From contig OZ244065.1 of the NCBI GenBank assembly GCA_965215505.1, positions 4,192,001 through 4,256,000 on the forward strand: a stretch of 64,000 bases of DNA, in the 5' to 3' direction. A model generated the notes under the pieces. The model made no database searches and was not told the origin of the DNA. It saw only the letters and a list, made by a program, of their open reading frames with translations. Made by a program: the position numbers and the translations under genes. The DNA comes from Capsulimonadaceae bacterium (lineage in GTDB: Bacteria > Armatimonadota > Armatimonadia > Armatimonadales > Capsulimonadaceae). Of this stretch, positions 1 through 64,000 are shown piece by piece. How positions within the stretch are numbered: the stretch's first letter is position 1; each line of letters starts with the position of its first letter.

Positions 1-1
1 C

Positions 2-1465
2 GACCACACCTGGCTTGTTCCCGTCGGCGCACAAACAGCCATCGTCTGCGGCCCCGCGTATGTCGGCGACGTTTCGGCCGTCGGCGGCAGTCTGCGCCTG
101 ACGAGCGAACTGGGCCTGAGCGCCGCAAACGGCCTTTCGCCGTACCCATATGCCGCAGCGTCGCCCGCGCTGGTCTACGGCCTGGGCAGGGACGGCGCGG
201 CGCTGACCGCCCGAACGCCGCCGGCTCCAGCCACGGCTCCCGCACTGACCGGGTGGGCGACGCAGTCCGTCACCGAAGCCGCGCCGGAGTACGCCGACAC
301 GCGCTGGCTCGCGACCCAGGACCCGCTGCCGATGGGCGCGGACGGCGATGCGAGCGCCTACGCCTGGTATCGCGTCGCGATCCACGCCGCCGATGCCGGC
401 GACTACGCGCTGTCGTTCGCAGGCGCGAATGACCGCGTCATCCCGTTCCTGGACGGCGTCCGCCTCCCCAACCCCGGCCTGCATCACAGCGTCGTCACCC
501 TGCCGCTGACTCCCGGCGATCATACGGTCGCGATCCTGGCGGCCCACTACGGGCGGGCCAAACTGTTCGGCTACACCGGTGCGCTCGACGCCATTGACAT
601 CAAGGGCCTGGTCGGCCCAGCCCGGCTCGGCGTCACCGACGGCCCCGGCGTCGCGCTCACTGATTGGCGTGTGGTCATGGCCCCAAACGAGAACCAAACG
701 ACGCCTCCCGCCCCTGACGCGCCCGGCTGGGCCGCCGTCAAGATCGGCGACGACCCGTTCCACGGCAGCAAAGGCGTCGCCTGGTTCCAGACGACCCTCC
801 CGGCGAACCGGCTCAAGAGCGGGATGGCGCGCTTTGTCCTGCACTTCGAGAGCGTGGACGACGTCGGCACGATCTTCGTCAACGGCAAACAGGTCGCCCG
901 CCACGAAGGCTGGAACGAGGCGTTTGACGCCCCCATTGACGCCGCGCTCGCGGGCGCGCAGCCGGTCATCGTTTCGGTGCTGGTGAACAACCTGGACAAC
1001 GCCGGAGGACTGGACAAGCCGGTGACGCTGCTCTCGTACCGCTCCGACGCGCCCGCGACCGGCTGGAAGATGCGCGGCGGCATCGAGCCGGGCCTGTCCG
1101 CGACGGCCTGGAAGCCGCTCCCGGCGGGGACCCTGGACGGCGCCCCGCGCTTCTTCCGCGCGACCTTCACCGCCGCGCCGCTCCCGGCGGTCGGCCCGCA
1201 CCCGATCCTGCGCGTGGTCACCGGCCCGCTCTCCGCCGGCTTCGTCTGGCTCAACGGCCATAACCTCGGCCGCTACCCGGAGAAGGTCCCGGTCAACGGC
1301 CTGTACCTGCCCGAATGCTGGCTCCGGCCCGGCCGGAACACGATCGTCATCTTCGACGAGGACGGCAGGCGCCCGGACGGCGTCACTCTCACCGTCGAGG
1401 CCCCCGCCAGCCGCACCGTGACCACGATGGCAGCAAACGAAACAAAACTTTCGCATTTGAGGTAA
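2..1465 (+). CDS. Beta-galactosidase (GH35-type), C-terminal part; gene begins upstream of the window
   Basis: Frame is open from position 2 to the TAA at 1465. It contains jelly-roll repeats and the GH35 C-terminal motif GFVWLNGHNLGRY...LYLPECWLRPGRNTIVIFDE. Confidence 0.8.
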   Translation, partial: DHTWLVPVGAQTAIVCGPAYVGDVSAVGGSLRLTSELGLSAANGLSPYPYAAASPALVYGLGRDGAALTARTPPAPATAPALTGWATQSVTEAAPEYADTRWLATQDPLPMGADGDASAYAWYRVAIHAADAGDYALSFAGANDRVIPFLDGVRLPNPGLHHSVVTLPLTPGDHTVAILAAHYGRAKLFGYTGALDAIDIKGLVGPARLGVTDGPGVALTDWRVVMAPNENQTTPPAPDAPGWAAVKIGDDPFHGSKGVAWFQTTLPANRLKSGMARFVLHFESVDDVGTIFVNGKQVARHEGWNEAFDAPIDAALAGAQPVIVSVLVNNLDNAGGLDKPVTLLSYRSDAPATGWKMRGGIEPGLSATAWKPLPAGTLDGAPRFFRATFTAAPLPAVGPHPILRVVTGPLSAGFVWLNGHNLGRYPEKVPVNGLYLPECWLRPGRNTIVIFDEDGRRPDGVTLTVEAPASRTVTTMAANETKLSHLR

Positions 1466-1468
1466 CAA

Positions 1469-3043
1469 ATGAGCAAACTAGACACTTCCATTTCTCGCCG
1501 CACCTTGCTGCAATGGACGGCAGGCGCGTCCGCCGCGGCTCTGGCAAGCCGCCTTCCGGCGGCGTGGGGGAAAGCCCCGAAAGGCCGGGCTGCCACGTTC
1601 CAGAACCCGCTGTTCGCCGGCGATTTCTCCGACCCGACGATCTTGCGTGTGGGCGAAGATTTCTACTTTACCCACAACTTCTACCGCTACGCGCCCGCCC
1701 TCGTGGTCTGGCACTCGCGCGATCTGGTGAACTGGACGCCGATCTCCCATGTGCTGAATGACTCCCATAACACCCCCGGAGAAGTCTGGTCGCCCGACTT
1801 TGCCTACCATGAGGGGCGCTACTACATCTACTTCCCGATGGGGGGCATCTATGTCGTCCATGCCGAGCATCCGAGCGGCCCCTGGAGCAAGGCGATTGCC
1901 GTGGGGATCAATGACATTGACCCCGGCCATGTCGTGGGGCCGGACGGCACACGCTACCTGTACACGGCCGGCGGACACGTCACTCAGCTCTCGGCGGACG
2001 GCTTGTCGGCGGTCGGAGAGCGGAAGCAGGTCTACCAGGGCTGGCAGTTCCCCAGCGACTGGAAGACCGAAGGGTTCTGGCTGGAAAGCCCAAAACTGAC
2101 GAAGCGCGGCGATTTTTACTATCTGATCTGCGCGCAAGGCGGCACTGCGGGCCCGCCGACCAGCCACATGTCCGTCGTGGCGCGCTCGACGTCGCCGCTG
2201 GGTCCGTGGGAGAACTCCCCGCATAACCCGCTGATTCACACCTACAGCGCGGACGAGGCTTGGTGGTCCGTGGGGCACGGCACCCTGGTCTCCACGCCCG
2301 ATGACCGCTGGTATTTCGTCTACCACGGCTACCGGAACGGGCTGCAAACGCTGGGACGAAACACGCTGATGGAGCCGATCGAGTGGACGCCCGACGGCTG
2401 GCCGCGCGCCCCGCTCGGCGCAAAACGCGGCGATCCGATGCCCGCGCCGATGGGCGTGGCGCAGCGCCCGATGATCCCCCTGTCGGACGATTTCCGCGCG
2501 CCGAATCTCAAGCCGACCTGGGGCGCGTGGGACGAAGCCGACTTGAGCCGTTTCCAGGTGGGACACGGCGCGCTTGTGATGCGCGCCAAAGCCGACGTGC
2601 CCGGCCACAGTTCGCCCCTGACCGTGATGGCGCGTGACGCGAACTATCTGGTGCAGGTCGTGGCGACGGCGGACCCCGGAAGCAGCGCGGCGATCGGCCT
2701 GTTTTACAGCCCGAACCACTGGCTGTTCTCCGAGATCGGCAGCAGCGGAATCCGCGTCTATGGGGACAAGCAAACTCTGGCGAGCAGCCCGTGGAAGGGA
2801 AACACAGCGCACTTGAGGATTGTCAACCGCCACAATCGAGTCGAATTCTTGGCCAGTGAGGACGGGCACACATGGAAGAGCCTGGCTGCCAATGTCGACA
2901 CGTCGGGATACGTCACAAGTTCACTGGGCGGGTTTGAGGCTCTGCGCCCGGCGCTGGCGGCGACCGGCGCGGGGACAGTCCGCTTCACCGATTTCGTGTA
3001 TCAATCACTGCCTACGGAGCGAGCGGGAACGGCAGCAAAGTAA
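1469..3043 (+). CDS. Tat-exported GH43 beta-xylosidase/arabinofuranosidase with C-terminal ConA-like domain
   Basis: SRRTLL twin-arginine signal; GH43 motifs NPLFAGDFSDPTI, WSPD, IDP, LESPKL and GHGTLV. Confidence 0.9.
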   Translation: MSKLDTSISRRTLLQWTAGASAAALASRLPAAWGKAPKGRAATFQNPLFAGDFSDPTILRVGEDFYFTHNFYRYAPALVVWHSRDLVNWTPISHVLNDSHNTPGEVWSPDFAYHEGRYYIYFPMGGIYVVHAEHPSGPWSKAIAVGINDIDPGHVVGPDGTRYLYTAGGHVTQLSADGLSAVGERKQVYQGWQFPSDWKTEGFWLESPKLTKRGDFYYLICAQGGTAGPPTSHMSVVARSTSPLGPWENSPHNPLIHTYSADEAWWSVGHGTLVSTPDDRWYFVYHGYRNGLQTLGRNTLMEPIEWTPDGWPRAPLGAKRGDPMPAPMGVAQRPMIPLSDDFRAPNLKPTWGAWDEADLSRFQVGHGALVMRAKADVPGHSSPLTVMARDANYLVQVVATADPGSSAAIGLFYSPNHWLFSEIGSSGIRVYGDKQTLASSPWKGNTAHLRIVNRHNRVEFLASEDGHTWKSLAANVDTSGYVTSSLGGFEALRPALAATGAGTVRFTDFVYQSLPTERAGTAAK

Positions 3044-3070
3044 CCCGTTTCCGATACCTTAGAGAATGTT

Positions 3071-4045
3071 ATGTCTTCTGTTTTCTTGGCGCCATTCGCC
3101 CCGAACCGCCCGCACCCGGCATCTGTCACGGGAAAATCGCTGACTGTTAAATCGCTGACTGTCCTGGCAGTCGCTGCCGCTTTGACCGCGATTTCTGTTC
3201 CTGCCTTTGCCCAGGGGCGTGCGAAGGCGCTGGAGTCCTTGCGCGTCCCTGGTGATGGCCGCGCCGTCAGCTTCAAGATCTCGCTTGACTCGGGGGAATT
3301 GTTCCTGCTCAAAGCCATCGGCAGCGTCAAAGTCGGCGGCGACACCATTGACGCCGAGTACGGCGGCTTCAATGCCGGGACGCCCGGCCAGGATGTGGTG
3401 CGCGGCACGGACGTGGGCGTGGATGTAGGGATTACCAGCCGGAACGTCCCGGCGGGCGCCATGCCGGAGCGAAGACACTGGTTCGGCAGCTACCGCCCGG
3501 ACCACACATATGACATGATCGTCAGCGGCACGGGGCACCCGCTGACGCTCCACCTCCTCTCGAATGGCGGCCGGACGCAGGGCGGCGGGATCACCGTCTC
3601 CGTGTTCCGGCTGTCTCCCGCCCCGCCCGCGCTCCCCGAACCGCTGGAAAGCCTGTCCGTCCCCGTTCTGGACAGGATCGTGCCGACCGCGATGACGACA
3701 CGCCCGACGGACGTGTACCTGCTCCAGGCATCCGGCTCCGGCCGAGTCGGCGGCGGCGGGCTGGGTCAGGGCGATGCCGAATTCATGGACTACAATGCCG
3801 ACGGCACGGGCCAGGTGGATGTCGGCGACTTTCACACCGACTACGGTCTCGGTGTGGATGAGGCCGATCAAAGCGTTTCGCCGCGCCTGCACAAGTGGGG
3901 GCTGTGGCGCAAGGATCACACCTATTATATGCTCTTTGCCGGGACCGGTCGTCCTATCCATTTCTTTTTCTACGACGTCAAAGGCGGCTACGGCGACAAC
4001 TCAAAGACCGACACGCTGACAGTCAAAATCTTCCCGGCCCCGTAA
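3071..4045 (+). CDS. Secreted hypothetical protein with two tandem ~140-aa beta-rich repeats (possible LecA/PA-IL-like lectin)
   Basis: Signal peptide ending AFA. Internal duplication LESL.VP...LL.A.GS..VGG...DAE...DHTY.M...GTG.P. C-terminus reads YDVKGGYGDNS...LTVKI. Confidence 0.6.
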   Translation: MSSVFLAPFAPNRPHPASVTGKSLTVKSLTVLAVAAALTAISVPAFAQGRAKALESLRVPGDGRAVSFKISLDSGELFLLKAIGSVKVGGDTIDAEYGGFNAGTPGQDVVRGTDVGVDVGITSRNVPAGAMPERRHWFGSYRPDHTYDMIVSGTGHPLTLHLLSNGGRTQGGGITVSVFRLSPAPPALPEPLESLSVPVLDRIVPTAMTTRPTDVYLLQASGSGRVGGGGLGQGDAEFMDYNADGTGQVDVGDFHTDYGLGVDEADQSVSPRLHKWGLWRKDHTYYMLFAGTGRPIHFFFYDVKGGYGDNSKTDTLTVKIFPAP

Positions 4046-4248
4046 GAATTTTCGGCAGGGTCGGTGCCGCGCCCATTCTCCGAAGGAGCCGGCCCTAAAC
4101 CTATAATTTCAAGAAATAAGTAGTAGGGCTGAAATAGGTTATATTTAGAAAGTCCCGCCTGTTGAACACGTTTCTTCCAAAAAGGCGAATTTTTGCTCTC
4201 GTGATAATGTAAACCTAATTTCGTCCATGTACTTATATTCACTATTCT

Positions 4249-5949
4249 ATGGAAAAAGCAACAACAAGACGCCAGTTCGTTCAGCAGACCGCAGCGGCGG
4301 CTGGGGCGACATTCTTTGCGAACGCCCACGCGGACGCAAAGCCTGACCGGAGGAGATTTCCGATAAACACTTTCCTTGATCTGCACCGCCCCCCGGATGT
4401 TGTTCGGGTCTTCACCGAGGACGGCGACCAAACTCTCAGTCCTGAGCGCGGCGGGCGCTGGACAGGAACGGATATAGAAGTCGTGACCGCCGTCCGGCCG
4501 GACGGAGTGGCAGTGTCGCTGTCCGCGCCGAAGTCCGCCGCGAAAAGGCTGCACTTGCGCTGGCACGGACGCCAAGACTCGTGTCGCCTGGTACTCGGCG
4601 ACACCTGGGAGCGGGCCTACGGCGATCTTGCCTGGCAGGGGCTTGTCCCAGAGCGCCCCCTGCCCTGGTACTTCGCCGCCTGGGACGGGACGCACACGCA
4701 CGGGTACGGCGTTCGGACCGGCCCCCACGCTTTCTGCTTCTGGCAGACCGACGCAGACGGCATCAGCCTATGGGCCGACGTTCGCAGCGGCGGAGTGGGA
4801 GTGAAGCTGGGGCCGCGTGTGCTGGATGTCTGTACCGTGGTTTCGCGGGCCGGGCAGCCGGGCGAATCGCCGTTTGCGGCGCTGCACAGTTTTTGCCGGC
4901 AGATGTGTCCCAAGCCGCGCCTGCTTTCGCACCCGATCTACGGACACAACGACTGGAACTATGCCTACGGCAGCAACTCGGCGGCCTCGACGCTGGATGT
5001 GACGCACCGGATCGTCGCCCTCGCGCCGCCCGGCCCGAACCGGCCGTACATCGTCATTGATGACGGTTGGGAACCGGCGGGGCCGGGGCATGCCGGTCCC
5101 TGGGACGGCTCGAACAGCAAGTTCCCCGACATGGCCGGCTTGGCGGCGGAGGTTAAAAAAGCCGGGGGGCGGCCCGGTTTGTGGATCCGGCCGACGACGG
5201 CGTGGAATGCCTTGCCGTCGTCCTGGCGGCTGTCCCGCGATCAGGGAACAGTGGACCCGACCGTGCCGGAGGTGCTGCACCAGATCAAATCCGACATGGC
5301 ACGCATTGAGGGCTGGGGCTACGAACTCATCAAGCATGATTTCACCTCGATTGACTTGATGGGGCGCTGGGGCAGCGGGATGGGGGCGACCCTGACCGAC
5401 GATAAATGGACGTTCGCCGAAGGGTCAGGCCGGACGACTGCGGAAATCGTGCTGAGTCTTTACCAGGCGATTCGCGAGGGCGCAGGAAGCGCCGCCGTGC
5501 TGGGCTGCAATACGTTCAGCCACCTGTCTGCTGGCATTTTCGAGGCCCAGCGCATCGGCGATGACACCAGCGGGCGCAATTGGGACCGGACCCGCAAGAT
5601 GGGAATCAACTGCCTCGCCTTCCGGGCCGCACAGGACGGCGCGTTCTACGCGACCGATCCAGACATCGCCGCCGTAACGCATGATGTCCCCTGGGAATTG
5701 ACCCGGCAGTGGCTGGACCTAGTCGCCCGCAGCGGCGCGGTGCTGTTCGTTGCCTTGCAGCCGGACGCCGTCGGGCCGGAGCAAGAAAAGGCGCTCCAAG
5801 CGGCGTTTGTCCACGCCGCCCAGCCGCAGACGCCGGGCGAACCGCTTGACTGGCTGACGACCTCCTGCCCCGAACACTGGCGATTGAATGGACAGGAGAT
5901 ACGCTTCCGTTGGCAGACACCGCAGGGGCCGTCCCCATTCGGGGTTTAA
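4249..5949 (+). CDS. Tat-exported alpha-galactosidase-like glycoside hydrolase (GH36/GH27, clan D)
   Basis: TRRQFV signal; IDDGW, IKHDF (nucleophile region) and RIGDD (acid/base region) motifs. Confidence 0.8.
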   Translation: MEKATTRRQFVQQTAAAAGATFFANAHADAKPDRRRFPINTFLDLHRPPDVVRVFTEDGDQTLSPERGGRWTGTDIEVVTAVRPDGVAVSLSAPKSAAKRLHLRWHGRQDSCRLVLGDTWERAYGDLAWQGLVPERPLPWYFAAWDGTHTHGYGVRTGPHAFCFWQTDADGISLWADVRSGGVGVKLGPRVLDVCTVVSRAGQPGESPFAALHSFCRQMCPKPRLLSHPIYGHNDWNYAYGSNSAASTLDVTHRIVALAPPGPNRPYIVIDDGWEPAGPGHAGPWDGSNSKFPDMAGLAAEVKKAGGRPGLWIRPTTAWNALPSSWRLSRDQGTVDPTVPEVLHQIKSDMARIEGWGYELIKHDFTSIDLMGRWGSGMGATLTDDKWTFAEGSGRTTAEIVLSLYQAIREGAGSAAVLGCNTFSHLSAGIFEAQRIGDDTSGRNWDRTRKMGINCLAFRAAQDGAFYATDPDIAAVTHDVPWELTRQWLDLVARSGAVLFVALQPDAVGPEQEKALQAAFVHAAQPQTPGEPLDWLTTSCPEHWRLNGQEIRFRWQTPQGPSPFGV

Positions 5950-5997
5950 GCAGTCTGGGAACGACCGGCAATATCGTGATCTCAAGAGATAACTTTT

Positions 5998-6945
5998 ATG
6001 ATACTACAATCTCTAATTGTGACGCTCCGGCGTCTCCCCCGCGCAGCGGCCCTGCTCCCGCTCACGGCAGCCCTGCTCGCCCTGCCGTCTCTCCCAGCCT
6101 GCGCCGACAGCGTACTGTTCGTCGGCAACAGCTTCACCTACGCCGCCAACTCGCCCGTCCGATTCTTTCGGAACGAAAGCGTCACCGACATCAACGGCAG
6201 CGGCGTCGGCGGAGTGCCCGCCCTCTTTAAAGCGTTCTCGGCGGAAGCAGGGCGCAGCGACACCGTGAGCCTGGAAACAGCGGGCGGTCAGGGACTGGAC
6301 TGGCACCGGAAGAACAAGGCCGATGTCTTCCGACAGCCCTGGGATACGGTGGTCCTCCAGAGCTACAGCACGCTCGACCAAGCCCATCCCGGCGACCCCG
6401 GTGTTCTCATCCAGGCGACGCAGGACATCGCCGCGCTGCTGACCCGGAGCAATCCAAAAGTCCAAATCCACCTGCTGGCGACCTGGACCCGCGCCGACCT
6501 GACTTACCGGCCTGACGGCCACTGGTCCGGCAAGCCGGTAGACGCGATGGAAAAGGACATCCGGGCGGGCTACGACCGGGCGGCCGCCGCCTGCCCGTCG
6601 GTGAAGGACGTGATCCCGGTCGGTCAGGCGTGGAACCGGGCTATCGAGACGAAGTTTGCCGACGCCGACCCATACGACGGCATTGATGCCGGAAAGATCG
6701 ACCTCTGGTCCTACGACAACTACCACGCCTCGATGTACGGTTATTATTTGGACGCGCTCACGACCTTCGGCGACCTCACCGGCCTCGACCCGCGCTCCCT
6801 GGGGCGCGGCGAATCCTGCGCGGACGCCCTGGGCATTTCCGGCGACCAGGCCGCCGCGATGGAGCAGATCGCCTACGACGAACTGACCGCCGACTCCCAT
6901 CTGCGTCTGAAGCCCTTCACGGTCCACCCGCTCGCCGGTCTGTGA
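5998..6945 (+). CDS. Secreted SGNH-hydrolase-like protein (possible carbohydrate esterase)
   Basis: Signal peptide; block I FVGNSFTY and block V DNYH (DxxH). Confidence 0.65.
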   Translation: MILQSLIVTLRRLPRAAALLPLTAALLALPSLPACADSVLFVGNSFTYAANSPVRFFRNESVTDINGSGVGGVPALFKAFSAEAGRSDTVSLETAGGQGLDWHRKNKADVFRQPWDTVVLQSYSTLDQAHPGDPGVLIQATQDIAALLTRSNPKVQIHLLATWTRADLTYRPDGHWSGKPVDAMEKDIRAGYDRAAAACPSVKDVIPVGQAWNRAIETKFADADPYDGIDAGKIDLWSYDNYHASMYGYYLDALTTFGDLTGLDPRSLGRGESCADALGISGDQAAAMEQIAYDELTADSHLRLKPFTVHPLAGL

Positions 6946-7096
6946 CAGGGCAGACACGCGCCCCGCGCCGGGTCTCCCCCGCTTGACGGGCTTCCCCGGA
7001 CGCGGCGGCATGACGCTGGAAGCGTCGGCAGCGACGCCTTGCCTGGAGCATCGCGTGATGGCGGCGAGCGGCATATGTACAGTCTGAGGGGCCACA

Positions 7097-9634
7097 ATGA
7101 AGCTGCTACTCTTTTTCGCTCTTGTGATGGTAATCATGCTCACCGGATCCAACACTCCTCTCGACGCCGCGACATCCGGCCGTCTCCGTTTGCTGGCCGA
7201 TCACAGCTGGCATTTCACACTCGGCGATCCGAAGGGGGCCGAAGATCCACGTTTCGATGATGCCGGCTGGCGCCATGTCGACCTCCCGCACGACTGGAGC
7301 ATTGAGGGGCCTTATTCTGAGAATGCCCCCACGACGGGCCGCGGCGGTTACCTCCCCACCGGCGTCGGCTGGTACCGCCGCGTCTTTGACGCCCCCCCTG
7401 CCTGGCGCGGGAAACGGGTCCACATCAACTTTGATGGCGTCTATATGAACAGCGACGTCTGGATCAACGGCGTCCTGCTCGGCCACCGGCCTTACGGCTA
7501 CATCTCGTTCGAGTACGACCTCACGCCGCACCTGCACTTCGGCGGCCGCAACGTTCTCGCGGTCCGGGTCGACAACTCCCTGCAGCCCGACACTCGATGG
7601 TACTCCGGAACGGGAATTTACCGTCACGTCTGGCTCACGGTCACCAATCCGGTTCATGTGGCACCGTGGGGGACGTATATTACCACGCCGGATGTGACGC
7701 CCGAATCGGCGACCGTCCGCATCAGGACCAGCGTGACGAACGACGGCGTTAGTATCGCCGGGGCGACAGTTGTCACCAATGTGACCGGGCCGGCAGGGGC
7801 AGCGCCTGCGCGTCCGGCCGCGCCGCGCCCAGAGGGCATCCGTCCCTTCCCTCGGACGCCCGCGGAGTCAATCGACATCGCCCCCGGAGGGCAGTGCGTC
7901 CTGGACCAGTCGGTCGCGGTGCCGAAGCCTCATCTCTGGTCGCCCGACGCGCCGGCACTGTATCACGCTCACACCGTCGTGACGGTTGGCGGCAAGATCG
8001 TCGACGAGTACGACACGCCGTTCGGCATTCGCACAATGGCTTATGACGTGGATAAGGGCTTCTTGCTGAACGGGCAGCCGGTGAAGATGCACGGAATGTG
8101 CCTGCACCAGGACGGCGGGTGTGTCGGGGCCGCCGTCCCGATTCAAGTGTGGGAGCGCCGCCTTCGCCTCCTGAAGGCGATGGGCTGCAACGCGATCCGG
8201 ACGAGCCATAATCCGCCGGCCCCGGAGTTCCTGGACCTGTGTGACCGCATGGGGTTCCTGGTGATGGATGAGTCCTTCGACGAGTGGACGGGCCATAAGG
8301 TGGCGCATGGGTACGCGAGCTACTTCCAGGAGTGGGGCATTCGCGATCTGACCGACATGCTTCATCGGGATCGCAACCATCCGAGCGTCGTCCTGTGGAG
8401 CTTGGGGAATGAGATCGGCGAGCAGACGGCGGCCAACGGAGCGGACGTCCTGCGTCCCCTCGTCGAGACCGTTCACAGGGAAGACCCGACGCGCCCGGTG
8501 ACTGCGGCATGCGACAGTGTCTATACGGACCGCGGCGGCGCCACCCTCGGCTTCCTGAACCTGCTCGATATCGTCGGCTACAATTATGTGGACCGCTGGG
8601 GCACGCGCCGGGAGACGTACTACGCCGACGATCGCCGCCAGTTTCCGGAACGCAAATTCATCGGAACGGAGGACTCGAATATCCGGCAGGTTCGTGGCGA
8701 ATACAATTTCGTGCCGACGGGGAGTGACGGCCTGGTGCGGGGGGGCTACACCGCGTCGATGATCGACACCGAGCAGCTCTGGAAGTTCGTGCGCACGCAC
8801 GACTATGTGATCGGCGATTTCATCTGGACGGGCATCGATTACCTGGGCGAGGCCCAGTGGCCGAATAAGCTCAACACGAGCGGGGCGCTCGACACATGTG
8901 CATTCCCGAAAGACACCTACTACTTCTGGCAGAGCCAGTGGACGGCGGCGCCCATGGTCTATGTGTTCCCGCACTGGAACTGGGCCGGGCGCGAGGGGCA
9001 GGTCATTCCGGTCCTCTGCTATAGCAACTGCAGCAGCGTCGAGCTTTTTCTCAATGGGAAGAGTTTCGGAGCGAAGTCGCTGGCGTTTCCACGCTCGGGA
9101 ACGTCGGGGGGGTGGAATACCTACGCACAGCCGCCTGTTCGGCCATCGACTGCGGATCTGCACCTGTCCTGGGACGTGCCCTATGAGCCCGGTATCCTGA
9201 AAGCCGTAGGATACCGCAACGGCAAACCCGTCTGCGAGGGGACGATCGCCACGGCGGGGCCGGCCGCGGCGCTCGCCCTGGCCGTTGACGGCGACACCCT
9301 CACCGCCGATCCCGACACCGTGGCGGAAGTGACCGTGAAGGTCGTTGATGCTCAGGGGACTGTGGTCCCGGAGGCGGCTAACCGGGTTTCCTTCGTCGTC
9401 AGCGGCCCCGCCAGATTGATCGGCGTCGACAATGGCGCCCCCGCCAATCACGATTCGTATCAAGCATCCTCGCGTCCGGCTTTCCATGGTCTGGCGCTGG
9501 CAGTCGTGCGCCTGACCGGCACGGCGGGCACAGTATCTGTCACCGCGACGTCCCCCGGTCTGGCTCCGGCGACAGTCACAATCAAGGTGACGCCGCCAGT
9601 CAGTCTACCGCCGAAATTGGCCGTCGCGCATTAA
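7097..9634 (+). CDS. GH2 beta-galactosidase, secreted
   Basis: Motifs LPHDWSIE, RWYSGTGIYRHV, NAIRTSHNP, RDRNHPSVVLWSLGNE and WTGIDYLGEA. Confidence 0.93.
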   Translation: MKLLLFFALVMVIMLTGSNTPLDAATSGRLRLLADHSWHFTLGDPKGAEDPRFDDAGWRHVDLPHDWSIEGPYSENAPTTGRGGYLPTGVGWYRRVFDAPPAWRGKRVHINFDGVYMNSDVWINGVLLGHRPYGYISFEYDLTPHLHFGGRNVLAVRVDNSLQPDTRWYSGTGIYRHVWLTVTNPVHVAPWGTYITTPDVTPESATVRIRTSVTNDGVSIAGATVVTNVTGPAGAAPARPAAPRPEGIRPFPRTPAESIDIAPGGQCVLDQSVAVPKPHLWSPDAPALYHAHTVVTVGGKIVDEYDTPFGIRTMAYDVDKGFLLNGQPVKMHGMCLHQDGGCVGAAVPIQVWERRLRLLKAMGCNAIRTSHNPPAPEFLDLCDRMGFLVMDESFDEWTGHKVAHGYASYFQEWGIRDLTDMLHRDRNHPSVVLWSLGNEIGEQTAANGADVLRPLVETVHREDPTRPVTAACDSVYTDRGGATLGFLNLLDIVGYNYVDRWGTRRETYYADDRRQFPERKFIGTEDSNIRQVRGEYNFVPTGSDGLVRGGYTASMIDTEQLWKFVRTHDYVIGDFIWTGIDYLGEAQWPNKLNTSGALDTCAFPKDTYYFWQSQWTAAPMVYVFPHWNWAGREGQVIPVLCYSNCSSVELFLNGKSFGAKSLAFPRSGTSGGWNTYAQPPVRPSTADLHLSWDVPYEPGILKAVGYRNGKPVCEGTIATAGPAAALALAVDGDTLTADPDTVAEVTVKVVDAQGTVVPEAANRVSFVVSGPARLIGVDNGAPANHDSYQASSRPAFHGLALAVVRLTGTAGTVSVTATSPGLAPATVTIKVTPPVSLPPKLAVAH

Positions 9635-10289
9635 AACGAATGTGAGACGCAAGGGGGGCAAGAAACAGGGTACTGCTCACGAAACACAATGAATCGGTTC
9701 TTCCGCACATTTGGTGAAAAGAACGCCGTCTCGCTCCGAGAACGAAGCAATGTCTGTCAACGAAAACAAACGTCGCTTAACTTTAAGCTTCCCTTGACGA
9801 CGAAAAGTGTTGATTCTGCCGTTTTCACCAAAATCGCGGAAGAACCATTATTTGGCGTATAATCTTCGGCAGTAGGTGGCGTATTTTCTCTCAGGAACAA
9901 GGGCCTTGCCTTCCTGAGCGAATTGTCTGTTCTGCCCGACCCAGGGACTACACTGTCCTTGGTAAGGCTGCCTGACCAGCCTGCTCGAACGCGATTGAAG
10001 TTGGGCAATATGTGCTGCCGAGACCTTCCACATCTGCGGGAGGACTGACAGCTGCCCAGCAACGGCTGCGCCAGAAACCGGAGATTATCCGGGCCTGCTT
10101 CCAGCAGGCAGGCTACCTTTAGAACTTTACGAGAACCTCGGTAAAGCAGCAACCCTGGGTAAACACGGATGATAAAATTATCTCTCGCCATCAGGTGAAG
10201 CTCCTTGAATGCGGATTGGCATCCGCTATCCTGCGGGGCTCTCGCTCGATGAATTTACCTCCAAAAGAGTCATACCTCGGTCAATTACT

Positions 10290-11309
10290 ATGCCGCGCAA
10301 TAAGAACGAATCTCCGAATATGAAACGTCCGCGAAGGGTGACTATGGAAGACATCGCCAAAGTCGCGGGCGTCAACAAGATGACGGTGTCGGACGCGTTG
10401 AACGGCACACGGAGCGTCGCACCGACAACTCGTGAAAAAATTCAGCACATTGCGAAAGAGTTGAATTACATCCCAAACTTTGCGGCGAGAGCTCTTTCCA
10501 AGGGGCGGACGGGAATCATCGCCATCATCAGCGGTCCCATGAATGAGCCCTACTATGCGACCATGGTTCATCTGCTGGAAAGGCACATCAACGCCGATGG
10601 ATTTCATTTGATGTTGATGCGCACGCCTAGCGAAGTCCATGATTTGGTTTGCGCCACGGGGGACGTTGCGGTCGACGGCGCGATTGCCGTTGATATGTCG
10701 GGCCTCGTGGACGAGTTTCGGTCACATCCCACCATTCCCTGCGTTGCAATCGGCACGTTCAAGCGTTCGTTCGTGGACTATGTTATCGTTGACCTGACGA
10801 CCGGCGTGACGGAGGCCCTCCATCTCATGCTGGCCGCCGGGCGCCGGCGGATCGCCTACCTCGTCTCTTCCGGCCATTTGGCGGACGAGACGGAAGTCCG
10901 GGCGGGCGCCTATCTGTCCACGATGAGGAAGGCCAATCAGGCCCCTGAAATCATCAATGTCAATACCGATGATCTTGAGTCAACCGAAGAGAAATTTAAA
11001 GCCTACCTGGTTCAGAAGGGGTGTCCCGACGGATTGCTCTGTCAAAACGATCAGACGGCGATGTGCGCCTTTCGAGCGCTCAAGGATCTAGGTTACAGCG
11101 TGCCGGAGGATTTGCTCTTGGTGGGGTGCGACGGGCAGTTGCACATGAGGTATTTCGACCCGCCGTTGAGTACAATTGTGCAGCCGATGGAAGAGATGTG
11201 CGCCCAGGCGTGGCAGTTTCTGCGACAGCGAATGGCTCATCCCGGTTCGCCGCATCAGGGAGCGTCTTTCCAGGGGGCATTGGTGGTCAGGCAGTCGCTG
11301 CTCGCCTGA
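10290..11309 (+). CDS. LacI-family transcriptional regulator
   Basis: HTH VTMEDIAKVAGVNKMTVSDALN, hinge YIPNFAARAL and C-terminal PPLSTIVQP. Start placed at ATG 10290 (uncertain). Confidence 0.92.
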   Translation: MPRNKNESPNMKRPRRVTMEDIAKVAGVNKMTVSDALNGTRSVAPTTREKIQHIAKELNYIPNFAARALSKGRTGIIAIISGPMNEPYYATMVHLLERHINADGFHLMLMRTPSEVHDLVCATGDVAVDGAIAVDMSGLVDEFRSHPTIPCVAIGTFKRSFVDYVIVDLTTGVTEALHLMLAAGRRRIAYLVSSGHLADETEVRAGAYLSTMRKANQAPEIINVNTDDLESTEEKFKAYLVQKGCPDGLLCQNDQTAMCAFRALKDLGYSVPEDLLLVGCDGQLHMRYFDPPLSTIVQPMEEMCAQAWQFLRQRMAHPGSPHQGASFQGALVVRQSLLA

Positions 11310-11349
11310 TTCTCCGAAAAATGATGCGCCGAAAAAGCCCGGCGCAATG

Positions 11350-11378
11350 TTGACAAAGAGAAAGGTGAGGGGTACACT
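11350..11378 (+). promoter_or_regulatory. Sigma70-type promoter upstream of the GH38/GH92 operon
   Basis: TTGACA (11350-11355), 17-bp spacer, TACACT (11373-11378). Confidence 0.7.
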
Positions 11379-11386
11379 GCAAATGC

Positions 11387-11400
11387 CCATACCGGTATGG
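11387..11400. promoter_or_regulatory. Candidate LacI-family operator
   Basis: Perfect 14-bp palindrome CCATACCGGTATGG with central CG, just downstream of the -10 box and next to a LacI gene. Confidence 0.6.
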
Positions 11401-11838
11401 TGAACGGTCGCCCCCGCTGCATACGCTGCATGTCAGGACCCGGAGGCGCCAGTCAAAAACCAACCTTTGTGACGCTTCTAGACCCGACCGTGCCCTAAGT
11501 GACACACCAAATCGCATTCGAAGCGCGGCTTGCACTGGCTTGCGCTTTCGGACGGCGGCGCGGGCCTCAGTCGCCAATGGGTGGCCGACCACGCGATCCA
11601 TGCCGTCAAAGGAAAGTCCGTTTCCGGCGCCTTCATCCTGCGCGCCTTCAGTGCGTCCGGTGTGACTGCCGCCGCACTGAAGTAAACGATGTCATGCAGA
11701 GACCCCCGTCTTACAGGACGCACAGGGGCCGTCTAGGGACTTTTCTGTAACATCCACCCCCGAGTGATCGGCGTGAAGTGTCACCAGTCCTGCACTTTCG
11801 CAGTCTCCACTTTGAAAAGGTTGTTCCTCGTGAAATCT

Positions 11839-14800
11839 ATGCAAGAATTAGAAACCCCAGAGAAAATTCCAGCAGTGCCTGCTGCTGAGAAAAAACTGAC
11901 GCGGCGGGCTTTTGTTAAGGGCGCGCTGGTCGTTGCGAGCGGAGCCGGGCTGGGATTGACGCCGTTTCGGCTGCCCGGTGCAGAAGCACAGGCAGACATT
12001 ACCGGCAGCACGGAAAAGCCGACGCTGTACATGATTGCCACGGCGCACAACGACACGCAGTGGAACTGGACGGTTCAGCATACCATCGCCCACTGCATTC
12101 CAGACACGATGCGGCCTAACTGGCGATTATTCGAGAAGTATCCAGCCTACACCTTTAATTATGAAGGCGTGATCCACTACATGTGGTTCAAAGAATATCA
12201 CCCCGAAGACTGGGCCGAGCTTCAAAGTTGGGTCAAAAAAGGACGCTGGAAACTGTCCGGGTCGTGGATCAACGCTGTGGATGTCATTGTTCCAAGCCCC
12301 GAGTCCTTGTTCCGGCAGGCACTCTACGGCCAGCAGTTCTTTCGGCGAGAGTTCGGCCGCGTCAGCCGCGACATCTACCTGCCGGATTGTTTCGGTTTTC
12401 CCTATTCGCTGCCTTCCATAGGACGCCATTCGGGACTGCAATCATTTTCCACCCAAAAGTTCGCCCTCTGGGGCGGTTGGTTCCCCGCCCCGTTCTCCGT
12501 GGGACGCTGGGAGGGACCGGACGGGGCCGAACTTGTGACTGCCCTGCGCCCCGGCGGCTACGGCGCCCGACTCCGCTCGGACGTCGCCCTGGACCCTGCC
12601 TGGAATGGCGACATGGCGGATGCGGGCGGCAAAAAAGTCAACATGCGCTACTTCGGCACCGGCGACCAGGGGGGGACGCCGGGCGAGGAGTCGGTTTCTT
12701 GGCTGCAGAAGTCGGTGGATGATGCCACCGCCCCGGTGCGCGTCGTCAGCACCAGTGCGGACCAACTCGCGAAGGACCTGACGCCCGCCCAGGCCGCCGC
12801 CCTGCCCCGCTACAAGGGCGAGTTGACCATGACGCGGCACGGGGTAGGCGGCTACACTTCGCAGGCCGCCCACAAAAAGTGGAACCGAATGAATGAGCAG
12901 ATGGCCGATGCCGCTGAGCGCGCCTCGCTTGCGGCGGCCTGGCTCGGCGGGCCGGCTTACCCGCAGGAAACACTGAACACGGTTTGGATCCGAACGCTCT
13001 GGCATCAGTTCCACGATGAACTGCCGGGGACATGTGTCCCGCAGGCTTACACGTTTGTCTGGAACGACGACCTGCTGAGCCTCAATCAACTGTCCCAGAT
13101 CGTGACGACGGGAGTGGGAGCCGTCGCGCAGCATTTGGAGACACAGGTCGAGGGCGTTCCGCTGGTTATCTACAACCCGCTTGACCAGCCGCGCACGGAT
13201 GCCGTCGAGGCGACCGTGACACTGGCTGGGGCGGCTCCCAATATCCGCGTTTTTGATACGGCTACGAAGGACGAGGTCCCGAGCCAAATTCTATCTCGTG
13301 ATGGTTTGAGCGTCAAAATCGTCTTCATTGCTCATGCGCCGGCGGTCGGCTGCCGCGTTTACGAGGTGCGTCCTTCGCCGGTCCCTTGTCGCCTGAAGAC
13401 CGGCCTCAGCGCGGCCGCGCAGACGCTGGAAAGCCGCCGCTACAAAGTCGCTGTCAATCCCACAGGCGATATCAGCAGCGTGTACGACAAGGAGGCGAAG
13501 ACGGAGCTTCTCAGCGGCCCCAGCCGACTCGAGCAGTTCCACGACCGCTCACGGGACTGGCCCGCCTGGGAGATCTTGTGGGAGACCGTGCATAACCCGC
13601 CGCTCGGCGTTGTCGAAGGGGACCCGAATATCCGCATCACGGAGCATGGTCCCGCCCGGGTCGCGCTGGAAGTGACGCGCACTTCCGGCGAGACAACCTG
13701 GATCCAGCACATCCGCCTGACACCGGAGGGCGACTGGGTGGAAGTGAAAAACGATGTTGACTGGCAGACGCCGGGCACACTGGTCAAAGCGACATTCCCG
13801 ATGACGGCCAAAAACCCCACGGCGACTTATGATCTGGGCCTGGGCACCATCGAGCGGCCCAATGCCGAGCCGCACCGATACGAGGTCAATGCCCAGCAGT
13901 GGGCGGACCTGACCGACACCGGGGGCCGTCACGGGATGGCCGTACTCACCAGGTACAAGTACGGATGGGATAAGCCGACGGACAACATCCTGCGCCTCTC
14001 GCTGATTCGGACTCCTGACGGGAGTGGCAGCGGCTACCCGTGGCAGAACACCAATGACATCGGACGACACCACTTCGAGTACGCCCTCGCTGGTCATGCC
14101 GGGGACTGGCGGAAGGGAAAGGTCGTCCAGTCTGCGGCCCGCTTCAATCAGCCTCTGCAGTGTTTCCAAACAGTGAAACACAATGGGGCCGGGGGGCATG
14201 AGTTTTCGCTGCTGCGTGTCAGCACGGATCAGATTGCGGTGCGTGCGCTGAAAAAAGCCGAAGATAGCACGGAATGGGTCGTTCGCCTGCAGGAATTGCA
14301 CGGGCAGGATATACGAGGCGCATCGGTCGCATTCGCGGCCCCCATCGTCAGCGTCCGTGAGATCAACGCCGCCGAGGAAGCGGTCGGACCTTTCTCGGCT
14401 CATCACGGGGAGCTGGTCGTGGATCTGACGGCTTACCAGCCGCGCTCCTTCGCGGTCACATTGGCTGCCGCCCCGCACAAGATCGCACCCCCTGTCAGCA
14501 CACCAGTGGCGCTGCCCTTCAATCTGGCAGGCGTCTCGTCCCACGCCGATCTTGCCGGCGGCGCGTTCGACAGCGCGGGGGGAAGCTACCCCGCGGAACT
14601 GTGGCCGGAGACAGTGTCGTCCGACGGCAAAGACTTCAAATTGGGCGGCGTTGCGCCGGGCGCCAAAAATATGGTCGAATGCTCGGGTCAGACAATCGCG
14701 CTGCCGGACGGAGATGGCAAACGGTTGTATCTGTTGGCGGCATCGGCCCACGGCGACCAGGACGGCGTCTTCACGGTCGAGGCCGGGGCGGGCACAGCGT

Positions 14801-15816
14801 ACAAAACAGCCCTCCAAGTGCAGGACTGGCAGGCGCTCGTCGGCCAGTGGTACAGCCGTGTGATCTCCAATGATCCTGCCGATACGGCCCAGTTTGGACC
14901 AGGCACCGGTTACCCGAACCCGAACTGGAGCGGGGATCTGGTGTTGGCGAACATGGCAGTGAAAAACATCAGGGGTGGCCGGGTCCACAATATTGAAAAG
15001 ATGACCCCTGGCTTCATCAAGCGCGACCCGGTGGCCTGGATCGGCACCCACCGGCATACGCCGGAAGGGGATCTGCCCTACTGCTTCTGCTACCTGTTCC
15101 AGTACACGGTTGACCTTCCCGCCGGAGCAATGAGCGTGACGCTGCCGAGCAATCCGAACATCCGCGTCATGGCAATGACTGTTGTCCGAGACGGTGTGGA
15201 TGCTATCCGGCCCGCCGGTGTCCTCTACGAACCCGACGCATTTCCTCCCATCGTGCCGCGCACCCCTGCGCCTACCGTCGCACATCTCGCCCCCGGCACG
15301 GTGGTCTTCCAGGTGCCTGGCATACAGACGTTTGACGGCACGCAGCCTGGCCTCGTCAAGAACAATCTCGCCGGCATCCCCTCCCAAGGGGACAGCCCGT
15401 GGACGATCAACCAATTCGTGTATTTGGACAAGCAGCCGGAAGAACTGACGGCCATCAGCGGCTTGGGGGATGGGGCGGATGAGGCGGGTCAGGAGCGGTT
15501 CCTGATCAAATACAAAGACGGCATCAGTTTCTGGGGGAGCCACGTTGATGTCGCGAGCGGCATACCGTTTGATCTGAACACGTGGCAGATGATTACGCTG
15601 GCGTTCGACGGCAGAACGCTGACGCTCTACAAAAACGGCGAGGTCATCAAGACTGCCTCCATCTCGCTCGACGACGCCGACGGCCAAGTCCGAATCGGCA
15701 TGCCCGGTCCCTGGAATTCCAATCGCTTCATGGGCAAGATCTCCGGCTTTGCGATCTGGAACTCCGCCCTCTCCGCCGCCGCGGTCAAAGCCCTCTTGGC
15801 TGAGACGCCGAAGTGA
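11839..15816 (+). CDS. Tat-exported GH38 alpha-mannosidase with C-terminal LamG-like domain
   Basis: TRRAFV signal; AHNDTQWNW, YLPDCFGF and QFHDELPGT motifs. C-terminal WQMITLAFDG..LYKNG...F.G.I....IWNSALS is a LamG pattern. Confidence 0.9.
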   Translation: MQELETPEKIPAVPAAEKKLTRRAFVKGALVVASGAGLGLTPFRLPGAEAQADITGSTEKPTLYMIATAHNDTQWNWTVQHTIAHCIPDTMRPNWRLFEKYPAYTFNYEGVIHYMWFKEYHPEDWAELQSWVKKGRWKLSGSWINAVDVIVPSPESLFRQALYGQQFFRREFGRVSRDIYLPDCFGFPYSLPSIGRHSGLQSFSTQKFALWGGWFPAPFSVGRWEGPDGAELVTALRPGGYGARLRSDVALDPAWNGDMADAGGKKVNMRYFGTGDQGGTPGEESVSWLQKSVDDATAPVRVVSTSADQLAKDLTPAQAAALPRYKGELTMTRHGVGGYTSQAAHKKWNRMNEQMADAAERASLAAAWLGGPAYPQETLNTVWIRTLWHQFHDELPGTCVPQAYTFVWNDDLLSLNQLSQIVTTGVGAVAQHLETQVEGVPLVIYNPLDQPRTDAVEATVTLAGAAPNIRVFDTATKDEVPSQILSRDGLSVKIVFIAHAPAVGCRVYEVRPSPVPCRLKTGLSAAAQTLESRRYKVAVNPTGDISSVYDKEAKTELLSGPSRLEQFHDRSRDWPAWEILWETVHNPPLGVVEGDPNIRITEHGPARVALEVTRTSGETTWIQHIRLTPEGDWVEVKNDVDWQTPGTLVKATFPMTAKNPTATYDLGLGTIERPNAEPHRYEVNAQQWADLTDTGGRHGMAVLTRYKYGWDKPTDNILRLSLIRTPDGSGSGYPWQNTNDIGRHHFEYALAGHAGDWRKGKVVQSAARFNQPLQCFQTVKHNGAGGHEFSLLRVSTDQIAVRALKKAEDSTEWVVRLQELHGQDIRGASVAFAAPIVSVREINAAEEAVGPFSAHHGELVVDLTAYQPRSFAVTLAAAPHKIAPPVSTPVALPFNLAGVSSHADLAGGAFDSAGGSYPAELWPETVSSDGKDFKLGGVAPGAKNMVECSGQTIALPDGDGKRLYLLAASAHGDQDGVFTVEAGAGTAYKTALQVQDWQALVGQWYSRVISNDPADTAQFGPGTGYPNPNWSGDLVLANMAVKNIRGGRVHNIEKMTPGFIKRDPVAWIGTHRHTPEGDLPYCFCYLFQYTVDLPAGAMSVTLPSNPNIRVMAMTVVRDGVDAIRPAGVLYEPDAFPPIVPRTPAPTVAHLAPGTVVFQVPGIQTFDGTQPGLVKNNLAGIPSQGDSPWTINQFVYLDKQPEELTAISGLGDGADEAGQERFLIKYKDGISFWGSHVDVASGIPFDLNTWQMITLAFDGRTLTLYKNGEVIKTASISLDDADGQVRIGMPGPWNSNRFMGKISGFAIWNSALSAAAVKALLAETPK

Positions 15817-15880
15817 GTCGGGCGCGATCCAGGCTTCGGCCTTTCAGATACTTTCGCCACCAAGGGAGGCGACAAGAACG

Positions 15881-18056
15881 GTGACACGGTTCAACGTCCC
15901 GGCCGGAAAACGTTGCCCGATGCCGGCGATGTCGCTGCTCGTCAGTCTGCCCGGCGTGGCCCAAGCGCGCACGCCGTCGCACGCGGAAAGGCAACCCATG
16001 GACTACGTCAATCCGCTCCTGGGCACAGCCACGTTGTGGGACAAGGCGGACTTAGGCTACACGCCGACGCGCCGGGCCTGGGGCGCGGAGGTCTTCCCCG
16101 GCTCGTCGCTCCCCAACGCGATGGTACAACTCACCCCGGTGACGAAGTTTCACAGCGGCTCCGGCTATCAGTATGAAGATAAGGTCATCCAGGGCTTCGC
16201 CCACACCAGCAAGGGACACTGGAACCTGTGCAACATCCCCCTGATGCCGGCGACCGGGACCATCACGCCGGACGACTTCAGCTCTGCCTTCAGTCACAAA
16301 AACGAGACCGCCCATCCGGGCTATTACCAGGTCTACCTGGAGCGGTACGGCACCAACGCCGAACTCACCTCCACCTTACGCTGCGGGTTCCATAAATACA
16401 CGTTCAAGACCGGGCAGGACGAGAAGCTGATCGCCGACCTTGCCACGTCCAACGAAAGGGTGAGGCGCTGGGACATCCACCAGGACGGCGCGAATGTCTT
16501 CAGCGGCTTCCAGCAAACCGGCGAGACCATGTACTTCTATGCCGTCTCCAACCAGCAAATCCAGGGCATAGAGAGGCTGAAGAGGGGCACCAAAGAAATC
16601 TCCGTCGTCAGTTTTGCGGCCTCTCCGAAGCCCCTGGAGTTGCAGATCGGCTTCTCGTTCGTCAGCGTCGCCAATGCAAAAGACAACCTGACGAAAGAGA
16701 TGCTGGGGAAGAGCTTCTCCCAGGTGCGGAACGAGGCGGCGCAGACCTGGCAAGCGTTGTTGTCGAAGATCAAGGTCTCGGGCGGCACGGACCGCCAGCG
16801 GGGGATCTTCTATTCCTGCCTGTACCGTTCGTTCCTCTGGCCCGCCCTGCGGAGCGACCAGAACGGCGACTTCGTGGATGACAGCGGGAAAGTCGTCAAC
16901 AAGGGGTTCCGCTATTACACGCTCCCTTCCCTGTGGGACGACTACCGCAACAAACTGGTCTTGCTGGGGATGCTGTCGCCATCCGTCAGCGTGGACGTGA
17001 TCAAGTCCCTGATTGACAGGGGCGACATCAGCGGCTTCATCCCCACCTTTTTTCCACGGCGACCACGCCGCGCCCTACATCGCCGGGACGTATCTCAGAG
17101 GGATCCGGGGCTACGACGTCAACAGCGCTTACCGCCTGCTCCTCCGGAACGCGACCGTCGAGGGCGGGACCCGGCCCTACATCACCGAATACGCGCAGAA
17201 GGGCTACATCTCCGAACCCGATCTGGCGCATCCTGTCCTGGAAACGAAGGCCAAGGCCGCGGTGACGAAGACGCTCGAATACGCTTACGACGATTACGCC
17301 GTCGCCCGGCTGGCCAAGGCGCTGGGCGACACGGACAGCTACGCAATGCTGATGAAGAGGACGAGCAACTACAAAAACGTGTTCGATCCCTCCACCGAGT
17401 TCATGCGGGGGCGCCTGGCGGACGGGTCGTGGGTCAAGAACTTCGACCCCGAGCAGCCTTTCTACGAATACATGTACCGCGAGGCCAACGCCTGGCAGTC
17501 TTCGTTCTTCGCCCCGCACGACGTCCTGGGCTTGATCGGCCTGTACAAGAGCCGGGACGATTTCGAGAACAAACTGGACCAGTTCTTCACGATCCCCTGG
17601 AACGGCGTCGAGGCCGACAACCTGACGGGCTTCATCGGCCAATACTGTCAGGGGAATCAGCCCGACCACAGCGTCCCCTTCATGTACTACTTCGTCGGCA
17701 AGCAGGAAAAGTCCCAGGCTCTGCTGGACACCATCATGGACCGCTTTTATGACATGGGCAAAGACAAGCTGGCCTACGCCGGCATGGACGATGCGGGCGA
17801 GATGTCCTCCTGGTATGTGTTCAATGCCATCGGCCTCTATCCGTTCTCCCCGGCGGACGAGGATTACATCCTCTCCGTGCCGCTTTTCGACAGAGTGCAG
17901 CTCTCTCTCGGCGACAAGGTCACTTGCACGATTGTCAGGAAGCATCCCGGCGATAAAATCACGCAGATCACCTATGACCACCGAAAAGTGGACGGTTATT
18001 TCATCTCGCATCACGAACTGCTGTGGGGGAAGGAACTGGACATTACCGCCCGGTAG
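15881..18056 (+). pseudogene. GH92 alpha-1,2-mannosidase, frameshifted (one extra T in the T6 run at 17048-17053; may be a sequencing artefact)
   Basis: The N-half (YVNPLLGT, VFPGSSLPNAMVQLTP, SLWDDYR) ends IPTFF. The C-half continues in another frame as HGDHAAPY...TLEYAYDD...YREANAWQ...QGNQPDH...GMDDAGEMSSWYV. GTG start follows an AGGGAGG RBS. Confidence 0.85.
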
Positions 18057-18195
18057 CGTGGTCAACGGCAGCCCGATCCCGGCGGCATCTCGGCGACGCC
18101 GCCAGCACGGCTGAAGTACGGACACCGCGGACGGGCAGGGGTCTGGGGCGGACACGGCGAACAAATCCTGCAATTCTGTCATCGAGGGCACTCCA

Positions 18196-18870
18196 ATGAC
18201 GACACTGACCAATGAACAGATGCGCCATTACGAAGAACAGGGCTATGTCCTGGTCTCCGGCCTGGTTCCCGAACCGCTCGCGCAGGAGGCCGCCGCCGCT
18301 CTGTGGCGGCTGCTGGACGCCGACCCGGCCCGGCCCGACACCTGGGCCGCCATCTCCGGGGCGCACCAGACCTACCCCGACCCGGCGCTGCTGGCCTGCT
18401 ACACGCCCGCCCTGCTCGCCGCCGCCGCCGAAATCGCCGACGACCCCGTCGAAACGATCACGGTTCCTGACAGAGCCTACACGATCAACGTCTTCCCCCG
18501 GCCCGGCGCCGTCTGGGAGTGGCCGCACCCGCACATCGACCACGCGATCCGCGCAGACGGCTATCACGTCTTCCCACGGGCCTTCCGGGTCGCCGGGATG
18601 ACGTTCCTCAACGACGTCCCGCCGCACGGCGCGGGGACGGTCCTCTGGCCCGGCTCCCACCGGAAGTTGGCGGACTTGGCCCGCAGCGACCCGGAGCGTT
18701 ACGAGATGATGTGGGCGCTCAACAAGGACCTGGGCCGCGTGGACCTGGGCGAGCCGGTGGAGCTCACGCCCCGCTGCGGCGACGTGCTGCTCTACCACTA
18801 CCTCTGCGCCCACGCCGGCAGCAGCAACACCAGTTCCCAGCCCCGCCTGGCCCTCAACATCAAGTGGTGA
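18196..18870 (+). CDS. Phytanoyl-CoA dioxygenase (PhyH)-family Fe(II)/2OG dioxygenase
   Basis: LT.EQ...Y.EQGY start, HxD (HID), GT.LWPGSH, GDVLL.H...H and terminal R.AL. Confidence 0.85.
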   Translation: MTTLTNEQMRHYEEQGYVLVSGLVPEPLAQEAAAALWRLLDADPARPDTWAAISGAHQTYPDPALLACYTPALLAAAAEIADDPVETITVPDRAYTINVFPRPGAVWEWPHPHIDHAIRADGYHVFPRAFRVAGMTFLNDVPPHGAGTVLWPGSHRKLADLARSDPERYEMMWALNKDLGRVDLGEPVELTPRCGDVLLYHYLCAHAGSSNTSSQPRLALNIKW

Positions 18871-18872
18871 TC

Positions 18873-19670
18873 ATGACGGCACAGCAGATTGTTGATCGCA
18901 TCAAAGATCAGTTCGGCGCGGACTGGCAGGAGGCGTCCCGCGACGGCTTCAGCGCCGGTCTGCCGGAGACGCCCGTCACCGGCATCGTCACGTCCTACAC
19001 TCCCTCGCTGGAAGTGCTGAGGCGAGCCGTGGTCGCCGGAAAGAACATGGTCATCACCCAGCAGCCGGGGTTCTATCAGGAGGACCGGGACTGTCTCAAG
19101 AACGACCCGGCCTATCTCGTCAAGCGGGACTTTATTGACAAAAACGCCCTGGTCCTCTGGCGGTTCCGCGACAACTGGAACGCCAGGAAAGGGAACGGCC
19201 AGGCGCGTGGGCTGGCCCACGCGCTCGGCTGGGACGCCTCCGCCGGGCGCGACCCCGGCGCGGACAGGGAGCATCGCTGTTTCCGCCTCCCGGAACGGTC
19301 TCTCGGCGAGTGGGTCACCGAAATCAAGGACAGGCTGGGCGTTCGGGCGCTTCGGGTGATCGGCGACCCGCAGACAAAAATCAGCAAGGCGTCTTTGTCG
19401 CACGGGATGTTCCAGTTCTCCGAACTGCGGGAAATCCTGAAAGACCCGGACGTCACCTTGATCGTGATCGCGGAGGCCATCGAGTGGGAAAGCTGCGAGT
19501 ATTTCCGCGACTTGCTGACGTGGCGCGGGGCAGACAAAGCCATGATCCTTCTAGGACGGGAAGCTTCGGAAGACCCCGGCTACCGCGAGGCCGCGTCTTG
19601 GCTGCGGACCTTCCTACCCGAAGTCGCCATCGAGTGGATCCCCGCCGGAGAACCCTTTTGGATACCCTGA
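18873..19670 (+). CDS. Nif3-like (NIF3/YbgI) protein, degenerate metal ligands
   Basis: DGFSAG.PETPVTGIVTS...NMVIT, WES.EY.RD and C-terminal IPAGEPFW. The His ligands are replaced. Confidence 0.75.
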   Translation: MTAQQIVDRIKDQFGADWQEASRDGFSAGLPETPVTGIVTSYTPSLEVLRRAVVAGKNMVITQQPGFYQEDRDCLKNDPAYLVKRDFIDKNALVLWRFRDNWNARKGNGQARGLAHALGWDASAGRDPGADREHRCFRLPERSLGEWVTEIKDRLGVRALRVIGDPQTKISKASLSHGMFQFSELREILKDPDVTLIVIAEAIEWESCEYFRDLLTWRGADKAMILLGREASEDPGYREAASWLRTFLPEVAIEWIPAGEPFWIP

Positions 19671-19672
19671 CC

Positions 19673-20494
19673 ATGACCACTTCAGAACGCGGACGTTCAG
19701 AGCGCGGCCGGATCGCCGCCGGGGAAATAATCGCGCGGATCCAGAACGCGGTCGGCGTCCCCTGGCGGGAGCCGACCGTGGATACGATCAAAGGTGGCAG
19801 CGCCGACACCGTCGTCACGGGGATCGCGACGACGTTCCTGGCAACGCTGGACGTCCTCCAGAAGACTGCCCAAGCGGGCGGGAACTTCGTCGTCACGCAC
19901 GAGCCGACGTTTTGGAACAATTTGGACCGGGACGACGGGCTGACGGAGGATGCTTTGTATCGCCATAAACGCGACTTCATCCGTGATCACGCTCTGGTCG
20001 TCTGGAGGTTTCACGACCACTGGCACGCCCGCCGGCCGGACGGCATCTGGGAGGGATTCCACCGGGAGCTTGGCTGGGATCAATACCCGTTTGACGAGTC
20101 TCGCGGCGTGTTTGAACTCCCCCGGACCGTGACGCTGGAAGCCTTCGCGCGGGGCGTCAAAGACCGGCTGCAAAGCGACAGCGTCCGCGTCGTCGGGAAC
20201 CCCCGGCTGCCAGTAAACACGGTCCGCCGAGGCTCCAACAAGCTGTCCGGGAGCGTCGCCCTTCTTCCTAGCGCGGACGCCTTCGTCATCATGGAGGCCG
20301 ACCGCGAGAACGATCTGGTAGAGTGGTGCCGGGATGCGGCGCTTTCGGGCCAGGAAAAAGGGTTCGTTTTTATTTCCCACAACCGGGCCGAAGAGTCGGG
20401 GATGGAGAACTGTGCAAAATGGCTCCGCACATTCATTCCCGAAGTGCCTGTGGAGTTTATCCCGTCCGGCGACCCGTTCTGGCGAACGACCTGA
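19673..20494 (+). CDS. Nif3-like dinuclear metal-centre protein
   Basis: DTIKGG...VTGIATT, VTHEPTFW, WRFHDHWH, SHNRAEESGM and IPSGDPFW. Confidence 0.82.
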   Translation: MTTSERGRSERGRIAAGEIIARIQNAVGVPWREPTVDTIKGGSADTVVTGIATTFLATLDVLQKTAQAGGNFVVTHEPTFWNNLDRDDGLTEDALYRHKRDFIRDHALVVWRFHDHWHARRPDGIWEGFHRELGWDQYPFDESRGVFELPRTVTLEAFARGVKDRLQSDSVRVVGNPRLPVNTVRRGSNKLSGSVALLPSADAFVIMEADRENDLVEWCRDAALSGQEKGFVFISHNRAEESGMENCAKWLRTFIPEVPVEFIPSGDPFWRTT

Positions 20495-20568
20495 TGCGTC
20501 TTGAAGCCAGGCAGATTAGGCCGGCGATTTTAACCGCCGGCTGAAGTTTAGAGACACAAAGGAACACG

Positions 20569-22842
20569 ATGACAAGATTGCATGACGTCTGGAAGTTCTC
20601 CCTGATGGGGATGATGAGCCTGTCCTTGGCCGGGATCGGCACGACGCCGTCGGTCGCCGCCAGGAACGCGCAGCCCGCAGTCTTCGCGGCCCCCGCGCCG
20701 GGAATGGTGGACGTCACCCACGGCCTCGGCATCCCGTTCGGCGGCATCGGCACCGGCTTCTCGGTGTTCGGCAAGTACGGGTTCGTGGACGTCTATTTCG
20801 ACGGCCGCCATCTGAACGGCAGCGACTGGAGGATTGACCGGCCGCCGACGGACAAGCCGGCGTTCGCCTTGCAGCTCACCGAAGGCGGCAAAAGCACCGT
20901 CCTCCAGGAGACGCCGGTGGACTGGCTGGCGGACGCACAGCCGGTGGATAAGGTGCAGGCCTACGCCGATCTGCCCAAAGGGCATTTCGTCTTCAAGAAG
21001 GCAGGCTCGCGGCTCGGCCTCGTGATGACCGGGTTTTCGCCCATGGTCCCCCACGATCTGACCAGCTCCACCATCCCGGTGCAAGTCTTCGACGTCACCC
21101 TGGAAAACAAGGCGGACACGACGCGCTCCTTCGTGCTGGCGCTCCTGCACCGCGACGCATTGACGGTGCGGGACGGCAAGGCCGTACTCGTCACTCCCAA
21201 TGGGGAGACGGCGTTCGGCTGTGACGGCGGCGCCGCCGACACCCACGGCGTAGGCGCGTCCCTGAAACTCGCGCCGGGAAAACGCCGCACGGTCCGCTTT
21301 TACATCGCCTGGGATTATCCCTCCGTCCGGCCCACTTCCTCGGCGATCCACCAGGCCTACCGGCGGTTTTACACCAAGCGGTTCCAGAACGCGGAGCAGG
21401 TGATAGGTCTCGCGACGAAGTCCGCCAATCAGTGGTCCGCCGCCATTGACCGCTGGCACGCCGCGTATGACGTTCCGCCCGCCTTCAAGCGGCTCTGGTT
21501 CTCGGCGCTCTGCTCCGTCAGCACCTCGACGATCCTCACCGATGATCCCTTCTTCTTTGAACAGGAAGTTCCCCACGGCTGGGACAACACCATGGACGTC
21601 AGCGTCTATCATAACTGGCTGTACATGGTCAACTGGCCCGAGATCGAGCGGATGGACATGGACCAGTATTACGAGAGCATCCCGAAGACCGGCGACAATG
21701 CCGGCTTCGTGTGGCACTCGTTGTGGGACGACAGCTCGAGCTACGCCGAGGAGCCGACCTTCATCGGGCGCGTCTACCGCGACTCCCTCTGGTTCAACGA
21801 CCCGGCCTGGACGGCCAAAGGCTTCTCGCTGGCGACCCTGGCCGCGAATCACACCTACAACGCGGACAACTACCGTTCCCTGCTGCACAACCGCGTCGGC
21901 AACCAGTCGTATGACATCTGGAAGATGCCCGGCGTCAACTCCTACGTCAGCCTGACGTGGGTCTACGGGCTGTACAGCCTCAGTCAGATGTCCCGGACCC
22001 TGCACCAGCCCAGCGTCGTTGCCGGGATGCCGGCGGCGGACCTGCTTTCGAAAGCGCGCGGCAGCCTCAACGATCTGCTCTGGAACAAGGACGGGCATTA
22101 CTGGAACACGTTCTATGTCCCGACCGACCGGCCCGAAGATGCCGACGCCCTGCGGCGCACGGACGGGCAGGACACCTTCTCCGACCAATTGTTCGGCAAA
22201 TGGCTCACCCTGATCGACCCGCAGGCTGAGAGCGTCCTGCCCGCGGACCAGGTCCATGACGCGCTGCTGACGGTCTACACGAACAACCTCGTGGACGATC
22301 CGGCCCAGTCGTTCCGGGGCTGGGCCAACGGGATGCGGCCCGGCCACCAGCCGGAGATGCAGGCCGGCTACCACTCCCGCACCTGCTGGTTCGGCCCGCA
22401 GGAAGACCTGGCGTCCCTGCTGGCGGACGCCGGCGATGAGACCAAGTCGCTGGACGTCTTCAACTCCCTGGAGTCGAGTCTGCACAACAACGACCTGTTC
22501 GTGGGCGAGTGGAACAAGTCCGTCGGCCCCGACGGCCTGAGCCGCACCCTGCCCGAAGAGCCGGCCAAGGACACCCCGCGCTTCCCGCCCTACCCGCGAT
22601 ACAAATCGGGCTGGGAGTATCTCGTGTGCATTCTGGGCCTCAAGATGGACGCGCAGAACTTCTACCTGAAGCCCTTCAAGACCATCGGCTTCGCGCTCCA
22701 TGACGTGGAACTGGCGGGGACGCGCTTCAACGTCACCGTCCGCCCCGGCTGGACCAAAGTGCGGGTGAACGGCAAGCGGCAGACCGGCCCGATCGCGGTC
22801 CCCCGGACCCTGAGCACGGTGAAGATTGAGTTGACGAAATGA
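20569..22842 (+). CDS. Secreted GH116-like glycosidase
   Basis: GH116 N-terminal GIPFGGIGTG; EQE...NTMDV and NQSYDIWKMPG resemble the GH116 nucleophile and acid/base regions; DQLFGKW. Confidence 0.7.
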   Translation: MTRLHDVWKFSLMGMMSLSLAGIGTTPSVAARNAQPAVFAAPAPGMVDVTHGLGIPFGGIGTGFSVFGKYGFVDVYFDGRHLNGSDWRIDRPPTDKPAFALQLTEGGKSTVLQETPVDWLADAQPVDKVQAYADLPKGHFVFKKAGSRLGLVMTGFSPMVPHDLTSSTIPVQVFDVTLENKADTTRSFVLALLHRDALTVRDGKAVLVTPNGETAFGCDGGAADTHGVGASLKLAPGKRRTVRFYIAWDYPSVRPTSSAIHQAYRRFYTKRFQNAEQVIGLATKSANQWSAAIDRWHAAYDVPPAFKRLWFSALCSVSTSTILTDDPFFFEQEVPHGWDNTMDVSVYHNWLYMVNWPEIERMDMDQYYESIPKTGDNAGFVWHSLWDDSSSYAEEPTFIGRVYRDSLWFNDPAWTAKGFSLATLAANHTYNADNYRSLLHNRVGNQSYDIWKMPGVNSYVSLTWVYGLYSLSQMSRTLHQPSVVAGMPAADLLSKARGSLNDLLWNKDGHYWNTFYVPTDRPEDADALRRTDGQDTFSDQLFGKWLTLIDPQAESVLPADQVHDALLTVYTNNLVDDPAQSFRGWANGMRPGHQPEMQAGYHSRTCWFGPQEDLASLLADAGDETKSLDVFNSLESSLHNNDLFVGEWNKSVGPDGLSRTLPEEPAKDTPRFPPYPRYKSGWEYLVCILGLKMDAQNFYLKPFKTIGFALHDVELAGTRFNVTVRPGWTKVRVNGKRQTGPIAVPRTLSTVKIELTK

Positions 22843-23001
22843 TCCATTAGCGCATCATCCGCAGAGTCTCGCTTCTGCTTGCGGTCGTTCGTGTAGGCAT
22901 TGGTGAAAGGGGCGCCAGCAGGGGAACAGCCGCTCTCCCAAAGGCCTGGAATTCGTTCCGGCGGCGCCAGTGCATAAATCAATGCCTCACAGTAAGCCTC
23001 G

Positions 23002-23033
23002 TGGTAAACAACTTTGAAAAATGGTAAACAACT
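23002..23033. promoter_or_regulatory. Tandem 12-bp direct repeat TGGTAAACAACT (candidate GntR/FadR-type operators)
   Basis: Exact copies at 23002-23013 and 23022-23033, directly before the sugar porter ATG. Confidence 0.45.
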
Positions 23034-24461
23034 ATGGAAATCGTCAATAGCCCGGCCAGCGACCCCGCGCCGGGCCCGCACCCCGCTGGACGGAACGAGC
23101 ATCAGACCGAACGGATGACGGGCCGCCTCTTCTTCTGGGCCCTGACCTCCGCCCTGGCTGGCTTCCTGTTTGGCTTCGACACCGTGGTCATCTCGGGCGC
23201 CGAGCGGACGATCCAGGCCCTGTGGAGGCTGTCCCCCACCGTCCATGGGTTCGCCATGGCCTCGGCCCTGTACGGCACCGTGCTGGGGGCGCTGATCGGC
23301 GGCTGGCCGAGCGACCGCTTCGGGCGGAAGCCGACGCTGCTGTGCATTGGTGCCCTGTACTTGGTTTCCGCCGTCTGGTCGGCCCTCGCGCCGGACGTGA
23401 CGTCGTTCGTCATCGCGCGGCTCCTGGGTGGGCTGGGCATCGGCATCTCCACCGTGGTCGCGCCGCCGTACATTGCCGAGATCTCGCCGCCCAAGTTCCG
23501 GGGGCGGTTGACCGGCATGTTCCAGTTCAACATCGTGTTCGGAATCATCGTCGCGTACGCCTCCAACGCGCTGCTGGCCGGGACCGGCGAGTCAGCCTGG
23601 CGCTGGATGCTCGGCGTGGCGGCATTCCCCTCCCTGCTGTACACCGTCTTCTGCCTCGGCCTGCCCGAAAGCCCACGCTGGCTCCTGACGCGCAAGGGAG
23701 ACCGGGCGGCGGGCTTGGCCGTCCTGCGAAAGATCCAGCCCGCGGCGACCGACGCGGAGATCGCCCAAGAGGCGGACCGCATCACGGCGGCCTCGCCCAT
23801 GTCAGTGCCTTCGACAGGGCAGCCTTCCGGCGGTTTCTGGAGCGAGCGCCTGCGCCGCCCCATCCTGCTCGCCTTCCTGATCGCGTTCTTCAATCAGATG
23901 TCGGGGATCAACGCGATCCTGTACTTCGCGCCCCGCATCTTCGAGCTGACCGGCCTGGGCGAAAAGGCCGCGCTGCTCCAGTCCGTCGGCATCGGCGTCA
24001 CAAACCTGGTCTTCACGTTCGTGGGTTTGTGGCTCATTGACCGCCTGGGCCGGCGGACATTGCTGTTCATCGGCTCGTTCGGCTACATCCTCTCACTAGG
24101 CGCGGTCGCGGGGGCGTTCTTCACGCACCACGTGGCAATCGTCCCTGTCTGCGTCTTCGCGTTCATCGCCGCGCACGCGGTTGGCCAGGGCGCGGTGATC
24201 TGGGTGTACATTTCGGAGATCTTCCCGAACCGGTACCGTGCGCAGGGCCAGACGCTGGGCAGCTCGACGCACTGGATCTTTGCGGCCCTGCTCACGACCT
24301 TCTTCCCGAGGATGGTCACGGCGTTCCCGCCAGGCGACGTGTTCCTGTTCTTCTGCGGCATGATGGTGCTCCAGCTCCTCTGGGTCAAGACGATGGTGGT
24401 CGAGACCAAGGGCGTCCCGCTGGAGCAGGTGCAGGAGCGGCTGGGCATTGCCTCGGCTTGA
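23034..24461 (+). CDS. Sugar porter (MFS) transporter
   Basis: GFLFGFDT, SDRFGRK, PESPRWL, FNQMSGINAILYFAP, DRLGRR, SEIFP and ETKG. Confidence 0.95.
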   Translation: MEIVNSPASDPAPGPHPAGRNEHQTERMTGRLFFWALTSALAGFLFGFDTVVISGAERTIQALWRLSPTVHGFAMASALYGTVLGALIGGWPSDRFGRKPTLLCIGALYLVSAVWSALAPDVTSFVIARLLGGLGIGISTVVAPPYIAEISPPKFRGRLTGMFQFNIVFGIIVAYASNALLAGTGESAWRWMLGVAAFPSLLYTVFCLGLPESPRWLLTRKGDRAAGLAVLRKIQPAATDAEIAQEADRITAASPMSVPSTGQPSGGFWSERLRRPILLAFLIAFFNQMSGINAILYFAPRIFELTGLGEKAALLQSVGIGVTNLVFTFVGLWLIDRLGRRTLLFIGSFGYILSLGAVAGAFFTHHVAIVPVCVFAFIAAHAVGQGAVIWVYISEIFPNRYRAQGQTLGSSTHWIFAALLTTFFPRMVTAFPPGDVFLFFCGMMVLQLLWVKTMVVETKGVPLEQVQERLGIASA

Positions 24462-24664
24462 GCCTGTGGAACATTGCCGATCTCATTGGGCTCCCGGCCG
24501 AGACCGTTTTATTCGGCCTTGCCGATCTTGAACATCTTGGTGTCCAGCCAGGGCACAAACACGGTGTTCGGCGGGGTGCGTAGGCCGGGGAGCAGTTCCC
24601 AAAACGCGGCCTCTGCCTGCCGCTCTTCGGCGACGACCTTCTCGATGTGCCGCCTGACCGCCCG

Positions 24665-24745
24665 CTCCGCAGACAACAGGACCTCCGCAGACAACAGGAC
24701 CTCCGCAGACAACAGGACCTCCGCAGACAACAGGACCTCCGCAGA
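24665..24745. repeat. 18-bp tandem repeat CTCCGCAGACAACAGGAC x4.5
   Basis: Four exact units plus a 9-bp partial unit. Confidence 0.95.
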
Positions 24746-24853
24746 TGATTTGGTGGGGCCGGCGGTTACTGCCTGGTGTCCACCAAGTTGCTCTTCTTCA
24801 GTCGGCTCTTTATCATGCGGCGCCTTCTGGCCCTGACGGTGAGGCTGAGGCAG

Positions 24854-24901
24854 AGTCTCAGGCCGCAGCAAAGTCTCAGGCCGCAGCAAAGTCTCAGGCC
24901 G
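24854..24901. repeat. 18-bp tandem repeat AGTCTCAGGCCGCAGCAA x2.7
   Basis: Two exact units plus a 12-bp partial unit. Confidence 0.9.
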
Positions 24902-25457
24902 GCTCAGAGTGTTTCGGCTCAGACTGCTGAAGCCGCTCCTTGCTCTCCCGCGCAAAGTCGTGCAGGTGCTTCAGGCGCTTTGCTTCCGACAGGTCCTGCC
25001 CTGACAACTTCTTTTCTGACGAGCGACCATCTCCCATGGCCGCCGGCTTGCCTATGACGCCCCCCGCCCCCCGCTGCCAGACCTGAACGCGCACTTCCCC
25101 GCCGAGCCGGATGCCGCACATCAGCTCCATCCGGCCCTGATCGATCTTGACCTGACTAAGCGGGTCCTGCCGCAAGAGGTCGGCGAGTTTGAAGCCGTTA
25201 TCCTGATCGGTGCCGATCATCCCCTCGGGGAACAAGAGGTTGGTGAGTCCGGGCGGGAGTTAAATCCCTTCAGCCGTGCGGTCGCCTCCCCCGGCCGTGC
25301 GGCCGTCGCTGTCAGCCGTCGGCACGTCCCCCTCCAGTATCACCGCGCCCCCTTTCGCTGTCGGGGTATCACATACCGGGGCGTCATTGCTTGGAGCGTC
25401 ATTGCCCGTCCCAGGCGGTGCGCCCGGATCAGCAAGCCATTCGGCCTCGTTCTTCAT
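24894..25457 (-). pseudogene. Hypothetical protein interrupted by an in-frame TAA (25262-25260)
   Basis: ORFs 25260-25457 and 24894-25235 share a frame: ...TAEGI*LPPGLTNLLFPEGMIG... Confidence 0.4.
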
Positions 25458-25948
25458 AAAATTTGGAGCTTTCCTGCCGTCTTTTCCGGCTTATTCCGGT
25501 CGTCCTTGTTTTCACAGTTTGTTTTGCCTGCGTGTCCCCCGGACAGGCCTCGCCGGATGAGTGGGGTATGAACACGCGCCGCAAACGAGGCTTGGCCGAA
25601 GGGCCATTTCCCACCCCAAAGGCATTTCTCCCTTCAGGCTCTCAGTCTTCGAAGGCTCAGTCCGCAGAGAATCAACCTTCAGACCAATCAGTTCCGGTGC
25701 CAAAGATGGCGGGGGGGGGCACCCCCGGTCAACCCTTCCTGGCTGGCATTCTGGACCAAAGTGCGTCGCATGGCCCAGGATCTGGACACCCTGGAAGCGG
25801 ACAGCCTAGAAGCGGGCACGCTGAAGGCGGAGGCACTGCTACCGGAAGACCCCTTCATGATGGGGGACAGCCTCAAGGCCGTTAAGAAACCTCAATAGCC
25901 TTGAGAAGCCTCACGACCGTTGACCTGAACACTGTTCTTGTTGGACCC

Positions 25949-25996
25949 ATGAGGCTTTCGCCGATGGAGCTTATGAGGCTTTCGCCGGTGGAGCTT
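25949..25996. repeat. 24-bp tandem duplication ATGAGGCTTTCGCCG(A/G)TGGAGCTT x2
   Basis: Two adjacent copies with one mismatch. Confidence 0.85.
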
Positions 25997-26038
25997 CGGT
26001 TTATAGGGCGACGTTTATCCGGCGACCAAGTCCACAAG

Positions 26039-26117
26039 CATAGAGGCCCCAAACATAGAGGCCCCCAAACATAGAGGCCCCCAAATATAGAGGCATCCAA
26101 ACATAGAGGCATCCCAA
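26039..26117. repeat. 15-16-bp tandem repeat CATAGAGGC(CC/AT)CCAAA x5
   Basis: Five adjacent imperfect units sharing the ATAGAGGC core. Confidence 0.9.
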
Positions 26118-26175
26118 GCTTTCGAGAGGGTGAGCATCCCGGCCTTCAGGATGGTTGGAAACGGCGTTCCGGCCT

Positions 26176-26700
26176 TCAGGCCTCGGTGTCTTGCTCGGCC
26201 TCGGTGTTTCGCTCGGAATCGGAAGAGCCTCCCGCACGGCGCAGGCTCTCTGCGCGGGCAGATCGCTCGCGGCCGCGCAAGACCTCGCGGATGTCGTCCT
26301 CACCGAAGTCGAAGCGCCAGCCGCTTGCGTCGGCCAGGTAGCTGAAGCGGTGGTGCCGCTCATCGTCACGGAATAGTACAACGCCGGTATTCGGCACCTC
26401 CACCGCGATAACGTAGCCCTGCGGCGTCTCGACTTCCATGCTCTGGTGGCCGCCGGCCAGCGACACGTCATAGAAGGTGCCGGCCCGCCGCCGCCGCTCG
26501 CTTTCCAGGAGCGTGCGTACGAGCGCGCTTGCCCCCTCGGGCTGCGAGAGCGCCCAGTGCCACAGATCGTCCGGCATGGACACGGGGTGCTGCCCCAGAG
26601 GGACCGGATGAGAGGGTCGCCCCCGCCGCTTTGCTTTTTCTGGCTGCTCGGCCTCAGTCGTCTTCTCACCAGGCTTACCAGGCGCGTCAGTGTCTGACAT
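26176..26700 (-). CDS. Hypothetical protein with AT-hook-like KRRGRP and a ribbon-helix-helix-like N-terminal region
   Basis: GGGAGG RBS upstream. VSMPDDLWHWALSQPEGASALVRTLLE fits the RHH pattern. Confidence 0.55.
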   Translation of the reverse strand: MSDTDAPGKPGEKTTEAEQPEKAKRRGRPSHPVPLGQHPVSMPDDLWHWALSQPEGASALVRTLLESERRRRAGTFYDVSLAGGHQSMEVETPQGYVIAVEVPNTGVVLFRDDERHHRFSYLADASGWRFDFGEDDIREVLRGRERSARAESLRRAGGSSDSERNTEAEQDTEA

Positions 26701-27160
26701 TCGTTACCTCCCGCCGCTTCGTCCGCGTTTGGTACTTACGGTCACGCTCGTACTTACGATCAAATTTGCTCAACTCTACTGTTTCCGACCGGCTCGCTCT
26801 GTCCGCCGCCATCCATGGTTTCAGCAAACGCTTTTTCATTTTGCCTGCTCTATTTTGCCTGCTTACTCCAGCTTCCTTAGTCTAGCTTGTCTGGCAGCAA
26901 CCAGTTAAAATCCCCAGGACCCTTAGACAGACTATTCTAGCATATAAAGATATAATTAATAGTTTTTATAGTATAATTTAATCGTCCGCGAGAACATGAC
27001 ATCCGTGCTGCCGAGGTGCTGCATGGAAGAGGCGGTCGGTTGGAGGTGCTGGACAGCAAGGACATGAGGATGTAGGGACTCAAGGGAGGGCGCGTCCATG
27101 GCAATCCCCTTCCACTTGCTTCCCTTCCACTTGCTTCCCTTCAGCCCGCCGGAATGTTTT

Positions 27161-27204
27161 CGGCATGAGAGCGTTCGGCATGAGAGCGTTCGGCATGAGA
27201 GCGT
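27161..27204. repeat. 15-bp tandem repeat CGGCATGAGAGCGTT x3
   Basis: Read directly. A second 15-bp repeat (CCCTTCCACTTGCTT) lies just upstream at about 27107-27142. Confidence 0.9.
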
Positions 27205-27345
27205 CATGTAGAAGCGGTCAGACTAGCCGCAGCCCGAGGTCAGCCGCAGTTATAGACCAGGGGATCATGGGCCAAGGGAGCATGGACCGAGGGAACCGTA
27301 TTCAGGCAGGGGCGCGACCGCCGCAGCAACGCGCAGGAGAAACAG

Positions 27346-28983
27346 ATGAAAGTCGAACCCATGAAGATCAAAGGCGCGATCCTCTACACCCGTGTGAGTA
27401 CCGGCGACCAAGACAAGAACGGGACGAGCCCGGAGACTCAGCTCGCCTCTTGCCGGGACAAGGCCCTGACCCTGAGCCTGCCCATTATCGCTGAGTATCA
27501 CGACGGCGGCATCAGTGGGGGCTACCTGCTGACGCGCCCCGGGATGCAGACCGCCCTCGCCGACATCCTGGCGGGGCGGGCCGACACGCTCATCTGTGCC
27601 AACATCAGCCGCTACAGCCGCGACGTGGAACACCAGCAGGCCATCAAGAAGGCCGTCCGTGCCGCCGGAGGCCGCATCGTCTTCTGCGACATGGACTTCG
27701 ACGACACGCCCGAAGGGAACCTGGCCCTCGGCATCATGGGCGGCTTCGCGCAGTACGAGAGGGCCGTCATCAAGGACCGGACCATGAAGGGCAAGCGCAA
27801 GCGGGCGGAGGAGGGGCAGCAGCCCCAGCACAGCACCCCGGCCTACGGCTACCACATCGTCACCAACGCCCAGGTGGAATGCGGCCTCTACCCGCCCGAG
27901 ATGCGGGGGCGTTACGTCGTCATTGAAGAGGAGGCCGCGGTCGTGCGGGAGCTGTTCGCCGCCTACGCCGCCGGGGGCGTCGGATGCGCGCCGCTCGCCC
28001 AGCGGCTGAACGCCCGGCGCGTCCCCGCCTCACGGGGCGGCCTCCGGCACCCCGTCTGCGTGTCCATCATCCTCCGGAACCCCGTCTACAAAGGACAGCC
28101 CGCCTACGGGCGCGTCGCCCGCGCCCTCGGCGAGCCGGGGCCGGACGACCGCAACCAGCTGACCGGGCGGCCCCTGCTGCGCCCCCGCGCCGTCGAAACG
28201 CCGGGCAAGCAGCCCGTCGCCCTGTCGGCTCCCCCGCTCGTTTCGGCGGAGCTGTGGGAAGCGGCGCAGGCCCGGCTCGCCGAAAACCGGGGGCGGCTCG
28301 TCGGCAGCCTCAAACAGGCACGGATGCTCACCGGCCGGGTGGAATGCCCCTGCGGCCACCGCGCCGCCATCGTCGGCGGCCGGGGCAAGAAAGCCTACCA
28401 ATGCTTCGCCGAACAGCAGAGCCGGTTCTTGCGCGGGACCTCGGCTTGCAGCGCCGCCACCTATTCCCTGCCCCGGACGGAGCAGAGCGTCATCCGCTCC
28501 CTCCAGAACGCCGCCGAACATCCCGAAGCCATCGCCGCCGCCGTGCAGGCCTATCAGTAGCCGGAAGCCGGCACGCAAAACAACGCGGACGCCGCCGACC
28601 TGCGCCGGGAACTCGCCGCCATGGACGCCGCCGCCGCCCAGATCAAGCAGGAAGAGGCCGCCGCCGTGCAGGCGCAGATCTCCGGGATTTAGGCCGGAGC
28701 CAGCCCGGACGCTTACGCCGCCGTGTTCGCCGGCCTCGCCGCCCGCCGCAAAGGCCTGGAAGACCGGCGCAGGACTGTCGCGCGGAGCCTGGGAACCCAA
28801 AGCCAGAAAAAAGGCGGGCTGACGATATCAGCCCGCCGGGACGATGCCGGACTGGCCCAACAGGCCCTCCGGGACATGGCCCGCGTCCTCTCGTCCGACG
28901 CCGTGCCCGGACGGGAGAAGCGCGACCTCGTCGGCCGCATCATCGCCCGGGTCGTGTGCCGGCCGGACGGGGCCGACGTCTAA
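27346..28983 (+). pseudogene. Large serine recombinase (resolvase, recombinase, Zn-ribbon and coiled-coil domains) with in-frame stops
   Basis: YTRVST catalytic Ser, SRYSR, AYGY, ILRNPVYKG, PPLVSAELWE.AQ and LTGRVECPCG. The coiled-coil continues in frame past TAG 28558-28560 and TAG 28690-28692 to EKRDLVGRIIARVV. Confidence 0.85.
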
Positions 28984-29429
28984 TACCTGCCGGATGCCTT
29001 CCCCGCCGCGTCGCCATTTGCTAACTCGATGCTCACCGAGTTGATGCAGTAGCGCTGCCCCGTCGGCACCGGGCCGTCGTCGAAGACGTGGCCCAAATGG
29101 CTGCCGCAGCGGGCGCAGGTGACTTCAACGCGGCGCATCCCGAAGGAGTGGTCCTCGTGCATGTCCACCGTGCCGGGCTTGGCGTCGTAGAAGCTCGGCC
29201 AGCCGCAGTGCGAGTCGAACTTGGTGCCCGACTCGAACAGCTCCTGCCCGCAGGCCGCGCAGACATAGGTCCCGCCGTCCTTCGTGTCCACATACTTGCC
29301 CGTGAAGGGCCGCTCCGTCCCCTTCTCGCGCAGGACATGGTACTGGGCGGGCGTGAGCTGCTCCCGCCACTCCTGCTCCGTCTTGACGATCTTTTCCACT
29401 GTGTTTCCCGTCGTGCCTGTCTCGCTCAT
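28980..29429 (-). CDS. msrB: Peptide-methionine (R)-S-oxide reductase
   Basis: GTERPFTG, Cxx[16 protein letters not shown] and RYCINS. Confidence 0.97.
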
Positions 29430-29611
29430 CGGTGTCTCCCTTTCCACGGTGTTCGTTACCTGTTTAAACACAAACGGGAGTGGCCGCGTTCCACTCCGGG
29501 CGGCCTACTTCGCCGGGAGGGCGCGGCCGGAGAAGAGGGCGTGATGAATCGCGACCCTACAGTTTGACTCCCCCCAAATTGGGGGCCGGGAGCGATCTTC
29601 CTCCCCGCGCC

Positions 29612-29640
29612 TTGACAGCCCCTGCCCTCTTCTGTATACT
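29612..29640 (+). promoter_or_regulatory. Sigma70-type promoter
   Basis: TTGACA, 17-bp spacer, TATACT, located 34 nt upstream of ATG 29675. Confidence 0.7.
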
Positions 29641-29674
29641 GTGGGAAACATTCGGCGACAAGGAACTACTCATC

Positions 29675-31246
29675 ATGCGCGTGCTGGAGCGATTGGCAGG
29701 GCTGGGGATGGTCTGCGGGCTGGGAACGCTGGCGGCGGGCATGGCTTGGGGACAGGTGCCGCCCGCCCCGGCGGCACCTGCGCCGGCCTCCACGCTGATT
29801 CAGGGCGGGACAGTCATTGACGGCACGGGGGCGAAGGGCCGCGTGGAAGACGTGCGCGTGGTGGGGGAGCGCATCTCGGCCGTCGGGCGGCTCCGGCCGG
29901 TGCCCGGCGAGCGGGTCATAGACGCGCACGGGCTGGTCGTCGCGCCCGGCTTCATCGACGCCCACTCCCACGCGGACGGCGGGTTGCTGCAAGACCCGAA
30001 CGCCGACACGATGATCCGGCAGGGCATCACGACCTCCGTGGTCGGCCAGGACGGCGGCTCGCACTTCCCGCTCAAAGACTATTTCGCCCAACTCGAAAGC
30101 GCGCACGTCGCCCTGAACATCGCCTCCTTCGTCGGGCACGGGACGATGCGGCAGCAGGTGATGGGCAAGGATTACAAGCGGGCCTCGACGCCCGAAGAGA
30201 CGGCAAAGATGCAGGCGTTGGTAGCCCAGGAAATGGACTCCGGCGGGCTGGGGCTGTCTTCGGGCCTGGAATACGATCCGGGCTTCTACTCCACGACGGG
30301 CGAGCTGGAGGCGCTGTCTGAGGTGGCCGGGCGGCACGGCGGGCTGTACATCAGCCACGTCCGCGACGAGGGTGACAAGGTCTTCGACTCGTTCCGCGAG
30401 CTGATCGCCATCGGCAAGGACGGCCACATGCCGGCGCAAATTTCGCATATCAAGCTGGACACCAGCCCCGTGTGGGGCAAGGCCGGGGACGCGCTCGGGC
30501 TGATGGACGACGCCGCGAAGCGCGGGCAGGACGTGAGCGCGGACGTCTACCCCTACACCTTCTGGCAGTCCACCATCACCGTCATCATCCCGACGCGCGA
30601 CTGGACCGACCGGGCGGCCTGGACGAAGGGGCTGGCCGAGGTCGGCGGGGCCTCCCACATCCTGCTGACCAGCGACTCGGCGGACCCCGCCTGGCAGGGG
30701 AAGACCATCGCGCAGATCGCCGACATGACCCACCAGGACGCCGTCTCGGTCGTCCAGGCCATCGTCGCCCACACGCACGGGCCTCAGGCCAAGCCCGGCG
30801 CGGGCGAGAGCGTGGTGGTGACGGCGATGACCGAGGACGACGTCAAAAGGTTCGTCTCCTCGCCCCGAATCATGTTCTGCACCGACGGCAACCTGCACCC
30901 GAGCCACCCGCGCGGGGCAGGCTCGTTCCCGCGCGTCCTGGGCCGCTATGTGCGTCAGATGCACGCCCTGACATTAGAGGCGGCGATCCACAAGATGACC
31001 GACCTGCCCGCTCGGCGCTTCGGGTTCGCCCACCGGGGCCAGGTCGCGCCCGGCTTCCAGGCTGACCTCGTCCTGTTCGACCCTTTGACCGTTTTGGACA
31101 AGGCGACCACGGCCGACCCCGCTGCCCCACCGGTCGGCCTGCCGGACGTCTTCGTGAACGGCGCATTGGTGCTGGACAACGGCGCGTTCACCGGCGCACA
31201 CCCCGGCGAAGTGCTGCGGCGGCCGGTGGTGACGGCGGGGCGGTAG
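29675..31246 (+). CDS. Secreted N-acyl-D-amino-acid deacylase (amidohydrolase)
   Basis: PGFIDAHSHAD, QGITT..GQDG, SHVRDEG, ISHIK, DVYPY and HPRGAGSFPRVLG. Confidence 0.9.
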   Translation: MRVLERLAGLGMVCGLGTLAAGMAWGQVPPAPAAPAPASTLIQGGTVIDGTGAKGRVEDVRVVGERISAVGRLRPVPGERVIDAHGLVVAPGFIDAHSHADGGLLQDPNADTMIRQGITTSVVGQDGGSHFPLKDYFAQLESAHVALNIASFVGHGTMRQQVMGKDYKRASTPEETAKMQALVAQEMDSGGLGLSSGLEYDPGFYSTTGELEALSEVAGRHGGLYISHVRDEGDKVFDSFRELIAIGKDGHMPAQISHIKLDTSPVWGKAGDALGLMDDAAKRGQDVSADVYPYTFWQSTITVIIPTRDWTDRAAWTKGLAEVGGASHILLTSDSADPAWQGKTIAQIADMTHQDAVSVVQAIVAHTHGPQAKPGAGESVVVTAMTEDDVKRFVSSPRIMFCTDGNLHPSHPRGAGSFPRVLGRYVRQMHALTLEAAIHKMTDLPARRFGFAHRGQVAPGFQADLVLFDPLTVLDKATTADPAAPPVGLPDVFVNGALVLDNGAFTGAHPGEVLRRPVVTAGR

Positions 31247-31282
31247 GATTCCCCAGCCCTGCTCAGACGGAAGGGTGCCTGA

Positions 31283-32842
31283 ATGCCGCGAACGCAGCAA
31301 CAAGAAAGCGCACAAGATGGCCTGAACGAAACCACGACACAGGCGGCGCAGGAGGAGCGGGGGAAGCTGCGAAGCCATTTCGGGCGGCGCGACATCCTCT
31401 TCTACCTCATCTGCACCCTCGTCGGGATGGATACCATCGGCGCGGTCGCCAAGAACGGCGCGCAGGGGTTCACCTGGCTCGCATTTTTAGGCGTCTTCTT
31501 CTTCCTGCCCTACGGCTTGCTGACCGCCGAGCTGGGGGCCGCCTTCACCGCCGAGGGCGGGCCGTATGTCTGGACGCGGCTGGCCTTCGGGCGGCTGGCT
31601 GGGGCGATCACCGCCGTACTCTACTGGGTGTCAAACCCGATCTGGGTGGGCGGGTCACTGTGCATCACCGCCGTCACCGCCTTCGGGGACTTCGTCACGC
31701 CCCTGCACGGGGCCGCCAAGTACGCCTTCGCGCTGGCCTTCATCTGGCTGTCCGTCGGCTCCGCCGTCGTCTCGCTGAGAGTCGGCAAGTGGCTCCCGAC
31801 GGCGGGGGCCTGGGCGCGGATCGCCGTCCTGTCCTTCTTCACCTTTACCGTCGGGCTTTACGCCGCCCGGCACGGGGTCCACGGGTTCCACGGACACGAC
31901 TTCTCCCCGACTTATGCCGTCTTCATCGCCGCCGTACCCGTGCTGGTCTTCAACTACACCGGCTTCGAACTGCCCAACGCGGCGGGGGAGGAGATGCGGC
32001 ACCCGCAGCGGGACGTACCTGCGATGGTGGCCTGGTCGGCGGGGTGGACGCTGCTGCTGTACGGCCTGCCCATCCTGGCCGTCCTGCTCGTCCTGCCGGC
32101 CGGCGAGGTGACGGGCTTGGGCGGGTTCCTGGACGCGGTGAAGGCGGTCTTCACCGTCTACGGCGGGACGGTCGGGGCGGGGGGAGCGGTGACGCTGACG
32201 GGGTGGGGGAAGGCGGCGGGCGAGGTCGCCATGCTTGCCTTCCTGCTGGCGACGCTGTCGAGCGGGAGCGCGTGGCTGATGGGAGCGGACCGCATCCTGG
32301 CCGTGGCCGCCTATGACGGGGCGGGGCCGCGCGCCCTGGGCCGGTTCTCGGCCCGCTTCGGGACGCCCCTGACGGTCAACCTGATCTCGGGGGCCGTGTC
32401 CACGCTGACGATGCTGCTGGCGTTCCGGTTCTCGCACGGCAGCGCGGAGCAGTATTTCTCCGCCGCCATCGCTCTTGCGATCTCGACCGAGACGCTGGCC
32501 TACCTCGCCATCTTCCCCGCCTTCCTCCGGCTGCGCTACGTTCAGGGCGGCGCGCGCCGTCCCTACCGCGTGCCGGGCGGCCTGGCGGGTGCCTGGGTCT
32601 GCGGCGGGCTGACCACGGCGTGGGCGGGGCTGGCGACGGTCGGCCTGATCTGGCCCGGCTTCGGCATCGGCTGGTTCGGCACGGCAGGCCGGGGGGACGA
32701 CGCCCTGCCGGGCGGCTTCGCGCACCAGCGTCTGGCCTACGAGCTGATCCAGAACGTGCCGCTGGGCCTGTTCGTGCTTCTGGGCCTGCTGTTCTACCGG
32801 CTGGGCAGGCCGACTCGCGAGGAGGCCGCACCGCCGGCCTAG
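31283..32842 (+). CDS. APC-family amino acid permease
   Basis: AELG.AF..EGGPYVW.R.AFG, GFEL and multiple TM segments. Confidence 0.9.
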   Translation: MPRTQQQESAQDGLNETTTQAAQEERGKLRSHFGRRDILFYLICTLVGMDTIGAVAKNGAQGFTWLAFLGVFFFLPYGLLTAELGAAFTAEGGPYVWTRLAFGRLAGAITAVLYWVSNPIWVGGSLCITAVTAFGDFVTPLHGAAKYAFALAFIWLSVGSAVVSLRVGKWLPTAGAWARIAVLSFFTFTVGLYAARHGVHGFHGHDFSPTYAVFIAAVPVLVFNYTGFELPNAAGEEMRHPQRDVPAMVAWSAGWTLLLYGLPILAVLLVLPAGEVTGLGGFLDAVKAVFTVYGGTVGAGGAVTLTGWGKAAGEVAMLAFLLATLSSGSAWLMGADRILAVAAYDGAGPRALGRFSARFGTPLTVNLISGAVSTLTMLLAFRFSHGSAEQYFSAAIALAISTETLAYLAIFPAFLRLRYVQGGARRPYRVPGGLAGAWVCGGLTTAWAGLATVGLIWPGFGIGWFGTAGRGDDALPGGFAHQRLAYELIQNVPLGLFVLLGLLFYRLGRPTREEAAPPA

Positions 32843-32923
32843 CCTACCCCTTCAGCACCAATGTCTCTAGAGAGTGCGCCGGGCTGCTGACCTTCACCGC
32901 CTTGCGGGAGGCACGGATGGCAA

Positions 32924-34030
32924 TCAAGGTTTCACGATCCTTCGCAGCAGCGACGCCCAATGGACGCCGTAAAGGGTGAGGAACGTCAGCGCATAGTGCG
33001 CGGCGTTGCCGGCCGTCGGGCGGGGCTGGCCCGGCGTCCACTGTGTCGGGCGTGGGACTTCCGGCGGGTCGAACCGGTCAAAGTAGTGATGGCTGATGAG
33101 CCATTGGCGCGACGGGAAGACGATGCGCCACAGGGCATGGGCGCGGGCCTGGGGGCTTCCGAGCAGGTGCCAGAGCAGCGGGAGACGCAGGCGCTCGGTC
33201 CGGGCGGCGGCGACGTCCTCGATGCTGTCGGCGGCGCGCGCCTCGCTGATCCGCTCCAGGCGAGCGCGCCCGGCGCGTGGCGCGAGCGAATCCAGAACTT
33301 CGAGCGGGACGGGCGTTCCCAACAGCCGCGCCGCCGCGAACAGGGCGGCGAAGCAGGCCGTGGATGCCCCCGCCGATCCGGCGATGCGGACGAACAGCGG
33401 CCAGTCCACTGTGCTGACCGAGCAGACCTGTGCGATGTCGCGCAAGGACTGCGAGGCGGCCAGGGAGTGCCCCGCTAGGTGCAGGCAGAGGTGAAGTATC
33501 TGGTCTTCCGTCCCGAGTACCCGCCCGTCCGTTCCCGCCAGACGCGCCGGCCGGGCGCGGTCCCACAGGCCCGCGTCATCAACGTGGAACTTGCCGAAGA
33601 AGAGGTCGTTATTGATCAGCTCGGTGTGCAGCTCGACCACTATAGGGCCACGCTCCGTGTGGTTGAAAAAGTTGGCCTGACAGTCGCGGCCCCGGATGAC
33701 CTCCTCCCATTGCAGGGGATCAACGACATACCCCAGCGAATCCAGCAGCGTCCGGGCGCGGGCGGCGTCTTCTGGGCGCACCAGCACGTCCAGGTCTCCG
33801 AACCGGCGCAGGCTGGGGCGCGGGTAGACCGTCTCGGCCAGCGCCGCCCCCTTGAGGACGAGCAGGTCCAGTTTTGCCTCGGTGCAGAGACTCAGCAGAG
33901 CGGCCAGGTGCGGGCGGAAGAAAGCGAACTGGACGAGGGCCGCGACTTCCTCCAGCGCCTCTCCTTCGGGGAGGCGCTGGGCGAAGGGAAACTCCGTTCC
34001 TGTTTGGCTTGCATCAAGGGTGAGAAACAT
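32924..34030 (-). CDS. Nucleotidyltransferase family protein (type found in lasso-peptide/PqqD neighbourhoods)
   Basis: LKGAALAETVYP....R.FGDLDVLV, VELH, HLCLH and LRDI. Start position uncertain. Confidence 0.85.
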   Translation of the reverse strand: MFLTLDASQTGTEFPFAQRLPEGEALEEVAALVQFAFFRPHLAALLSLCTEAKLDLLVLKGAALAETVYPRPSLRRFGDLDVLVRPEDAARARTLLDSLGYVVDPLQWEEVIRGRDCQANFFNHTERGPIVVELHTELINNDLFFGKFHVDDAGLWDRARPARLAGTDGRVLGTEDQILHLCLHLAGHSLAASQSLRDIAQVCSVSTVDWPLFVRIAGSAGASTACFAALFAAARLLGTPVPLEVLDSLAPRAGRARLERISEARAADSIEDVAAARTERLRLPLLWHLLGSPQARAHALWRIVFPSRQWLISHHYFDRFDPPEVPRPTQWTPGQPRPTAGNAAHYALTFLTLYGVHWASLLRRIVKP

Positions 34031-34045
34031 AAAAACCCGAGAAGG

Positions 34046-34085
34046 CCCGCCGACCTTCCCCGAAAGATGAGGAAAGTCGGCAGGC
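34046..34085 (-). terminator. Stem-loop between the 34152-34916 gene and the nucleotidyltransferase
   Basis: Imperfect inverted repeat CCCGCCGACCTT...AAGTCGGCAGG, followed on the minus strand by a pyrimidine/T-rich tract. Confidence 0.4.
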
Positions 34086-34151
34086 CGCCGATTTGCGCTC
34101 CTTAGGTGAGTGCAAAAGCCTGGTTCCCGCGAACCACTTCAGCCCTGTCCT

Positions 34152-34916
34152 CTACCTGCCGGTCCGATCCACGCATTTGCCGCGCGGGCCTGGGAGGAAG
34201 CCGGCGCAGCAGGGGAGCGAGTTGTTGATGTAATTGTAGGTCTGCCCATGCGCGGCACAGGGGAGGGACACACTCGCCGGACCGACATAGAAATCGTTGC
34301 TGTTGATCCCCGTCGCCGGTGAAGAAGTGCTGCTGATGGTGGCCCGCGTGATTAGGTTGTTCACGTTCGTCTGCGCCCCGACAAAAACTGCGGTCCCGGC
34401 GGATGAGGTGTTGTCCGTCGGCCCGAAGGTGAAACTGCCTAGCGAGGTGTTCCCGTTGAAGACGGTCAGCGTGAAGGTTTCCGTGTCCGCATTGAAGTCC
34501 TGGGCGAATAGCCCGAACCCGGTGACACCGTTCTGGAAGCTGATCTGGAGAGGCCCCGTGGCCGTGGGGCTGACGGAGCCGTTGAAGAGTTCTTCCAACA
34601 CGTTCCCCGACCCGAACTGCGGGCCGACCGTCAAGTCAGAGGTGTAGCTCTGAAACCCGCCGCCCGGTGTACCGTTCGTTGCCGAATAGGTCAGGGTGTT
34701 GGTGCCCGCTGTCACTGTGAACGAGGACGGTCCGCTCGCGCCGCTCCCGGAGGTAGTGGGGTAGGGGGCCGTCTGGACAGGGCTGAACAATTGGCTTGGG
34801 CTGGTCACTATCGTGGCCTGCCCCTGTACCGCACGCCAGCCCAGGGTCGCGAAGGTGCAGAGCGCGAGCGCAGTCCATAAGGAGCTGTTGAGGCGGTTTT
34901 TGTGATGGTTGTTCAT
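34152..34916 (-). CDS. Secreted beta-rich protein (paralogue of the PEP-CTERM protein at 35877-36704) ending in a 4-Cys tail instead of an anchor
   Basis: Signal peptide. Shares GPLQI.F.NGV..FGLF.Q, FVGAQ, NLITR and DFY.GP with the PEP-CTERM protein. Tail is CAAHGQT...PCC.G..PGPRGKCVDRTGR. Confidence 0.8.
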   Translation of the reverse strand: MNNHHKNRLNSSLWTALALCTFATLGWRAVQGQATIVTSPSQLFSPVQTAPYPTTSGSGASGPSSFTVTAGTNTLTYSATNGTPGGGFQSYTSDLTVGPQFGSGNVLEELFNGSVSPTATGPLQISFQNGVTGFGLFAQDFNADTETFTLTVFNGNTSLGSFTFGPTDNTSSAGTAVFVGAQTNVNNLITRATISSTSSPATGINSNDFYVGPASVSLPCAAHGQTYNYINNSLPCCAGFLPGPRGKCVDRTGR

Positions 34917-35242
34917 GGTAATCCTTTCGAGCCAGTGCTGTTGCCTCCACTCAAGCTCCTTCGTCTCGTTTCAGTGCCGGGCTTCCACCCCGCCGTTGTC
35001 TCGCTGCCCAATCAGGACTTCATAACTTTCCTGCCATTGTACCCGATTCGTTCGCGATTTTTCTTTCACTACGCGGCGGACCCAGCCAGACGGAGGAAGA
35101 CTGAATCCGGAGGAAGATTGAGTCAGGAGGAAAACTAAATCAGGAGGAATGCGTCATGCAGGCAGGTGACGGAGTAGTAACCAGAGGCGGCCTGCCGCTT
35201 GCTCCCGGAGGCAGGGCAAATGCAACAGGCCGTCAGAACTTG

Positions 35243-35279
35243 AAAAGCCGGGGCGGCATCCCGTAAAACCGCCCCCGGC
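35243..35279 (-). terminator. Rho-independent terminator after the PqqD-fusion gene
   Basis: Minus strand reads GCCGGGGGCGG-loop-CCGCCCCGGC followed by TTTT. Confidence 0.55.
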
Positions 35280-35327
35280 AGATATGCCTCGGGAGTATGC
35301 TTACATGGCTCGGGAGTATGCTTGGGG

Positions 35328-35843
35328 TCAGCGTCCAGTCCGGTCAACACATTTGCCGCGTGGTCCGGGGGAATATCCTGAGCAGCAGGGACGTATGGTG
35401 CCTGTTGCCAGGCCGGTGTAGTCAAAGGTCTGCCCGTGTCCAGCACATCTAGTAGACGCCGCCATCGCGGGCGTCGGGGCGACCATGCTCTGGACCACCG
35501 GCAAGAGGAGGGACACACCGCCGACCAAGGCCGCCTTCTGAAGTACCTGTCTTCGCGTGACTCGTCTGGCCTCTTCCGCTCGTACCAGCGGGATTTGCAG
35601 CAGGTGTTCTTTTCCCAAACGGTCCAGCGCAAGCCAGACCATGTCCTCGGTCACCGGTGTTGCCATCTCGCCTTGCAGGGTTTCCACAAGAGCGGCCACC
35701 GTATGCCGGCCATCGCAGTGACGCCAGACCATCGCAGCGGTCCGGTTCAGACGGTGAACATGGTCACGCTGCTCATCATAAATGATGGTTTCATCACCGA
35801 TCTCCTGGACGACAAGGCGGTCCGCTCGTGCTTGTGGTTTCAT
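35328..35843 (-). CDS. PqqD/RRE-domain protein fused to an internal Tat signal and a Cys-rich C-terminal peptide (putative RiPP precursor-RRE fusion)
   Basis: Residues 1-85 show a PqqD fold (E.IIYD....H.LN.TAA.VW..CDG..TV). TRRQVL at 96-101 is followed by a hydrophobic stretch and AMA-AS, then a ~42-aa 4-Cys peptide. Confidence 0.8.
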   Translation of the reverse strand: MKPQARADRLVVQEIGDETIIYDEQRDHVHRLNRTAAMVWRHCDGRHTVAALVETLQGEMATPVTEDMVWLALDRLGKEHLLQIPLVRAEEARRVTRRQVLQKAALVGGVSLLLPVVQSMVAPTPAMAASTRCAGHGQTFDYTGLATGTIRPCCSGYSPGPRGKCVDRTGR

Positions 35844-35876
35844 TGCTTTCCTATCTCAGCACTTTCCAAATGTCGG

Positions 35877-36704
35877 CTAGCCGGCGGCCTTCTGCGCGGA
35901 CTGTCGGCCGGCGTTCACCTTACGCCGGCGCGCGGAAAGGACGACGCCGGCGAACAGCAGCGTTCCCATGCCGAAGCCCACGACGGTCGAAGCCTCCGGG
36001 ACTGGAGCCGTGAACTGGTAGCTGATGGGGCCGAAGTAGAAGTCGCCTGTCGCGGTGGTGTTGGACATGTCCGTCAGGACGACCCTGGTGATCAGGTTCC
36101 CCGCCAGGGCTTGGGCGCCGACGAACGTCGCGTTGCCCCCTTGAGTCGGCCCGGAACCGGACGTGTTGAGTACGTCCAGAGTAGAGAAACTGCCGAGTGG
36201 GATGGTGCCGTTGGGGCCGCCAAAGACGGAAAAGTTGAAGTGGTATGTGTCTGTACCAGCGGACTGTCCGAAAAGGCCGAATTCATTGACGCCATTGCTG
36301 AAGTCAATCTGGAGAGGCCCAGTCGGAGGCGCGGTCGCTTTAGACGTGTTAAAGTCGAAGGTTTCGATCAGATGTGTCGCGTAAGGAAAAGCATTCGTGT
36401 CGAGCGCCGGCAGGTTCGTGATCGGGTTGGGTTGGTTGACGAAGGTGTCGAAGGCGGTGGCACTCGCCGGCTCAGTCTGCGATGTGAACGTCACCCCCGT
36501 TCCGGGAGAATTCAGCAAGTAGCCAGAAGGGAGCGTCCCGTTGGTGGTGTCAAACTGCGGCGTCATGCTCGCCCCCGGCCCCAGCTGGGATGGCATCGTG
36601 AGCTGGGTCGCCAGTTGTGCCTGGGCCGCCCGTCCGCCTAGGGCTGTGAGGGCGCAGAGCGTGACGGCGGCGGCGAGTTGCTTGCTGTGATCGTATTTGT
36701 GCAT
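35877..36704 (-). CDS. PEP-CTERM sorting-domain surface protein
   Basis: Signal peptide ending AQA; C-terminal PVPEAST, TM helix and ARRRK. Confidence 0.88.
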   Translation of the reverse strand: MHKYDHSKQLAAAVTLCALTALGGRAAQAQLATQLTMPSQLGPGASMTPQFDTTNGTLPSGYLLNSPGTGVTFTSQTEPASATAFDTFVNQPNPITNLPALDTNAFPYATHLIETFDFNTSKATAPPTGPLQIDFSNGVNEFGLFGQSAGTDTYHFNFSVFGGPNGTIPLGSFSTLDVLNTSGSGPTQGGNATFVGAQALAGNLITRVVLTDMSNTTATGDFYFGPISYQFTAPVPEASTVVGFGMGTLLFAGVVLSARRRKVNAGRQSAQKAAG

Positions 36705-36901
36705 GGTAGTTTCTTTCAAAAGTCTTTATGGTCTACGCCCACGCCTCCAGGGGCGCGAGTGGCTGCGGGTAAACCCATGCACCATCGGCTGCACGGGTGA
36801 GAAAACGGGCAGCGCCCGAAAACTGTTATCGCTTGGGAAGCCTTCTTCACAGGTTTCGTTGCGCGGCGTCGCGGGATGTCCCCGAACGTGGGCAAAATTC
36901 T

Positions 36902-37828
36902 TTAGCGCTCTGGCCCGTCCCCGCCGGCCTCTTCCCCACATAAGCGTTCCCGCAGCCAGGCGACAACCCGGTCGGCCTCGCCCCGCTTGCTCTGGAACGC
37001 CTCGGCACCGAGGGCCGCTCTCTGAAGAATCTGCATCGCCGCCTGCGGCTGCCGGCGGACCTGGACGGTGTTGTCCAGCAGTGTCAGCATCGCCCGGCCC
37101 GGCGATTGGGGCCGGGGCCGCCAGCGCGCGCCCGCCTCGTACCGGGCCGCGAGGATCATCCCGACCGGCAGCGGCCCGGTCGCGGCCCGCCCGCCCAATG
37201 CCTCGACGGGGACCGTCTCGCCCGGCCCGCCTTCCGCGTCCCGGAGTGACAGGGGCCGGGCGTAAGGGTGGACATGGCCGCCCTCGTCGAAGACCGCATA
37301 CTCGTCGGAGAAGTATGTCGCCCCCGCCGCCGCCAGGGCCGCCACCAGGCTACTCTTCCCGCTGAAGGTACGCCCCGGAATGACCACGGCTTTCCCGCCC
37401 CACCCGACGACGCCGGCGTGGACGAAGAGACGGTCCCGCGCCTGCTCCGCCACCTGCCCGTGCAGGCCGGAGGTCAGCGCCTGGATGGCCTCGTCCGCCC
37501 TGCGCGTGTGCGCCACCCGGCAGGTCCCCCGGTACAAAAAATAGTGCGGCTCGGGATGCGCCCGCGACCGGCTCTCCACCACGGCCAGCGAGAACAGGCC
37601 GTCCACGGTCGGTGTGGGGGCAGGCTCCGCGCCGGGCGGCAGGTGATCCGTCAGACGATCGAGCAGCGCGGCGTCCGTGGCGCGGACGCCGATCCGGGCA
37701 CCGTGACTGACGAAGGCCAGCCCGGCCGCCCAGCGGAACCTCTCCAGAGCCTTCCAGCAGGGGGAGGAAGCGTCGGGCGGCTGTTCCAGCGTCGGCAGCC
37801 GCGCCCCATCTCTTTGCTCGACCGTCAC
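36902..37828 (-). CDS. HprK-related P-loop Ser/Thr kinase
   Basis: FVHAGVV, Walker A GRTFSGKSS, YFSDEYA and PY.RPL. Confidence 0.85.
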   Translation of the reverse strand: MTVEQRDGARLPTLEQPPDASSPCWKALERFRWAAGLAFVSHGARIGVRATDAALLDRLTDHLPPGAEPAPTPTVDGLFSLAVVESRSRAHPEPHYFLYRGTCRVAHTRRADEAIQALTSGLHGQVAEQARDRLFVHAGVVGWGGKAVVIPGRTFSGKSSLVAALAAAGATYFSDEYAVFDEGGHVHPYARPLSLRDAEGGPGETVPVEALGGRAATGPLPVGMILAARYEAGARWRPRPQSPGRAMLTLLDNTVQVRRQPQAAMQILQRAALGAEAFQSKRGEADRVVAWLRERLCGEEAGGDGPER

Positions 37829-38132
37829 GGACTTCTTTATCCCCGCATCTTACCCATTCCGACGGTGCGTTTTCCGCAAGGCGCGCTACAGTTCCGAACG
37901 CCACTCGCCCCGATGCCGCGAGTGCAGGCACAGAGGGTAAGGCTCCGGAAGGCGCGTCCGGCGATGGGTTTCCTTTACTCTTCACTGCACAAAGAATGCC
38001 AAAGTGAGGGAAACAGGCTAATCGGGAGAGTTTTCTTAGAAATATTTTTTCGTCCCCGATGAACGTCCCCTTTGGGCGAGGCGAAGGTAAATGGTCGCCG
38101 GTCTGGCAGCGGATTAGGTATACTGATTTGAT

Positions 38133-39944
38133 ATGCCTAGACAGCCTTATCCCCACACGCGAACACCCACGGAGGCCCGGCGAACTGGGCAGCGGCGACG
38201 CTCGGCGGGCGGAGGGTCCTCTGCGGGGAGCTGGCTCGCCGATCATGCCCTCCTCGTCTGCCTCTCCGGCCTCCTCGTCCTCGCCTTCCTGGCCGAGATG
38301 CCCTGGCTGTCCCGGCCCCTGCGGTCCCACCTGCTGCAAGCTGCCGTTGTCCTGATCTATACCCTGATCGCCGCCGCAGGCCCCGCCTCGGGCCGGGTGA
38401 CCCGTGACTCCCTGCGCGGCCCCTCCCTCTGGCTGCTCGGGCTGCTGGCCTGGAGCGGCCTGAGCGCCGCCCTCGCGCCGTACCCCGCCTTTGCCGCCTC
38501 CGAGCTGCTGCGGCTCGCCCTGGGCGCGGGCGTCTACTTCGTGGCGGCCCACGTCCTGCGGCCCCACGAGGCGCGGCTCCTCCCCCTCTTCCTGCTCGGC
38601 CTGGGCGCGGCCGTCGGCCTGTACGGCCTGATTGAATTCGGGGCGGAAGGCAACTTCGGCACCGGGGCGATCCACAGCGTCTTCGGCAACCACGAGCAGC
38701 TCGGATCGTTCCTCGTCCTCCTGCTGCCGCTCGGGCTGGCGCTCGCCCTGGACCGCAGCGAGGGGTTAAAGAAGCGCCTGCTGTTCGCGCAGGGCGCGGC
38801 CCTGGTCATCGGCGCGGCCCTGCTGCTGGCGCGCACCCGCTCCGCCTGGCTCGGGGCGACGGCCGGGCTTGTCCTGCTGGCCTTCCTGACATTGCGCTAT
38901 TCGTCCATCCGGCTGACCCGCAGCAACCGCGCCCTCGTCATCGGCCCGGCGCTGATTCTGGTGCTGGCCTTCACGGGCCTGCTCGTCTTCGGCGAACTCG
39001 CCCCGCTCGTCTCGCACCGGGCAGCGACCCTGGCGCACGCGGGCGATGACACTTCCCTCGCCGACCGCCTGCACCGCTGGCGGTCGGCCTGCCGGATGGC
39101 CTCCGAAAAGCCGGTCACCGGCTGGGGCCTGGGCGCGTGGCCGGTCATGCAGGGGCGCTGGACGCACCAGGGCGACGACGTCAGCGAGGTGCTGGGGGCG
39201 GGTACGGGCCATTCCAACCTCGCCCACAACTTCTGGGCGCAGTGGGCCGCCGAGACGGGCGGGGTCGGCCTGGCCCTCCATCTCGGCGTCCTGGCCGCTT
39301 TCCTGCTGGCGGGCCTGCGCGCGCTGCCCCGACTGGACCGGGAGCGGCGGACTTTGCTCCTAGGCTGCCTCGCCGCCGCCGCAGCGGGCGGCGTGGACAT
39401 GGCCGGTGCCCCCTCCTACACCTTCCCCGGCGTCTCCTCCCTGTTCTGGGTCACGCTGGGCCTGGGCGTCGCCCTGCTGCCCGGACCCGGCGGGGCGCGG
39501 GCGACGCGCCGTTTCGACTGGCTGATTCCCCTGAGCGCTGGACTCGCCGCCGCCCTGGCCGTTGTGGGCATCGGCGACAGGCTCCGCGCGGACGGGCGGG
39601 CGGCCCCGCGCGGGACCCTGACCGTGACCGCCCAGCCGCCCGGCCCGGTCGCGCCCGGAACGCGTGTCCTGTGGACCGCCACCTACCATGCCCCCGACGG
39701 CACGGCCCGCCCGACCGCGCCAGGCACCGTCTGGAAGGTCACGGAAGGCGGCCTGACGAAGACCAGCCCGACCTTCCTGTTCCTGAACCGGGAACCCCAG
39801 CGCTCCGGCTGGCAGGGCAACATCGCCCCCGGTGTGAGCCGGGTGACAGTAACGGCGTACTACTGGGACCAGTTCAGCCGCCCCTACCAAGTTTCTTTGC
39901 CTGTGGCCGTCAAAACTGTCAAAAACCCTGTTGCAAATCCGTAA
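38133..39944 (+). CDS. O-antigen ligase-like (Wzy_C) membrane protein with C-terminal soluble domain
   Basis: SVFGN, TRSAWLG, R...W......EKP.TGWGLG and AHN.W.Q..AETG.VG. TATACT lies 8 nt upstream of the ATG. Confidence 0.85.
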   Translation: MPRQPYPHTRTPTEARRTGQRRRSAGGGSSAGSWLADHALLVCLSGLLVLAFLAEMPWLSRPLRSHLLQAAVVLIYTLIAAAGPASGRVTRDSLRGPSLWLLGLLAWSGLSAALAPYPAFAASELLRLALGAGVYFVAAHVLRPHEARLLPLFLLGLGAAVGLYGLIEFGAEGNFGTGAIHSVFGNHEQLGSFLVLLLPLGLALALDRSEGLKKRLLFAQGAALVIGAALLLARTRSAWLGATAGLVLLAFLTLRYSSIRLTRSNRALVIGPALILVLAFTGLLVFGELAPLVSHRAATLAHAGDDTSLADRLHRWRSACRMASEKPVTGWGLGAWPVMQGRWTHQGDDVSEVLGAGTGHSNLAHNFWAQWAAETGGVGLALHLGVLAAFLLAGLRALPRLDRERRTLLLGCLAAAAAGGVDMAGAPSYTFPGVSSLFWVTLGLGVALLPGPGGARATRRFDWLIPLSAGLAAALAVVGIGDRLRADGRAAPRGTLTVTAQPPGPVAPGTRVLWTATYHAPDGTARPTAPGTVWKVTEGGLTKTSPTFLFLNREPQRSGWQGNIAPGVSRVTVTAYYWDQFSRPYQVSLPVAVKTVKNPVANP

Positions 39945-39958
39945 GAATCGTGTATAAT
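39931..39958 (+). promoter_or_regulatory. Sigma70-type promoter for the 40040 gene
   Basis: TTGCAA, 16-bp spacer, TATAAT. Confidence 0.5.
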
Positions 39959-40039
39959 ACGCATACCTGCTAGTCGTATCGGCATGGACGCATCGGGGAG
40001 ATCGCATCTTCCCCTGTTTCGACGGCCACGAGGCAAATC

Positions 40040-40507
40040 ATGACGCTTTCACAAAGACTCACACGCGCCGGGCTGGTCTTCATCCTGCTGGGTTCCGTCG
40101 CCGCCGCTCTGCCACAGCAGAATGGCGCTGCGTCCGCTGACCCAAACGGCTGCTTCACGGGTACGCCAGGCCGCTTTGCCATCTCTAACAGCGCACCTGC
40201 AACTGATTCAACGACTGTTACCGCCAATTACACAGTGTCCACACAAGGCACCACATTCAATTTCTATTTCTCCCCTGACTCTACCAGCGCCTATAGCTCG
40301 GTGACACCGACCACTAGCTCGATTGTTGTGAACACTGGCTCACTCATCATCAATGGTGCAACAGTGGCAGCAACCGGCTCAGTCAGTAACAGTTCTGCTT
40401 CGGAGAACATAGCGCAGAATGGAGCAAACACCGGAAGTTCGACCTTCACGAGTAGCTACACAAGTGGCAGTAACACTTATAAGGCCTCGATCACGGTCGG
40501 TGCGTAG
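40040..40507 (+). CDS. Small secreted Ser/Thr-rich hypothetical protein
   Basis: GAGG RBS, signal peptide, high S/T content, and its own promoter and terminator. Confidence 0.75.
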   Translation: MTLSQRLTRAGLVFILLGSVAAALPQQNGAASADPNGCFTGTPGRFAISNSAPATDSTTVTANYTVSTQGTTFNFYFSPDSTSAYSSVTPTTSSIVVNTGSLIINGATVAATGSVSNSSASENIAQNGANTGSSTFTSSYTSGSNTYKASITVGA

Positions 40508-40541
40508 GTGTTGTTCCTCTAAACATTTGCCAACTACGATG

Positions 40542-40574
40542 CAGCCTTCGGTCATAAAGGCCGAAGGCTGTTTT
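40542..40574 (+). terminator. Rho-independent terminator
   Basis: CAGCCTTCGG...CCGAAGGCTG followed by TTTT. Confidence 0.75.
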
Positions 40575-40661
40575 GACATCAGATGCCTCAATGCCATCCC
40601 CCGTTTCCTTTCCCCAATTCTAGAGGACTAGGAAGCCGTTTCTCCTTCTTCCCCGGCCTGA

Positions 40662-41879
40662 CTACCCCAACAGATACTCATAAATGCCTTCCAGTTTGCG
40701 GGCCGTCTGCGCCAGCGTGAACCGCTCCCGCACGCGCTCCCGCCCCGCCGCACCCATCGCCGCCGCGCGGGCCGGGTCGGACAGCAGGGCCGCCATCGCC
40801 TCCGCCATCGCGGGGGCGTCCCCCATCGGCACCAGCAGGCCGGTCACGCCGGGGATCACGATCTCCGGCAGCGCACCGCCGTTAGTGGCGATGATCGGCT
40901 TCCCCGCCGCCATCCCCTCGACGACCACCTGCCCGAACGGCTCCCCCAAGGTACTGGCGTGGACCACGAGGTCCACCCCGGCCAGCAGTGCAGGCACGTC
41001 CTCCCGGAACCCCAGAAACTCGACCCGGTCCCCCATCTCTAGGTCGCGGGCCATCCGGTGCAGGGACCGCTCGTACTCGTGTTCGCCGAACAGGGGTGCC
41101 CCGATGATCTGGAACCGGGCCTGCGGGAACCGGTCCTGGAGCAGGGCGGCGGCCTGAAGGAAAACGTGCTGCCCCTTCCACCCGGCGATGCGCCCGACCA
41201 GGGCGACGGTCTGCGGGCGGCCCTGGGCGGACGCCGGTTCGGCGGGCGGAACGCGCTCGTCCAACTGCTCGCCGCCCACGCCGCTGTAGACCACCGGCAC
41301 CGAGTCGGCGTGGGTCGGCCGCAGGTGCCGCCGCGTGTTCTCAGAATTGGCGATCACCTGACGCGGGAGGATCTTGATGAGGATGCGGAAGAGCGTGGTC
41401 AGGGAGCCGGGCAGATAGCCGTCCCCGATGATGTCCCGGACGTGCCAGAGTACCGGGATGTGCGCGAGACGGCCCGCAAGCCCCCCGTACACGTCCGCCT
41501 TGAGAGAGTTCGTGTGGATCAGGTCAACCCCATGCCGACGCGCGAACCGAGCCAGGCGCACCGCGTAAGCGATGCAGAGGCCGGCCTGCCGCAGCCTGAA
41601 TAGGGACTGGAACCCCAGGCTGTCTTTGCGCGCCTCGACGATGGACCTGTCCAGCGGCAGCACATGGGTCTCTACCCCGGCCCCCCGCAGCTTCTCGGCG
41701 AGCGGTCCCGCCGAGGCCAGGGCGACGATGGGTGTGAAGCGCGACCGGTCGAGCGCGCCGATGAGGCCGAGCAGGGCGATTTCGCCGCCACCCATTTTCG
41801 CTGTGTGGTCCAGAAAAAGGATGGTCTTGGTTCCCGGTACAGATTGGAATATCACTCGCCCATTTGACTTCCCGCTCAC
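40662..41879 (-). CDS. Glycosyltransferase family 4
   Basis: GGGE, VGRIAGWKGQ and EPFGQVVVEGM. Confidence 0.9.
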   Translation of the reverse strand: MSGKSNGRVIFQSVPGTKTILFLDHTAKMGGGEIALLGLIGALDRSRFTPIVALASAGPLAEKLRGAGVETHVLPLDRSIVEARKDSLGFQSLFRLRQAGLCIAYAVRLARFARRHGVDLIHTNSLKADVYGGLAGRLAHIPVLWHVRDIIGDGYLPGSLTTLFRILIKILPRQVIANSENTRRHLRPTHADSVPVVYSGVGGEQLDERVPPAEPASAQGRPQTVALVGRIAGWKGQHVFLQAAALLQDRFPQARFQIIGAPLFGEHEYERSLHRMARDLEMGDRVEFLGFREDVPALLAGVDLVVHASTLGEPFGQVVVEGMAAGKPIIATNGGALPEIVIPGVTGLLVPMGDAPAMAEAMAALLSDPARAAAMGAAGRERVRERFTLAQTARKLEGIYEYLLG

Positions 41880-43063
41880 CGTCGGAGCCTGCCCTGGTGG
41901 ACGGCCTCGTAGACGGCCAGCGTCTGTTCGGCCGTCCGCTCCCAGGAGAACTCGGCGGCGCGCGCCAGCCCTTTCTCCCGGAGGGAGTGGCGCAGCGCCG
42001 ACGACTCCGCGACCTCGCCGAGCGCCCGAGTCACGGTTCCGGTCTCCTCGGCGGATACCAGGCGGCCGGCGGATCCGGCGACCTCGGGCAGTGCGGAGGC
42101 GTTATTGATGATGACGGGGACGCCGCAGGCCATCGCCTGGAGGGGCGGCAGCCCGAACCCTTCGTAGGCGCTGAGGTAGACGAACGCCAGCGCGGCGTTG
42201 TACCACCAGACGACCTCCTCGCGCGGGATAAAACCCGGAAAGAGGACGTGTTCCCGCAGGCCCAGGCTCTGGACCTGATCGAAAATCCCCTGGTACATCC
42301 ACCCCTTCGGGCCGGCCAAGATCAGCTTCGGCACCCCCGCCATGGCCCCGCGTCCGTGCAGGGCGGCATAGGCCCGCAGGAGGTGCGGGATGTTCTTGCG
42401 CGGCTCCAGTGTACCCAGGTACAAAAAATACCGCTCCGGCAGGCCGCGCCGCGCCCGGAAAGCTTCCACGGCGCGCTCCCCGTCCGACGTCCCCCCGAGC
42501 CACCGATACTCCCTGTCGGCGGCCAGCGGCACCGTGACCACCCGCGCCGGGTCGGCCCCGAGCAGCCGGATCACGTCCTGACGGGTGTTCTCCGACACCG
42601 CCAGGATGGCGTCGGCGGACCGGACCGAGAGCCGGGTCATCAGCCGCAGGTACTCGCGCTTTGCGGGCAGGTGGCGGTCCCGGAAGAGCAGGAAGGCCAG
42701 GTCGTGGATGGTGACGATGCGCGGCCGGCGGGCCAGCAGGGGGATGACGTTGACCGGGCTGTGGATCACGTCCATCTTCCGGGTCGCCAGCGCGTGGGTC
42801 GTCTGCTCCCACAGGAACCGGGTCGGGGGGTAATGAGTCGGCGCGAGCGTCGTGGCCAGGCGGAAGTTGGGGCTGAGGGCCAGCCGCTGCCGCGCCTCGG
42901 GGTCACGCGCCCAGGCCCCGGTGTAGACCGTATAGCAGTTGGACTGATCCACCTGGCCCAGCCCGTGCAGCAGGTGGGAGATGTAGTTGGAAAGCCCGGT
43001 CGCCCGGTAAGTGTCGCCGTGATTGAGCAGAGAAGCGTTGATGGCGATGTTCACCGTTTGCAC
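41876..43063 (-). CDS. Glycosyltransferase family 4 (mannosyltransferase-like)
   Basis: TIHDL, GTLEPRKN and YEGFGLPP. Confidence 0.9.
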   Translation of the reverse strand: MQTVNIAINASLLNHGDTYRATGLSNYISHLLHGLGQVDQSNCYTVYTGAWARDPEARQRLALSPNFRLATTLAPTHYPPTRFLWEQTTHALATRKMDVIHSPVNVIPLLARRPRIVTIHDLAFLLFRDRHLPAKREYLRLMTRLSVRSADAILAVSENTRQDVIRLLGADPARVVTVPLAADREYRWLGGTSDGERAVEAFRARRGLPERYFLYLGTLEPRKNIPHLLRAYAALHGRGAMAGVPKLILAGPKGWMYQGIFDQVQSLGLREHVLFPGFIPREEVVWWYNAALAFVYLSAYEGFGLPPLQAMACGVPVIINNASALPEVAGSAGRLVSAEETGTVTRALGEVAESSALRHSLREKGLARAAEFSWERTAEQTLAVYEAVHQGRLRR

Positions 43064-44199
43064 CCTCCCGCCAAGGGCACCGCCGACTGCTCACATAATC
43101 CCCCATAGAGCGTGTGCATCTGATCCGCGACCTTCTGCCAACTGTACAGGCCGCTCGCGCGCGCCTGCCCGAGTCGCCCGTACTCCGCCCGCCGCTCCGG
43201 GTGATCCAGCAGCGTCCGGAGCCGGCCCGCCAGGGCGGCGGCGTCCCCCTCCGGGAACGTCAGCCCCGCCCCCCCAATGACCTCGGGGATGGCACCCGAG
43301 TCCGAGCCGACGACCGGCAGGCCGCACGCACCCGCTTCGATCAGGACCCTGCCGAACTGCTCTTTCCAGGTGACATGGGTGCGTGAGGGGAGGACAAGGG
43401 TGTCCATGGCGTTCATGTGCGCGGGGAGGTCGGTGAGGGGGACGGGGCCGGCGAAGTGGACGCGGGGGGCGACTTTCAGGGAGCGGGCGAGGGCTTCGAG
43501 GGCGGGGCGGAAGGGGCCTTCGCCGACGAGGAGGAGGCGGGCCTGGGGGGGGAGAAGGGCCAGGGCGTTGAGGAGGTCGGCCAGCCCTTTTTCGGGGACG
43601 AGGCGGCCGACGTAGCCGATGACGAAGCCGTCGTGGGGGACGGGGCGGGGGCGGAAGAGGGCGCAGTCTACGGCGTTGGGGACGATTTCGGCGGGGCCTT
43701 TGTAGCCTTTCCGGCGGGCGACGGCGAGGGCCTCGGTGCTGCGGGCGACGAGGAAGTCCGCGCGGCGGAGGGTGTAGTCCTGGAACAGACGGAAGGGGGG
43801 CGGGAGGCGCTTGTAGATGTTCTGCTCGGTCTCGATGAGGATCCTCGCGCGCGGGCAGAACCGCCGGGTCAGGCGGACGGCCTGGGCGCAGGTCAGGCCC
43901 CACGGCTCCTCCCAGATGTCCACGATGTCGGGCTGGGTTTCGCGCAGGAGGCGGGGCAGGGCATCGGTATAGTGCTGCAAGTACCACTGGTTCAGGATGC
44001 TGCGCCAGCGGGTGCGGCCGACGACGTAGCGGAAGTCCGGGTCCTCCGGCGTCTCGGCGGCCTGCCACTGGCCGTAGGTCCGCATGCGGTCGGGGACAAG
44101 CACGGTCAGGTCGAGGCCGGGGAAGGCGGCCAGGCAGTGCGCTTTGGGCTGCCCTGCGGTCCGCGACATGCAGGTGTGGGAGACGAGGAGGACTTTCAC
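43051..44199 (-). CDS. Glycosyltransferase family 4
   Basis: YVGRLVPEKG and WKEQFGRVLIEA. Confidence 0.9.
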   Translation of the reverse strand: MKVLLVSHTCMSRTAGQPKAHCLAAFPGLDLTVLVPDRMRTYGQWQAAETPEDPDFRYVVGRTRWRSILNQWYLQHYTDALPRLLRETQPDIVDIWEEPWGLTCAQAVRLTRRFCPRARILIETEQNIYKRLPPPFRLFQDYTLRRADFLVARSTEALAVARRKGYKGPAEIVPNAVDCALFRPRPVPHDGFVIGYVGRLVPEKGLADLLNALALLPPQARLLLVGEGPFRPALEALARSLKVAPRVHFAGPVPLTDLPAHMNAMDTLVLPSRTHVTWKEQFGRVLIEAGACGLPVVGSDSGAIPEVIGGAGLTFPEGDAAALAGRLRTLLDHPERRAEYGRLGQARASGLYSWQKVADQMHTLYGGLCEQSAVPLAGGCKR

Positions 44200-45311
44200 C
44201 CGCCGGCCTCCGTCGAAAGGCAGCGGCGGTAGACGGCCTCGGTCCGGCGGGCCATGGCGGCGGCGGAGAAGTGTTCGGCGGCCCGCTGCCGTCCGGCCTG
44301 TCCCATGGCGCGGGCCTGGGCAGGATGGTCGAGGAGGCAGCGCAGGGCTTGGGCGAGAGCGGCGGGGTCTGCGGGGGCGACGAGAAGGCCGGTGACGCCG
44401 TCTTCGATGATCTCCAAAGGCCCGCCGGCGCGGGCGGCGACGGCGGGCTTGCCCAGCGTCATGGCTTCCACGAGGGCGATGCCGAACGGCTCGGCGGGGC
44501 TTGGCAGGACGAAGACGTCCGCGCCCGCGACCCAGTCAGGCACGTCGGGGCGGAAGCCCAGGAAGTGGACGGAGGCGGCCAGGCCGAGGGCGTCCGCCTC
44601 GGCTTCGAGCGGGGCGCGCAGGCCGCCTTCGCCGATCACCAGGAGGTGCGGCGTCGGGGTGCGGTCGCGGAGTCCGGCGAGGGCGCGCAGGAGGTACTCG
44701 ATGCCTTTCTCGGGCGCGAGGCGGGCGACCGTGGCGATGACGGGGGCGTCGGCGGGGATGCCGAGGCCGGCGAGTCGGGCCGGCCCGTCCGGGCAGGGCA
44801 TGTCGGGGGCGAGGATCCCGTTCGCGATGACGGTGGCCCGCGCGGCGGGCATCTCGCGGCGTTCCAGGGCGGCCTCAAGGACCGCGCGGGAGACGGCGAT
44901 GTGGGCGGCGACCATTTGGTTGACGGCGCGGTGGGCTAGGGCGGCGGCACGGCCCTTCAGCCCGCCGCGCTGTGTGTAAGCTGGCTCGACGAAGTGCTGG
45001 GTGGCGACGACGCGTGTCCCCGTCCGGGCCAGGCGGGCGGCGGACACGGCGCGGAACTTGGAATTGCCGTCGTGCGCGTGGATCAGGGCGAAGCGCTCCC
45101 GGCGCAGCAGCCGCACGAGGGCGGGTACGCCGCCTGCCGGGTGGCAGGGGATGCCCGCCGTGTGGGCGCGGTCGTGGAGGAGGGTGCCCGGACGGCAGAG
45201 GAGGGCAGGGGCGTGTCGGGACGGGTCGAGAGCGCGCAGGAGGGTGAGGACGTGTGACTCCGTCCCGGCGTAGCCTTCAGTATCGAGGTAGTGCAGGACT
45301 TTAGGCGGCAC
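44196..45311 (-). CDS. Glycosyltransferase family 4
   Basis: VARLAPEKG and EPFGIALVEAM. Confidence 0.9.
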   Translation of the reverse strand: MPPKVLHYLDTEGYAGTESHVLTLLRALDPSRHAPALLCRPGTLLHDRAHTAGIPCHPAGGVPALVRLLRRERFALIHAHDGNSKFRAVSAARLARTGTRVVATQHFVEPAYTQRGGLKGRAAALAHRAVNQMVAAHIAVSRAVLEAALERREMPAARATVIANGILAPDMPCPDGPARLAGLGIPADAPVIATVARLAPEKGIEYLLRALAGLRDRTPTPHLLVIGEGGLRAPLEAEADALGLAASVHFLGFRPDVPDWVAGADVFVLPSPAEPFGIALVEAMTLGKPAVAARAGGPLEIIEDGVTGLLVAPADPAALAQALRCLLDHPAQARAMGQAGRQRAAEHFSAAAMARRTEAVYRRCLSTEAGG

Positions 45312-46662
45312 GGGTGGCGAGGCCTTTCACCGGCGGTTCGGGTGCGGTCTTCTGGCGTTTCAGGTAGAGGAAGAGGGAGACGCACAGGCCGGCGGCAGCC
45401 CAGGCGAGGAAGACGACGCCGCGCCGCCAGTAAGCGTCCACCGCGCCGTGGACGGTCGGGACGGTGAAGACTCCGGCACAGCAGAGGAGGATTCGCCCGG
45501 TCTGGCTGGAGCGGAGGGCGCGCTGGGGGAGGGACCGGCAGAGCCGCAGGAGCAGGGAATAGACGGAGCCGAGCAGGAAGAGGAAGGCGGCCATGCCGAC
45601 GACGCCCATTTCGGCCAGGGTCAGGACGTAGACGTTTTCGGGGTCGGCCTCTTTGCGGAGGCCGATGCCGGTGCCCAGGAAGGGGTGCGCCTTCCACAAG
45701 TCCAGGGCGGCGGCCTGGTGGTCCAGCCGGACCTGCATGGTGTTGGCGTGCAGGGACAGGTTGCCGGCGTATTCGGCGGAGTCGCTGGGAAGCATGGACC
45801 AGCAGACGGCGAAGATGGGGACGGCGAGCGCGGCCATGACGGCGACGCCGCGCAGGTCGCGCCGCAGGGCCAGGACGAGGAGGCAGGCGACTACGGTGGC
45901 GGTCCACGCGCCGCGCGACAGGCTCAGGATGGTGCCCATGAGGGACAGGACGAAGGCGGCGATGATCCAGGGGCGGAAGCGGGCGGCGATGTCCGAGGAG
46001 CGCAGGTAGACCAGGCCGACGACGACGCCGCAGGCGAGGGAGGGGCCGATGGCGTTCTTGTGCATGCCCAGGATGTACAGCCCGTTCTTCGCGCCGGCCG
46101 CGAACCCGATGACGGCGGCGAGACCCAGCAGGGCCTCGGTCACGAGCAGCAGGAGGAAGCAGCGCTCCATTTCGGTGGGCGTCTTGATGAAGGCGGCGAA
46201 GATAAGGGTCGTGCAGAGCGTGAATTCGACGTAGCGGCCCAGGGACACGACGGCATCCTGACCGCGCCAGTTTCCGGCGCTGGCGAGGAGGATGACGGCC
46301 AGGAACACCAGCAGCGGCAGCCGGAGCGGGCCGAGTGTCGGGCGGAGTCGCCCCTGGACCGCGTAGACCAGCAGGACGACGACCATGAGGGCGGCCATGA
46401 CGTCGGAGAAGCAGACGAAGACGCTGGAGCTGTCCCCGAGCAGCGACTGCGGCAGGATTCCCGCCGCGAACGCGACGGCGAGCCACTGGGTCGGCTTGCG
46501 GTAGGCCAGCAGGAAGATCAAGGACCCGGCGGCGGCGGCGACGGCCAGCATGGGGCTGACGAAGTACAGCGCGGCACACAGGGCCAGCAGGGCGGCGGGG
46601 ACGAAAATGCCCGCGTTCGGGCCGCCCGCGGCGGAGCGGGACTGCTGGGGCGTGTCAAGCAT
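45301..46662 (-). CDS. O-antigen ligase/polymerase-like (Wzy_C) membrane protein
   Basis: Multiple TM segments; SLSRGAW, HPFLGTGIG and ENVYVLTLAEMG. Confidence 0.82.
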   Translation of the reverse strand: MLDTPQQSRSAAGGPNAGIFVPAALLALCAALYFVSPMLAVAAAAGSLIFLLAYRKPTQWLAVAFAAGILPQSLLGDSSSVFVCFSDVMAALMVVVLLVYAVQGRLRPTLGPLRLPLLVFLAVILLASAGNWRGQDAVVSLGRYVEFTLCTTLIFAAFIKTPTEMERCFLLLLVTEALLGLAAVIGFAAGAKNGLYILGMHKNAIGPSLACGVVVGLVYLRSSDIAARFRPWIIAAFVLSLMGTILSLSRGAWTATVVACLLVLALRRDLRGVAVMAALAVPIFAVCWSMLPSDSAEYAGNLSLHANTMQVRLDHQAAALDLWKAHPFLGTGIGLRKEADPENVYVLTLAEMGVVGMAAFLFLLGSVYSLLLRLCRSLPQRALRSSQTGRILLCCAGVFTVPTVHGAVDAYWRRGVVFLAWAAAGLCVSLFLYLKRQKTAPEPPVKGLATRAA

Positions 46663-47632
46663 GGGCGGGCGTCCCCACGGCGGGCGTCGGGGCCAGGCCG
46701 GGCGTGTGCCACAGGCCGAGGTTCCAGCGCAGGATGTTGACCCACAAACGCACCAGGGCCCAGGCTTTGAGGCGGCGCGCGGGGCTGACGGCGGCCAGGG
46801 CGGCGAACAGGGGGACACGCAGGAACGCGCCCAGTATCAGGCTTACACGCAAAGCCAGTGCGCCGGACGCGCCGTGGTGCTTGCGGTAGAAGCGGCGCTG
46901 GCCCGCGCTGAACTCGGCGAAGACGCGGTCTGCCTGCGCCTTGCCGGAGCCGCCGCCGTGGTGGACCACCTCGGCGTCGGGCGTGAACCACACTTGGTAG
47001 CCCGCGTCGCGCATCCGGCGGCACCAGTCGGTTTCCTCGGCGTACATGAAGAAGTCCTCGTCGAGCAGGCCGACGGCGGGCAGGACGTCGGCGCGGACGA
47101 GCAGGGCCGCGCCGATGACGAAGTCCACGGCCCGCGCCCGGTCGTGTGCCCAGCGGCGGTAGTCGCCCCAGCGCGGGTGGTCGGCCAGGAGGCTGGTGAG
47201 GAAGAGCTGGTCGCGGAAGGCGCGGGCGGGCACGGGGAAGCGGTAGCAGGAGCGCTGGAGCGAGCCATCGGGGTTGACGAGGCGCGGCCCGACGGCGGCG
47301 GCCTCGGGGCGGGCGTCGAGCGCCCGAAGCATCCCGGCCAATGCGCCCGGCCTGACGAGGGTGTCGCTGTTGAGCAGCAGGGCCGTCCGCCCCCGCATCC
47401 GGCGCAGGCCGAGGTTGTTGGCCCTGGCAAAGCCCAGGTTCTCCCCCGCCTCAATGACTAGAACATCGGGGAACTCCGCCCGCACCATCGCAACGCTGCC
47501 GTCGCCGCTGCCGTTGTCCACGACGATGACCTCGTGCGTCGGCGCGTCCGGGTCTTCCCAGAGCGACGTGAGGCAGTCGCGCAGATACCCGCGCGTGTTG
47601 TAGCTGACGATGATGACGGAAACCTCGACCAT
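46655..47632 (-). CDS. Glycosyltransferase family 2 (rhamnosyltransferase-like)
   Basis: [29 protein letters not shown] and [11 protein letters not shown]. Confidence 0.9.
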
Positions 47633-47678
47633 ATACCTGTTTAGTATTGCACAATCCATGCCAAAGCAAGCCGAGAGA

Positions 47679-48194
47679 CTAATCGCGGAACTTCGCGACG
47701 CGGGCGGGGCTGCCGACGGCGACGGCGTGGGCGGGGATGTCGGACAGGACGACCGAATTAGCCCCGATCACGGCCCGGTCGCCGACGGTGATGCCGCCCA
47801 GAATCTTCGCCCCCGCCGAGGCGGTGACCCAGTCGCCCAAGACGGGCTGGCCGTCGCCCTTGCCCGAGTCGCCGACGGTGACGCCGTGGAAGCAGAGGAA
47901 GTGCGCCCCGATCACGACGCGGTCGCCGATGACGACGCCGCTGCTGTGGACGAGGCAGAAGCCCGGCCCGATCTGTGCGGCGGGGTGTATCTCCGCCCCC
48001 GACCGACTCAGGATGACGGCCTGCAAGTAGTAGGCGAAGGGCGTCAGCCGCAGCCGGTAGAGCGCGTGTGCGACTCGGAACAGCAGGACGGCCTGAAGGC
48101 GCGGGTACAGCAGCAGTTTCAGCAGCACGGCGAGGCCATAGCCGAGCTTGCCCCCGCCCCGGTTCATCACCATGCCGCGAATGTCTTCACGCAT
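47679..48194 (-). CDS. Serine-acetyltransferase-like hexapeptide-repeat acyltransferase
   Basis: EIHPAAQIGPG...H..GVVIG, GANSVV and VGSPA. Start uncertain because of a 24-bp duplication at about 48224-48271. Confidence 0.85.
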   Translation of the reverse strand: MREDIRGMVMNRGGGKLGYGLAVLLKLLLYPRLQAVLLFRVAHALYRLRLTPFAYYLQAVILSRSGAEIHPAAQIGPGFCLVHSSGVVIGDRVVIGAHFLCFHGVTVGDSGKGDGQPVLGDWVTASAGAKILGGITVGDRAVIGANSVVLSDIPAHAVAVGSPARVAKFRD

Positions 48195-48202
48195 GAGCGC
48201 GG

Positions 48203-49411
48203 CTAAAGATGGCAATTTGTCTGCCCCACGGCACTGAGACACTCCTGCCCCACGGCACTGAGACACTCCTGCATCACCGCCTCGACGGCATCCATCCGTG
48301 ACCCCCAGGAGTGCCGCTGCGCCTCCGCCCGCCGGTCCTCTTGTCCGGTCTGTCCTGCGGCAAGCGCCGCCTCACACGCCGCCAGGAACGTCTCGCTGGT
48401 GGCAGCAAGGCGGACGAACTGCGGGTAGTCGCGGAAGCCGGCGACGTCCGTGCTGACGATGGGTTTGCCCCCGGCCAGGTACTCCCAGAGCTTGATCGGG
48501 TTCAGGCTCTCGGTGAACGGCGTCATCCGGTGCGGGGTGATGCAGACGTCGAAGGCGCGCATGTAGTCCGGCACTTCGGCATAGGGGACGGGGCCGGTGA
48601 TCTGGACGTTCCCAACCGCCCTCAGCCGGGCCTCATCGGCGGCGGGCAGATGGTTCGGCCCCACCAGGGCGACCGTGCCGCGCGCGAACCTCCGGGCCAG
48701 TGCCTCGATAAGCCCCACGTCCACGCGGTCGGGGTGGATGGTGCCGGTATAACCCAGCACGGGTTTGGCCCAATGCGCGGCGGTCGGCGGCAGCGGCAGC
48801 GCGGCATCCTGAACGCGCTCATAGTGTGCGGCGTCCACGCCGTTCGGGATCAAGTATAGATTGGGCGTCAGGCCCCGCTTCATGTCGTAGAGCTTCTGGG
48901 AGCAGACGATGACCGCATCCGCCCGGCGGCACAAGGCTTCGTCCTGGGCGGCGGTCAGACGCCGCAGCCAGTCCTTCTGCGTCAGGCTGATCCAGTCGTC
49001 GGTGATGTCGTAGACGACCGCCCGCTCGCCCATCCGCCCGGCCATGTGGACGGCGGAATGCGGGTTGAGCCAGAGCAGGGGCCGCGTGATCCCCAGCGCC
49101 CGTGCCGCCTGCCGCACCTGATGCCGCATCAGCGCTTCGTTGGCCCGCCGCCCCCAGGCGAGCGTGTTGGGGAACACCTTCAGCGGGCGCAAGAGTGTGA
49201 CGTTCGGGTACTCCGGCACGGCCACCAGCGGCGCGGCCCGCAGCGCCCCCAAACGCCCGCGCCGCAGGCCGTGGGAGACGTCGCGCGCCAGCCCGACGAA
49301 CAGTATCTTGTGGTCAGGGTGTCGCCGGGCCAGCCCCGCGCAGAGGAACTGGTTGCGCCGCCAGACCTCATCCCAATCTTCCAGGGAGACGAAAATCAGG
49401 TTAAACATCAT
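48203..49411 (-). CDS. Glycosyltransferase (GT4, TuaH-like)
   Basis: W..VWRRNQ, VYDITDDW, PNGVD and PIKLWEYLA.GKP. Confidence 0.87.
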   Translation of the reverse strand: MMFNLIFVSLEDWDEVWRRNQFLCAGLARRHPDHKILFVGLARDVSHGLRRGRLGALRAAPLVAVPEYPNVTLLRPLKVFPNTLAWGRRANEALMRHQVRQAARALGITRPLLWLNPHSAVHMAGRMGERAVVYDITDDWISLTQKDWLRRLTAAQDEALCRRADAVIVCSQKLYDMKRGLTPNLYLIPNGVDAAHYERVQDAALPLPPTAAHWAKPVLGYTGTIHPDRVDVGLIEALARRFARGTVALVGPNHLPAADEARLRAVGNVQITGPVPYAEVPDYMRAFDVCITPHRMTPFTESLNPIKLWEYLAGGKPIVSTDVAGFRDYPQFVRLAATSETFLAACEAALAAGQTGQEDRRAEAQRHSWGSRMDAVEAVMQECLSAVGQECLSAVGQTNCHL

Positions 49412-50682
49412 ACAGTTGACGCCAAAACAGGATCAAGACCGACAGGGCTTGGGCTTCCCGTTCGTCGGCTCGGCAATAGAACGCCAACCGTCAGCAGGAT
49501 GTAGTCGAGCAGTAAACACAGCGCTTTGAAGTAGGGGGGGTGGAGCCTACCAAAATGATGCAGGACAAGGTCAACGACGTTGTGGGTGTTGCTGCCGATC
49601 GAAGCCAGGGTGACTACCAGGAAAATGGCGAACAATATCCTATACCCTGTCAACTGACGCCTCGCCAGGAAACTCAAAACGAGGACCATGCTGGGCGCAA
49701 GTAAAACCGTGTCATACGTCCGATGATAGAATACGAGCAGCGCCAAGAGCGACAAGGCGCTGATATCGGCCAAACCAAATTGACTCTGCTGCCAACGCCA
49801 CAGAAAGCCGAGGATGAGAACAACGCAGATGGCTGTTTTTACTATCTCAGCGACAACAGGATTGCCTATGTCTGCAATCAAGCATTCAACATCAACACGC
49901 TCTCTGCGTCCCGTGCCATGAACATCATTTTGCGTTCCAGAGGAAAACGACGCCTTGTTGTTTCGCTGATAACTTGATAGAAACTGCCGAGGCCCGATCA
50001 GGGCGGCACCGATGATGTTGACGCCTACATACAGCAGTACGCCGGACGCTATCAGAACCTTGGTCTGTTTTGTGCCCTTGATGAACAGATACAAAAACAA
50101 AGGCAGGCAGAGCGTAAATTTGATGAGAGCGAGTAGCGATGTGAGTGGGCTGAGATGCGGCCTGTCGGACTGCAACAATCTCGCTGTCAGCAAAGTCAGC
50201 GCGATGATAGGTAAAACGATCTGCCCCAAAGAGAATGTTTGCCAAGTCCCCGGCAGAACAGCGATACACAGCGAACTAACCCAGAGCAGCCATAGCGGAG
50301 GCTCGGCGTAGACGTATTTCAGGCAAAGACAAGCGATGAACGGGATGCAGAACGCGCCCGTAATAATCTGGCACCAGCAAAAGACCGGCCACGGCAGTAA
50401 GCTCCATGGGGACAAAAGGACCAACGTTGCGGGTAAATGAATCTGAGGGGATGGAGAGGCTTGTCTTGTGGTTATAAAGTGTGCATATCCTTTTGCCAGC
50501 GATGTATGGTCATAAGGATTTTGGCCTACACGAAACAGCCGGGACCCGACGTAAAGTTGTTGACCATCGCTGTAGAGTGGCCGGATGTCATGGGTGCGGG
50601 TGTGAACGCCAGGCAACAGGAAGCCGAAGACGATACTTAAGAGAATGCCGATGTACACAACGGTCAGCTTAGTTGTCTTCAT
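49408..50682 (-). CDS. GT87-like (DUF2029) polytopic glycosyltransferase
   Basis: GQNPY, P..L...P...LP, GQ, K.T, YH..YD and many TM segments. Confidence 0.65.
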   Translation of the reverse strand: MKTTKLTVVYIGILLSIVFGFLLPGVHTRTHDIRPLYSDGQQLYVGSRLFRVGQNPYDHTSLAKGYAHFITTRQASPSPQIHLPATLVLLSPWSLLPWPVFCWCQIITGAFCIPFIACLCLKYVYAEPPLWLLWVSSLCIAVLPGTWQTFSLGQIVLPIIALTLLTARLLQSDRPHLSPLTSLLALIKFTLCLPLFLYLFIKGTKQTKVLIASGVLLYVGVNIIGAALIGPRQFLSSYQRNNKASFSSGTQNDVHGTGRRERVDVECLIADIGNPVVAEIVKTAICVVLILGFLWRWQQSQFGLADISALSLLALLVFYHRTYDTVLLAPSMVLVLSFLARRQLTGYRILFAIFLVVTLASIGSNTHNVVDLVLHHFGRLHPPYFKALCLLLDYILLTVGVLLPSRRTGSPSPVGLDPVLASTV

Positions 50683-50714
50683 GTTCCAAGGCCTTGACTA
50701 TCACAAAAAACAAA

Positions 50715-50810
50715 TTACGAGAAGCGCCGGGCCAGCCCCGCGCAGAGGAACTGGTCGCGCCGCCAGACCTCATCCCAGTCTTCCGGGGAGACGAAAATGA
50801 TGTCCGGTAA
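50715..50810 (-). pseudogene. 5' fragment duplicate of the TuaH-like GT gene
   Basis: 50725-50798 matches 49323-49396 at 71 of 74 nt and reads IIFVSPEDWDEVWRRDQFLCAGLARRFS*. Confidence 0.8.
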
Positions 50811-50875
50811 TGCTTGCACTAGAAGTTGTTCTTGATCCTCTAACGTCAACCCTCTGCCGGTCCGAGAGGCGCGAC

Positions 50876-51709
50876 TCAGTCGAAAGTTTTCTTTTGCCTA
50901 AACGAAGAGCCTTCATGAACGAATAAAAAGTCAGATTGCCACAATGCATCGTCCAGCGGTCTGCGAATAAAGGAGCAAATATCATACACGACAAAGCCGC
51001 GTTGTTTCATGAAGTTTAGGACTTCATCTACTAATGGAGCACCTCGATTGACTTCAAGGAGAGCCACTTCCATCAGTATCACCTCGACACCTTGCAAGGT
51101 GTTTTGGCTGCCTCTAAGGATCTCTAGTTCGTATCCTTGAACGTCAAGCTTGAGGAAATCAACCTTGCTTGGGATACGCTCTGCAACAATCTCGTCCAGG
51201 GTTCGCATAGCATAGCGCTTGACTTCACGTTGAATGCTGCTTTGTTCCGGCAGTATCGAAGAGCCGGTTTGAAGCTCAAAGAAAGGAACATCGTCTCGTG
51301 CTTCAGGTCCCAAAAGGCTGATTTTATAATCAACTTCACCGTTGTATTGAGCCGATACTGTCTCCAGGATTTGCTCCTTCGCCGGCTGGGCCTCAATCAT
51401 GAGGACAGCAGCGTCCGGGAATATTCCTTTGACCATTTGAGTCCAAGTTCCTTGAAAAGCACCCACATCTACGATATTGGCTGGCCGGAAACCGAGGGCG
51501 CGGAGCCGGCGCAAACTGACCTCGACGGACGCCATTTCATATCGAACACAGATATCGTCCTTGTGTGAAGCAGACATCGCGGACAGGGACGCGCGGAAAA
51601 GAACATCCTTAGCCCATGATGGCACGATTTTTCCCGTGATATGAGCTATTTTTCGTCTCACTGTGTAGTCCTTATCACCGAACAATTGGCGTTGGGTGTC
51701 CACGCGCAT
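50876..51709 (-). CDS. FkbM-family methyltransferase
   Basis: VDVGAFQG, TLD and FLKLDVQGYELEIL.G. Start uncertain. Confidence 0.88.
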   Translation of the reverse strand: MRVDTQRQLFGDKDYTVRRKIAHITGKIVPSWAKDVLFRASLSAMSASHKDDICVRYEMASVEVSLRRLRALGFRPANIVDVGAFQGTWTQMVKGIFPDAAVLMIEAQPAKEQILETVSAQYNGEVDYKISLLGPEARDDVPFFELQTGSSILPEQSSIQREVKRYAMRTLDEIVAERIPSKVDFLKLDVQGYELEILRGSQNTLQGVEVILMEVALLEVNRGAPLVDEVLNFMKQRGFVVYDICSFIRRPLDDALWQSDFLFVHEGSSFRQKKTFD

Positions 51710-52631
51710 AACGGTAAAGATGCACGGGTATTCGGGCGCAGCCGCTTACGGCTGCGCGGTAGCGCCGGTTAGCAGCATCTTTTTTGGCTGTCAGTAACCG
51801 CTGGCTGATCATGTACATTTGATAGGCTTTCCATCCGCCTCTGGCTTTCTGCTGGTGCTCTTTAGAGTTTTCGGGTGAGAAAAAGGCTTTACAACGCACC
51901 CGCCAGGCTTGTTCCGCAATTCCGGGCATCGCGCCGAGGTTGGACGAATGGCGTCTGTAGAGCATTATGACCCGGTTGATGAACTGCAAGTCGCCGAACC
52001 GGCTCAGGCGAATCAGCATGTCCCAATCTTCCGGGCCACGGAATGTTTCATCAAACGGCCCGGCCTTCTCGTAGAACTCTTTGCGGGTCAGGATCAGGCC
52101 GGGCGGGAACAGCACGTTGCCGTTCACCAGCACGTCAAAACTTGTCGGCTGTGCTAGGTCCCATTCGACAAGCCTTTTGCCGTCGAAGCCCAGACGCTGC
52201 CTGCCCCGGTCGGCGTACTCGCCCGGATTGACCGGCCGCCCGTTCTCATCTATGTAGTCCGCCAGGCCATGCGCCCCGATGAACTGCGGATTGTTTTCTA
52301 GTTCTGTTCTGAGGGTGCTGAGGGCGTCCGGCAGGTAGACATCATCGCTGTCCATAAAGGTGACATACTTTGATGAGGGATGACGTTCTCGAAATCCATG
52401 ATTACGGGCTGCGGAAGGGCCTCCATTGGGCTGTCGAAACAGGCGGATACGCGGGTCGCGATTGACATAGGCCTCTGCGACTGCGGCCGTGCCGTCCTTC
52501 GAGCCATCGTCAACGATGACGCATTCCCAGTCAGTCACCGTCTGGCTGAGAATGCTGTCTAAAGTCGCCGGCAGGAACCGCTCGCAGTTGTAGGCCGGCA
52601 TGATGATACTGATGGAGGGAGCCTGCATCAA
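51675..52631 (-). CDS. Glycosyltransferase family 2
   Basis: SIIMPAYN, DDGS.D, FMDSDD and EDWD. Confidence 0.9.
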   Translation of the reverse strand: MMQAPSISIIMPAYNCERFLPATLDSILSQTVTDWECVIVDDGSKDGTAAVAEAYVNRDPRIRLFRQPNGGPSAARNHGFRERHPSSKYVTFMDSDDVYLPDALSTLRTELENNPQFIGAHGLADYIDENGRPVNPGEYADRGRQRLGFDGKRLVEWDLAQPTSFDVLVNGNVLFPPGLILTRKEFYEKAGPFDETFRGPEDWDMLIRLSRFGDLQFINRVIMLYRRHSSNLGAMPGIAEQAWRVRCKAFFSPENSKEHQQKARGGWKAYQMYMISQRLLTAKKDAANRRYRAAVSGCARIPVHLYRYARGHPTPIVR

Positions 52632-53575
52632 GCGTACCTCTGCCAGACCTGTTCCGCTAACTTCGGGTGCCGATCGTACTGATGCACGACTGCCGGGGCC
52701 TGTCCATCATGATTGAGAAAGAGGCCCGCTGCGTCCTGAGATACATCAGTCCCGATGCTCATCGTCAGTACCGGGCCTGCCCCGTTCTTATGAATGGTGA
52801 CGGGATCGAGGCGGCCTTGGCGCAATAGGTAGTTGTGAATACCCTGGTCGTGGCTCCCGAGGGGCCAGTCGTGGCGCGCGATCTCACCAATCATCTGTGT
52901 CAGATAACGCCGGATGCCGGTCCGTGTCCCCATCGTGGTCCCGGAGCAGGAAATGACCAGGCCCTCTAGGGCGCGCACGGCATCCGGCCCGTACAGGTCA
53001 TTTATCCAGCGGCTGTTGAACGGTTCGTCCCCAAGCGTCAGGTGGGGGGCTTCAAGGAAAACTTCCAAGTCAGTGTCAAAAGTGTGGCTGAAGGGGTCGC
53101 CTTGGAAGACGACATCGCGGACGTCGGACAGCATTACGAAGTCGACATCCGGTGCATGGTTATCAAGATAATCCCGGTAGTGCCAGTAGCGGAGCGATTG
53201 GAATCCTTCCAGATATTGCTCCAAATCGAGCCTCAGCTTTATGCGTCGGTCGCCTTTGGCGCGGCGCAGGGCGGCCCGGAACAAACTTGGGTAGAGACGC
53301 CGCACCCGCCGCATTACTCTTACTTTCGCGAGCCACCGGGCATAGGCCCGTAGGTGGTGCTTCTCGATCTCGGCCCCGTAGATGCTGTCCAAGACGATGA
53401 CATCATCGGCAAGGGTTCTCAGTTCCGTGGCCGCATCCTCGCTGATGCCGCCAACGAACAGGGAGACTTTGCCGGCGTAGCTTGTCGCCCTCAGAGATTT
53501 AAGGAACGGCATGATGAGGCTGTTCGTGTAGCCGGCCGCGACGCCCATGATCAGAGAGTTCGGGGAAGAGGTCAT
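52628..53575 (-). CDS. Hypothetical, probable GT-A-fold sugar transferase
   Basis: SDVRDVVFQ.DPF, CSGT, DQGIHN and HQYDR, located inside the polysaccharide operon. Confidence 0.6.
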   Translation of the reverse strand: MTSSPNSLIMGVAAGYTNSLIMPFLKSLRATSYAGKVSLFVGGISEDAATELRTLADDVIVLDSIYGAEIEKHHLRAYARWLAKVRVMRRVRRLYPSLFRAALRRAKGDRRIKLRLDLEQYLEGFQSLRYWHYRDYLDNHAPDVDFVMLSDVRDVVFQGDPFSHTFDTDLEVFLEAPHLTLGDEPFNSRWINDLYGPDAVRALEGLVISCSGTTMGTRTGIRRYLTQMIGEIARHDWPLGSHDQGIHNYLLRQGRLDPVTIHKNGAGPVLTMSIGTDVSQDAAGLFLNHDGQAPAVVHQYDRHPKLAEQVWQRYA

Positions 53576-54714
53576 GGGGATGGTTTCACCGTGTCATAGA
53601 TGCCGAGGTACTGATCGGCGATGGCCTCCCAATCAAACACTTTAGCCCGCTCCCGGCCCGCCGCGCCCAGCCTCTGCCGCAGGGGGTTGTCGTCGGTGAG
53701 GCGATCAATGGCTTGCGCCAGGGCGCAGGCGTCCTCGGGGGGGACGAGCAGGCCCGTCTCGCCGTCCTGGACGATCTCGGGGACGCCGCCGACGCGGCTG
53801 GCGAGGACGGCCTTGCCCGCCGCCATGGCTTCCAGGTTGACGATGCCCTGCGGCTCCTGGCGGGAGGGCAGCACGAAGAACGAACAGCCCGCGAACAGCG
53901 AGACGGCCGTGGGGCGGTCGGCGCGTCCGACGAACCGTACCTGGTCGCCTAAGCCCAGGGCATCGGCCAGACGTTCCAGGGCGGGGCGCTCCGGGCCGTC
54001 ACCCGCCAGGAGCAAGTCGTGTGAGGTCTGACCGGCTCGGGCGAACGCCTGTAAAAGTACGTCGAAGCCCTTCTGGGGGACGTGGCGGCCGATGCCCAGG
54101 ATGTAGGGGCGCGGGTGCGGGTAGGGCACCGGGGCGGCGAAGCTGCTCAGGTCAATGCCGTTGTAGACCACCTCAGCGCGCGGGCCGAACGGCGACCCGA
54201 ACCACCCTTCCAGGTCGTCCAGGGTGTGCCGGGAGCAGGCGGTGATGTGGTCGGCCTCGGCCAGCAGGGCGCAGAGCATCCGGTTCATGTACGCCGACCG
54301 CTGGTAGATGCGCTCGGCGTCCATCGTCCGCTCCCCCTGGGCGGTGACGACGAGGGGCAGACGCAGCGCCCGCCGGGCGACCTGGGCGTAGTAGCCGTTG
54401 GAGCTGACGCACTGGACATGCAGCAGGTCTATCTTATGCCGCCTCAGCACGTCCAGCATCCGGCGCACGCTGGCCCCATGAGTGAGCCGGTACTTGGCCC
54501 GTTCCCGCAGGCTGCCCCCCGGCGTCCGCATGGCGAAGCGGTAGACGGGGATGCCCTCGTACTCCTCGAACTCCGGCAACTCCGGCGGCCAGCGGTTGGT
54601 GACGACAATCGCCCCGTGTCCTTTACGGTGGTAGGCGTGGGCGAGCTGTCGTACCAACTCCTCGACGCCGCCGACGTGGGGGTGGAAGGCGCTGGCAAAG
54701 AGGGCGATGTTCAC
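53572..54714 (-). CDS. Glycosyltransferase family 4
   Basis: P.VGGVE, GR.VPQKG.D and EPQGIVNLEAMA; GTG start. Confidence 0.9.
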   Translation of the reverse strand: MNIALFASAFHPHVGGVEELVRQLAHAYHRKGHGAIVVTNRWPPELPEFEEYEGIPVYRFAMRTPGGSLRERAKYRLTHGASVRRMLDVLRRHKIDLLHVQCVSSNGYYAQVARRALRLPLVVTAQGERTMDAERIYQRSAYMNRMLCALLAEADHITACSRHTLDDLEGWFGSPFGPRAEVVYNGIDLSSFAAPVPYPHPRPYILGIGRHVPQKGFDVLLQAFARAGQTSHDLLLAGDGPERPALERLADALGLGDQVRFVGRADRPTAVSLFAGCSFFVLPSRQEPQGIVNLEAMAAGKAVLASRVGGVPEIVQDGETGLLVPPEDACALAQAIDRLTDDNPLRQRLGAAGRERAKVFDWEAIADQYLGIYDTVKPSP

Positions 54715-55703
54715 GCTCCACCCCTCCCCATCTGCCGCTCCGCCGCGCCCAGCCACTTCCGCGCTTCGCTCCGCTTGTTGGACGCGGCGAGGCGTAAATA
54801 CTGCCTGTCCAGCAGGGGCCGCCTGCGAACACAGGCACCGCTTTCCAGCAAGGTGCGACAGTGTTCCACGGTGCGGTGAAAGAACACGTCAGGCGCAAGC
54901 CAGTCTTGATATGCCTGACGAGCGCGGGCGGACAGGACGGGAAAGTCAGCTTCCCGCGACTCCAGCAGCGCCGGGATCGTGCCGACTTCCGATTCCCGCA
55001 CCCGGATCGCGCAGCCTTCCCAGTCTATGCCGACGGGTGGAACCCACTCGTCGCTGATAATCACAGGGACACGACCCACCGTGAGTGTTTCCTGCAACCG
55101 GAAGGACGACGCGCCGGTTCCACGCGGACAGAGCACGAACTTGGACCGCCGCAGGACCTCCCGATAGCGGCACTTCTGCGCCTGGATGCGCTGCTCGTCA
55201 CGGCCGTCAGACAGATCAAAAAAGTCAGTGTGCGACGTGTCCTCGATGTGGGCGCGCGGGTGCGTCAGGTCTAGGAGACGGTCGCGTACTTTGTGCCGAC
55301 GCCCGCCCATGAAGCTAAACAGCAGGTCCGGCTCGGCGGCCTCTTCCGGGGCCACATGCTCGTTGTGGTTCTTGTAATAAGGCACGGCGATCTGGCGGCG
55401 CGGGTCGAAGCCAGACTTCGGCATGCTGACGTACAGCCCCGGCAGGGCGCACCAGGGCCGGTCGCGGTCGTCGTAGATCAGCGTCTTCTCAGGGAAGCGC
55501 CGGACAAGTGGGTGATGCCGAATGGCGGCCAGCGTCCAATCATGCGGCATGTGCGCGTCCACGAACAGGATGACGTCGGCCTCCGCCGCGCTTTCGGTCA
55601 GCGTATGGACGCCGAAGCGGTCACGCGCCGCCAGGCTCTGGAAGTCGGCCAGTGGCGTCCATTCGAGCGGGAAGTTCCCTGCGGTTGTGAGGAGCACCTT
55701 CAC
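54711..55703 (-). CDS. Exostosin-family (GT47-like) glycosyltransferase
   Basis: LLFSFMG and SKFVLCPRG.G.SSFRL.E....G.VPVIISD.W..P. Confidence 0.85.
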   Translation of the reverse strand: MKVLLTTAGNFPLEWTPLADFQSLAARDRFGVHTLTESAAEADVILFVDAHMPHDWTLAAIRHHPLVRRFPEKTLIYDDRDRPWCALPGLYVSMPKSGFDPRRQIAVPYYKNHNEHVAPEEAAEPDLLFSFMGGRRHKVRDRLLDLTHPRAHIEDTSHTDFFDLSDGRDEQRIQAQKCRYREVLRRSKFVLCPRGTGASSFRLQETLTVGRVPVIISDEWVPPVGIDWEGCAIRVRESEVGTIPALLESREADFPVLSARARQAYQDWLAPDVFFHRTVEHCRTLLESGACVRRRPLLDRQYLRLAASNKRSEARKWLGAAERQMGRGGA

Positions 55704-56650
55704 GTCAGGACGGCCTCCTGGACGCCGTCAATCCCCGCCATGATGCGCGCGAATGCTTCCCTGTCACTGATCTGACGTAAGGGCCTTTCCGCCGCGCGCC
55801 GTGTCTGCATCTGGTGCCTCCGCCCCCAGGCGGCTGCGAACCCTTTCAGGAACGGCGCGTCTCCCTTTGCCGCCGCCCGCGCCAGGCGGAACGGCAGCCA
55901 GGCCAGGTGCTCGCGCCGCATCTGCGGGTCGTCGATGTTCTTCCACTGGAGCAGGAACGTGTTCTGGTCCACGATGGCTCTAAGCTGCTTCTTCTTGTAG
56001 GCCGCGCCGGACGTCTGCCCCCCCAGGTGGTACAGCACGCTGCGCGGCTCATAGAGGATGCGCCAGCCGCGCCGCCAGGCGCGGTAGGATAAATCAATAT
56101 CCTCGTGGTAAAGCGGCCAGAATAACTCATCAAAGCCGCCGAGTTCGAGGTACTTGGACCGCGAGAACGCCGCCTGACCGCCGAGCGCGAAGAAGCAAGT
56201 GGAGGTGCATCCAATGTCGGGGAGCTGGTTGTACCACCACAGGCCCCGGTGGAAGCCGCCCGAGGTGCGCGACCCCTGCGGCGTCACGCGGTCGCCGGTC
56301 AGGACGCGCGTGTTGACGGCGAACACGTCCGGCGTGTGCAGGTGTTCCAGCAGCGGCGGCAGGAAATCCGGCTCGACCAGGATGTCGTTGTTGAGCAGCA
56401 GGACCGCCTCGGTGTCCAGGGTCGGCACGATGTCGTTGTAGGTGAACAGGAAGGCGTTGCGCGGAGCGCGGACGTTCCTAACCCACGGGAACTGATGCTC
56501 GGTGTAGGCGATGCTGTCATCCGTGCTGCCGTTGTCAATCAGGTACACGTCATGGTCGTGGCCGTATCGGGTTGCGGCTCCCAAGGTGCTGAAGCACCCT
56601 TCCAGCAGGCGTAGGCCGTTGTAATTAAGAACAAGGAGACTGGAGCGCAT
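55700..56650 (-). CDS. Glycosyltransferase family 2
   Basis: LNYNG, IDNGSTD, LLNND and GGFDE...YHEDIDLSYR. Confidence 0.9.
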   Translation of the reverse strand: MRSSLLVLNYNGLRLLEGCFSTLGAATRYGHDHDVYLIDNGSTDDSIAYTEHQFPWVRNVRAPRNAFLFTYNDIVPTLDTEAVLLLNNDILVEPDFLPPLLEHLHTPDVFAVNTRVLTGDRVTPQGSRTSGGFHRGLWWYNQLPDIGCTSTCFFALGGQAAFSRSKYLELGGFDELFWPLYHEDIDLSYRAWRRGWRILYEPRSVLYHLGGQTSGAAYKKKQLRAIVDQNTFLLQWKNIDDPQMRREHLAWLPFRLARAAAKGDAPFLKGFAAAWGRRHQMQTRRAAERPLRQISDREAFARIMAGIDGVQEAVLT

Positions 56651-56651
56651 T

Positions 56652-57578
56652 CTATATCAAAAAGTTTCGCGTACTTGGCAAAGCGTTGTATAGCCCTATT
56701 TTAGACAAGATTTTGTAGAAATTGATGTTCAGAATTAGTCTTGGATTGAGGCGAATGGCGTCTAAGAACTTCCCATTGCCTTGCAACCCCCGTCGTGCTT
56801 GATTCAGGCGTTCATAGACGATACGGGAGCTATAAACTTGGCGAATGTGCTGCTTACTTTTGGCAATACTGATTCGGCATTGCAAACAGTCCTTGTGGCT
56901 GTGGGAATGTTTTTGAAGTACCTGAAATAATTCCCTCGCGATGCGGAGATGGTTGCGGCTTGTCAAACTGCTGTCATGCACACGATAGCAGGAAAGTACT
57001 TCAGGGATAACAGCCACTTCGTTGTGCAGCGAAATTCGCAGCCACAAATCCCAATCTTCCCCGGTCCGCAATTGGGTGTCAAAAGGGCTGACTTTAGGCA
57101 AGGCATTCCGGCGAACCACAGCAGTGAGTGTGCCAACAGTGCAGTGTTCAAGAAGGCTATGAAAGACGTAGCCTTCTGTATGAAAGCGCTTTTCTTGTAG
57201 GTTGCCGTCACTATCTACCCAGACATGATAGGAGTGAACTAAGCCTACCTTTGGATTTGTGAAGGCTGGGATTTGGCGTTCCAATTTGTTTGGCAGCCAA
57301 TAATCGTCAGCGTCTAGGAACGCAAGGTATTCACCTGTCGAAGCGGCAATTGCTGCATTACGGGCGGCTGAGACTCCACTGTTTTTCTGACGGATGAAGG
57401 TGATTCGAATGCCGTAGCGCTCGGCGACGGTACAAGAGGCATCAGTTGAGCCATCATCTACGACTATAATCTCTACGTTAGAGTAAGTCTGTGCAAGAAC
57501 ACTCTCTATAGCCTGAGATAAGTAGGCTTCGGCGTTGTAGCAGGGAATAATGACGCTGACCTTTGAAGGAATAAACAT
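56652..57578 (-). CDS. Glycosyltransferase family 2
   Basis: VSVIIPCYN, DDGSTD, FLDADD and EDWDLW. Confidence 0.92.
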   Translation of the reverse strand: MFIPSKVSVIIPCYNAEAYLSQAIESVLAQTYSNVEIIVVDDGSTDASCTVAERYGIRITFIRQKNSGVSAARNAAIAASTGEYLAFLDADDYWLPNKLERQIPAFTNPKVGLVHSYHVWVDSDGNLQEKRFHTEGYVFHSLLEHCTVGTLTAVVRRNALPKVSPFDTQLRTGEDWDLWLRISLHNEVAVIPEVLSCYRVHDSSLTSRNHLRIARELFQVLQKHSHSHKDCLQCRISIAKSKQHIRQVYSSRIVYERLNQARRGLQGNGKFLDAIRLNPRLILNINFYKILSKIGLYNALPSTRNFLI

Positions 57579-57615
57579 CGTCGTACTCGATAGTATGTTG
57601 AGAACAAGAATAATT

Positions 57616-58554
57616 CTAACTACTCTTACTTTTGATTAGATCAGCCTTCTGATAATATCTTGGTCGCCTTCTCTCAATGAGCCACTGTTTGTGAAAATTA
57701 ATTTCTTGTACCAGTTCCATTTCCCACAGAGGCATCCCTTCTCTTGAACATTCTTGCGCCTTTACAGCACGCAAAAAGACTAACTGAATGATATGTTTGA
57801 GCAGGCGCACATAGCAAAAAGAATTATGGGAGTGATAATAATGATGAGCGACATAGGCGCTTACTCTTCCGAACTTCTCTGCGGTGGTAATAAACCCTGC
57901 ACGCGACAATCTCGACGCATCGCAATGATGCACGACCACGGTTTCTAGCGCAGCTCTGAGTCTATATCCTGCATCAAACAGCTCCCAGGTAAACAATGTT
58001 TCATCGCCAAAGCCCATCGCTCCTGGTCCCAATTCAACATTGAACTGGGGTACTTTAGTCAACACTTTCCGCGAGAACGCCATATTTGCACCCACCATAC
58101 GATTGGGTTTGTCCGCATCTAGGCCTTCGGTACTTGCTAACCAGTTCCGATGAAGTGTCTTCATCCACGGGCGCTCTAAGTGCGTTGCGAGCCTTACCCC
58201 GCCTGCCATAGCCTCCGCCTCATCCCGCAAAATTGGCCCGCACATTCCCTCGATCCAATTCTTCGGAGGCCGCACATCGTCATCGGTGAACAGAAACACC
58301 TCGCCCTGGGCCGCCGCCATCCCTGCGTTGTACGCATAGCCCTTGCCCTGCCGGGGTTCATGGATGTAGCGTACCGACATATTCGGCAGATGACAGGACG
58401 CGACAACTTCGGCAGTCGCGTCGGTGGAAGCATTATCCACTACCAACAGTTCGGTGGGCATTTGCTTTGGAACATGGAGTTGGGCAATCGCCGCCAGCGT
58501 CTGCTGTAGGTCATTAGCGCGATTACAGGTGCAGAGAATGATTGAGACAATCAC
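57616..58554 (-). CDS. Glycosyltransferase family 2
   Basis: SIILCT.NR, DNASTD, FTDDD and GANMAF. Confidence 0.9.
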   Translation of the reverse strand: MIVSIILCTCNRANDLQQTLAAIAQLHVPKQMPTELLVVDNASTDATAEVVASCHLPNMSVRYIHEPRQGKGYAYNAGMAAAQGEVFLFTDDDVRPPKNWIEGMCGPILRDEAEAMAGGVRLATHLERPWMKTLHRNWLASTEGLDADKPNRMVGANMAFSRKVLTKVPQFNVELGPGAMGFGDETLFTWELFDAGYRLRAALETVVVHHCDASRLSRAGFITTAEKFGRVSAYVAHHYYHSHNSFCYVRLLKHIIQLVFLRAVKAQECSREGMPLWEMELVQEINFHKQWLIERRRPRYYQKADLIKSKSS

Positions 58555-58557
58555 GGT

Positions 58558-59526
58558 TCATCTTTTTCCAGTCAAAATCGGTTTCATTGCTTGGCAAGCG
58601 GGCCTTGCCCATTTTGGAAGAACCTGAGACCGGCCTGTTGTATGATCTAATATAAGACGCGCTCGTTTTCTTGGTCTCTGTGCCTGGTATTTTTCTTCAT
58701 TCGCTTCTATTTCGCGCGAAATCATGTTGAACAAGTTATGATCGTTCAGCACGCGCCGCCTTGCTTCAGCGATGGCATCCATGTTACGCTCTCGTAAATC
58801 ACTGTTGATAACACCACGCAAAAAAGCAGTCGGGTTGGATGTTTCAGGGTCTAGCTGTATGTAGGAATTCTTTGGAAAGAAGCGATCTAATTCAGTACAG
58901 CCATAATAGATAGGCATTGTCCAAGCAAGGAAGCAATCCATGACCTTTTCACTCCAATAGTGACTATTGGAGTAGTTCTCAAAGGCAATGGAATAGCGGT
59001 ATGGTGCTAACCCCTCCCATTTGCCAGCTATCGGGGTATATCCACGGCCATAAAGGTCCAGTTCAGCCATTCCCCGAACTTTGTCTAGGAAAGTCAAACG
59101 GTATTTATGTCCAGTGAATAGTGAATTGTTACTTGTCACCCAGGAAAGGGGATGGGTTTTTTCGCAGGGGGGGCAGGTGCTGAGATAATCGTAGTCTTGA
59201 TCAACCCACCACGGTAGGTATGAGTAACTCAGGATGTGCTTATCACTCACTCTTCCCGAATCGGTCATGTAAGCCCGATCAATGTTTCCCCAAATTTTAT
59301 GCCAAGGTTCAGCGAGTTCATGTGGAGCCTCGCCCATCACAAGCCAAATATGCCCTTTGGGACACCTGACCCATGATGGCTTTTTTACATGACCATGAAC
59401 AACCACATAATCTGCTTCACCGGGTTCATCAATGATGAAGCGAATGCCGTTCCATATACCTTTGCCGCCTGGCGTCTGGCGAAAAAGATCCGGGTATTTC
59501 CAATATTTAAGAATCCGTACTAGCAT
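58558..59526 (-). CDS. GT10-family (alpha-1,3/4-fucosyltransferase-like) glycosyltransferase
   Basis: YRYSIAFEN....YWSEK..D......PIYYG. Confidence 0.85.
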   Translation of the reverse strand: MLVRILKYWKYPDLFRQTPGGKGIWNGIRFIIDEPGEADYVVVHGHVKKPSWVRCPKGHIWLVMGEAPHELAEPWHKIWGNIDRAYMTDSGRVSDKHILSYSYLPWWVDQDYDYLSTCPPCEKTHPLSWVTSNNSLFTGHKYRLTFLDKVRGMAELDLYGRGYTPIAGKWEGLAPYRYSIAFENYSNSHYWSEKVMDCFLAWTMPIYYGCTELDRFFPKNSYIQLDPETSNPTAFLRGVINSDLRERNMDAIAEARRRVLNDHNLFNMISREIEANEEKYQAQRPRKRARLILDHTTGRSQVLPKWARPACQAMKPILTGKR

Positions 59527-59585
59527 TGTTGCAGAAAGAAATCACATGCGGCATTGTTATGAAGGGCTATATCCATAATATGTTT

Positions 59586-60431
59586 TCAACCTTTTACACG
59601 TTGAAAGACAGGAAGATTATGAAAAACCCAGCGCTCTATATGCCTTCTAAAACGCCGTGGCCTAATGTTTGCGGAGAGTTTATAAGCTACCCTTAAAAGG
59701 GGGTGACTATAGAGTTGATCTAGTCGTACTTGATATGATTCTTTAGGGTCCAGTAGTTCAGGATGATCCTTATAAAATCTATCCCAATCTGTGCCAAAAT
59801 TAACATCAGTGCCATACTGAAGGGTAAGCCTACCATAATGATGCGCGAAGCTATCTACAAGGATAACTTCCAATCCAAAGTTCTTGAGGTTAAGGCTCGA
59901 CTCTATATCATTGAAGCATCCGCTGTATTTGCTGGATAGACCACCTATTTTCTCGAAAACCGTTCGTGGGAACACATTAAGATTATATGTCATCATGCCA
60001 GGGTAACAGTTATGCCTCACGGCATTACACGATGCCTCTTGTGCTATATAATCACACGATGAAAGGTAAGGGATCAAGCAACCAATTGGCAGATCAGGAT
60101 TGTTCTCTATGAATCTCTTAAATAAGGTGAAGGTGTCGGGGCAAACATAAATATCTGACGCCATAGTGACTACCCAATCTTCCGCTAGGCAGGCTACGCC
60201 ATTGTTGTATGCCTCTGAGAATGATAGGAGTCTCCCATAATGCTTATAAGTGACATCAATATCGCTACAGAACTTATGCAAATCCGCATCGTATTCCGCC
60301 GAACTATCCACGACAACTATTGAAGTTATTTCAACACAATTTTTGAGCAATGCAATAGCTAGTCTTGTTGACTGTCTGACTGAAAGAGGATGCTCCGGCC
60401 TTTGAAAATGATTTATAGCGACGCCAAACAT
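59586..60431 (-). CDS. Glycosyltransferase family 2-like
   Basis: VVVDSS, FSEAYN.G, SD and FEKIGG.....F.D. Confidence 0.7.
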   Translation of the reverse strand: MFGVAINHFQRPEHPLSVRQSTRLAIALLKNCVEITSIVVVDSSAEYDADLHKFCSDIDVTYKHYGRLLSFSEAYNNGVACLAEDWVVTMASDIYVCPDTFTLFKRFIENNPDLPIGCLIPYLSSCDYIAQEASCNAVRHNCYPGMMTYNLNVFPRTVFEKIGGLSSKYSGCFNDIESSLNLKNFGLEVILVDSFAHHYGRLTLQYGTDVNFGTDWDRFYKDHPELLDPKESYQVRLDQLYSHPLLRVAYKLSANIRPRRFRRHIERWVFHNLPVFQRVKG

Positions 60432-60462
60432 TAAAAAGCCTTTTTGACAAAGAAATGAAAAC

Positions 60463-61776
60463 TTATTCTGTAGCGACGAATGATGAGCTTTGTGCGTACA
60501 TTGAGTCTGCGTTATATTCCGCCTGTGTCGGCTCAGTTATGTCATCAGACATATATGCCTCACCCAAGAACAACCAGCCTGCTCCACTATAGTAATCTAT
60601 TGTTTGTCCGGTATCTGTTGGAGTGCCTTCAGCAAGGATGCGAACTGCATGTGGAATATCTGCCCAACCGGTGATACCGGGATCAGTCACAGCAAGATGA
60701 AGGTGATATTCTCCTCTATTTAATCTACTCGGCAATTCAACTGTTCTGGCGAGACAAAACGGTCCTGCGGCATGAACGGGCGTAAATCCTCTGTCATGAC
60801 CAGGGCTAAAGAGTCCTAATTGTGCTCCAAACAAATCAGTGATACGCGCCTCCATTTCAATCCGCATTGGTTGAGCAAGTTCACCATGTATTACAATACT
60901 GAGTGTTTGTTGTCCCGCCCTAAGATTAGTGCGATCACTGCTGGAATTATTGACAAGGATTGAATCAATTTTTACATCTTCGTGTACTGTGGTGGCATGA
61001 AGAGCAATCGATGATTGGCTTGATGATGCGCTAAGGTACTCATTTACACCTTGTTCTACTGAGCCACTATGAACTACTTTGCCAAACCTCAGTACTAGGC
61101 TCTTGTTACACAGTTGACGTACTGCCGCCATATTGTGGCTCACGAACAGCACAGTTCGCCCGCTCTGCGCCACGTCCTGCATCTTCCCCAGGCACTTCTT
61201 CTGGAACTCGGCGTCCCCCACCGCCAGCACCTCGTCCACGATCAGGATCTCGGGGTTCAGGTGGGCGGCCACGGCGAAGGCTAGACGGACGTACATGCCC
61301 GACGAGTAGCGCTTGACCGGGGTGTCCAGGAACTGCTCGACCCCGGAGAAGTCCACGATGGCGTCGAACTGCCGGGCGATCTCGGCCCGGCTCATGCCGA
61401 GGATCGCGCCGTTGAGGAAGATGTTCTCGCGGCCGGTCAGCTCGGCGTGGAACCCGGTCCCGACTTCCAGCAGGCTGCCGACGCGGCCGTAGAGGTCGAT
61501 GCGGCCCGAGGTCGGCTCGGTGATGCGCGAGAGGATCTTGAGCAGGGTGCTCTTGCCCGCGCCGTTGCGCCCGATGATGCCCACCACGTCGCCCTTCTGG
61601 ATGTCGAAGGAGACGTCGTTCAGCGCCCAGAACGTCTCGCGCTCCTCGCGGGCGAACGGGTGGCGCAGGCGGTGCATCAGGGCCTCGCCCGCCGTCGTGT
61701 GCTTGGCGGCGTTCTTCGCGATGGAGTAGGACTTGGACAGGCCGCGCACGGAGACGGCGACATCATTAGAGGGCAA
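60463..61776 (-). CDS. wzt: Polysaccharide ABC exporter ATP-binding subunit with C-terminal Wzt_C domain
   Basis: GRNGAGKST, YSSGM, IVDEVLAVGD and VSH. TTG start follows an AGGAG RBS. Confidence 0.93.
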   Translation of the reverse strand: MPSNDVAVSVRGLSKSYSIAKNAAKHTTAGEALMHRLRHPFAREERETFWALNDVSFDIQKGDVVGIIGRNGAGKSTLLKILSRITEPTSGRIDLYGRVGSLLEVGTGFHAELTGRENIFLNGAILGMSRAEIARQFDAIVDFSGVEQFLDTPVKRYSSGMYVRLAFAVAAHLNPEILIVDEVLAVGDAEFQKKCLGKMQDVAQSGRTVLFVSHNMAAVRQLCNKSLVLRFGKVVHSGSVEQGVNEYLSASSSQSSIALHATTVHEDVKIDSILVNNSSSDRTNLRAGQQTLSIVIHGELAQPMRIEMEARITDLFGAQLGLFSPGHDRGFTPVHAAGPFCLARTVELPSRLNRGEYHLHLAVTDPGITGWADIPHAVRILAEGTPTDTGQTIDYYSGAGWLFLGEAYMSDDITEPTQAEYNADSMYAQSSSFVATE

Positions 61777-63037
61777 GGCGGCTCTCCTTTCCAGGTCCGG
61801 CAAACCTCCACTGCGACTTGGGCACACGGTTCATAAACGGGGCTTCAAAGAGGTTAAAGAACAAAAACGCGATGCCGACGATGAAAGCAAAGCCGAAGGT
61901 ATCCAGGATCAGGAACCGGGCCGGCCCCGCAATATGCAGCACCTTTTTCAGCAGTTCGCTGACATAAAAGATCGTGTTCTGATGGATCAGAAAGATGCTG
62001 TACGAGATCGTGCCGAGCCAGACCACCCCCGTGCTCTCGAAAGGTTTCTTCAGGGGCGTCAGGGAGCCACACAGAGCGACAAGTGCGCCAGCGAAAGCCA
62101 CCGCAAGCAGCAGATCACGGATAGGTAAAAAAGCAAGCGATTTTGGCATGTCAGCCAGGGCAACGGCATAGACCACGAGGCCCACCGCCAGCATTGCCGA
62201 CCCGGTCCGGGCACTATAGGGCGCATCGGCGTGGATGGTGCGGGCAACGATCCAAGCGGCTGTCATCCCGGCGGCGAACTGCATCCAGCGGCCCAGGAAG
62301 AACACGGAGGGCAGGAACTGCATGATCCATGGGGAGTGCGCCGTCAGAACGCCCGCGACCACCCGGTAGATGATCGAGATCAGGGTCATGCCCGCCGCGA
62401 CCTTGATGCCATACCTCCGGTACGCGAGGACGACCAGCGGGAAGGCCACATAAAACTGTGCTTCCAGGCCCAGGGACCAGAAGGCCCCTTGGATGCCCGC
62501 CCATGTGTCTGCGAACAGAGTATGGATGAACAGCAGGTGGGTGACGTACTGCCAGAGCGAAGGCATATGCTGCCACTTGGCGGGCTGGTGCAGCAGACGA
62601 TAAACGCAGACCAACACGATGGGGAGCAGCGTGCAATAGACGATGGCCGCATAGTAGGGGGGGACGATGCGGTGTATCCGCCGCCTGGCGTAATCCTCCC
62701 AGGACCAGCCCGTGACCGACGCGGGCTTGATGCAGAGCGGCCAGAACAGGCAGAAGCCGCTGAGTACCATGAAGAGATCAACGCCCGCCGGGAAGCCCGC
62801 GAATACTGCCCCAAGACTAAAATGCCGCCCGAGGACGTGAGCGTCGAACCTCGGCGAGTTCCCGAACTCCCAGGTGTGGTAGCTGAACACCATGAACATG
62901 GCGAGCGCACGCATCCCATCCACCGCACGGATGCGCGGCTTCGTTCCAGGCACGGCGACGGAGACAGGAACGTCTAGATGCTCATGCCGAGGCAGGGTTG
63001 CCGCTGTTGATGGGAGGGTTGGAAGTTCAGATGACAT
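61766..63037 (-). CDS. Acyltransferase-3 family O-acyltransferase
   Basis: DGMRALA, GVDLFMVLSGF, RI.P.YY, WSL..E.QFY and G.ISYSIFL.H. Confidence 0.92.
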   Translation of the reverse strand: MSSELPTLPSTAATLPRHEHLDVPVSVAVPGTKPRIRAVDGMRALAMFMVFSYHTWEFGNSPRFDAHVLGRHFSLGAVFAGFPAGVDLFMVLSGFCLFWPLCIKPASVTGWSWEDYARRRIHRIVPPYYAAIVYCTLLPIVLVCVYRLLHQPAKWQHMPSLWQYVTHLLFIHTLFADTWAGIQGAFWSLGLEAQFYVAFPLVVLAYRRYGIKVAAGMTLISIIYRVVAGVLTAHSPWIMQFLPSVFFLGRWMQFAAGMTAAWIVARTIHADAPYSARTGSAMLAVGLVVYAVALADMPKSLAFLPIRDLLLAVAFAGALVALCGSLTPLKKPFESTGVVWLGTISYSIFLIHQNTIFYVSELLKKVLHIAGPARFLILDTFGFAFIVGIAFLFFNLFEAPFMNRVPKSQWRFAGPGKESRLAL

Positions 63038-63893
63038 CGGCGAACCTCCTTTCCATCTTCTTGAACGAGAACGCGCCGCCGAGGAAGACGAGGGCGGTCA
63101 CGCCCGCCGAGTAGCCGACCTGGGCGATGTCGAGGTGGCCCGTGCCGAGCAGGGACCAGCGGAACGCCTCCAGCAGCCCGGAGAGCGGGTTGAGGAAGTA
63201 GACGAAGCGCAGGTGGGGCGGCACGGCGGACACGGCGTAGGCGATGGGCGAGGCGTACAGGAGGAACTGAGTCAGGACCGGCAGGACGTACTGGACGTCG
63301 CGGTAGGTGACGGTCAGGGCGCTGGTGTAGAGGCCGACGCCGACGGACAGCAGGATGATGAGTGCGAGCCAGACCGGCAGCAGCAGCAGGCCCAGGCCCG
63401 GCACGACGTGGTAGGCGACCATCAGGACCACCATCATCGCAAGGGCGACGGCGAAGTCAATGAGGGTCGAGAAGACGGTGGACAGCGGCAGGACCAGGCG
63501 CGGGAAGTAGACCTTGGAGACGAGGTTTGCGTTCGCCACCAGGCAGCCGCTCGTCTTGGTGAGGGTCGAGGAGAAGGCGTTCCAGGCCAGCAGCCCGGCG
63601 AAGGAGAAGACGAAGTACGGGAGGCCGTCGGACGGGAGCTTGGCGACCTTGCCGAAGACGAACGAGAAGATGCCCGCCGCCAGGAGGGGCTGGAGCAGCA
63701 CCCAGAGCGCGCCGAGTGCTGTCTGCCGGTAGCGCAGCTTGACGTCGCGCTGGGCGAGGGTGGTCAGCAGGTCGCGGAACTGCCACAGCTCGCGCAGGTT
63801 GATGGCCTGCCACCCCGCCGTGGGCTGGATGGTGAGGTAGGGCCGCGCGGGCGCTGCCGTTTCGGGGATGCGGTTTTCAAGCGTGCTGGGCAT
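63027..63893 (-). CDS. wzm: Polysaccharide ABC exporter permease
   Basis: RDVKLRYRQT.LG..W, KVYFPR, YRDV and LNPL. Confidence 0.93.
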   Translation of the reverse strand: MPSTLENRIPETAAPARPYLTIQPTAGWQAINLRELWQFRDLLTTLAQRDVKLRYRQTALGALWVLLQPLLAAGIFSFVFGKVAKLPSDGLPYFVFSFAGLLAWNAFSSTLTKTSGCLVANANLVSKVYFPRLVLPLSTVFSTLIDFAVALAMMVVLMVAYHVVPGLGLLLLPVWLALIILLSVGVGLYTSALTVTYRDVQYVLPVLTQFLLYASPIAYAVSAVPPHLRFVYFLNPLSGLLEAFRWSLLGTGHLDIAQVGYSAGVTALVFLGGAFSFKKMERRFADVI

Positions 63894-63901
63894 ACGGTGA
63901 C

Positions 63902-63910
63902 ATTATACCA
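63902..63910 (-). promoter_or_regulatory. Extended -10 promoter (TGGTATAAT) for the wzm operon, probably near-leaderless
   Basis: TGnTATAAT ends 8 nt before the wzm ATG, and there is no SD in between. Confidence 0.55.
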
Positions 63911-64000
63911 TAGGTCGGCGGGCGCGGGCCGGGGGCCGGTTACAGGTGCGAGAGCGTGCCCAGGACGGACAGCGCGCCCAGGGAGGACAGGACGGAGCCG

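What the first reader, a model, noticed from the sequence alone, without database searches (positions are those of the whole stretch)
32924..37828. Candidate cyclase-free RiPP / peptide-tag modification system: HprK-like kinase + RRE-Tat-Cys-peptide fusion + nucleotidyltransferase + PEP-CTERM pair
Seen: five co-oriented genes, in order kinase, PEP-CTERM protein, PqqD fusion, Cys-tailed secreted paralogue, nucleotidyltransferase. Established: PqqD-like RREs bind RiPP precursors. HprK-like kinases and this nucleotidyltransferase family tailor phosphorylated lasso peptides (paeninodin/pseudomycoidin type), and HprK-related/PqqD gene sets also occur beside PEP-CTERM/EPS loci. No lasso cyclase, B2 peptidase, rSAM or YcaO is in the window. 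Inference: the substrate is the 4-Cys, Ser/Thr/Tyr-containing peptide fused behind the RRE. It would be phosphorylated and possibly nucleotidylated or glycosylated in the cytoplasm, exported folded via Tat and released by signal peptidase, so no dedicated protease or transporter is needed.
Basis: partly seen in the sequence, partly recalled or inferred. Interest (0 to 1): 0.88.

Follow-up and report, generated by a model that had tools for sequence, protein, structure and literature searches.

The report
Self-chaperoned secreted peptide modification cassette
A three-gene set found in thousands of soil bacteria seems to make small cysteine-rich secreted peptides whose precursor carries its own recognition domain and export signal, an unreported variant of a peptide family first described in 2026.

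Summary
The five co-oriented genes are real. Three form a conserved cassette: an HprK-like kinase, a fusion protein and an NTP_transf_5 enzyme. The fusion joins a PqqD/lasso-B1-type RRE, a twin-arginine hydrophobic segment with an AxA site, and a hypervariable Cys-rich tail.

Of 45 related loci with at least 5 kb on both sides, 37 hold all three genes. They span Armatimonadota, Acidobacteriota, Gemmatimonadota and others. The fusion family has 2,055 cluster representatives at E<=1e-30.

The head is conserved and the tail is variable, with an even Cys count in 185 of 193 tails. An invariant Pro lies exactly 15 residues before a near-invariant Ser/Thr. That matches the spacing from the RRE-bound Pro to the phosphorylated Ser3 in LPPs, the linear polyphosphorylated peptides of Bacillota (PMC13381572).

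Best reading: an LPP-like RiPP in which the RRE is fused to the precursor, and a signal peptide replaces the dedicated peptidase and exporter. The PEP-CTERM pair is an Armatimonadota-specific add-on. One of that pair shares the genome's own Cys tail, which I cannot explain.

All chemistry is inferred. The complex prediction never ran.

The parts
36902..37828 (-). HprK-like serine kinase (308 aa), first gene of the cassette
   Evidence: TIGR04352 HprK_rel_A E 3.2e-20, 72.4 bits, below cut-off 200. In 52 cassette kinases H137, G157-K158 (P-loop) and S174-D175-E176 are invariant. A marginal profile match to HprK/P 1ko7 runs across the P-loop, E 0.88. A homologue lies within 5 kb of the fusion in 38 of 45 loci.
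35877..36719 (-). Secreted beta-sandwich protein with a PEP-CTERM-type end (280 aa); lineage-specific accessory
   Evidence: PF07589 16.5 bits, below 20.7. Atlas neighbours include a cluster in which 98% of members carry PEP-CTERM. Homologues lie between kinase and fusion in 16 of 78 loci. Fifteen are labelled Armatimonadota and one (L012) Janthinobacterium. An exosortase EpsH gene lies downstream in 3 of them.
35580..35843 (-). Fusion protein residues 1-88: PqqD / lasso-B1-type RRE domain
   Evidence: PF05402 38.3 bits, found in 94 of 94 family members. AF2 gives pLDDT 89-95 with the order strand-strand-strand-helix-helix-helix. Foldseek top hits are TbiB1 5v1v (TM-score on the target 0.75, probability 1.00) and TfuB1 6jx3. 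N33 is invariant in 94 of 94.
35460..35558 (-). Fusion protein residues 96-128: twin-arginine motif, hydrophobic segment, invariant Pro115 and the APTPAMA (AxA) site. This is the proposed leader and signal peptide.
   Evidence: T/S96 in 92 of 94, R97 and R98 in 94 of 94, R/K102 in 91 of 94, P115 and P123 in 94 of 94, A126 in 93, A128 in 88. TIGR01409 16.5 against 16.7. Mean hydropathy 1.91 over residues 105-122. This is the most conserved segment of the protein, with mean pairwise identity 0.60. AF2 predicts a strand at 117-121.
35331..35459 (-). Fusion protein residues 129-171: proposed core with Ser130 (candidate phospho-acceptor) and a 4-Cys tail
   Evidence: S/T at position 130 in 88 of 94, always 15 residues after P115. 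Tail mean pairwise identity is 0.29, or 0.22 without Cys. Cys count is even in 185 of 193 tails. AF2 pLDDT is 76-91 for residues 131-170.
34152..34916 (-). Sec-type secreted beta-sandwich paralogue (254 aa). Its PEP-CTERM end is replaced by the genome's own 4-Cys tail (tail = 34155-34259).
   Evidence: AF2 pLDDT 80.5, beta-sandwich at residues 34-217. Weak Foldseek matches to BtuJ1/DUF4465 and carbohydrate-binding modules. Eight orthologues carry Cys tails. The tail tracks the same genome's fusion tail. There is a DNA-level repeat, 34159-34259 against 35335-35447, at 74-75% identity.
32924..34030 (-). NTP_transf_5 family enzyme (368 aa), last gene of the cassette
   Evidence: PF14907 132.8 bits. 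R75, D79 and D81 are invariant in 45 of 45 cassette homologues. A homologue lies within 5 kb of the fusion in 37 of 45 loci. The family relative PsmN is needed for hexose addition to a phospho-Ser (PMC6993621, passages).
38133..39944 (+). Context only: divergently placed Wzy_C / O-antigen-ligase-like membrane protein that opens a ~26-kb polysaccharide locus
   Evidence: PF04932 72.4 bits. Glycosyltransferases and an ABC-2 transporter follow up to 64 kb. Wzy_C genes also lie near the cassette in other loci, for example L005, L049 and L055.

Best explanation
The kinase, the fusion protein and the NTP_transf_5 enzyme form a cyclase-free RiPP-type pathway related to the linear polyphosphorylated peptides (LPPs) of Bacillota. 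Here the precursor carries its own recognition element and its own export signal.

Proposed course; only the sequence features are shown, every chemical step is inferred:
1. The N-terminal RRE (residues 1-88) binds, in cis or between copies, the leader stretch around invariant Pro115-x-Val117 and the strand at 116-121.
2. This presents Ser130, 15 residues after the Pro, to the HprK-like kinase, which phosphorylates it, perhaps several times.
3. The NTP_transf_5 enzyme decorates the phosphate, with hexose by analogy to PsmN.
4. The twin-arginine motif and the hydrophobic segment (residues 96-122) carry the C-terminal part across the inner membrane.
5. General signal peptidase I cuts after the AxA at 126-128. 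This releases a peptide of about 43 residues, and its four Cys form two disulfides outside the cytoplasm.

No dedicated leader peptidase or exporter is needed. The PEP-CTERM protein and the Cys-tailed paralogue are Armatimonadota-specific additions. The shared tail suggests that the released peptide and the secreted beta-sandwich protein meet the same partner at the cell surface or in the polysaccharide layer.
For: **Family size and range**
- The fusion is a real and large family. There are 185 near-full-length homologues and 353 confirmed loci in species-representative genomes.
- A profile search finds 2,055 cluster representatives at E<=1e-30. Only one short form turned up.

**Gene linkage**
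- In 45 loci with at least 5 kb on each side, 38 have the kinase, 37 the NTP_transf_5 and 37 both. The usual order is kinase-fusion-NTP on one strand.
- No other gene family is present in more than 22 loci.
- The kinase tree follows phyla, with 8 label changes against a shuffled mean of 27.3.

**Leader/core pattern**
- Mean pairwise identity is 0.54 for the RRE, 0.60 for the RR-signal segment and 0.29 for the tail.
- Tails run from 8 to 103 aa, and 185 of 193 have an even Cys count. In the wider sample 109 of 116 do.
- Several loci carry tandem copies with different tails, and orphan copies sit elsewhere in genomes that hold a cassette.

**Correspondence with LPP**
- LppA has Y-16, P-13 and V-11, a strand from -12 to -7 on the RRE, and phospho-Ser3. 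LppB N33 fixes the Pro kink (PMC13381572, sections 6-8 and 10).
- Here P115 is invariant in 94 of 94 and position 117 is V or I in 94 of 94. AF2 predicts a strand at 117-121, S/T130 is present in 88 of 94, and RRE N33 is invariant in 94 of 94.
- The Pro-to-Ser spacing is 15 in all 94 sequences, the same as in LPP.

**Enzymes look active**
- The kinase P-loop Lys and an S-D-E triad are invariant. A DxD motif is invariant in 45 of 45 NTP_transf_5 proteins. PsmN D134A/D136A was inactive (PMC6993621).

**Other RiPP and export hints in relatives**
- A YcaO gene directly follows the fusion in L036 and L063, with short Gly/Ser/Cys tails. L063 also has a ThcOx-like oxidase.
- A MauE-thioredoxin fusion lies inside three cassettes whose tails have 10 Cys.

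**Shared setting**
- Like LPP clusters, the cassette is often embedded in polysaccharide loci (PMC13381572 sections 6 and 12).
Against: - No chemistry was tested, and no product is known for any member.
- The kinase reaches only 50.7-72.4 bits on TIGR04352, against a cut-off of 200. The fusion's PqqD domain reaches at most 20.5 bits on TIGR04353, against a cut-off of 35.
- I could not compare these proteins with LppK, LppB or LppN, because no tool gave me their sequences. Homology to the LPP enzymes in particular is therefore unshown.
- The Tat-signal model score is just under its cut-off (16.5 against 16.7).
- A signal peptide that starts at residue 96 behind a folded domain is unusual. Disulfide-rich cargo is more typical of Sec than of Tat.
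- The aromatic Y/W of the lasso/LPP leader motif is replaced here by Leu or a gap.
- The Ser at +2 and the APTPAMA conservation could serve signal-peptidase or membrane functions only.
- Seven of 45 full-flank loci have neither enzyme nearby.
- AF2 confidence is only 55-69 over residues 91-130, and I could not see which strand 117-121 pairs with.
- LppN showed no activity in the published heterologous system (PMC13381572, section 7), so the role of the third enzyme is open even in the reference family.
- Only the 80 best of 353 loci were examined, which biases the sample toward relatives of the window.
Confidence: 0.55

Rival explanations
1. The fusion is not a precursor. It is a permanent, uncleaved single-pass membrane protein with a cytoplasmic RRE or adaptor domain and a small extracytoplasmic Cys-rich domain. 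It would link the kinase and NTP_transf_5 to the polysaccharide export machinery, or sense something outside. The kinase substrate would be another protein or a glycan intermediate.
For: - The hydrophobic segment is as hydrophobic as a membrane anchor (1.91 against 2.03 for the PEP-CTERM helix).
- The signal-like segment lies behind a folded 88-residue domain.
- The cassette often sits in polysaccharide loci.
- Some family members carry long non-Cys C-terminal parts of up to 188 aa.
Against: - An AxA site at a fixed distance from the hydrophobic core is kept across phyla (A126 in 93 of 94, A128 in 88 of 94).
- A hypervariable extracytoplasmic part with tandem and orphan gene copies is typical of precursors rather than adaptors.
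- YcaO/oxidase variants point to the tail as an enzyme substrate.
- The Pro-to-Ser spacing equals that of LPP precursors (PMC13381572).
Confidence: 0.15
2. The RRE, kinase and NTP_transf_5 act on the neighbouring PEP-CTERM protein or on other exosortase cargo. They would phospho-glycosylate it before sorting. The Cys tail would be an alternative sorting or anchoring tag.
For: - A PEP-CTERM-like gene lies between the kinase and the fusion in all 16 loci of the window's clade. This clade has 100/100 support in the kinase tree.
- An exosortase gene lies 1.5-2 kb downstream in 3 of them.
- In gene 4 the Cys tail takes the exact place of the PEP-CTERM end.
Against: - The trio is conserved without any PEP-CTERM-like gene in the other 62 of 78 loci, including Armatimonadota L017 and L018.
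- There is no exosortase in the window.
- The PEP-CTERM protein has a normal N-terminal signal peptide and would leave the cytoplasm, where the kinase sits, unfolded through Sec (inference).
Confidence: 0.08
3. The kinase and NTP_transf_5 are tailoring enzymes for a lasso peptide, or another separately encoded RiPP, elsewhere in the genome. The fusion would then be a B1-like chaperone that happens to be membrane anchored.
For: - The RRE's nearest solved folds are lasso B1 proteins.
- HprK-like kinases and this nucleotidyltransferase family are known lasso tailoring enzymes (PMC6993621 and PMC8498205, passages).
- Only 64 kb of a contig of about 6.18 Mb could be read.
Against: - No lasso cyclase or B2 peptidase was found among the 53 window ORFs.
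- None appears among the gene families shared by 4 or more of the related loci, or in the full neighbour scans of 16 loci.
- The single Asn_synthase hit (L029) has strong glutamine-amidotransferase domain hits and sits beside a GT4 gene, as expected in a polysaccharide locus.
- Lasso kinases act on a C-terminal Ser. Only 8 of 193 tails end in Ser.
Confidence: 0.05

Closest known systems
LPP, linear polyphosphorylated peptides of Bacillota (Popov et al., Nat Commun 2026, PMC13381572; I read the abstract, sections 6, 7 and 12, and passages of sections 8-11)
   Same: - A cyclase-free set of HprK-like kinase, RRE and uncharacterised NTP transferase.
- Precursors with a conserved N-terminal part and a highly variable C-terminal part.
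- A Pro-x-Val leader motif bound as a strand on the RRE, with the acceptor Ser 15 residues after that Pro, close to the cleavage site.
- Leader removal by a signal-peptidase-I-type activity.
- Embedded in polysaccharide loci.
- Biological role unknown.
   Different: - The RRE is fused to the precursor instead of discrete.
- There is no SpI-like LppS and no MsbA-like LppD in the cassette. A twin-arginine hydrophobic segment with AxA is there instead.
- The leader has Leu or a gap where LPP has Tyr.
- Tails are mostly small with even Cys counts.
- The hosts are diderm phyla (Armatimonadota, Acidobacteriota, Gemmatimonadota and others), whereas the paper calls LPPs restricted to Bacillota.
- Sequence relationship to LppK, LppB and LppN was not tested here.
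Phosphorylated and phospho-glycosylated lasso peptides (paeninodin, pseudomycoidin; PMC6993621 and PMC8498205, passages only)
   Same: - An HprK-like kinase together with a nucleotidyltransferase of the uncharacterised NTP-transferase family.
- An RRE of the lasso B1 fold.
   Different: - No macrolactam synthetase or B2 peptidase.
- Those kinases act on the C-terminal Ser, and only 8 of 193 tails here end in Ser.
- The product here would be linear, disulfide-bonded and exported by a signal peptide.
HPr-rel-A system of NCBIfam/TIGRFAMs (TIGR04352 HprK-related kinase A, TIGR04353 PqqD family chaperone). Only the names come; what I know of its gene context is recalled.
   Same: A kinase distantly related to HprK is paired with a PqqD-family peptide chaperone.
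   Different: - All seven cassette kinases tested score 50.7-72.4 bits against a cut-off of 200.
- The fusion scores at most 20.5 bits against a cut-off of 35.
- This is a sister group, not a member. The curated models also do not describe a fusion with a signal segment and cargo.
RiPPs whose precursors use general-secretion signal peptides (bufferins), and internal Tat signals in multi-domain proteins (actinobacterial Rieske proteins).
   Same: Export and leader removal are handed over to housekeeping machinery. A twin-arginine segment works although it is not at the N-terminus.
   Different: None of these combines an RRE fused in front of the signal with a kinase and a nucleotidyltransferase.

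Membership tests
LPP RiPP family (PMC13381572) | HprK-like kinase in the cluster | tested here: met
   TIGR04352 partial match, E 3.2e-20. Invariant P-loop and S-D-E triad. Next to the fusion in 38 of 45 loci. Direct comparison with LppK was not possible.
LPP RiPP family (PMC13381572) | Discrete RRE protein (LppB) | tested here: not met
   The RRE is the N-terminal domain of the presumed precursor. A search for shorter forms gave 1 hit among 2 candidates.
LPP RiPP family (PMC13381572) | Archaeal-type signal peptidase I-like leader peptidase (LppS) and MsbA-like exporter (LppD) in the cluster | tested here: not met
   Neither is among the 53 window ORFs scanned. The ABC-2 pair at 60-64 kb belongs to the polysaccharide locus. 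Neither appears in families shared by 4 or more loci, or in the 16 loci scanned in full.
LPP RiPP family (PMC13381572) | Uncharacterised NTP transferase in the cluster | tested here: met
   PF14907 132.8 bits. Present in 37 of 45 loci. DxD invariant in 45 of 45.
LPP RiPP family (PMC13381572) | Precursor with the conserved leader motif YxxPxVLxHQxIxFETxxS and a variable C-terminus | tested here: inconclusive
   The variable C-terminus, the P-x-V motif and the Pro-to-Ser spacing of 15 are present. The Tyr and the rest of the motif are not.
LPP RiPP family (PMC13381572) | Polyphosphorylation of the Ser near the start of the core | not testable with these tools
   Needs mass spectrometry.
HPr-rel-A system (TIGR04352 / TIGR04353) | Scores above the curated cut-offs of both models | tested here: not met
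   Kinases score 50.7-72.4 bits against 200. PqqD part scores at most 20.5 against 35.
Lasso peptide cluster | Macrolactam synthetase (C) and B2 leader peptidase | tested here: not met
   Absent from the window ORFs and from the related loci examined. The rest of the ~6.18 Mb contig was not available.
Twin-arginine (Tat) signal | RR motif in an S/T-R-R-x-hydrophobic-hydrophobic-K/R context (consensus recalled), a moderately hydrophobic stretch and an AxA site; model TIGR01409 | tested here: inconclusive
   The motif positions are conserved in 91-94 of 94 sequences. The model score of 16.5 is just below 16.7, and the segment starts at residue 96. Actual Tat dependence is not testable here.
PEP-CTERM / exosortase cargo (gene 35877-36719) | C-terminal PEP motif, hydrophobic helix, basic end; exosortase in the genome | tested here: inconclusive
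   PF07589 scores 16.5 against 20.7, but the VPEAST + helix + RRRK ending is visible. There is no exosortase in the window. One lies beside homologous cassettes in 3 loci.
Knottin / inhibitor cystine knot peptides | Six Cys in a C-C-CC-C-C pattern (recalled) with knotted disulfides | tested here: not met
   - The window's tail has only four Cys.
- Many acidobacterial relatives show the six-Cys pattern.
- Of 94 family members, 4 hit PF11703 UPF0506 and 1 hits Toxin_29.
- Foldseek matches of the window's tail to spider toxins are weak, E 1.5-1.6.
- Disulfide connectivity is not testable here.

The most novel reading that the evidence does not exclude
The phospho-sugar placed on Ser130, right at the membrane surface, would not be mere decoration. 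It would be the acceptor on which the neighbouring polysaccharide machinery (Wzy_C/O-antigen-ligase-like proteins and glycosyltransferases) builds or ligates a glycan.

The cassette would then make peptide-primed or peptide-capped exopolysaccharide. The hypervariable disulfide-rich tail would be a strain-specific address. The same address on the secreted beta-sandwich protein (gene 4) would let that protein dock to the polymer.

This would be a proteoglycan-like surface system in bacteria, started by a RiPP-type pathway.
Probability: 0.08. Interest if true: 0.9.

Novelty: new variant of a known kind. Interest (0 to 1): 0.68.

Why it matters
**If the model holds, it would show three things.**
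- A RiPP precursor can carry its own recognition element.
- A twin-arginine or general signal peptide can replace the dedicated leader peptidase and exporter.
- The LPP chemistry described in 2026 for Bacillota has a much larger sister group in hard-to-culture soil phyla. The family has 2,055 cluster representatives at E<=1e-30 and 353 species-level loci.

**It would also point to resources and tools.**
- It would reveal a large natural library of small disulfide-rich, in part knottin-like, bacterial peptides with a built-in modification and export tag.
- The head of the fusion could serve as a portable tag for phosphorylation plus secretion of cargo peptides.
- The recurrent placement in polysaccharide loci, also noted for LPPs, makes the unknown role of these peptides in capsule or biofilm biology directly testable.

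Tried and rejected
**Complex prediction of kinase with fusion (complex prediction)**
It was never accepted: the queue was full on 24 calls and the tool gave no usable answer.
- There is no result of any kind.

**Searches and scans that gave nothing useful**
- PDB sequence searches gave nothing for NTP_transf_5. They gave only marginal matches for the kinase profile (HprK/P 1ko7, E 0.88) and the fusion profile (PqqD and TfuB1, E 0.25-0.42).
- Rfam on 32-39 kb gave one hit, at E 0.91 and below the gathering score.
- PADLOC on the five proteins gave no hit, so there is no sign of a known defence system.
- The promoter and terminator scan found no more sites than in shuffled sequence.

**Ideas tested and dropped**
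- I asked whether the large neighbouring proteins of acidobacterial loci also end in the local Cys tail. They do not.
- A regex for the NTP_transf_5 metal motif missed 25 of 45 sequences. I replaced it with column counts.

**Literature**
- Searches for the fused variant found nothing relevant.
- The RRE-Finder paper has no mention of HPr, kinase or nucleotidyltransferase.
- I did not open the supplementary tables of PMC13381572. They may list non-Bacillota hits or fused forms.

Full report
**1. Observation**

The window holds five co-oriented minus-strand genes exactly as described.

- **Kinase** (36902-37828). It matches NCBIfam HprK-related kinase A only in part: E 3.2e-20, 72.4 bits against a cut-off of 200.
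- **PEP-CTERM protein** (35877-36719). It has a visible PEP-CTERM end, but scores below the Pfam cut-off at 16.5 against 20.7.
- **Fusion** (35328-35843). It has a PqqD domain (38.3 bits) and a Tat-signal match at residues 95-122 that is just under the cut-off, 16.5 against 16.7.
- **Gene 4** (34152-34916). It is a paralogue of the PEP-CTERM protein, 36% identical, E 2e-21. Its last 35 residues resemble the fusion's tail at 24 of 39 positions.
- **NTP_transf_5** (32924-34030). A clear family member at 132.8 bits.

On one side lies a polysaccharide locus of about 26 kb, with Wzy_C-type proteins, many glycosyltransferases and an ABC-2 transporter. On the other side lie a permease, an amidohydrolase and glycoside hydrolases. 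None of the 53 distinct window ORFs scanned is a lasso cyclase, B2 peptidase, radical SAM enzyme or YcaO. A tblastn with a related locus's YcaO also found nothing in the window.

**2. The fusion is a large family**

- The word-indexed search found 185 homologues of near-equal length, named at most 'PqqD family protein'.
- A search for shorter forms found one protein among two candidates.
- In species-representative genomes, 353 places encode a relative. The best 80 were kept as 78 loci.
- By record title, 17 loci are Armatimonadota-type, 40 Acidobacteriota-type, 11 Gemmatimonadota-type and 10 other. The others include a cultured planctomycete, Aquisphaera insulae JC669.
- A profile search over 1.84 billion cluster representatives gave 10,922 hits at E<=1e-3, 5,940 at 1e-10 and 2,055 at 1e-30.
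- All 94 aligned members carry PqqD.

**3. Gene linkage**

- With profile HMMs, 45 loci have at least 5 kb on both sides of the fusion gene. The kinase lies within 5 kb in 38, NTP_transf_5 in 37, and both in 37. One locus (L070) has only the kinase and seven have neither.
- The usual order is kinase-fusion-NTP on one strand. Three loci have the reverse order.
- In a clustering of 900 ORFs within 7 kb of the fusion gene, no other family occurs in more than 22 loci.
- Several loci hold two or three tandem fusion genes with different tails, for example L025 and L065.
- Two of the loci without a nearby kinase come from assemblies that hold another locus with cassette genes. L044 pairs with L048, and L073 pairs with L026.
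- The kinase tree follows phyla, with 8 label changes against a minimum of 4 and a shuffled mean of 27.3. The window sits inside a 100/100-supported Armatimonadota clade, next to L003 at 80% identity.

**4. Anatomy of the fusion**

*Domain structure.*
- AF2 on 94 sequences gives mean pLDDT 83.2. Residues 1-88 form a confident winged-helix RRE, with three strands followed by three helices.
- The best solved matches are the lasso B1 proteins TbiB1 (5v1v, TM-score on the target 0.75, probability 1.00) and TfuB1.
- A helix follows at 97-106, a strand at 117-121, and then a tail with pLDDT 76-91.

*Conserved positions in the segment 96-130.*

| Position | Conservation (of 94) |
|---|---|
| T/S96 | 92 |
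| R97, R98 | 94 |
| R/K102 | 91 |
| P115 | 94 |
| V/I117 | 94 |
| S119 | 88 |
| A122 | 90 |
| P123 | 94 |
| A126 | 93 |
| A128 | 88 |
| S/T130 | 88 |

- There is no gap between P115 and position 130 in any sequence.
- Residues 105-122 have a mean hydropathy of 1.91, close to the 2.03 of the PEP-CTERM helix.

*Conservation by segment.*

| Segment | Mean pairwise identity |
|---|---|
| RRE | 0.54 |
| Linker | 0.28 |
| RR-signal segment | 0.60 |
| Tail | 0.29 (0.22 without Cys) |

A plain signal peptide would not be the best-conserved part of a protein. This suggests the segment has a second role as a recognition sequence.

**5. The tails**

- In 193 of 210 sequences with a recognisable RR...AxA pattern, tails are 8-103 residues long, median 37.
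- The Cys count is 4 in 120 tails, 6 in 36, 8 in 14 and 10 in 15. It is even in 185 of 193, which fits disulfide pairs.
- The residue two positions after the AxA is Ser in 149 and Thr in 18. The last residue is Ser in only 8.
- The wider sample of 147 representatives gives the same picture. In 116 with the pattern, 109 have even Cys counts and 85 have S/T at +2.
- That sample also shows non-Cys cargo, such as a His/Asp-rich tail (P0189) and a 188-residue domain (P0225).
- Many acidobacterial tails show six Cys in the spacing that I recall as typical of inhibitor cystine knots. Of 94 members, 4 hit Pfam UPF0506 and 1 hits a spider-toxin family.
- The window's own tail has four Cys and gives only weak fold matches to spider toxins, E 1.5-1.6.

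**6. Comparison with what is in print**

- HprK-like kinases phosphorylate the C-terminal Ser of paeninodin-type lasso precursors. The NTP-transferase PsmN is needed to put one or two hexoses on that phosphate (PMC6993621 and PMC8498205, passages).
- In May 2026 Popov et al. (PMC13381572; I read the abstract, sections 6, 7 and 12, and passages of 8-11) described LPPs.
- LPPs are cyclase-free clusters of Bacillota, often inside capsule loci. They encode a precursor, the HprK-like kinase LppK, a discrete RRE LppB, a signal-peptidase-I-like leader peptidase LppS, an MsbA-like exporter and an NTP transferase.
- LppK puts several phosphates on Ser3 of the core.
- The leader binds LppB through Y-16, P-13 and V-11, and through a strand from -12 to -7. 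LppB N33 fixes the kink at the Pro.
- The unphosphorylated precursor is cleaved poorly, and LppN showed no activity in their host.
- The authors call LPPs restricted to Bacillota.

*Correspondence.* In LppA the Pro is 15 residues before the phospho-Ser. In all 94 fusion proteins P115 is 15 residues before S/T130. V/I117 matches V-11, the predicted strand at 117-121 matches the bound strand, and N33 of the fusion's RRE is invariant. The Tyr is not conserved; it is Leu or a gap.

*Literature gap.* I found no paper on an RRE-precursor fusion with a signal segment. I did not open the supplements of PMC13381572.

**7. Further hints from relatives**

- In L036 (Binatia) and L063 (Aquisphaera) a YcaO gene directly follows the fusion gene, whose tail is short and rich in Gly, Ser and Cys. 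L063 also has a ThiF-like gene and a ThcOx-like oxidase. The same head is therefore used with a different, well-known RiPP chemistry.
- Three Blastocatellia loci carry a MauE-thioredoxin fusion inside the cassette, next to 10-Cys tails. This fits disulfide formation outside the cytoplasm.
- Polysaccharide genes (Wzy_C, GT4, a WbaP-like gene, Wzz/GNVR, epimerase) are frequent but not constant neighbours.
- In Longimicrobiales the cassette lies between rpoC and rpsL.
- Kinases from six other loci score 50.7-63.1 bits on TIGR04352, and the PqqD parts at most 20.5 on TIGR04353. The cassette is therefore a sister of the curated HPr-rel-A system, not a member.

**8. The PEP-CTERM pair**

- A PEP-CTERM-like gene lies between the kinase and the fusion in 16 of 78 loci. 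These are the loci of the window's own clade.
- An exosortase gene and a PPIase gene follow in three of them, but not in the window.
- Gene 4 has eight orthologues with Cys tails. The other 22 hits have PEP-CTERM-type ends where I looked.
- Its body is a beta-sandwich with weak similarity to BtuJ1/DUF4465 and carbohydrate-binding modules.
- Its tail follows the fusion tail of the same genome. Within a genome the two tails share 25 of 38 positions (window) and 23 of 37 (L003). Between these two genomes they share 11-18 of 37-38, although the protein bodies are 73-75% identical.
- Among 120 fusion tails, the best match of a gene-4 tail is the presumed cognate in P0125/P0038, P0128/P0022 and P0129/P0010. 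It is tied for best in L003, second for P0130/P0034 and third for the window. Those pairs rest on equal contig length only.
- Gene 4 lacks the RRE, the RR segment and the AxA-x-Ser. It cannot be a substrate in the same way. Why the tails are kept alike is unexplained.

**9. Verdict**

The best-supported reading is an LPP-like RiPP pathway with a self-chaperoned, self-exporting precursor (confidence 0.55). The rivals are a permanent membrane adaptor (0.15), a PEP-CTERM cargo modifier (0.08) and tailoring of a peptide encoded elsewhere (0.05).

Gene linkage, sequence conservation and fold prediction are shown. Phosphorylation of Ser130, decoration by NTP_transf_5, Tat use, cleavage after Ala128 and disulfide formation are inferred.

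I rate this a new variant of a known kind.

Noticed in passing
window 34155-34259 and 35331-35459; L003 10001-10498 and 10778-11545: The Cys tail of the secreted beta-sandwich protein stays similar to the fusion protein's tail within each genome, while both differ strongly between genomes. This looks like concerted evolution or co-selection. The DNA repeat is 74-75% identical.
   Followed up: partly
L063 5427-15403 (Aquisphaera insulae JC669) and L036 8994-15202: A hybrid cluster has the order ThiF-like, sigma-54 activator, kinase, fusion with a short Gly/Ser/Cys tail, YcaO, ThcOx-like oxidase, then NTP_transf_5. It looks like an azole-type RiPP built on the same self-chaperoned head, and L063 is in a cultured strain.
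   Followed up: partly
L042 7433-8977, L054 7357-8916, L078 8321-9868: A MauE-thioredoxin/AhpC fusion gene sits inside the cassette in three Blastocatellia loci. Two of them (L042, L054) have long 10-Cys fusion tails, and L078's tail was not parsed.
   Followed up: partly
14 loci, e.g. L051 6680-9931 and L052 13154-16798: Very large Peptidase_C25 / PorU-like proteins lie directly beside the fusion gene in 14 loci, nearly all acidobacterial. These include loci without a kinase. The large proteins do not carry the Cys tail.
   Followed up: partly
L024, L025, L035, L045-L047: In Longimicrobiales and other Gemmatimonadota the cassette lies between rpoC and rpsL-rpsG-fusA. In four of these six loci (L025, L046, L047, plus L045 by weaker evidence not checked) it comes with a 383-aa protein that weakly matches the CxxCxxCC domain.
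   Followed up: no
L017 6146-7711: A NAGPA phosphodiester glycosidase gene lies 1.4 kb upstream of the kinase in one Armatimonadota locus. The enzyme class cleaves sugar-phosphate diesters.
   Followed up: no
window 35091-35141 and 35284-35323: Three tandem 17-nt units and two units of about 20 nt lie in the 411-bp spacer between the fusion gene and gene 4. Rfam finds nothing there.
   Followed up: no
window 15749-18056 and 18519-20494: A GH92 gene appears split over two overlapping frames: the N-domain plus the start of the catalytic domain in one, catalytic positions 135-461 in the other. A NIF3/DUF34 gene is likewise hit in two overlapping ORFs. These may be frameshifts or sequencing errors.
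   Followed up: no
window 49400-51700 and 56600-60400: Low-GC islands (0.47-0.52 against about 0.65) sit inside the polysaccharide locus. They carry GT87, an FkbM methyltransferase, three GT2 genes and a GT10-like gene, which suggests acquired glycan-diversity genes. A serine recombinase lies at 27346-28560.
   Followed up: no
L012 (record labelled Janthinobacterium lividum MAG): Its cassette and PEP-CTERM-like gene nest inside the Armatimonadota clade of the kinase tree with 100/99 support. The cause may be mis-binning or transfer.
   Followed up: no

What the first reader, a model, noticed from the sequence alone, without database searches (positions are those of the whole stretch)
34152..35447. 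Same 4-Cys C-terminal module on two unrelated proteins, conserved at protein level but not at DNA level
34152-34262 encodes CAAHGQTYNYINNSLPCCAGFLPGPRGKCVDRTGR and 35328-35447 encodes CAGHGQTFDYTGLATGTIRPCCSGYSPGPRGKCVDRTGR. The last 13 residues (PGPRGKCVDRTGR) are identical, yet 9 of the 13 codons differ synonymously, which points to purifying selection on both copies rather than a recent duplication. The module exists as a free peptide (Tat route) and as a tail on a larger Sec-type protein. It may be a new sorting, assembly or recognition tag, or a small disulfide-bonded binding domain loosely reminiscent of CBM1/knottins.
Basis: seen in the sequence. Interest (0 to 1): 0.8.

Follow-up and report, generated by a model that had tools for sequence, protein, structure and literature searches.

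The report
Matched cysteine mini-domain on two secreted proteins
A small four-cysteine domain is the exported end of an unusual chaperone-plus-signal-peptide protein, and a second copy, kept matched to the first, replaces the anchor of a neighbouring surface protein; it points to a large, undescribed family of secreted bacterial peptides.

Summary
In detail: two minus-strand genes end in the same 4-Cys module. Their last 13 residues are identical, and 9 of those 13 codons differ synonymously.

The interpretation needs correcting.
- The "free Tat peptide" is the C-terminal cargo of a 171-aa protein: a PqqD/RRE domain, an internal twin-arginine-type signal ending in an AXA site, then the module.
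- This protein belongs to a large unnamed family (599 representatives at E<=1e-30). Heads are conserved; cargoes are hypervariable and mostly have an even number of Cys.
- The gene sits beside an HprK-like kinase and a PF14907 nucleotidyltransferase across several phyla.
- The 254-aa carrier is a paralogue of the adjacent PEP-CTERM protein, with the sorting signal replaced by the module. This fusion arose once (9 of 9 in one clade).
- Seven genomes or contigs hold both carriers. Same-genome module copies are more alike (0.74) than random pairings (0.51), and only 2 of 5040 pairings reach that value.
- DNA shows recent conversion in two lineages. In the window the pair is old and under purifying selection.

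A general sorting tag is unlikely, because each genome has only two copies. The biochemical role of the kinase, the transferase and the module is inferred, not shown.

The parts
36902..37828 (-). HprK-like P-loop kinase (308 aa), first gene of the cassette
   Evidence: TIGR04352 HprK_rel_A, E 3.2e-20, 72.4 bits, below the cut-off of 200. No Pfam family. No PDB sequence relative at E<=0.01. A homologue lies next to the PqqD-type gene in 13 of 14 same-order loci and in 17 of 17 distant loci.
35877..36719 (-). PEP-CTERM jelly-roll protein (280 aa), paralogue of the 254-aa carrier
   Evidence: 38% identity to the 254-aa protein over 233 columns, E 1e-23. PEP-CTERM PF07589 scores 16.5 bits, below the cut-off of 20.7. 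The PEP motif, hydrophobic helix and basic tail are visible in the translation. Ten of 10 cassette homologues read in relatives end in PEP-CTERM.
35328..35843 (-). 171-aa precursor: PqqD/RRE domain, internal twin-arginine-type signal, 4-Cys cargo
   Evidence: ORF. Full-length relatives at 48-69% identity in 17 of 23 same-genus genomes. Alignment A1.
35610..35816 (-). PqqD / RiPP-recognition-element domain (residues about 10-78)
   Evidence: PF05402, E 1.8e-9, residues 18-63. The AF2 model has three strands and three helices with pLDDT 71-80. The best Foldseek PDB hits are lasso B1 RREs with bound leader (5v1u, TM 0.63-0.65 on the target, E 4.6e-3); none reaches E<=1e-3.
35460..35561 (-). Internal twin-arginine-type signal segment (residues 95-128): RR motif, h-region and the family's most conserved stretch, ending in AXA
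   Evidence: TIGR01409 TAT_signal_seq scores 16.5 bits against a cut-off of 16.7, and 14 of 18 family members match at E<=0.05. In 150 family members R97 is 1.00, R98 0.99, P115 0.97, P123 0.96 and A128 0.91; segment 115-128 has a mean top-residue frequency of 0.70 against 0.62 for the PqqD domain. Position -3 is Ala in 108 of 122 and position -1 is Ala in 119 of 122.
35328..35459 (-). Cargo (residues 129-171 plus stop); the 4-Cys module starts at Cys133 (35447)
   Evidence: No Pfam family at E<=10. No PDB sequence match at E<=10. pLDDT 61-73.
34917..35327 (.). 411-bp spacer between the two carriers, with 3 tandem 17-nt units (35091-35141) and 2 units of 19 nt (35284-35323)
   Evidence: Function not tested.
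34152..34916 (-). 254-aa Sec-type secreted jelly-roll protein ending in the second module copy
   Evidence: ORF. No Pfam or NCBIfam family. In the AF2 model the body has pLDDT 85-95 and the tail 46-56. Foldseek gives weak likeness to DUF4465/BtuJ and CBM32/CBM6 jelly rolls, TM 0.3-0.5. Eight relatives at 64-87% identity also end in a 4-Cys module.
34152..34262 (-). Second module copy (Pro219 to Arg254 plus stop), in the place of the PEP-CTERM signal
   Evidence: In alignment A3, Pro219 and Ala221 align with the P and A of the paralogues' P-E-A motif; tails shown. Codon comparison.
32924..34030 (-). PF14907 (NTP_transf_5) nucleotidyltransferase (368 aa), last gene of the cassette
   Evidence: PF14907, E 2.1e-38, 132.8 bits. 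No PDB sequence relative. Found next to the PqqD-type gene in 9 of 14 same-order loci and in 14 of 17 distant loci by tblastn. Pfam confirms it in 7 of the 8 distant loci scanned.

Best explanation
The module is a small extracytoplasmic 4-Cys domain present twice in one conserved cassette.

Copy 1 is the cargo of a 171-aa precursor. The precursor has a cytoplasmic PqqD/RRE domain, then an internal twin-arginine-type signal whose last 14 residues are the most conserved part of the family and end in an AXA signal-peptidase site, then the cargo.

The precursor belongs to a large unnamed family found in Armatimonadota, Acidobacteriota, Gemmatimonadota, Abditibacteriales and a cyanobacterium. The head is conserved. 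The cargo is hypervariable and usually has an even number of Cys. The gene is flanked by an HprK-like kinase and a PF14907 nucleotidyltransferase.

Most likely course (inferred):
- The RRE, the kinase and the transferase act on the precursor in the cytoplasm. The nearest precedent is lasso-peptide tailoring, where an HprK homologue phosphorylates the precursor and an uncharacterised nucleotidyltransferase is needed to add hexose to that phosphate.
- The signal then takes the C-terminal part across the membrane.
- Signal peptidase cuts after the AXA site.
- A disulfide-bonded mini-protein of about 43 residues is released.

Copy 2 arose once. The jelly-roll body of a PEP-CTERM paralogue was joined in frame to the cargo-coding end of a PqqD-type gene, at the Pro of the PEP motif. 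The gene order fits a tandem duplication of the pair followed by a deletion.

The result is a Sec-exported soluble jelly-roll protein that displays the same module instead of an exosortase signal. The two copies are kept alike by occasional gene conversion and by purifying selection on both. This is most simply explained if both are read by the same lineage-specific partner outside the cytoplasm.

Shown here: the architecture, the family, the synteny, the single origin and the concerted evolution. Inferred: export route, cleavage, disulfides, what the kinase and transferase modify, and the shared partner.
For: Architecture:
- PF05402 above its cut-off.
- RR motif and TAT_signal_seq just under the cut-off, with 14 of 18 members matching at E<=0.05.
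- One TatC gene in the genome.
- An RRE-like fold whose best PDB hits are lasso B1 proteins.

Family:
- 8847, 4828 and 599 representatives at E<=1e-3, 1e-10 and 1e-30.
- Of the best 150, 122 reach the end of the head model. Among these, position -3 is Ala in 108, position -1 is Ala in 119, and an RR motif is present in 110.
- Median tail length is 46 aa. Ninety-six tails have at least 4 Cys, and 92 of those 96 have an even number.

Synteny:
- In 14 same-order loci, the kinase is present in 13, the transferase in 9 and a PEP-CTERM paralogue in 10.
- In 17 distant loci, the kinase is present in 17 and the transferase in 14.
- Pfam of 50 ORFs in 8 distant loci shows otherwise unrelated neighbours.

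Second carrier:
- 38% identity to the PEP-CTERM neighbour.
- 9 of 9 Cys-tailed bodies form one clade (support 100/99) among 31 PEP-CTERM rows.
- The same gene order is seen in the window, G012 and L089.

Concerted evolution:
- With six pairs, the own-genome partner is the best match in 6 of 6 both ways. Same-genome identity is 0.75 against 0.52-0.53 for the same carrier between genomes, and 1 of 720 pairings reaches the observed value.
- With seven pairs, identity is 0.737 against 0.512, and 2 of 5040 pairings reach the observed value.
- Codon identity at identical residues is 17/23 in G012 (expected 9.4; 5 of 5000 simulations reach it) and 18/26 in L089 (expected 7.3; 0 of 5000). In the window it is 12/24 (expected 10.8; not significant).
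- The cargo changes faster than the head: pN 0.353 against 0.223, higher in 111 of 120 pairs.

Precedent (passages read):
- PMC8498205 and PMC6993621 for kinase and nucleotidyltransferase tailoring.
- PMC11626156 for RiPP precursors with a cleaved Sec signal and 4-6 Cys.
Against: - No experiment or expression data; no RNA run was listed.
- The signal is internal, after an 85-residue folded domain. That is not the usual place for a Tat or Sec signal, and no signal-peptide predictor was available.
- The window's TAT_signal_seq score is 0.2 bits under the cut-off.
- The lasso precedent does not transfer directly. A C-terminal Ser, the phosphorylation site in paeninodin and pseudomycoidin, ends only 7 of 122 cargoes. 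No lasso cyclase or protease is nearby.
- About 20 of 122 cargoes have 0-1 Cys, so disulfides are not universal in the family.
- The Sec-exported 254-aa carrier is unlikely to meet the cytoplasmic kinase and transferase. If these modify the cargo, the two copies would not be chemically alike.
- Gene conversion alone can make copies alike without any shared partner.
- dN/dS of the cargo is below 1 wherever it could be measured, so diversifying selection is not shown.
- Four of the seven genome pairings rest only on equal source and contig length.
- AF2 confidence in the module is low.
Confidence: 0.6

Rival explanations
1. The 171-aa protein is not cleaved. It is a bitopic membrane protein with the RRE inside and the Cys module outside. 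The module binds the jelly-roll protein, or the identical module on it, and passes a signal to the kinase and transferase in the cytoplasm.
For: - The RRE, the kinase and the transferase have no signal sequences of their own (translations), so they would sit on the cytoplasmic side.
- A jelly-roll gene lies directly upstream of the PqqD-type gene in 10 of 14 same-order loci.
- The fusion of a jelly-roll body to the module can be read as a Rosetta-stone hint that body and module work together.
- The matched copies would follow from homotypic or shared binding.
Against: - Ala at -3 (108 of 122) and at -1 (119 of 122), directly before a hypervariable part, is what a signal-peptidase site looks like. 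A plain membrane anchor would not need it.
- In most phyla the cassette has no jelly-roll gene.
- The AF2 model of the fused protein does not pack the tail on the body with any confidence (pLDDT 46-56).
Confidence: 0.15
2. The module is a new C-terminal sorting or attachment tag that took over from PEP-CTERM.
For: - It replaces the PEP-CTERM signal exactly at the PEP motif.
- The cassette lies next to polysaccharide genes: Wzy_C and GT4 genes in the window.
- GT4 homologues lie beside the kinase gene in 7 of 14 same-order loci.
- The genome has 3 exosortase genes.
Against: - There are only two copies in 6.18 Mb. Known sorting tags mark many proteins per genome (recalled, not tested).
- On the first carrier the module follows a signal-peptidase-type site, so it would be a tag with nothing attached.
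- The module varies strongly between genomes (0.52 identity), and across the family the cargo has no common motif.
- No candidate sorting enzyme is conserved in the cassette.
Confidence: 0.1
3. The second copy is a passenger. A duplication and deletion happened to join a jelly-roll gene to the cargo end, and gene conversion keeps the copies alike without any function for the tail on the 254-aa protein.
For: - The gene order fits a tandem duplication plus deletion.
- There is significant excess codon identity in G012 and L089.
- Tail types disagree with the body tree: P0155 groups with P0161 by body but carries the window-type tail.
Against: - The fusion is kept in 9 lineages, with bodies 64-87% identical and short branches.
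- All 4 Cys and the flanking Gly, Gln and Pro are invariant in the 9 tails.
- In the window lineage the synonymous sites are saturated, yet the last 13 residues are identical.
- Carrier-specific loop differences are retained in the sister lineage. This points to long purifying selection without conversion.
Confidence: 0.1

Closest known systems
Lasso-peptide tailoring set: RRE (B1/PqqD-like) with an HprK-family kinase (PadeK, PsmK) and an uncharacterised nucleotidyltransferase (PsmN)
   Same: - The same three protein kinds lie side by side.
- The RRE fold is closest to lasso B1 proteins.
- In that system the kinase phosphorylates the precursor, and the transferase is needed to add hexose to the phosphate (passages of PMC8498205, and PMC6993621).
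   Different: - No lasso cyclase, no B2 protease and no ABC exporter are nearby.
- The RRE is fused to the presumed substrate.
- The substrate carries a twin-arginine-type signal.
- A C-terminal Ser is not conserved (7 of 122).
- Whether PsmN belongs to PF14907 was not tested here.
HPr-rel-A system of TIGRFAMs/NCBIfam (TIGR04352 HprK-related kinase A, TIGR04353 PqqD family peptide chaperone)
   Same: These are the best-scoring named models for the kinase, and they match 6 of 18 PqqD-type members. Both systems pair a kinase with a PqqD protein.
   Different: - All scores are far under the curated cut-offs (72.4 against 200 bits).
- Here the PqqD protein carries a signal and a cargo.
- I found no paper on that system. 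What is known of it beyond the model names is recalled.
Bufferins: RiPP precursors with a cleaved Sec signal and 4-6 Cys, with an RRE-containing partner
   Same: An exported small Cys-bearing protein-like core that uses a general export signal instead of a dedicated exporter, with an RRE in the pathway (passages of PMC11626156).
   Different: - There is no MNIO or DUF2063 gene among the window's cassette genes or among the ORFs scanned in 8 distant loci.
- In bufferins the RRE is on a separate protein and the signal is N-terminal and Sec-type.
PEP-CTERM / exosortase sorting
   Same: The body of the 254-aa carrier is a paralogue of PEP-CTERM proteins. The genome has 3 exosortase genes.
   Different: The carrier has lost the PEP motif, the helix and the basic tail. 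The module has none of these features.

Membership tests
PqqD / RiPP recognition element (PF05402) | Profile match above the gathering score | tested here: met
   38.3 bits against a cut-off of 23.4, residues 18-63. Precomputed PF05402 is listed on all 120 relatives shown.
PqqD / RiPP recognition element (PF05402) | Winged-helix fold of three strands and three helices | tested here: met
   AF2 gives strands 10-15, 18-23 and 28-32 and helices 34-42, 49-59 and 66-78. The best PDB hits are TbiB1 and another lasso B1, at weak E-values (4.6e-3).
PqqD / RiPP recognition element (PF05402) | Binds a leader peptide | not testable with these tools
   The complex prediction could not be run because the queue was full.
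Twin-arginine (Tat) signal peptide (TIGR01409) | S/T-R-R-x-hydrophobic-hydrophobic motif followed by an h-region and AXA | tested here: met
   T-R-R-Q-V-L-Q-K at residues 96-103. An RR motif is present in 110 of 122 family members, and A at -3 and -1 in 108 and 119 of 122.
Twin-arginine (Tat) signal peptide (TIGR01409) | Profile score over the curated cut-off | tested here: inconclusive
   16.5 against 16.7 bits for the window's protein. Fourteen of 18 members match at E<=0.05, best 2.3e-4.
Twin-arginine (Tat) signal peptide (TIGR01409) | Located at the N-terminus of the exported protein | tested here: not met
   It starts at residue 95, after a conserved folded domain.
Twin-arginine (Tat) signal peptide (TIGR01409) | Tat machinery present | tested here: met
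   One TatC match over the cut-off in the genome.
Lasso peptide gene cluster | Asn-synthetase-like cyclase and transglutaminase-like leader protease near the RRE | tested here: not met
   Neither appears among the Pfam hits of 21 window ORFs between 20.5 and 50.7 kb or of 50 ORFs in 8 distant loci.
Lasso peptide gene cluster | C-terminal Ser as the kinase's site (phosphorylated subclass) | tested here: not met
   The last residue is Ser in 7 of 122 cargoes. The window's cargo ends in Arg.
HPr-rel-A system (TIGR04352 / TIGR04353) | Equivalog scores over the cut-offs | tested here: not met
   The kinase scores 72.4 bits against 200 and 60.7 bits in the genome search. PqqD_rel_X matches only 6 of 18 members at E<=0.05.
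PEP-CTERM sorting signal (PF07589) | PEP motif, hydrophobic helix and basic cluster at the C-terminus | tested here: not met
   The 254-aa protein has no PF07589 hit and its tail has no such features. The 280-aa neighbour has them, at 16.5 bits, below the cut-off of 20.7.
Knottin / CBM1-like cystine mini-domains | Match to a known Cys-rich domain profile or solved chain | tested here: not met
   Zero Pfam families at E<=10 for either tail. Zero PDB sequences at E<=10. The module has four Cys, while a cystine knot needs six (recalled).
Anti-phage defence systems (PADLOC) | Any cassette protein matching a defence model | tested here: not met
   Zero families for all five proteins.

The most novel reading that the evidence does not exclude
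The cassette defines a new class of ribosomal secreted peptides. The recognition element is fused in cis in front of a twin-arginine signal. The ultra-conserved end of that signal doubles as the leader that the RRE holds. The kinase and the nucleotidyltransferase act on this segment or on the cargo, and so gate export. In the window's lineage the fast-changing cargo and its matched copy on a surface-type jelly-roll protein form a lineage-specific ligand and display pair, for example for self-recognition, immunity or attachment to the cell's own polysaccharide.
Probability: 0.2. Interest if true: 0.85.

Novelty: new variant of a known kind. Interest (0 to 1): 0.72.

Why it matters
If the reading is right, thousands of soil and freshwater bacteria make small disulfide-rich secreted proteins by a route not yet described. 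In it an RRE domain, a general export signal and the product lie on one polypeptide, and only a kinase and a nucleotidyltransferase accompany them.

That would add a new precursor architecture to RiPP-like biology. It would also give the orphan PF14907 and HprK-like families a substrate to test, and offer a natural library of hypervariable cystine mini-proteins.

The matched second copy is a clean natural case of concerted evolution of a 35-residue domain across two unrelated carriers. It can be used to find the module's partner.

Two cultured carriers of family members, Silvibacterium bohemicum S15 and Pannus brasiliensis CCIBt3594 (record titles), make experiments possible.

Tried and rejected
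- Complex prediction: not run. I first asked for jelly-roll body plus cargo, then for RRE plus signal segment. Both questions stay open.
- Expression: no RNA holder was listed for 34100-36750, and no reads were laid.
- Known domain for the module: none in Pfam at E<=10 or in PDB sequences at E<=10.
- Defence system: no PADLOC match.
- Solved relatives of the kinase and the transferase: none at E<=0.01.
- Phosphorylation of a C-terminal Ser as in paeninodin: rejected as a general rule (7 of 122).
- Positive selection on the cargo: not shown. dN/dS is 0.14-0.74 in the measurable close pairs, and dS is saturated in others.
- Lipoprotein reading: most same-genus members have S-I/V-G/S-C before the first Cys, which loosely fits a lipobox (recalled pattern). 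The window's clade has S-T-R/N-C, and lipidation would leave three Cys, so I dropped it.
- Terminator and promoter scan of 32800-38200: counts are at the shuffle level.
- Metagenome scan for more 254-type genes: only 1 locus.
- The word-based search with the tail alone found only 2 proteins, because it is insensitive for short variable queries.
- Literature: nothing relevant came from these searches:
  - 'PqqD' + 'twin-arginine' + 'cysteine-rich' (0 papers).
  - 'RiPP recognition element' + 'twin-arginine' (2 papers held, the 1 listed unrelated).
  - 'HprK-related kinase' or 'PqqD' (none on this architecture among the 15 listed).
  - 'PF14907' or 'NTP_transf_5' (2 papers held, the 1 listed unrelated).
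  - RRE-precursor fusion phrases.
  - 'HPr-rel-A' and related terms.
  - 'RiPP' + 'precursor peptide' + 'Tat signal peptide'.
- The RRE-Finder main text has no occurrence of 'HPr', 'kinase', 'nucleotidyltransferase' or 'signal peptide'. Its supplementary figures of candidate new clusters were not seen and might show this cassette.
Full report
**1. The observation**

Both stretches lie on the minus strand. 34152-34262 is the end of a 254-aa ORF (34152-34916). 35328-35447 is the end of a 171-aa ORF (35328-35843).

- The last 13 residues are identical. Four of the 13 codons are the same and nine differ synonymously. The stop codons differ, and the last 60 nt are 41/60 identical.
- Over the whole module, 24 of 35 aligned residues are identical and 12 of those use different codons.
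- I drew codons from each gene's own usage to ask how many identical codons saturated synonymous sites would give. The expectation is 10.8 +- 2.0 and the observed number is 12 (1787 of 5000 simulations reach it). Nothing at the DNA level ties the copies together beyond the shared amino acids.
- A six-frame pattern scan of the 6,177,771-base genome found these two copies and one off-frame chance match. Protein searches of the genome found no third copy.

**2. What the first carrier is**

The 171-aa ORF is not a small peptide with a long leader.

- Residues 18-63 match PqqD (PF05402, 38.3 bits, cut-off 23.4).
- The AF2 model has the three strands and three helices of an RRE at pLDDT 71-80. Its best PDB matches are lasso B1 proteins bound to their leaders, although no hit reaches E<=1e-3.
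- The whole N-terminal domain is conserved in relatives (Y22, D23, H30-N33, W40, C43-G45 are invariant), so it is translated.
- A twin-arginine motif follows at residues 96-103, then a moderately hydrophobic stretch, then P-V-V-x-S-x-V-A-P-T-P-A-M-A ending at residue 128. The TAT_signal_seq model scores 16.5 bits against a cut-off of 16.7 and matches 14 of 18 family members at E<=0.05. The genome has one TatC gene.
- The module begins five residues after the A-M-A.

**3. The family**

A profile of 18 relatives, searched against 1.84 billion representatives, found 8847 proteins at E<=1e-3, 4828 at E<=1e-10 and 599 at E<=1e-30. Of the best 150, 122 reach the end of a head-only model. Among these 122:

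- Position -3 is Ala in 108 and position -1 is Ala in 119.
- An RR motif is present in 110.
- The part that follows has a median length of 46 residues.
- Ninety-six tails have four or more Cys, and 92 of those 96 have an even number.
- About 20 have no or one Cys. Some of these are helical or low-complexity.

In an alignment of 150 members, the segment P115-A128 is the most conserved part (mean top-residue frequency 0.70). It is above the PqqD domain (0.62), and the cargo is at 0.21.

Only two of the 150 cargoes match a pattern for the window's module, and only one of them (P0003) is clearly alike. The sources call these proteins 'hypothetical', 'PqqD family protein' or 'PqqD family peptide modification chaperone'.

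Record titles place members in Armatimonadota (the window's same-genus relatives carry titles such as Capsulimonadaceae), Abditibacteriales, Acidobacteriota, Gemmatimonadota and the cyanobacterium Pannus brasiliensis. Within the window's phylum, 16 of 151 sampled genomes have a match at E<=1e-15, in 3 families.

**4. The cassette**

In the window the order on the minus strand is:
- HprK-like kinase (36902-37828)
- PEP-CTERM jelly-roll protein (35877-36719)
- the PqqD-type precursor
- the 254-aa protein
- PF14907 nucleotidyltransferase (32924-34030)

Polysaccharide genes (two Wzy_C, five GT4, GT87) follow on one side and an amino-acid permease on the other.

In 14 loci from the same order, a simple GC3-based gene call plus blastp found the kinase in 13, the transferase in 9 and a PEP-CTERM paralogue in 10.

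In 17 distant loci, tblastn found the kinase next to the PqqD-type gene in all 17 and the transferase in 14. One of the three misses is cut by a contig end.

Pfam scans of 50 ORFs in 8 distant loci show the transferase in 7. They show nothing else in common: no lasso cyclase, no protease, no ABC exporter. The core is therefore a three-gene set, and the jelly-roll gene is an addition in the window's genus.

**5. The second carrier**

The 254-aa protein has a Sec-type signal and a confidently predicted jelly-roll body (pLDDT 85-95). The body is weakly like DUF4465/BtuJ and CBM32/CBM6 folds (TM 0.3-0.5).

- It is 38% identical to the PEP-CTERM neighbour.
- Where the paralogues have V-P-E-A and the hydrophobic tail, it has L-P-C-A and the module.
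- It is not unique. Eight proteins at 64-87% identity also end in a 4-Cys module, while more distant relatives end in PEP-CTERM.
- In a tree of the bodies (40 rows; two rows were dropped because my motif did not find their cut point), the 9 Cys-tailed proteins form one clade (100/99) nested among 31 PEP-CTERM rows, with short branches.
- The gene lies directly after the PqqD-type gene in the window, in G012 and in the metagenome locus L089. This is the order expected from a tandem duplication of the jelly-roll and PqqD pair followed by an in-frame deletion. That origin is inferred.
- Among 41 sampled relatives, only G012 has it besides the window's genome.

**6. The two copies evolve together**

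Seven genomes or contigs hold both carriers. Three pairings are seen in DNA. Four are inferred from equal source and contig length, each protein being on a single contig.

With the first six pairs:
- The own-genome partner is the best match for 6 of 6 tails and for 6 of 6 cargoes.
- Same-genome identity across carriers is 0.75, against 0.52 and 0.53 for the same carrier between genomes.
- Only 1 of 720 pairings reaches the observed mean.

With seven pairs:
- The means are 0.737 against 0.512, and 2 of 5040 pairings reach the observed value.
- The own-genome partner is best in 5 of 7 rows and 6 of 7 columns. The exceptions are the window and its sister lineage, which share one module type.

The bodies (0.74) and heads (0.80) are more conserved than the module. 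The cargo also has more non-synonymous change than the head (pN 0.353 against 0.223, higher in 111 of 120 pairs), but dN/dS stays below 1 where it can be measured.

Codon identity at identical residues:

| Lineage | Observed | Expected if saturated | Simulations reaching observed |
|---|---|---|---|
| G012 | 17/23 | 9.4 | 5 of 5000 |
| L089 | 18/26 | 7.3 | 0 of 5000 |
| Window | 12/24 | 10.8 | 1787 of 5000 (not significant) |

So the copies exchange DNA now and then. In the window's lineage the last exchange is old. Since then both copies have kept the same 13 C-terminal residues, and each has kept its own loop, also in the sister lineage.

**7. How it most likely works**

The AXA site in front of a hypervariable, even-Cys part argues for export and cleavage, releasing a disulfide-bonded mini-protein. 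The RRE, the kinase and the transferase have no signals of their own and would act beforehand in the cytoplasm.

The nearest studied precedent is the tailoring of some lasso peptides. There an HprK homologue phosphorylates the precursor's C-terminal Ser, and an uncharacterised nucleotidyltransferase is needed to add hexose to that phosphate (passages of PMC8498205; PMC6993621). Bufferins show that RiPP precursors can use a general, cleaved export signal and carry 4-6 Cys (passages of PMC11626156).

The analogy has clear limits:
- A C-terminal Ser ends only 7 of 122 cargoes.
- No lasso core enzymes are present.
- The signal is internal.

The very high conservation of P115-A128 is more than a signal-peptidase site needs. 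An RRE is attached in cis, and AF2 puts a short strand at residues 117-121. Together these make me suspect that the RRE holds this segment, and that S119 or T124 could be the enzymes' target. This is speculation, and the complex prediction that might have tested it could not be queued.

Why the second copy is kept matched is open. A shared partner outside the cell is the simplest reading. Binding between module and jelly roll, or a neutral effect of conversion, are the rivals.

**8. Comparison and novelty**

- The parts are known kinds: RRE, HprK-like kinase, PF14907, twin-arginine signal, PEP-CTERM paralogue.
- The best named models (HPr-rel-A system) score far under their cut-offs.
- I found no paper on an RRE fused to a signal-bearing precursor, on this three-gene set, or on PF14907 in this setting. 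The supplementary cluster figures of the RRE-Finder paper were not seen.
- I rate it a new variant of a known kind. The matched second copy is an unusual evolutionary feature.

**9. Limits**

- Gene calls in other loci are my own GC3-based calls.
- Signal and cleavage are read from motifs.
- AF2 confidence in the module is low.
- Four pairings are indirect.
- There are no expression or biochemical data.

Noticed in passing
window 34917-35327: The 411-bp spacer between the two carriers holds three tandem 17-nt units (35091-35141) and two 19-nt units directly after the stop of the PqqD-type gene (35284-35323). They may be regulatory sites for the 254-aa gene.
   Followed up: no
window 31283-32842 and L052:910-2322: An APC-family amino-acid permease lies next to the PF14907 gene both in the window and in a Vicinamibacterales locus. 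This may be chance or a loose association.
   Followed up: no
window 27346-28560: A large serine recombinase (Resolvase plus Recombinase domains) lies about 4 kb from the cassette. The cassette region 34-37 kb has 60-61% GC against 67-72% around it, and the PqqD-type gene has GC3 of 0.63 against 0.82-0.91 in its neighbours. This is possibly foreign or recombined DNA.
   Followed up: partly
window 57000-61000: A block of 44-51% GC sits in a 66% GC genome, at the far end of the glycosyltransferase cluster. It is probably an acquired island.
   Followed up: no
L014 / L031 (G018:C24): The PqqD-type gene has an in-frame TAG inside the cargo, and the rest of the module continues in frame. It is a pseudogene or a sequencing error. 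The same contig is titled Janthinobacterium lividum in its record, although its cassette is of the Armatimonadota type, so the bin label looks wrong.
   Followed up: no
L016 (G004:C45): This PqqD-type protein has a three-fold repeat of a five-residue unit inserted in the RRE domain.
   Followed up: no
L057, L061 and G117: Some genomes carry two tandem PqqD-type genes between the kinase and the transferase. One Armatimonadota genome has five matches. So cargo genes can multiply within a cassette or a genome.
   Followed up: no
L003 vs L006 (G009, G002): Heads are nearly identical (dN 0.06) but cargoes are strongly different (dN 0.43). This suggests a cargo swap or a burst of change between close relatives.
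   Followed up: no
L058:5660-6073, L061:5623-6039: In two Acidobacteriaceae loci, a small ORF of about 138 aa with no Pfam family lies between the PqqD-type gene and the transferase.
   Followed up: no

Follow-up and report, generated by a model that had tools for sequence, protein, structure and literature searches.

The window analysed here is a 64,000-nucleotide stretch of Capsulimonadaceae contig OZ244065.1, and five neighbouring genes within it, all on the minus strand, form the locus under study. The first encodes an HprK-like P-loop kinase of 308 aa (36902..37828) with a Walker A motif, whose match to TIGR04352 (E 3.2e-20) covers residues 111-197 only and reaches 72.4 bits against a cut-off of 200. 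This is followed by a PEP-CTERM protein of 280 aa (35877..36719), matched by PEP-CTERM models below their cut-offs (E 0.009-0.022) and separated by 33 nt from the target ORF that follows it (35328..35843). Downstream of the target are a secreted paralogue of the PEP-CTERM protein (34152..34916, 254 aa; 36% identity, E 2e-21) and a gene of 368 aa with the NTP_transf_5 nucleotidyltransferase fold (32924..34030; PF14907, E 2.1e-38) and a G-D-x-D motif. Kinase, target and NTP_transf_5 gene are referred to below as the trio, of which the kinase is the first gene and the NTP_transf_5 gene the last.

The target ORF had been noticed earlier from the letters alone. It is present at those positions, but the strand had to be corrected to minus (35843→35328), and the plus-strand reading was rejected for an internal stop in its translation. 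According to the ORF list and the full-length relatives, it encodes 171 aa and a stop, comprising an RRE, an internal Tat-like signal and a Cys-rich tail. The architecture first described (RRE at about residues 1-85, TRRQVL at 96-101, a hydrophobic run, APTPAMA|AS and a Cys tail) was borne out, with exact residue numbering: T96-R97-R98-Q-V-L at 96-101, the hydrophobic run at 104-117 and A122-P-T-P-A-M-A128. The AF2 model of the 171-aa protein had a mean pLDDT of 83.7. Between RRE and signal lies a poorly conserved linker (residues 86-95, 35559..35588; pairwise identity 0.16 among 147 representatives).

The PqqD/RRE domain (residues 1-85, 35589..35843) was delimited by PF05402 and the AF2 model, in which three strands (10-15, 18-23 and 28-32) precede three helices (34-41, 49-59 and 66-78), and the means of pLDDT over 10-residue blocks were 88-94 across residues 1-80 and 80 for 81-90. 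In the Pfam profile search PF05402 (PqqD) matched residues 18-63 with 38.3 bits against a gathering cut-off of 23.4 (E 1.8e-9), and the PqqD profile was matched in all 146 relatives scanned. The best PDB rows from Foldseek were the lasso B1 RREs TbiB1 and TfuB1 in structures with their leader peptides. TM on target was 0.71-0.75 and rmsd 2.6-3.2 A for 5v1u, 5v1v and 6jx3, and TbiB1 (5v1v_A) gave 0.73 and 2.6 A over 88 columns (E 1.6e-3) against the AF2 model. The family profile matched PqqD 3g2b weakly (E 0.033), and the matches from the ESM Atlas were unnamed PqqD clusters only. Fold and Pfam family are common to the target RRE, the lasso B1 RREs and PqqD; however, the latter two stand on their own, with about 85-95 aa, and have a separate precursor as ligand, whereas the target RRE is fused ahead of a signal and a candidate product peptide.

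The signal consists of the twin-arginine motif T-R-R-Q-V-L-Q-K (residues 96-103, 35535..35558) and a hydrophobic region ending in an A-x-A site (residues 104-128, 35460..35534), with P115, S119 and the stretch from A122 to A128. In the 268 aligned sequences R97 was present in all, R98 in 266 and Ser or Thr at position 96 in 261, with K, R or Q at 102-103; among the 147 representatives, which belong to separate 50%-identity clusters, R97 was found in 147 and R98 in 145. The family motif, [ST]-R-R-x-hydrophobic-hydrophobic-[RK]-[KR] ahead of a hydrophobic stretch, agrees with the Tat consensus S/T-R-R-x-F-L-K as quoted in PMC3383694. Its place is at residue 96 behind a folded domain and not at the typical N-terminal position. 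The Tat signal model TIGR01409 matched residues 95-122 with 16.5 bits, just below the cut-off of 16.7, and at E<=0.1 it matched 72 of the 146 relatives (best E 2.2e-5). The signal region of the A2 profile matched the N-terminus of nitrous-oxide reductase, a Tat substrate, weakly and without significance (E 0.27). TatC is encoded in the genome of the window and in five of five other complete genomes with the family, on a baseline that is itself high (11 of 14 control genomes).

Further along the signal, conservation was similarly high for P115 (263/268), Ser or Thr at 119 (264/268), P123 (259/268), A126 (236/268) and A128 (251/268); the representatives gave 138, 115 and 133 of 147 for P123, A126 and A128, respectively. 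Judged from the alignment, this conservation of A128, A126 and P123 is the pattern that would be expected of a signal-peptidase site and not of a plain membrane anchor. The Kyte-Doolittle maximum over 19-residue windows was 1.89 (residues 104-122), a value at which the stretch could as well be a true membrane helix inserted by Sec/YidC. The region just before A-x-A carries no basic residue. In the AF2 model residues 97-107 are helical, and residues 117-121 form a strand (pLDDT of the 10-residue block, 78).

The tail (residues 129-171, 35331..35459) has 43 aa with four Cys in the order C…CC…C and is predicted to be a small disulfide-type hairpin domain. When the tail was modelled alone by AF2, pLDDT was 81.2 and a hairpin formed at 29-31/36-39 in the numbering of that model. 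The top Foldseek rows for this model were protoxin-1, GxTX-1E, LaIT1, U1-liotoxin and asteropsins, all at E>=0.7; LaIT1 and U1-liotoxin are DDH peptides. VIA-align against 48,161 chains gave 33 rows at Z>=2, the majority of them toxins of the knottin type or small disulfide-rich peptides related to these. The highest Z, 3.3, was shared by purotoxin-1 (30 aligned at rmsd 1.5 A) and J-atracotoxin (32 aligned at rmsd 1.6 A). These likenesses to animal, plant and sponge peptides of the knottin (inhibitor cystine knot) and two-disulfide DDH types all score weakly (Foldseek E>=0.7, Z<=3.3) and imply neither homology nor toxin function. A few relatives touched the Pfam models Conotoxin, Toxin_29 or Tachystatin. 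The spacing C-C-CC-C-C was found in 33 of the 40 tails with at least six Cys at the loci, but in 17 of 111 in the 268-sequence set, and the tail of the window, with four Cys, falls outside this six-Cys knottin spacing.

Most family members carry a Cys-rich peptide of 27-60 aa as cargo. Among the 147 representative tails, the number of Cys was even and above zero in 103, odd in 13 and zero in 31, and tail length was below 15 residues in 12 and above 120 in another 12. Because of the tails without Cys and of the short and long ones, the head is not tied to one kind of cargo. A tail is found on another kind of head as well. The secreted paralogue of the PEP-CTERM protein, a Sec-type protein without RRE, ends in a Cys tail (about 34155-34259) in place of PEP-CTERM, and this tail is 62% identical to that of the target (E 3e-15), so that the tail is not strictly dependent on an RRE in cis. 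As a common module the companion tail was rejected, since only three proteins were found with it (the companion itself and two close relatives), to which locus L003 adds one.

The combination of RRE, signal and tail recurs in a large, unnamed family that is found in several bacterial phyla, and its match is far beyond chance. A word-indexed search yielded 185 full-length relatives at E<=1e-3, and an exhaustive search 6162 representatives at E<=1e-3 and 3267 at E<=1e-10; among the matches listed in the latter, 150 of 150 extended at least to query residue 124. Conservation differed strongly along the protein: RRE and signal segment were kept to an equal degree, with pairwise identity among the 147 representatives of 0.48 and 0.46, in contrast to 0.16 for the tail. 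The earlier note had proposed aligning homologues for a conserved RRE and Tat signal with a hypervariable core, and had named a non-conserved RR motif as the outcome that would speak against its reading. The alignment gave the former pattern, with the nearly invariant arginine pair described above. The hypervariable core holds across the wider family but not within the window's own clade, where the tail is conserved and its four Cys are invariant in 17 of 17 aligned tails. A conserved leader with a hypervariable core is what characterizes RiPP-type precursors, and the family has this pattern. The same tendency was observed between tandem copies in one locus, where the heads were more alike than the tails in 12 of 13 pairs; one pair of the 13 (L069) was mis-parsed. 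Examples are L043 (1.00 for the head vs 0.47 for the tail) and L044 (0.72 vs 0.19); L067 was the exception (0.88 vs 0.96), and L075 was close (0.69 vs 0.63).

The gene order is also shared. Kinase, fusion and NTP_transf_5 gene followed each other in this order in 41 of the 63 loci with both flanks, at loci labelled Armatimonadota, Gemmatimonadota, Acidobacteriota and others. Among the 70 loci with enough flank, the kinase was upstream on the same strand in 52 and the NTP_transf_5 gene downstream on the same strand in 49. Most of the enzyme ORFs carry the expected motif, Walker A in the kinases (54 of 57) and G-[DS]-x-D in the transferases (50 of 59). In the metagenomic protein P0171 the kinase (48% identity, E 1e-70) is fused ahead of the PqqD-RR-signal unit. 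The PEP-CTERM family was found in 16 of 78 loci, all of the Armatimonadota type, and stood between kinase and fusion or upstream of the fusion in 15 of them; at the remaining locus (L013) the motif is borne by an overlapping frame only. Of the listed open frames of the PEP-CTERM cluster, 16 of 27 end in 'VPEAS…'. Surface-polymer genes are present in the window (Wzy_C, GT4 and GT2) and at other loci (Wzy_C in 9 and GT4 in 11), where a TPR protein was found in 13.

Several known kinds of locus were considered and set aside. A lasso cluster was rejected because the scan of 23 ORFs between 20.5 and 49.4 kb detected neither a lasso cyclase (Asn-synthetase-like) nor a B2 protease, and both are likewise absent among the recurrent neighbour families of the 78 loci. 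An anti-phage defence was rejected as PADLOC gave no hits for the five genes. A search of solved structures by sequence gave no usable match for the kinase (P-loop GTPases at E>=0.16) and nothing for the NTP_transf_5 protein. Rfam and tRNA scans of the window gave no matches, and a promoter and terminator scan of 32.8-38.2 kb gave counts equal to those of shuffles.

RREs take up a bound peptide as an added strand. Whether the target RRE might contact its own signal was assessed by complex prediction between residues 1-92 and 93-171. The score of 0.37 (best control, 0.01; contact agreement of at least 77% and partner pLDDT of at least 54) is graded by the tool as 'weak support' and lies in a range described there as 'more often wrong than right unless the guess was likely beforehand'. 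When this score was calibrated, 58 of 80 solved complexes passed the mark, compared with 2 of 110 mismatched pairs, and a score of 0.60 or less belonged to 7 of the 80 solved complexes and to both passing mismatches. The two modelled chains are halves of one polypeptide, and solved RRE-leader complexes exist, so the pass may reflect likeness only. In the AF2 model, the partner of strand 117-121 is probably the RRE sheet, because the tail-only model forms its own strands without 117-121. The earlier note had suggested a self-chaperoning precursor whose RRE perhaps gates export, an interpretation supported in part. This score and the AF2 strand give weak in silico support to a contact of the RRE with the signal segment of the same chain.

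The domain architecture, conservation, gene order and predicted folds of the RRE–Tat-signal–Cys-tail protein are established by these results, whereas topology, use of Tat, cleavage, modification (if any) and what the RRE does are inferred from them. The explanation we favor, to which we give an even chance, is that the protein is a precursor whose RRE is cytoplasmic and whose tail is exported and probably cleaved off. The RRE, with its PqqD fold, would remain on the cytoplasmic side, the internal twin-arginine signal would insert as a hairpin, and the small disulfide-rich tail would be carried to the periplasmic side, where signal peptidase would probably free it after A-x-A at residue 128. 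Tat tolerates small unfolded hydrophilic substrates, as stated in the 2026 review PMC13673990. For the RRE, one or both of two roles appear most likely. It may be a docking site at which the HprK-like kinase and the NTP_transf_5 transferase modify the precursor before export, with the conserved Ser/Thr at 119, 124 or 130 as candidate sites; and it may bind its own conserved signal segment, as Tat signal-peptide chaperones do. These chaperones (REMPs, e.g. TorD) are described in PMC8428690 as cytoplasmic binders that hold a Tat signal until the cargo is ready. They are separate proteins of another fold that serve cofactor enzymes, whereas the modelled binder here would be an RRE in cis.

Two known systems have similar enzymes encoded next to an RRE or PqqD-family protein. 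In lasso clusters, according to PMC8498205, a Ser of the precursor is phosphorylated by a homologue of HPr kinase, and the phosphate receives a hexose through a nucleotidyltransferase. The kinase of paeninodin, and the kinase and nucleotidyltransferase of pseudomycoidin, are the same two enzyme types beside an RRE as those at the target locus. However, the phosphorylated or glycosylated lasso peptides are modified at a C-terminal Ser, while the target family has no lasso machinery and has conserved hydroxyls at 119, 124 and 130. As a counterpoint, the Ser targeted by lasso kinases in that account (PMC8498205) is C-terminal, and the RRE–signal–tail family has no conserved C-terminal Ser. The HPr-rel-A system (TIGR04352 kinase and TIGR04353 PqqD-family chaperone) likewise has an HprK-like kinase adjoining a PqqD-family protein, and TIGR04353 matched 93 of 146 relatives at E<=0.1. 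That model has 74 positions and covers a PqqD domain only, without signal or tail, unlike the target, and both the PqqD domain and the kinase of the target family are far below the curated cut-offs of the two HPr-rel-A models. TIGR04353 (cut-off 35 bits) matched neither the target protein at E<=0.1 nor any protein in the window's genome at E<=1e-3, and in none of 61 genomes of the phylum did a match exceed the cut-off.

Cleavage is the point at which the strongest alternative departs from the precursor reading. In this alternative the protein would resemble FecR, a class V Tat substrate. With the RRE kept in the cytoplasm, the uncleaved Tat signal would serve as membrane anchor and the Cys mini-domain would be displayed on the periplasmic face, the whole protein acting as a transmembrane adaptor or regulator for the kinase, the transferase and the surface-polysaccharide and PEP-CTERM genes around them. 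PMC13673990 treats internal Tat signals as the exception, belonging to classes IV and V, and describes class V substrates such as FecR as non-cleaved, with the Tat signal placed internally behind a domain that is folded on the cis side. This class is also the sole one described there with such a layout (PMC13673990), which is a counterpoint to a cleaved product. A Tat signal behind a folded RRE, called atypical in the earlier note, is thus rare but has a precedent in FecR. The match in layout is exact, with a folded N-domain in cis, an internal RR signal and a C-domain in trans, as the architecture of the target is predicted. In addition, the hydrophobic stretch could span the membrane, surface-polymer genes are plentiful around the loci, and members with a very short tail or none (fewer than 15 residues in 12 of 147 representatives) suggest that the head may work alone. 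On the other hand, the domains of FecR are unrelated to those of the target, in which Pfam detected no FecR-type domain, and its signal is non-cleaved, whereas the target family conserves A-x-A and carries mostly Cys-rich cargo of 27-60 aa. An A-x-A site with Pro at -4 and -6, mostly kept in the family, would be needless for a plain anchor, and hypervariable tails that diverge between tandem copies suit a released, fast-evolving product more than a sensor domain. We consider the FecR-type explanation possible, with a modest chance that stays on the unlikely side.

A different alternative concerns what the RRE acts on. RREs normally bind a separate leader, and the structural matches of the target are complexes of B1 proteins with leaders, so the protein may be a membrane-tethered RRE acting in trans, which presents another peptide or protein to the kinase and transferase at the membrane, the Cys tail being incidental. 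In this clade the partner could be the PEP-CTERM protein or the product of a small ORF without annotation. Proteins that combine an RRE with a membrane segment and act on other peptides are known, and the daptide intramembrane protease model NF041824 weakly matches 80 of 146 relatives. The position of the PEP-CTERM gene, directly upstream in 15 of 16 Armatimonadota-type loci, would also suit this idea; however, that neighbour is confined to 16 of 78 loci, whereas the trio crosses phyla. When a split form of residues 93-171 was sought among short proteins of 30-93 aa, none was found, a result that is weak because the search was word-based, and the C-terminal part of the family itself has the leader-conserved, core-variable pattern. 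Action in trans is quite improbable in our judgment. Finally, an ordinary type II membrane protein inserted by Sec/YidC, in which Tat takes no part and the Arg pair is kept for some other reason (for example the positive-inside rule, or an interface with the kinase), would account for the strongly hydrophobic segment, the region without basic residues before A-x-A and the TIGR01409 score under its cut-off, but is very improbable since the positive-inside rule would allow Lys where the family keeps the Arg pair after Ser/Thr and before a hydrophobic pair and K/R, and since the resemblance to nitrous-oxide reductase, not significant though it is, points the other way.

Returning to the precursor reading, the family may make secreted knottin-like peptides. 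A fuller version, which we hold to be unlikely as a whole, would make it a new and widespread class of ribosomal knottin-like secreted peptides, in which the RRE is a built-in Tat proofreading chaperone that holds the internal signal and recruits the kinase and NTP_transf_5 protein to mark a conserved Ser/Thr beside the cleavage site, followed only then by release to TatC, export, cleavage and formation of disulfides outside, with a use for the tails in competition or on the cell surface. Halocin C8 is a known case of a single-gene precursor exported by Tat, from which a Cys-rich peptide at the C-terminus is set free and whose N-terminal part provides immunity. In contrast to the target, this archaeal precursor has its Tat signal at the N-terminus, lacks an RRE and is unrelated in sequence.

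All the parts of the target protein and its locus are known, namely the RRE, the Tat signal, the kinase/nucleotidyltransferase pair and cystine-rich mini-proteins, and their combination was not found described. Literature searches returned no published description of an RRE with an internal Tat signal and a Cys-rich tail, and the literature that joins PqqD, HPr kinase and nucleotidyltransferase concerned lasso peptides only. The main texts of the two RRE-Finder papers contained no passage on HPr, nucleotidyltransferase or transmembrane segments, and for bacterial knottin RiPPs none of the titles and abstracts among the matches listed was relevant. If the precursor reading is true, RREs can be part of the substrate itself, which would change the way precursors are searched for in genome mining; a 2025 survey (PMC12710340) gives 21% of PF05402 proteins as exceeding the length of a discrete RRE without other annotation. 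The rare class of internal Tat signals would gain a very large family, possibly its first cleaved one, and hard-to-culture soil phyla (Acidobacteriota, Gemmatimonadota and Armatimonadota) would carry diverse knottin-like peptides by the thousand behind a simple recognisable leader. With the RRE as a proofreading chaperone, the hypervariable tails would form an extensive untapped resource of cystine-rich peptides from bacteria.

Standalone PqqD genes of other Armatimonadota, collected through TIGR04353 (L085-L090), were inspected and set aside; five of the six have no RR-signal or Cys tail. The pattern scan flagged nothing at L089 and found an ordinary PqqD-like open frame in each of L085-L088 and L090; at one of these five loci, a long Cys-rich open frame adjoins, which by eye resembles a radical-SAM enzyme.

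The gene at 35328..35843 is a single minus-strand ORF (listed as 35843→35328) encoding 171 aa, which starts with ATG immediately downstream of a purine-rich stretch and 33 nt past the stop of the preceding gene. A plus-strand reading of the interval was rejected because of an in-frame stop. Residues 18-63 matched the PqqD domain of Pfam with 38.3 bits (cut-off 23.4, E = 1.8e-9), and by its sequence the protein is assigned to the PqqD/RRE family. The residue numbering of an earlier note, which placed an RRE before an internal Tat signal and a Cys-rich core, proved exact: the twin-arginine motif T-R-R-Q-V-L is at residues 96-101, a hydrophobic run begins at residue 104, A-P-T-P-A-M-A is at 122-128, and the C-terminal tail of 43 residues holds four Cys. 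Third-position GC of the ORF is 0.63, versus 0.77-0.87 in four neighbours, and GC of the 2-kb bin 34001-36000 holding it is 0.607, versus 0.66-0.705 on both sides.

A word-indexed search found 185 relatives at E ≤ 1e-3, and among the 120 matches listed nearly all were 160-180 aa long with 90-100% query coverage. When 1.84 billion representatives were searched exhaustively, 6162 matched at E ≤ 1e-3, of which 3267 reached E ≤ 1e-10; the 150 matches listed ranged from 105 to 470 aa, and all of them extended at least to query residue 124, i.e. through the signal segment. The relatives carry only the database names 'hypothetical' or 'PqqD family'. When the target was aligned with 267 fetched relatives (268 sequences), R97 was found in all 268 and R98 in 266, with S/T96 in 261, P115 in 263, S/T119 in 264, P123 in 259, A126 in 236, A128 in 251 and S/T130 in 234. 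The same picture was observed in 147 representatives, one per separate 50%-identity cluster (R97 147/147, R98 145/147, A128 133/147). Mean pairwise identity among the representatives was 0.48 in the RRE, 0.16 in the linker, 0.46 in the signal and 0.16 in the tail, indicating that the signal is conserved like the folded domain, to a degree unusual for signal peptides, and that the tail varies freely. The earlier note had expected just such a pattern, a conserved RRE and RR motif with a hypervariable core, and an outcome it had named against itself, an RR motif not conserved among homologues, did not occur.

In the 268-sequence set, median tail length was 38 aa and Cys made up 10.4% of residues; 220 tails have an even number of Cys, 15 an odd number and 33 none. 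Among the 147 representatives the number was even in 103, odd in 13 and zero in 31, and tail length was <15 aa in 12, 15-60 in 84, 61-120 in 39 and >120 in 12. The mostly even counts suggest disulfides and therefore an oxidising destination, so that the tails probably end up extracytoplasmic. A knottin-like C-C-CC-C-C spacing is frequent but not general: it occurs in 33 of the 40 tails with at least six Cys among 56 parsed from genomic loci, but in just 17 of 111 such tails of the 268-sequence set. A few relatives match Pfam knottin families weakly (e.g. Conotoxin, E = 2.3e-5 in one member), and in the window's clade a four-Cys tail is conserved, with the four Cys invariant in 17/17 aligned tails. 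An AF2 model of the target tail alone (pLDDT 81.2) is a small hairpin. Foldseek with this model gave no match at E ≤ 1e-3, its top rows being almost all cystine-knot peptides of spiders, scorpions, cone snails and sponges. VIA-align against 48,161 chains gave 33 rows at Z ≥ 2, again mostly cystine-knot peptides, the best being purotoxin-1 (Z 3.3, rmsd 1.5 Å, 30 aligned) and J-atracotoxin (Z 3.3, rmsd 1.6 Å, 32 aligned); such weak scores denote resemblance of a predicted fold and speak neither for homology nor for function. Long tails with the look of whole domains occur in some members (282 aa in the relative P0178, and P0204, P0231 and P0243 alike), indicating that the RRE-containing head is able to carry other cargo.

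The AF2 model of the whole target from 146 sequences (mean pLDDT 83.7) has the three strands and three helices of the RRE, followed by a helix that spans the RR motif (97-107) and a beta-strand (117-121, block pLDDT 78); the tail is modelled confidently, with block pLDDT 76-91. Among PDB entries the best matches were lasso B1 proteins solved together with leader peptides (5v1u, 5v1v and 6jx3; TM on target 0.71-0.75, E = 1.4e-3 to 5e-2). Since the tail-only model forms the tail's own strands in the absence of residues 117-121, the partner of that strand is most likely an edge of the RRE sheet, as leaders bind RREs. Complex prediction of residues 1-92 with 93-171, both chains being halves of one protein, scored 0.37 (best control 0.01) and was graded as weak support. 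In calibration, 58 of 80 solved complexes pass the mark, as do 2 of 110 mismatched pairs; at scores of 0.60 or below, only 7 of the 80 pass, together with both of these mismatches. Contact agreement between runs was at least 77% and partner pLDDT at least 54, and because RRE-leader complexes are present in the PDB, this pass may reflect likeness alone.

The target is the third of five genes on the minus strand, following an HprK-like kinase (36902-37828) and a PEP-CTERM protein (35877-36719) and followed by a 254-aa secreted paralogue of the latter, the companion (34152-34916), and NTP_transf_5 (32924-34030); beyond this unit are Wzy_C, GT4 and GT2 genes. We scanned one genome per species, confirmed 297 relatives and kept 78 loci, whose ORFs were clustered into neighbour families. 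By record title, 17 loci are Armatimonadota-type, 11 Gemmatimonadota-type and 41 Acidobacteriota-type, and the other 9 are labelled Methylomirabilota, Rokuibacteriota, Binatia, Nitrospinota, gammaproteobacterial, deltaproteobacterial, Janthinobacterium and unclassified MAGs and 'Candidatus Onstottus arcticum'. The kinase is upstream on the same strand in 52 and NTP_transf_5 downstream in 49 of the 70 loci with enough flank, and the full order kinase, fusion gene, NTP_transf_5 is found in 41/63 loci with both flanks. Walker A is kept in 54/57 kinase ORFs and G-[DS]-x-D in 50/59 transferase ORFs. In one metagenomic record (P0171, 470 aa), a kinase 48% identical to that of the window (E = 1e-70) is fused N-terminal to the PqqD-RR-signal unit, with a Gly/Asn/Pro-rich tail without Cys; this could be an assembly artefact, whereas a genuine fusion would link the kinase to the cytoplasmic part of the protein. 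Next to these three genes, sixteen loci, nearly all labelled Acidobacteriota, encode a protein of ~1150 aa with a C-terminal Peptidase_C25 (e.g. L026:1445-4900), PorU-like at a level far under the NCBIfam cut-offs, which could process the tails or attach them. Other recurrent neighbours are a TPR protein (13 loci), GT4 (11), Wzy_C (9) and a protein weakly matching CxxCxxCC/FliB (7 loci; L019 is from an uncultured bacterium and the other 6 are labelled Gemmatimonadota or Longimicrobiales). The last (388 aa at L030:6633-7799) is between the fusion gene and NTP_transf_5 in 4/7 loci (L025, L030, L043, L044) and elsewhere in L019, L027 and L075.

The companion has a Sec-type start and is 36% identical to the PEP-CTERM protein, but in place of a PEP-CTERM signal it ends in a tail 62% identical to that of the target. 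The same arrangement is present at one other locus (L003:6748-7545), and searching the database for the companion brought up just two more close relatives. In both genomes the companion tail is nearest to the fusion tail of its own genome (24/40 and 23/34 identities, versus 12-17 of 37-41 between genomes), so the two copies have remained alike within each. Sharing of the tail argues that it is a portable extracytoplasmic module for which an RRE in cis is not required. The 410-nt gap between the target and companion genes contains three head-to-tail 17-nt repeats (82-100% alike; 35091-35141) and a pair of 19-nt repeats (95% alike, spaced 21 nt; 35284-35323); these repeats may serve to regulate the companion gene. 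Three exosortase (EpsH) genes are present in the window's genome, none of them inside the window, and thus the PEP-CTERM protein presumably relies on a distant sortase.

Taken as a whole, the reading that the target is a precursor whose tail is exported and released stands at about an even balance. Beside the firm architecture, conservation and synteny, the transport, cleavage and chemistry that we infer would run as follows. The RRE would fold in the cytoplasm, where the kinase and NTP_transf_5, cytoplasmic nucleotide-using enzymes, would act on or with the precursor; by analogy with lasso-peptide tailoring by a kinase and a transferase (as described in PMC8498205), the kinase would phosphorylate Ser and the transferase add a sugar or nucleotide onto it. 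Because the tails vary and the enzymes are conserved, a common modification site is expected in the conserved part, candidates being S/T119, T124 and S/T130, the last of which would become position 2 of the released peptide. Next, the RR signal would engage TatC as a hairpin and the tail would cross, signal peptidase would cut after A128, and disulfides would form outside; up to the engagement of TatC, the RRE may also keep hold of the signal.

The motif fits the Tat consensus given in the abstract of PMC3383694. TatC is present in the window's genome and in 5/5 other complete genomes with the family, which is weak evidence for Tat use since 11/14 control genomes carry it too. Counted against Tat are a stretch whose hydrophobicity (1.89 over 19 residues) suffices for a membrane helix and the NCBIfam Tat-signal model TIGR01409, which on residues 95-122 scored 16.5 bits, slightly below its cut-off of 16.7. 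[quoted passage not shown] An uncleaved membrane protein of the class V type, which the helix-like stretch would suit, is a rather unlikely alternative, because A-x-A is conserved, with Pro at -4 and -6, and this points to cleavage, which class V lacks. That the RRE is tethered to the membrane and binds some other peptide in trans appears improbable. Still less probable is a plain Sec/YidC type II protein, for which the two points against Tat would speak, as the invariance of both arginines exceeds the needs of the positive-inside rule.

The target would work like FecR-type Tat substrates, but without homology to them. The nearest named system is HPr-rel-A, whose curated cut-offs are not reached at the locus, and no lasso machinery was found near the target among the 23 ORFs scanned between 20.5 and 49.4 kb. 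In the literature we found no description of an RRE-Tat signal-Cys-tail fusion, and the supplements of a 2025 RRE survey (PMC12710340) may list the family; the survey notes that 21% of PF05402 proteins exceed a discrete RRE in length and lack other annotation, and regards them as an opportunity. The family matters for its size, breadth and clear testability.

Thirteen extra copies of the family occur within the 78 loci, and between tandem or neighbouring copies head identity exceeds tail identity in 12 of the 13 pairs, one of the 13 (L069) being mis-parsed. Head and tail identities are 1.00 and 0.47 in L043, 0.93-0.95 and 0.71-0.79 in L025, 0.72 and 0.19 in L044 and nearly equal in L075 (0.69 and 0.63), with L067 as the exception (0.88 and 0.96). 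The locus L012 is labelled a Janthinobacterium lividum MAG, a bin label that seems doubtful given the Armatimonadota-type gene order with its PEP-CTERM neighbour and the 58% identity to the query. Here the fusion ORF ends 9 residues past A-x-A and the tblastn match continues, which suggests a frameshift. In the window, a large serine recombinase (Resolvase and Recombinase domains; 27346-28560, plus strand) is found ~7 kb away from the locus, with a DUF2239 gene (26176-26700) close by. The stretches 50001-52000 and 56001-62000 have a GC of 0.47-0.52, versus a window mean of 0.63, and may be foreign DNA.
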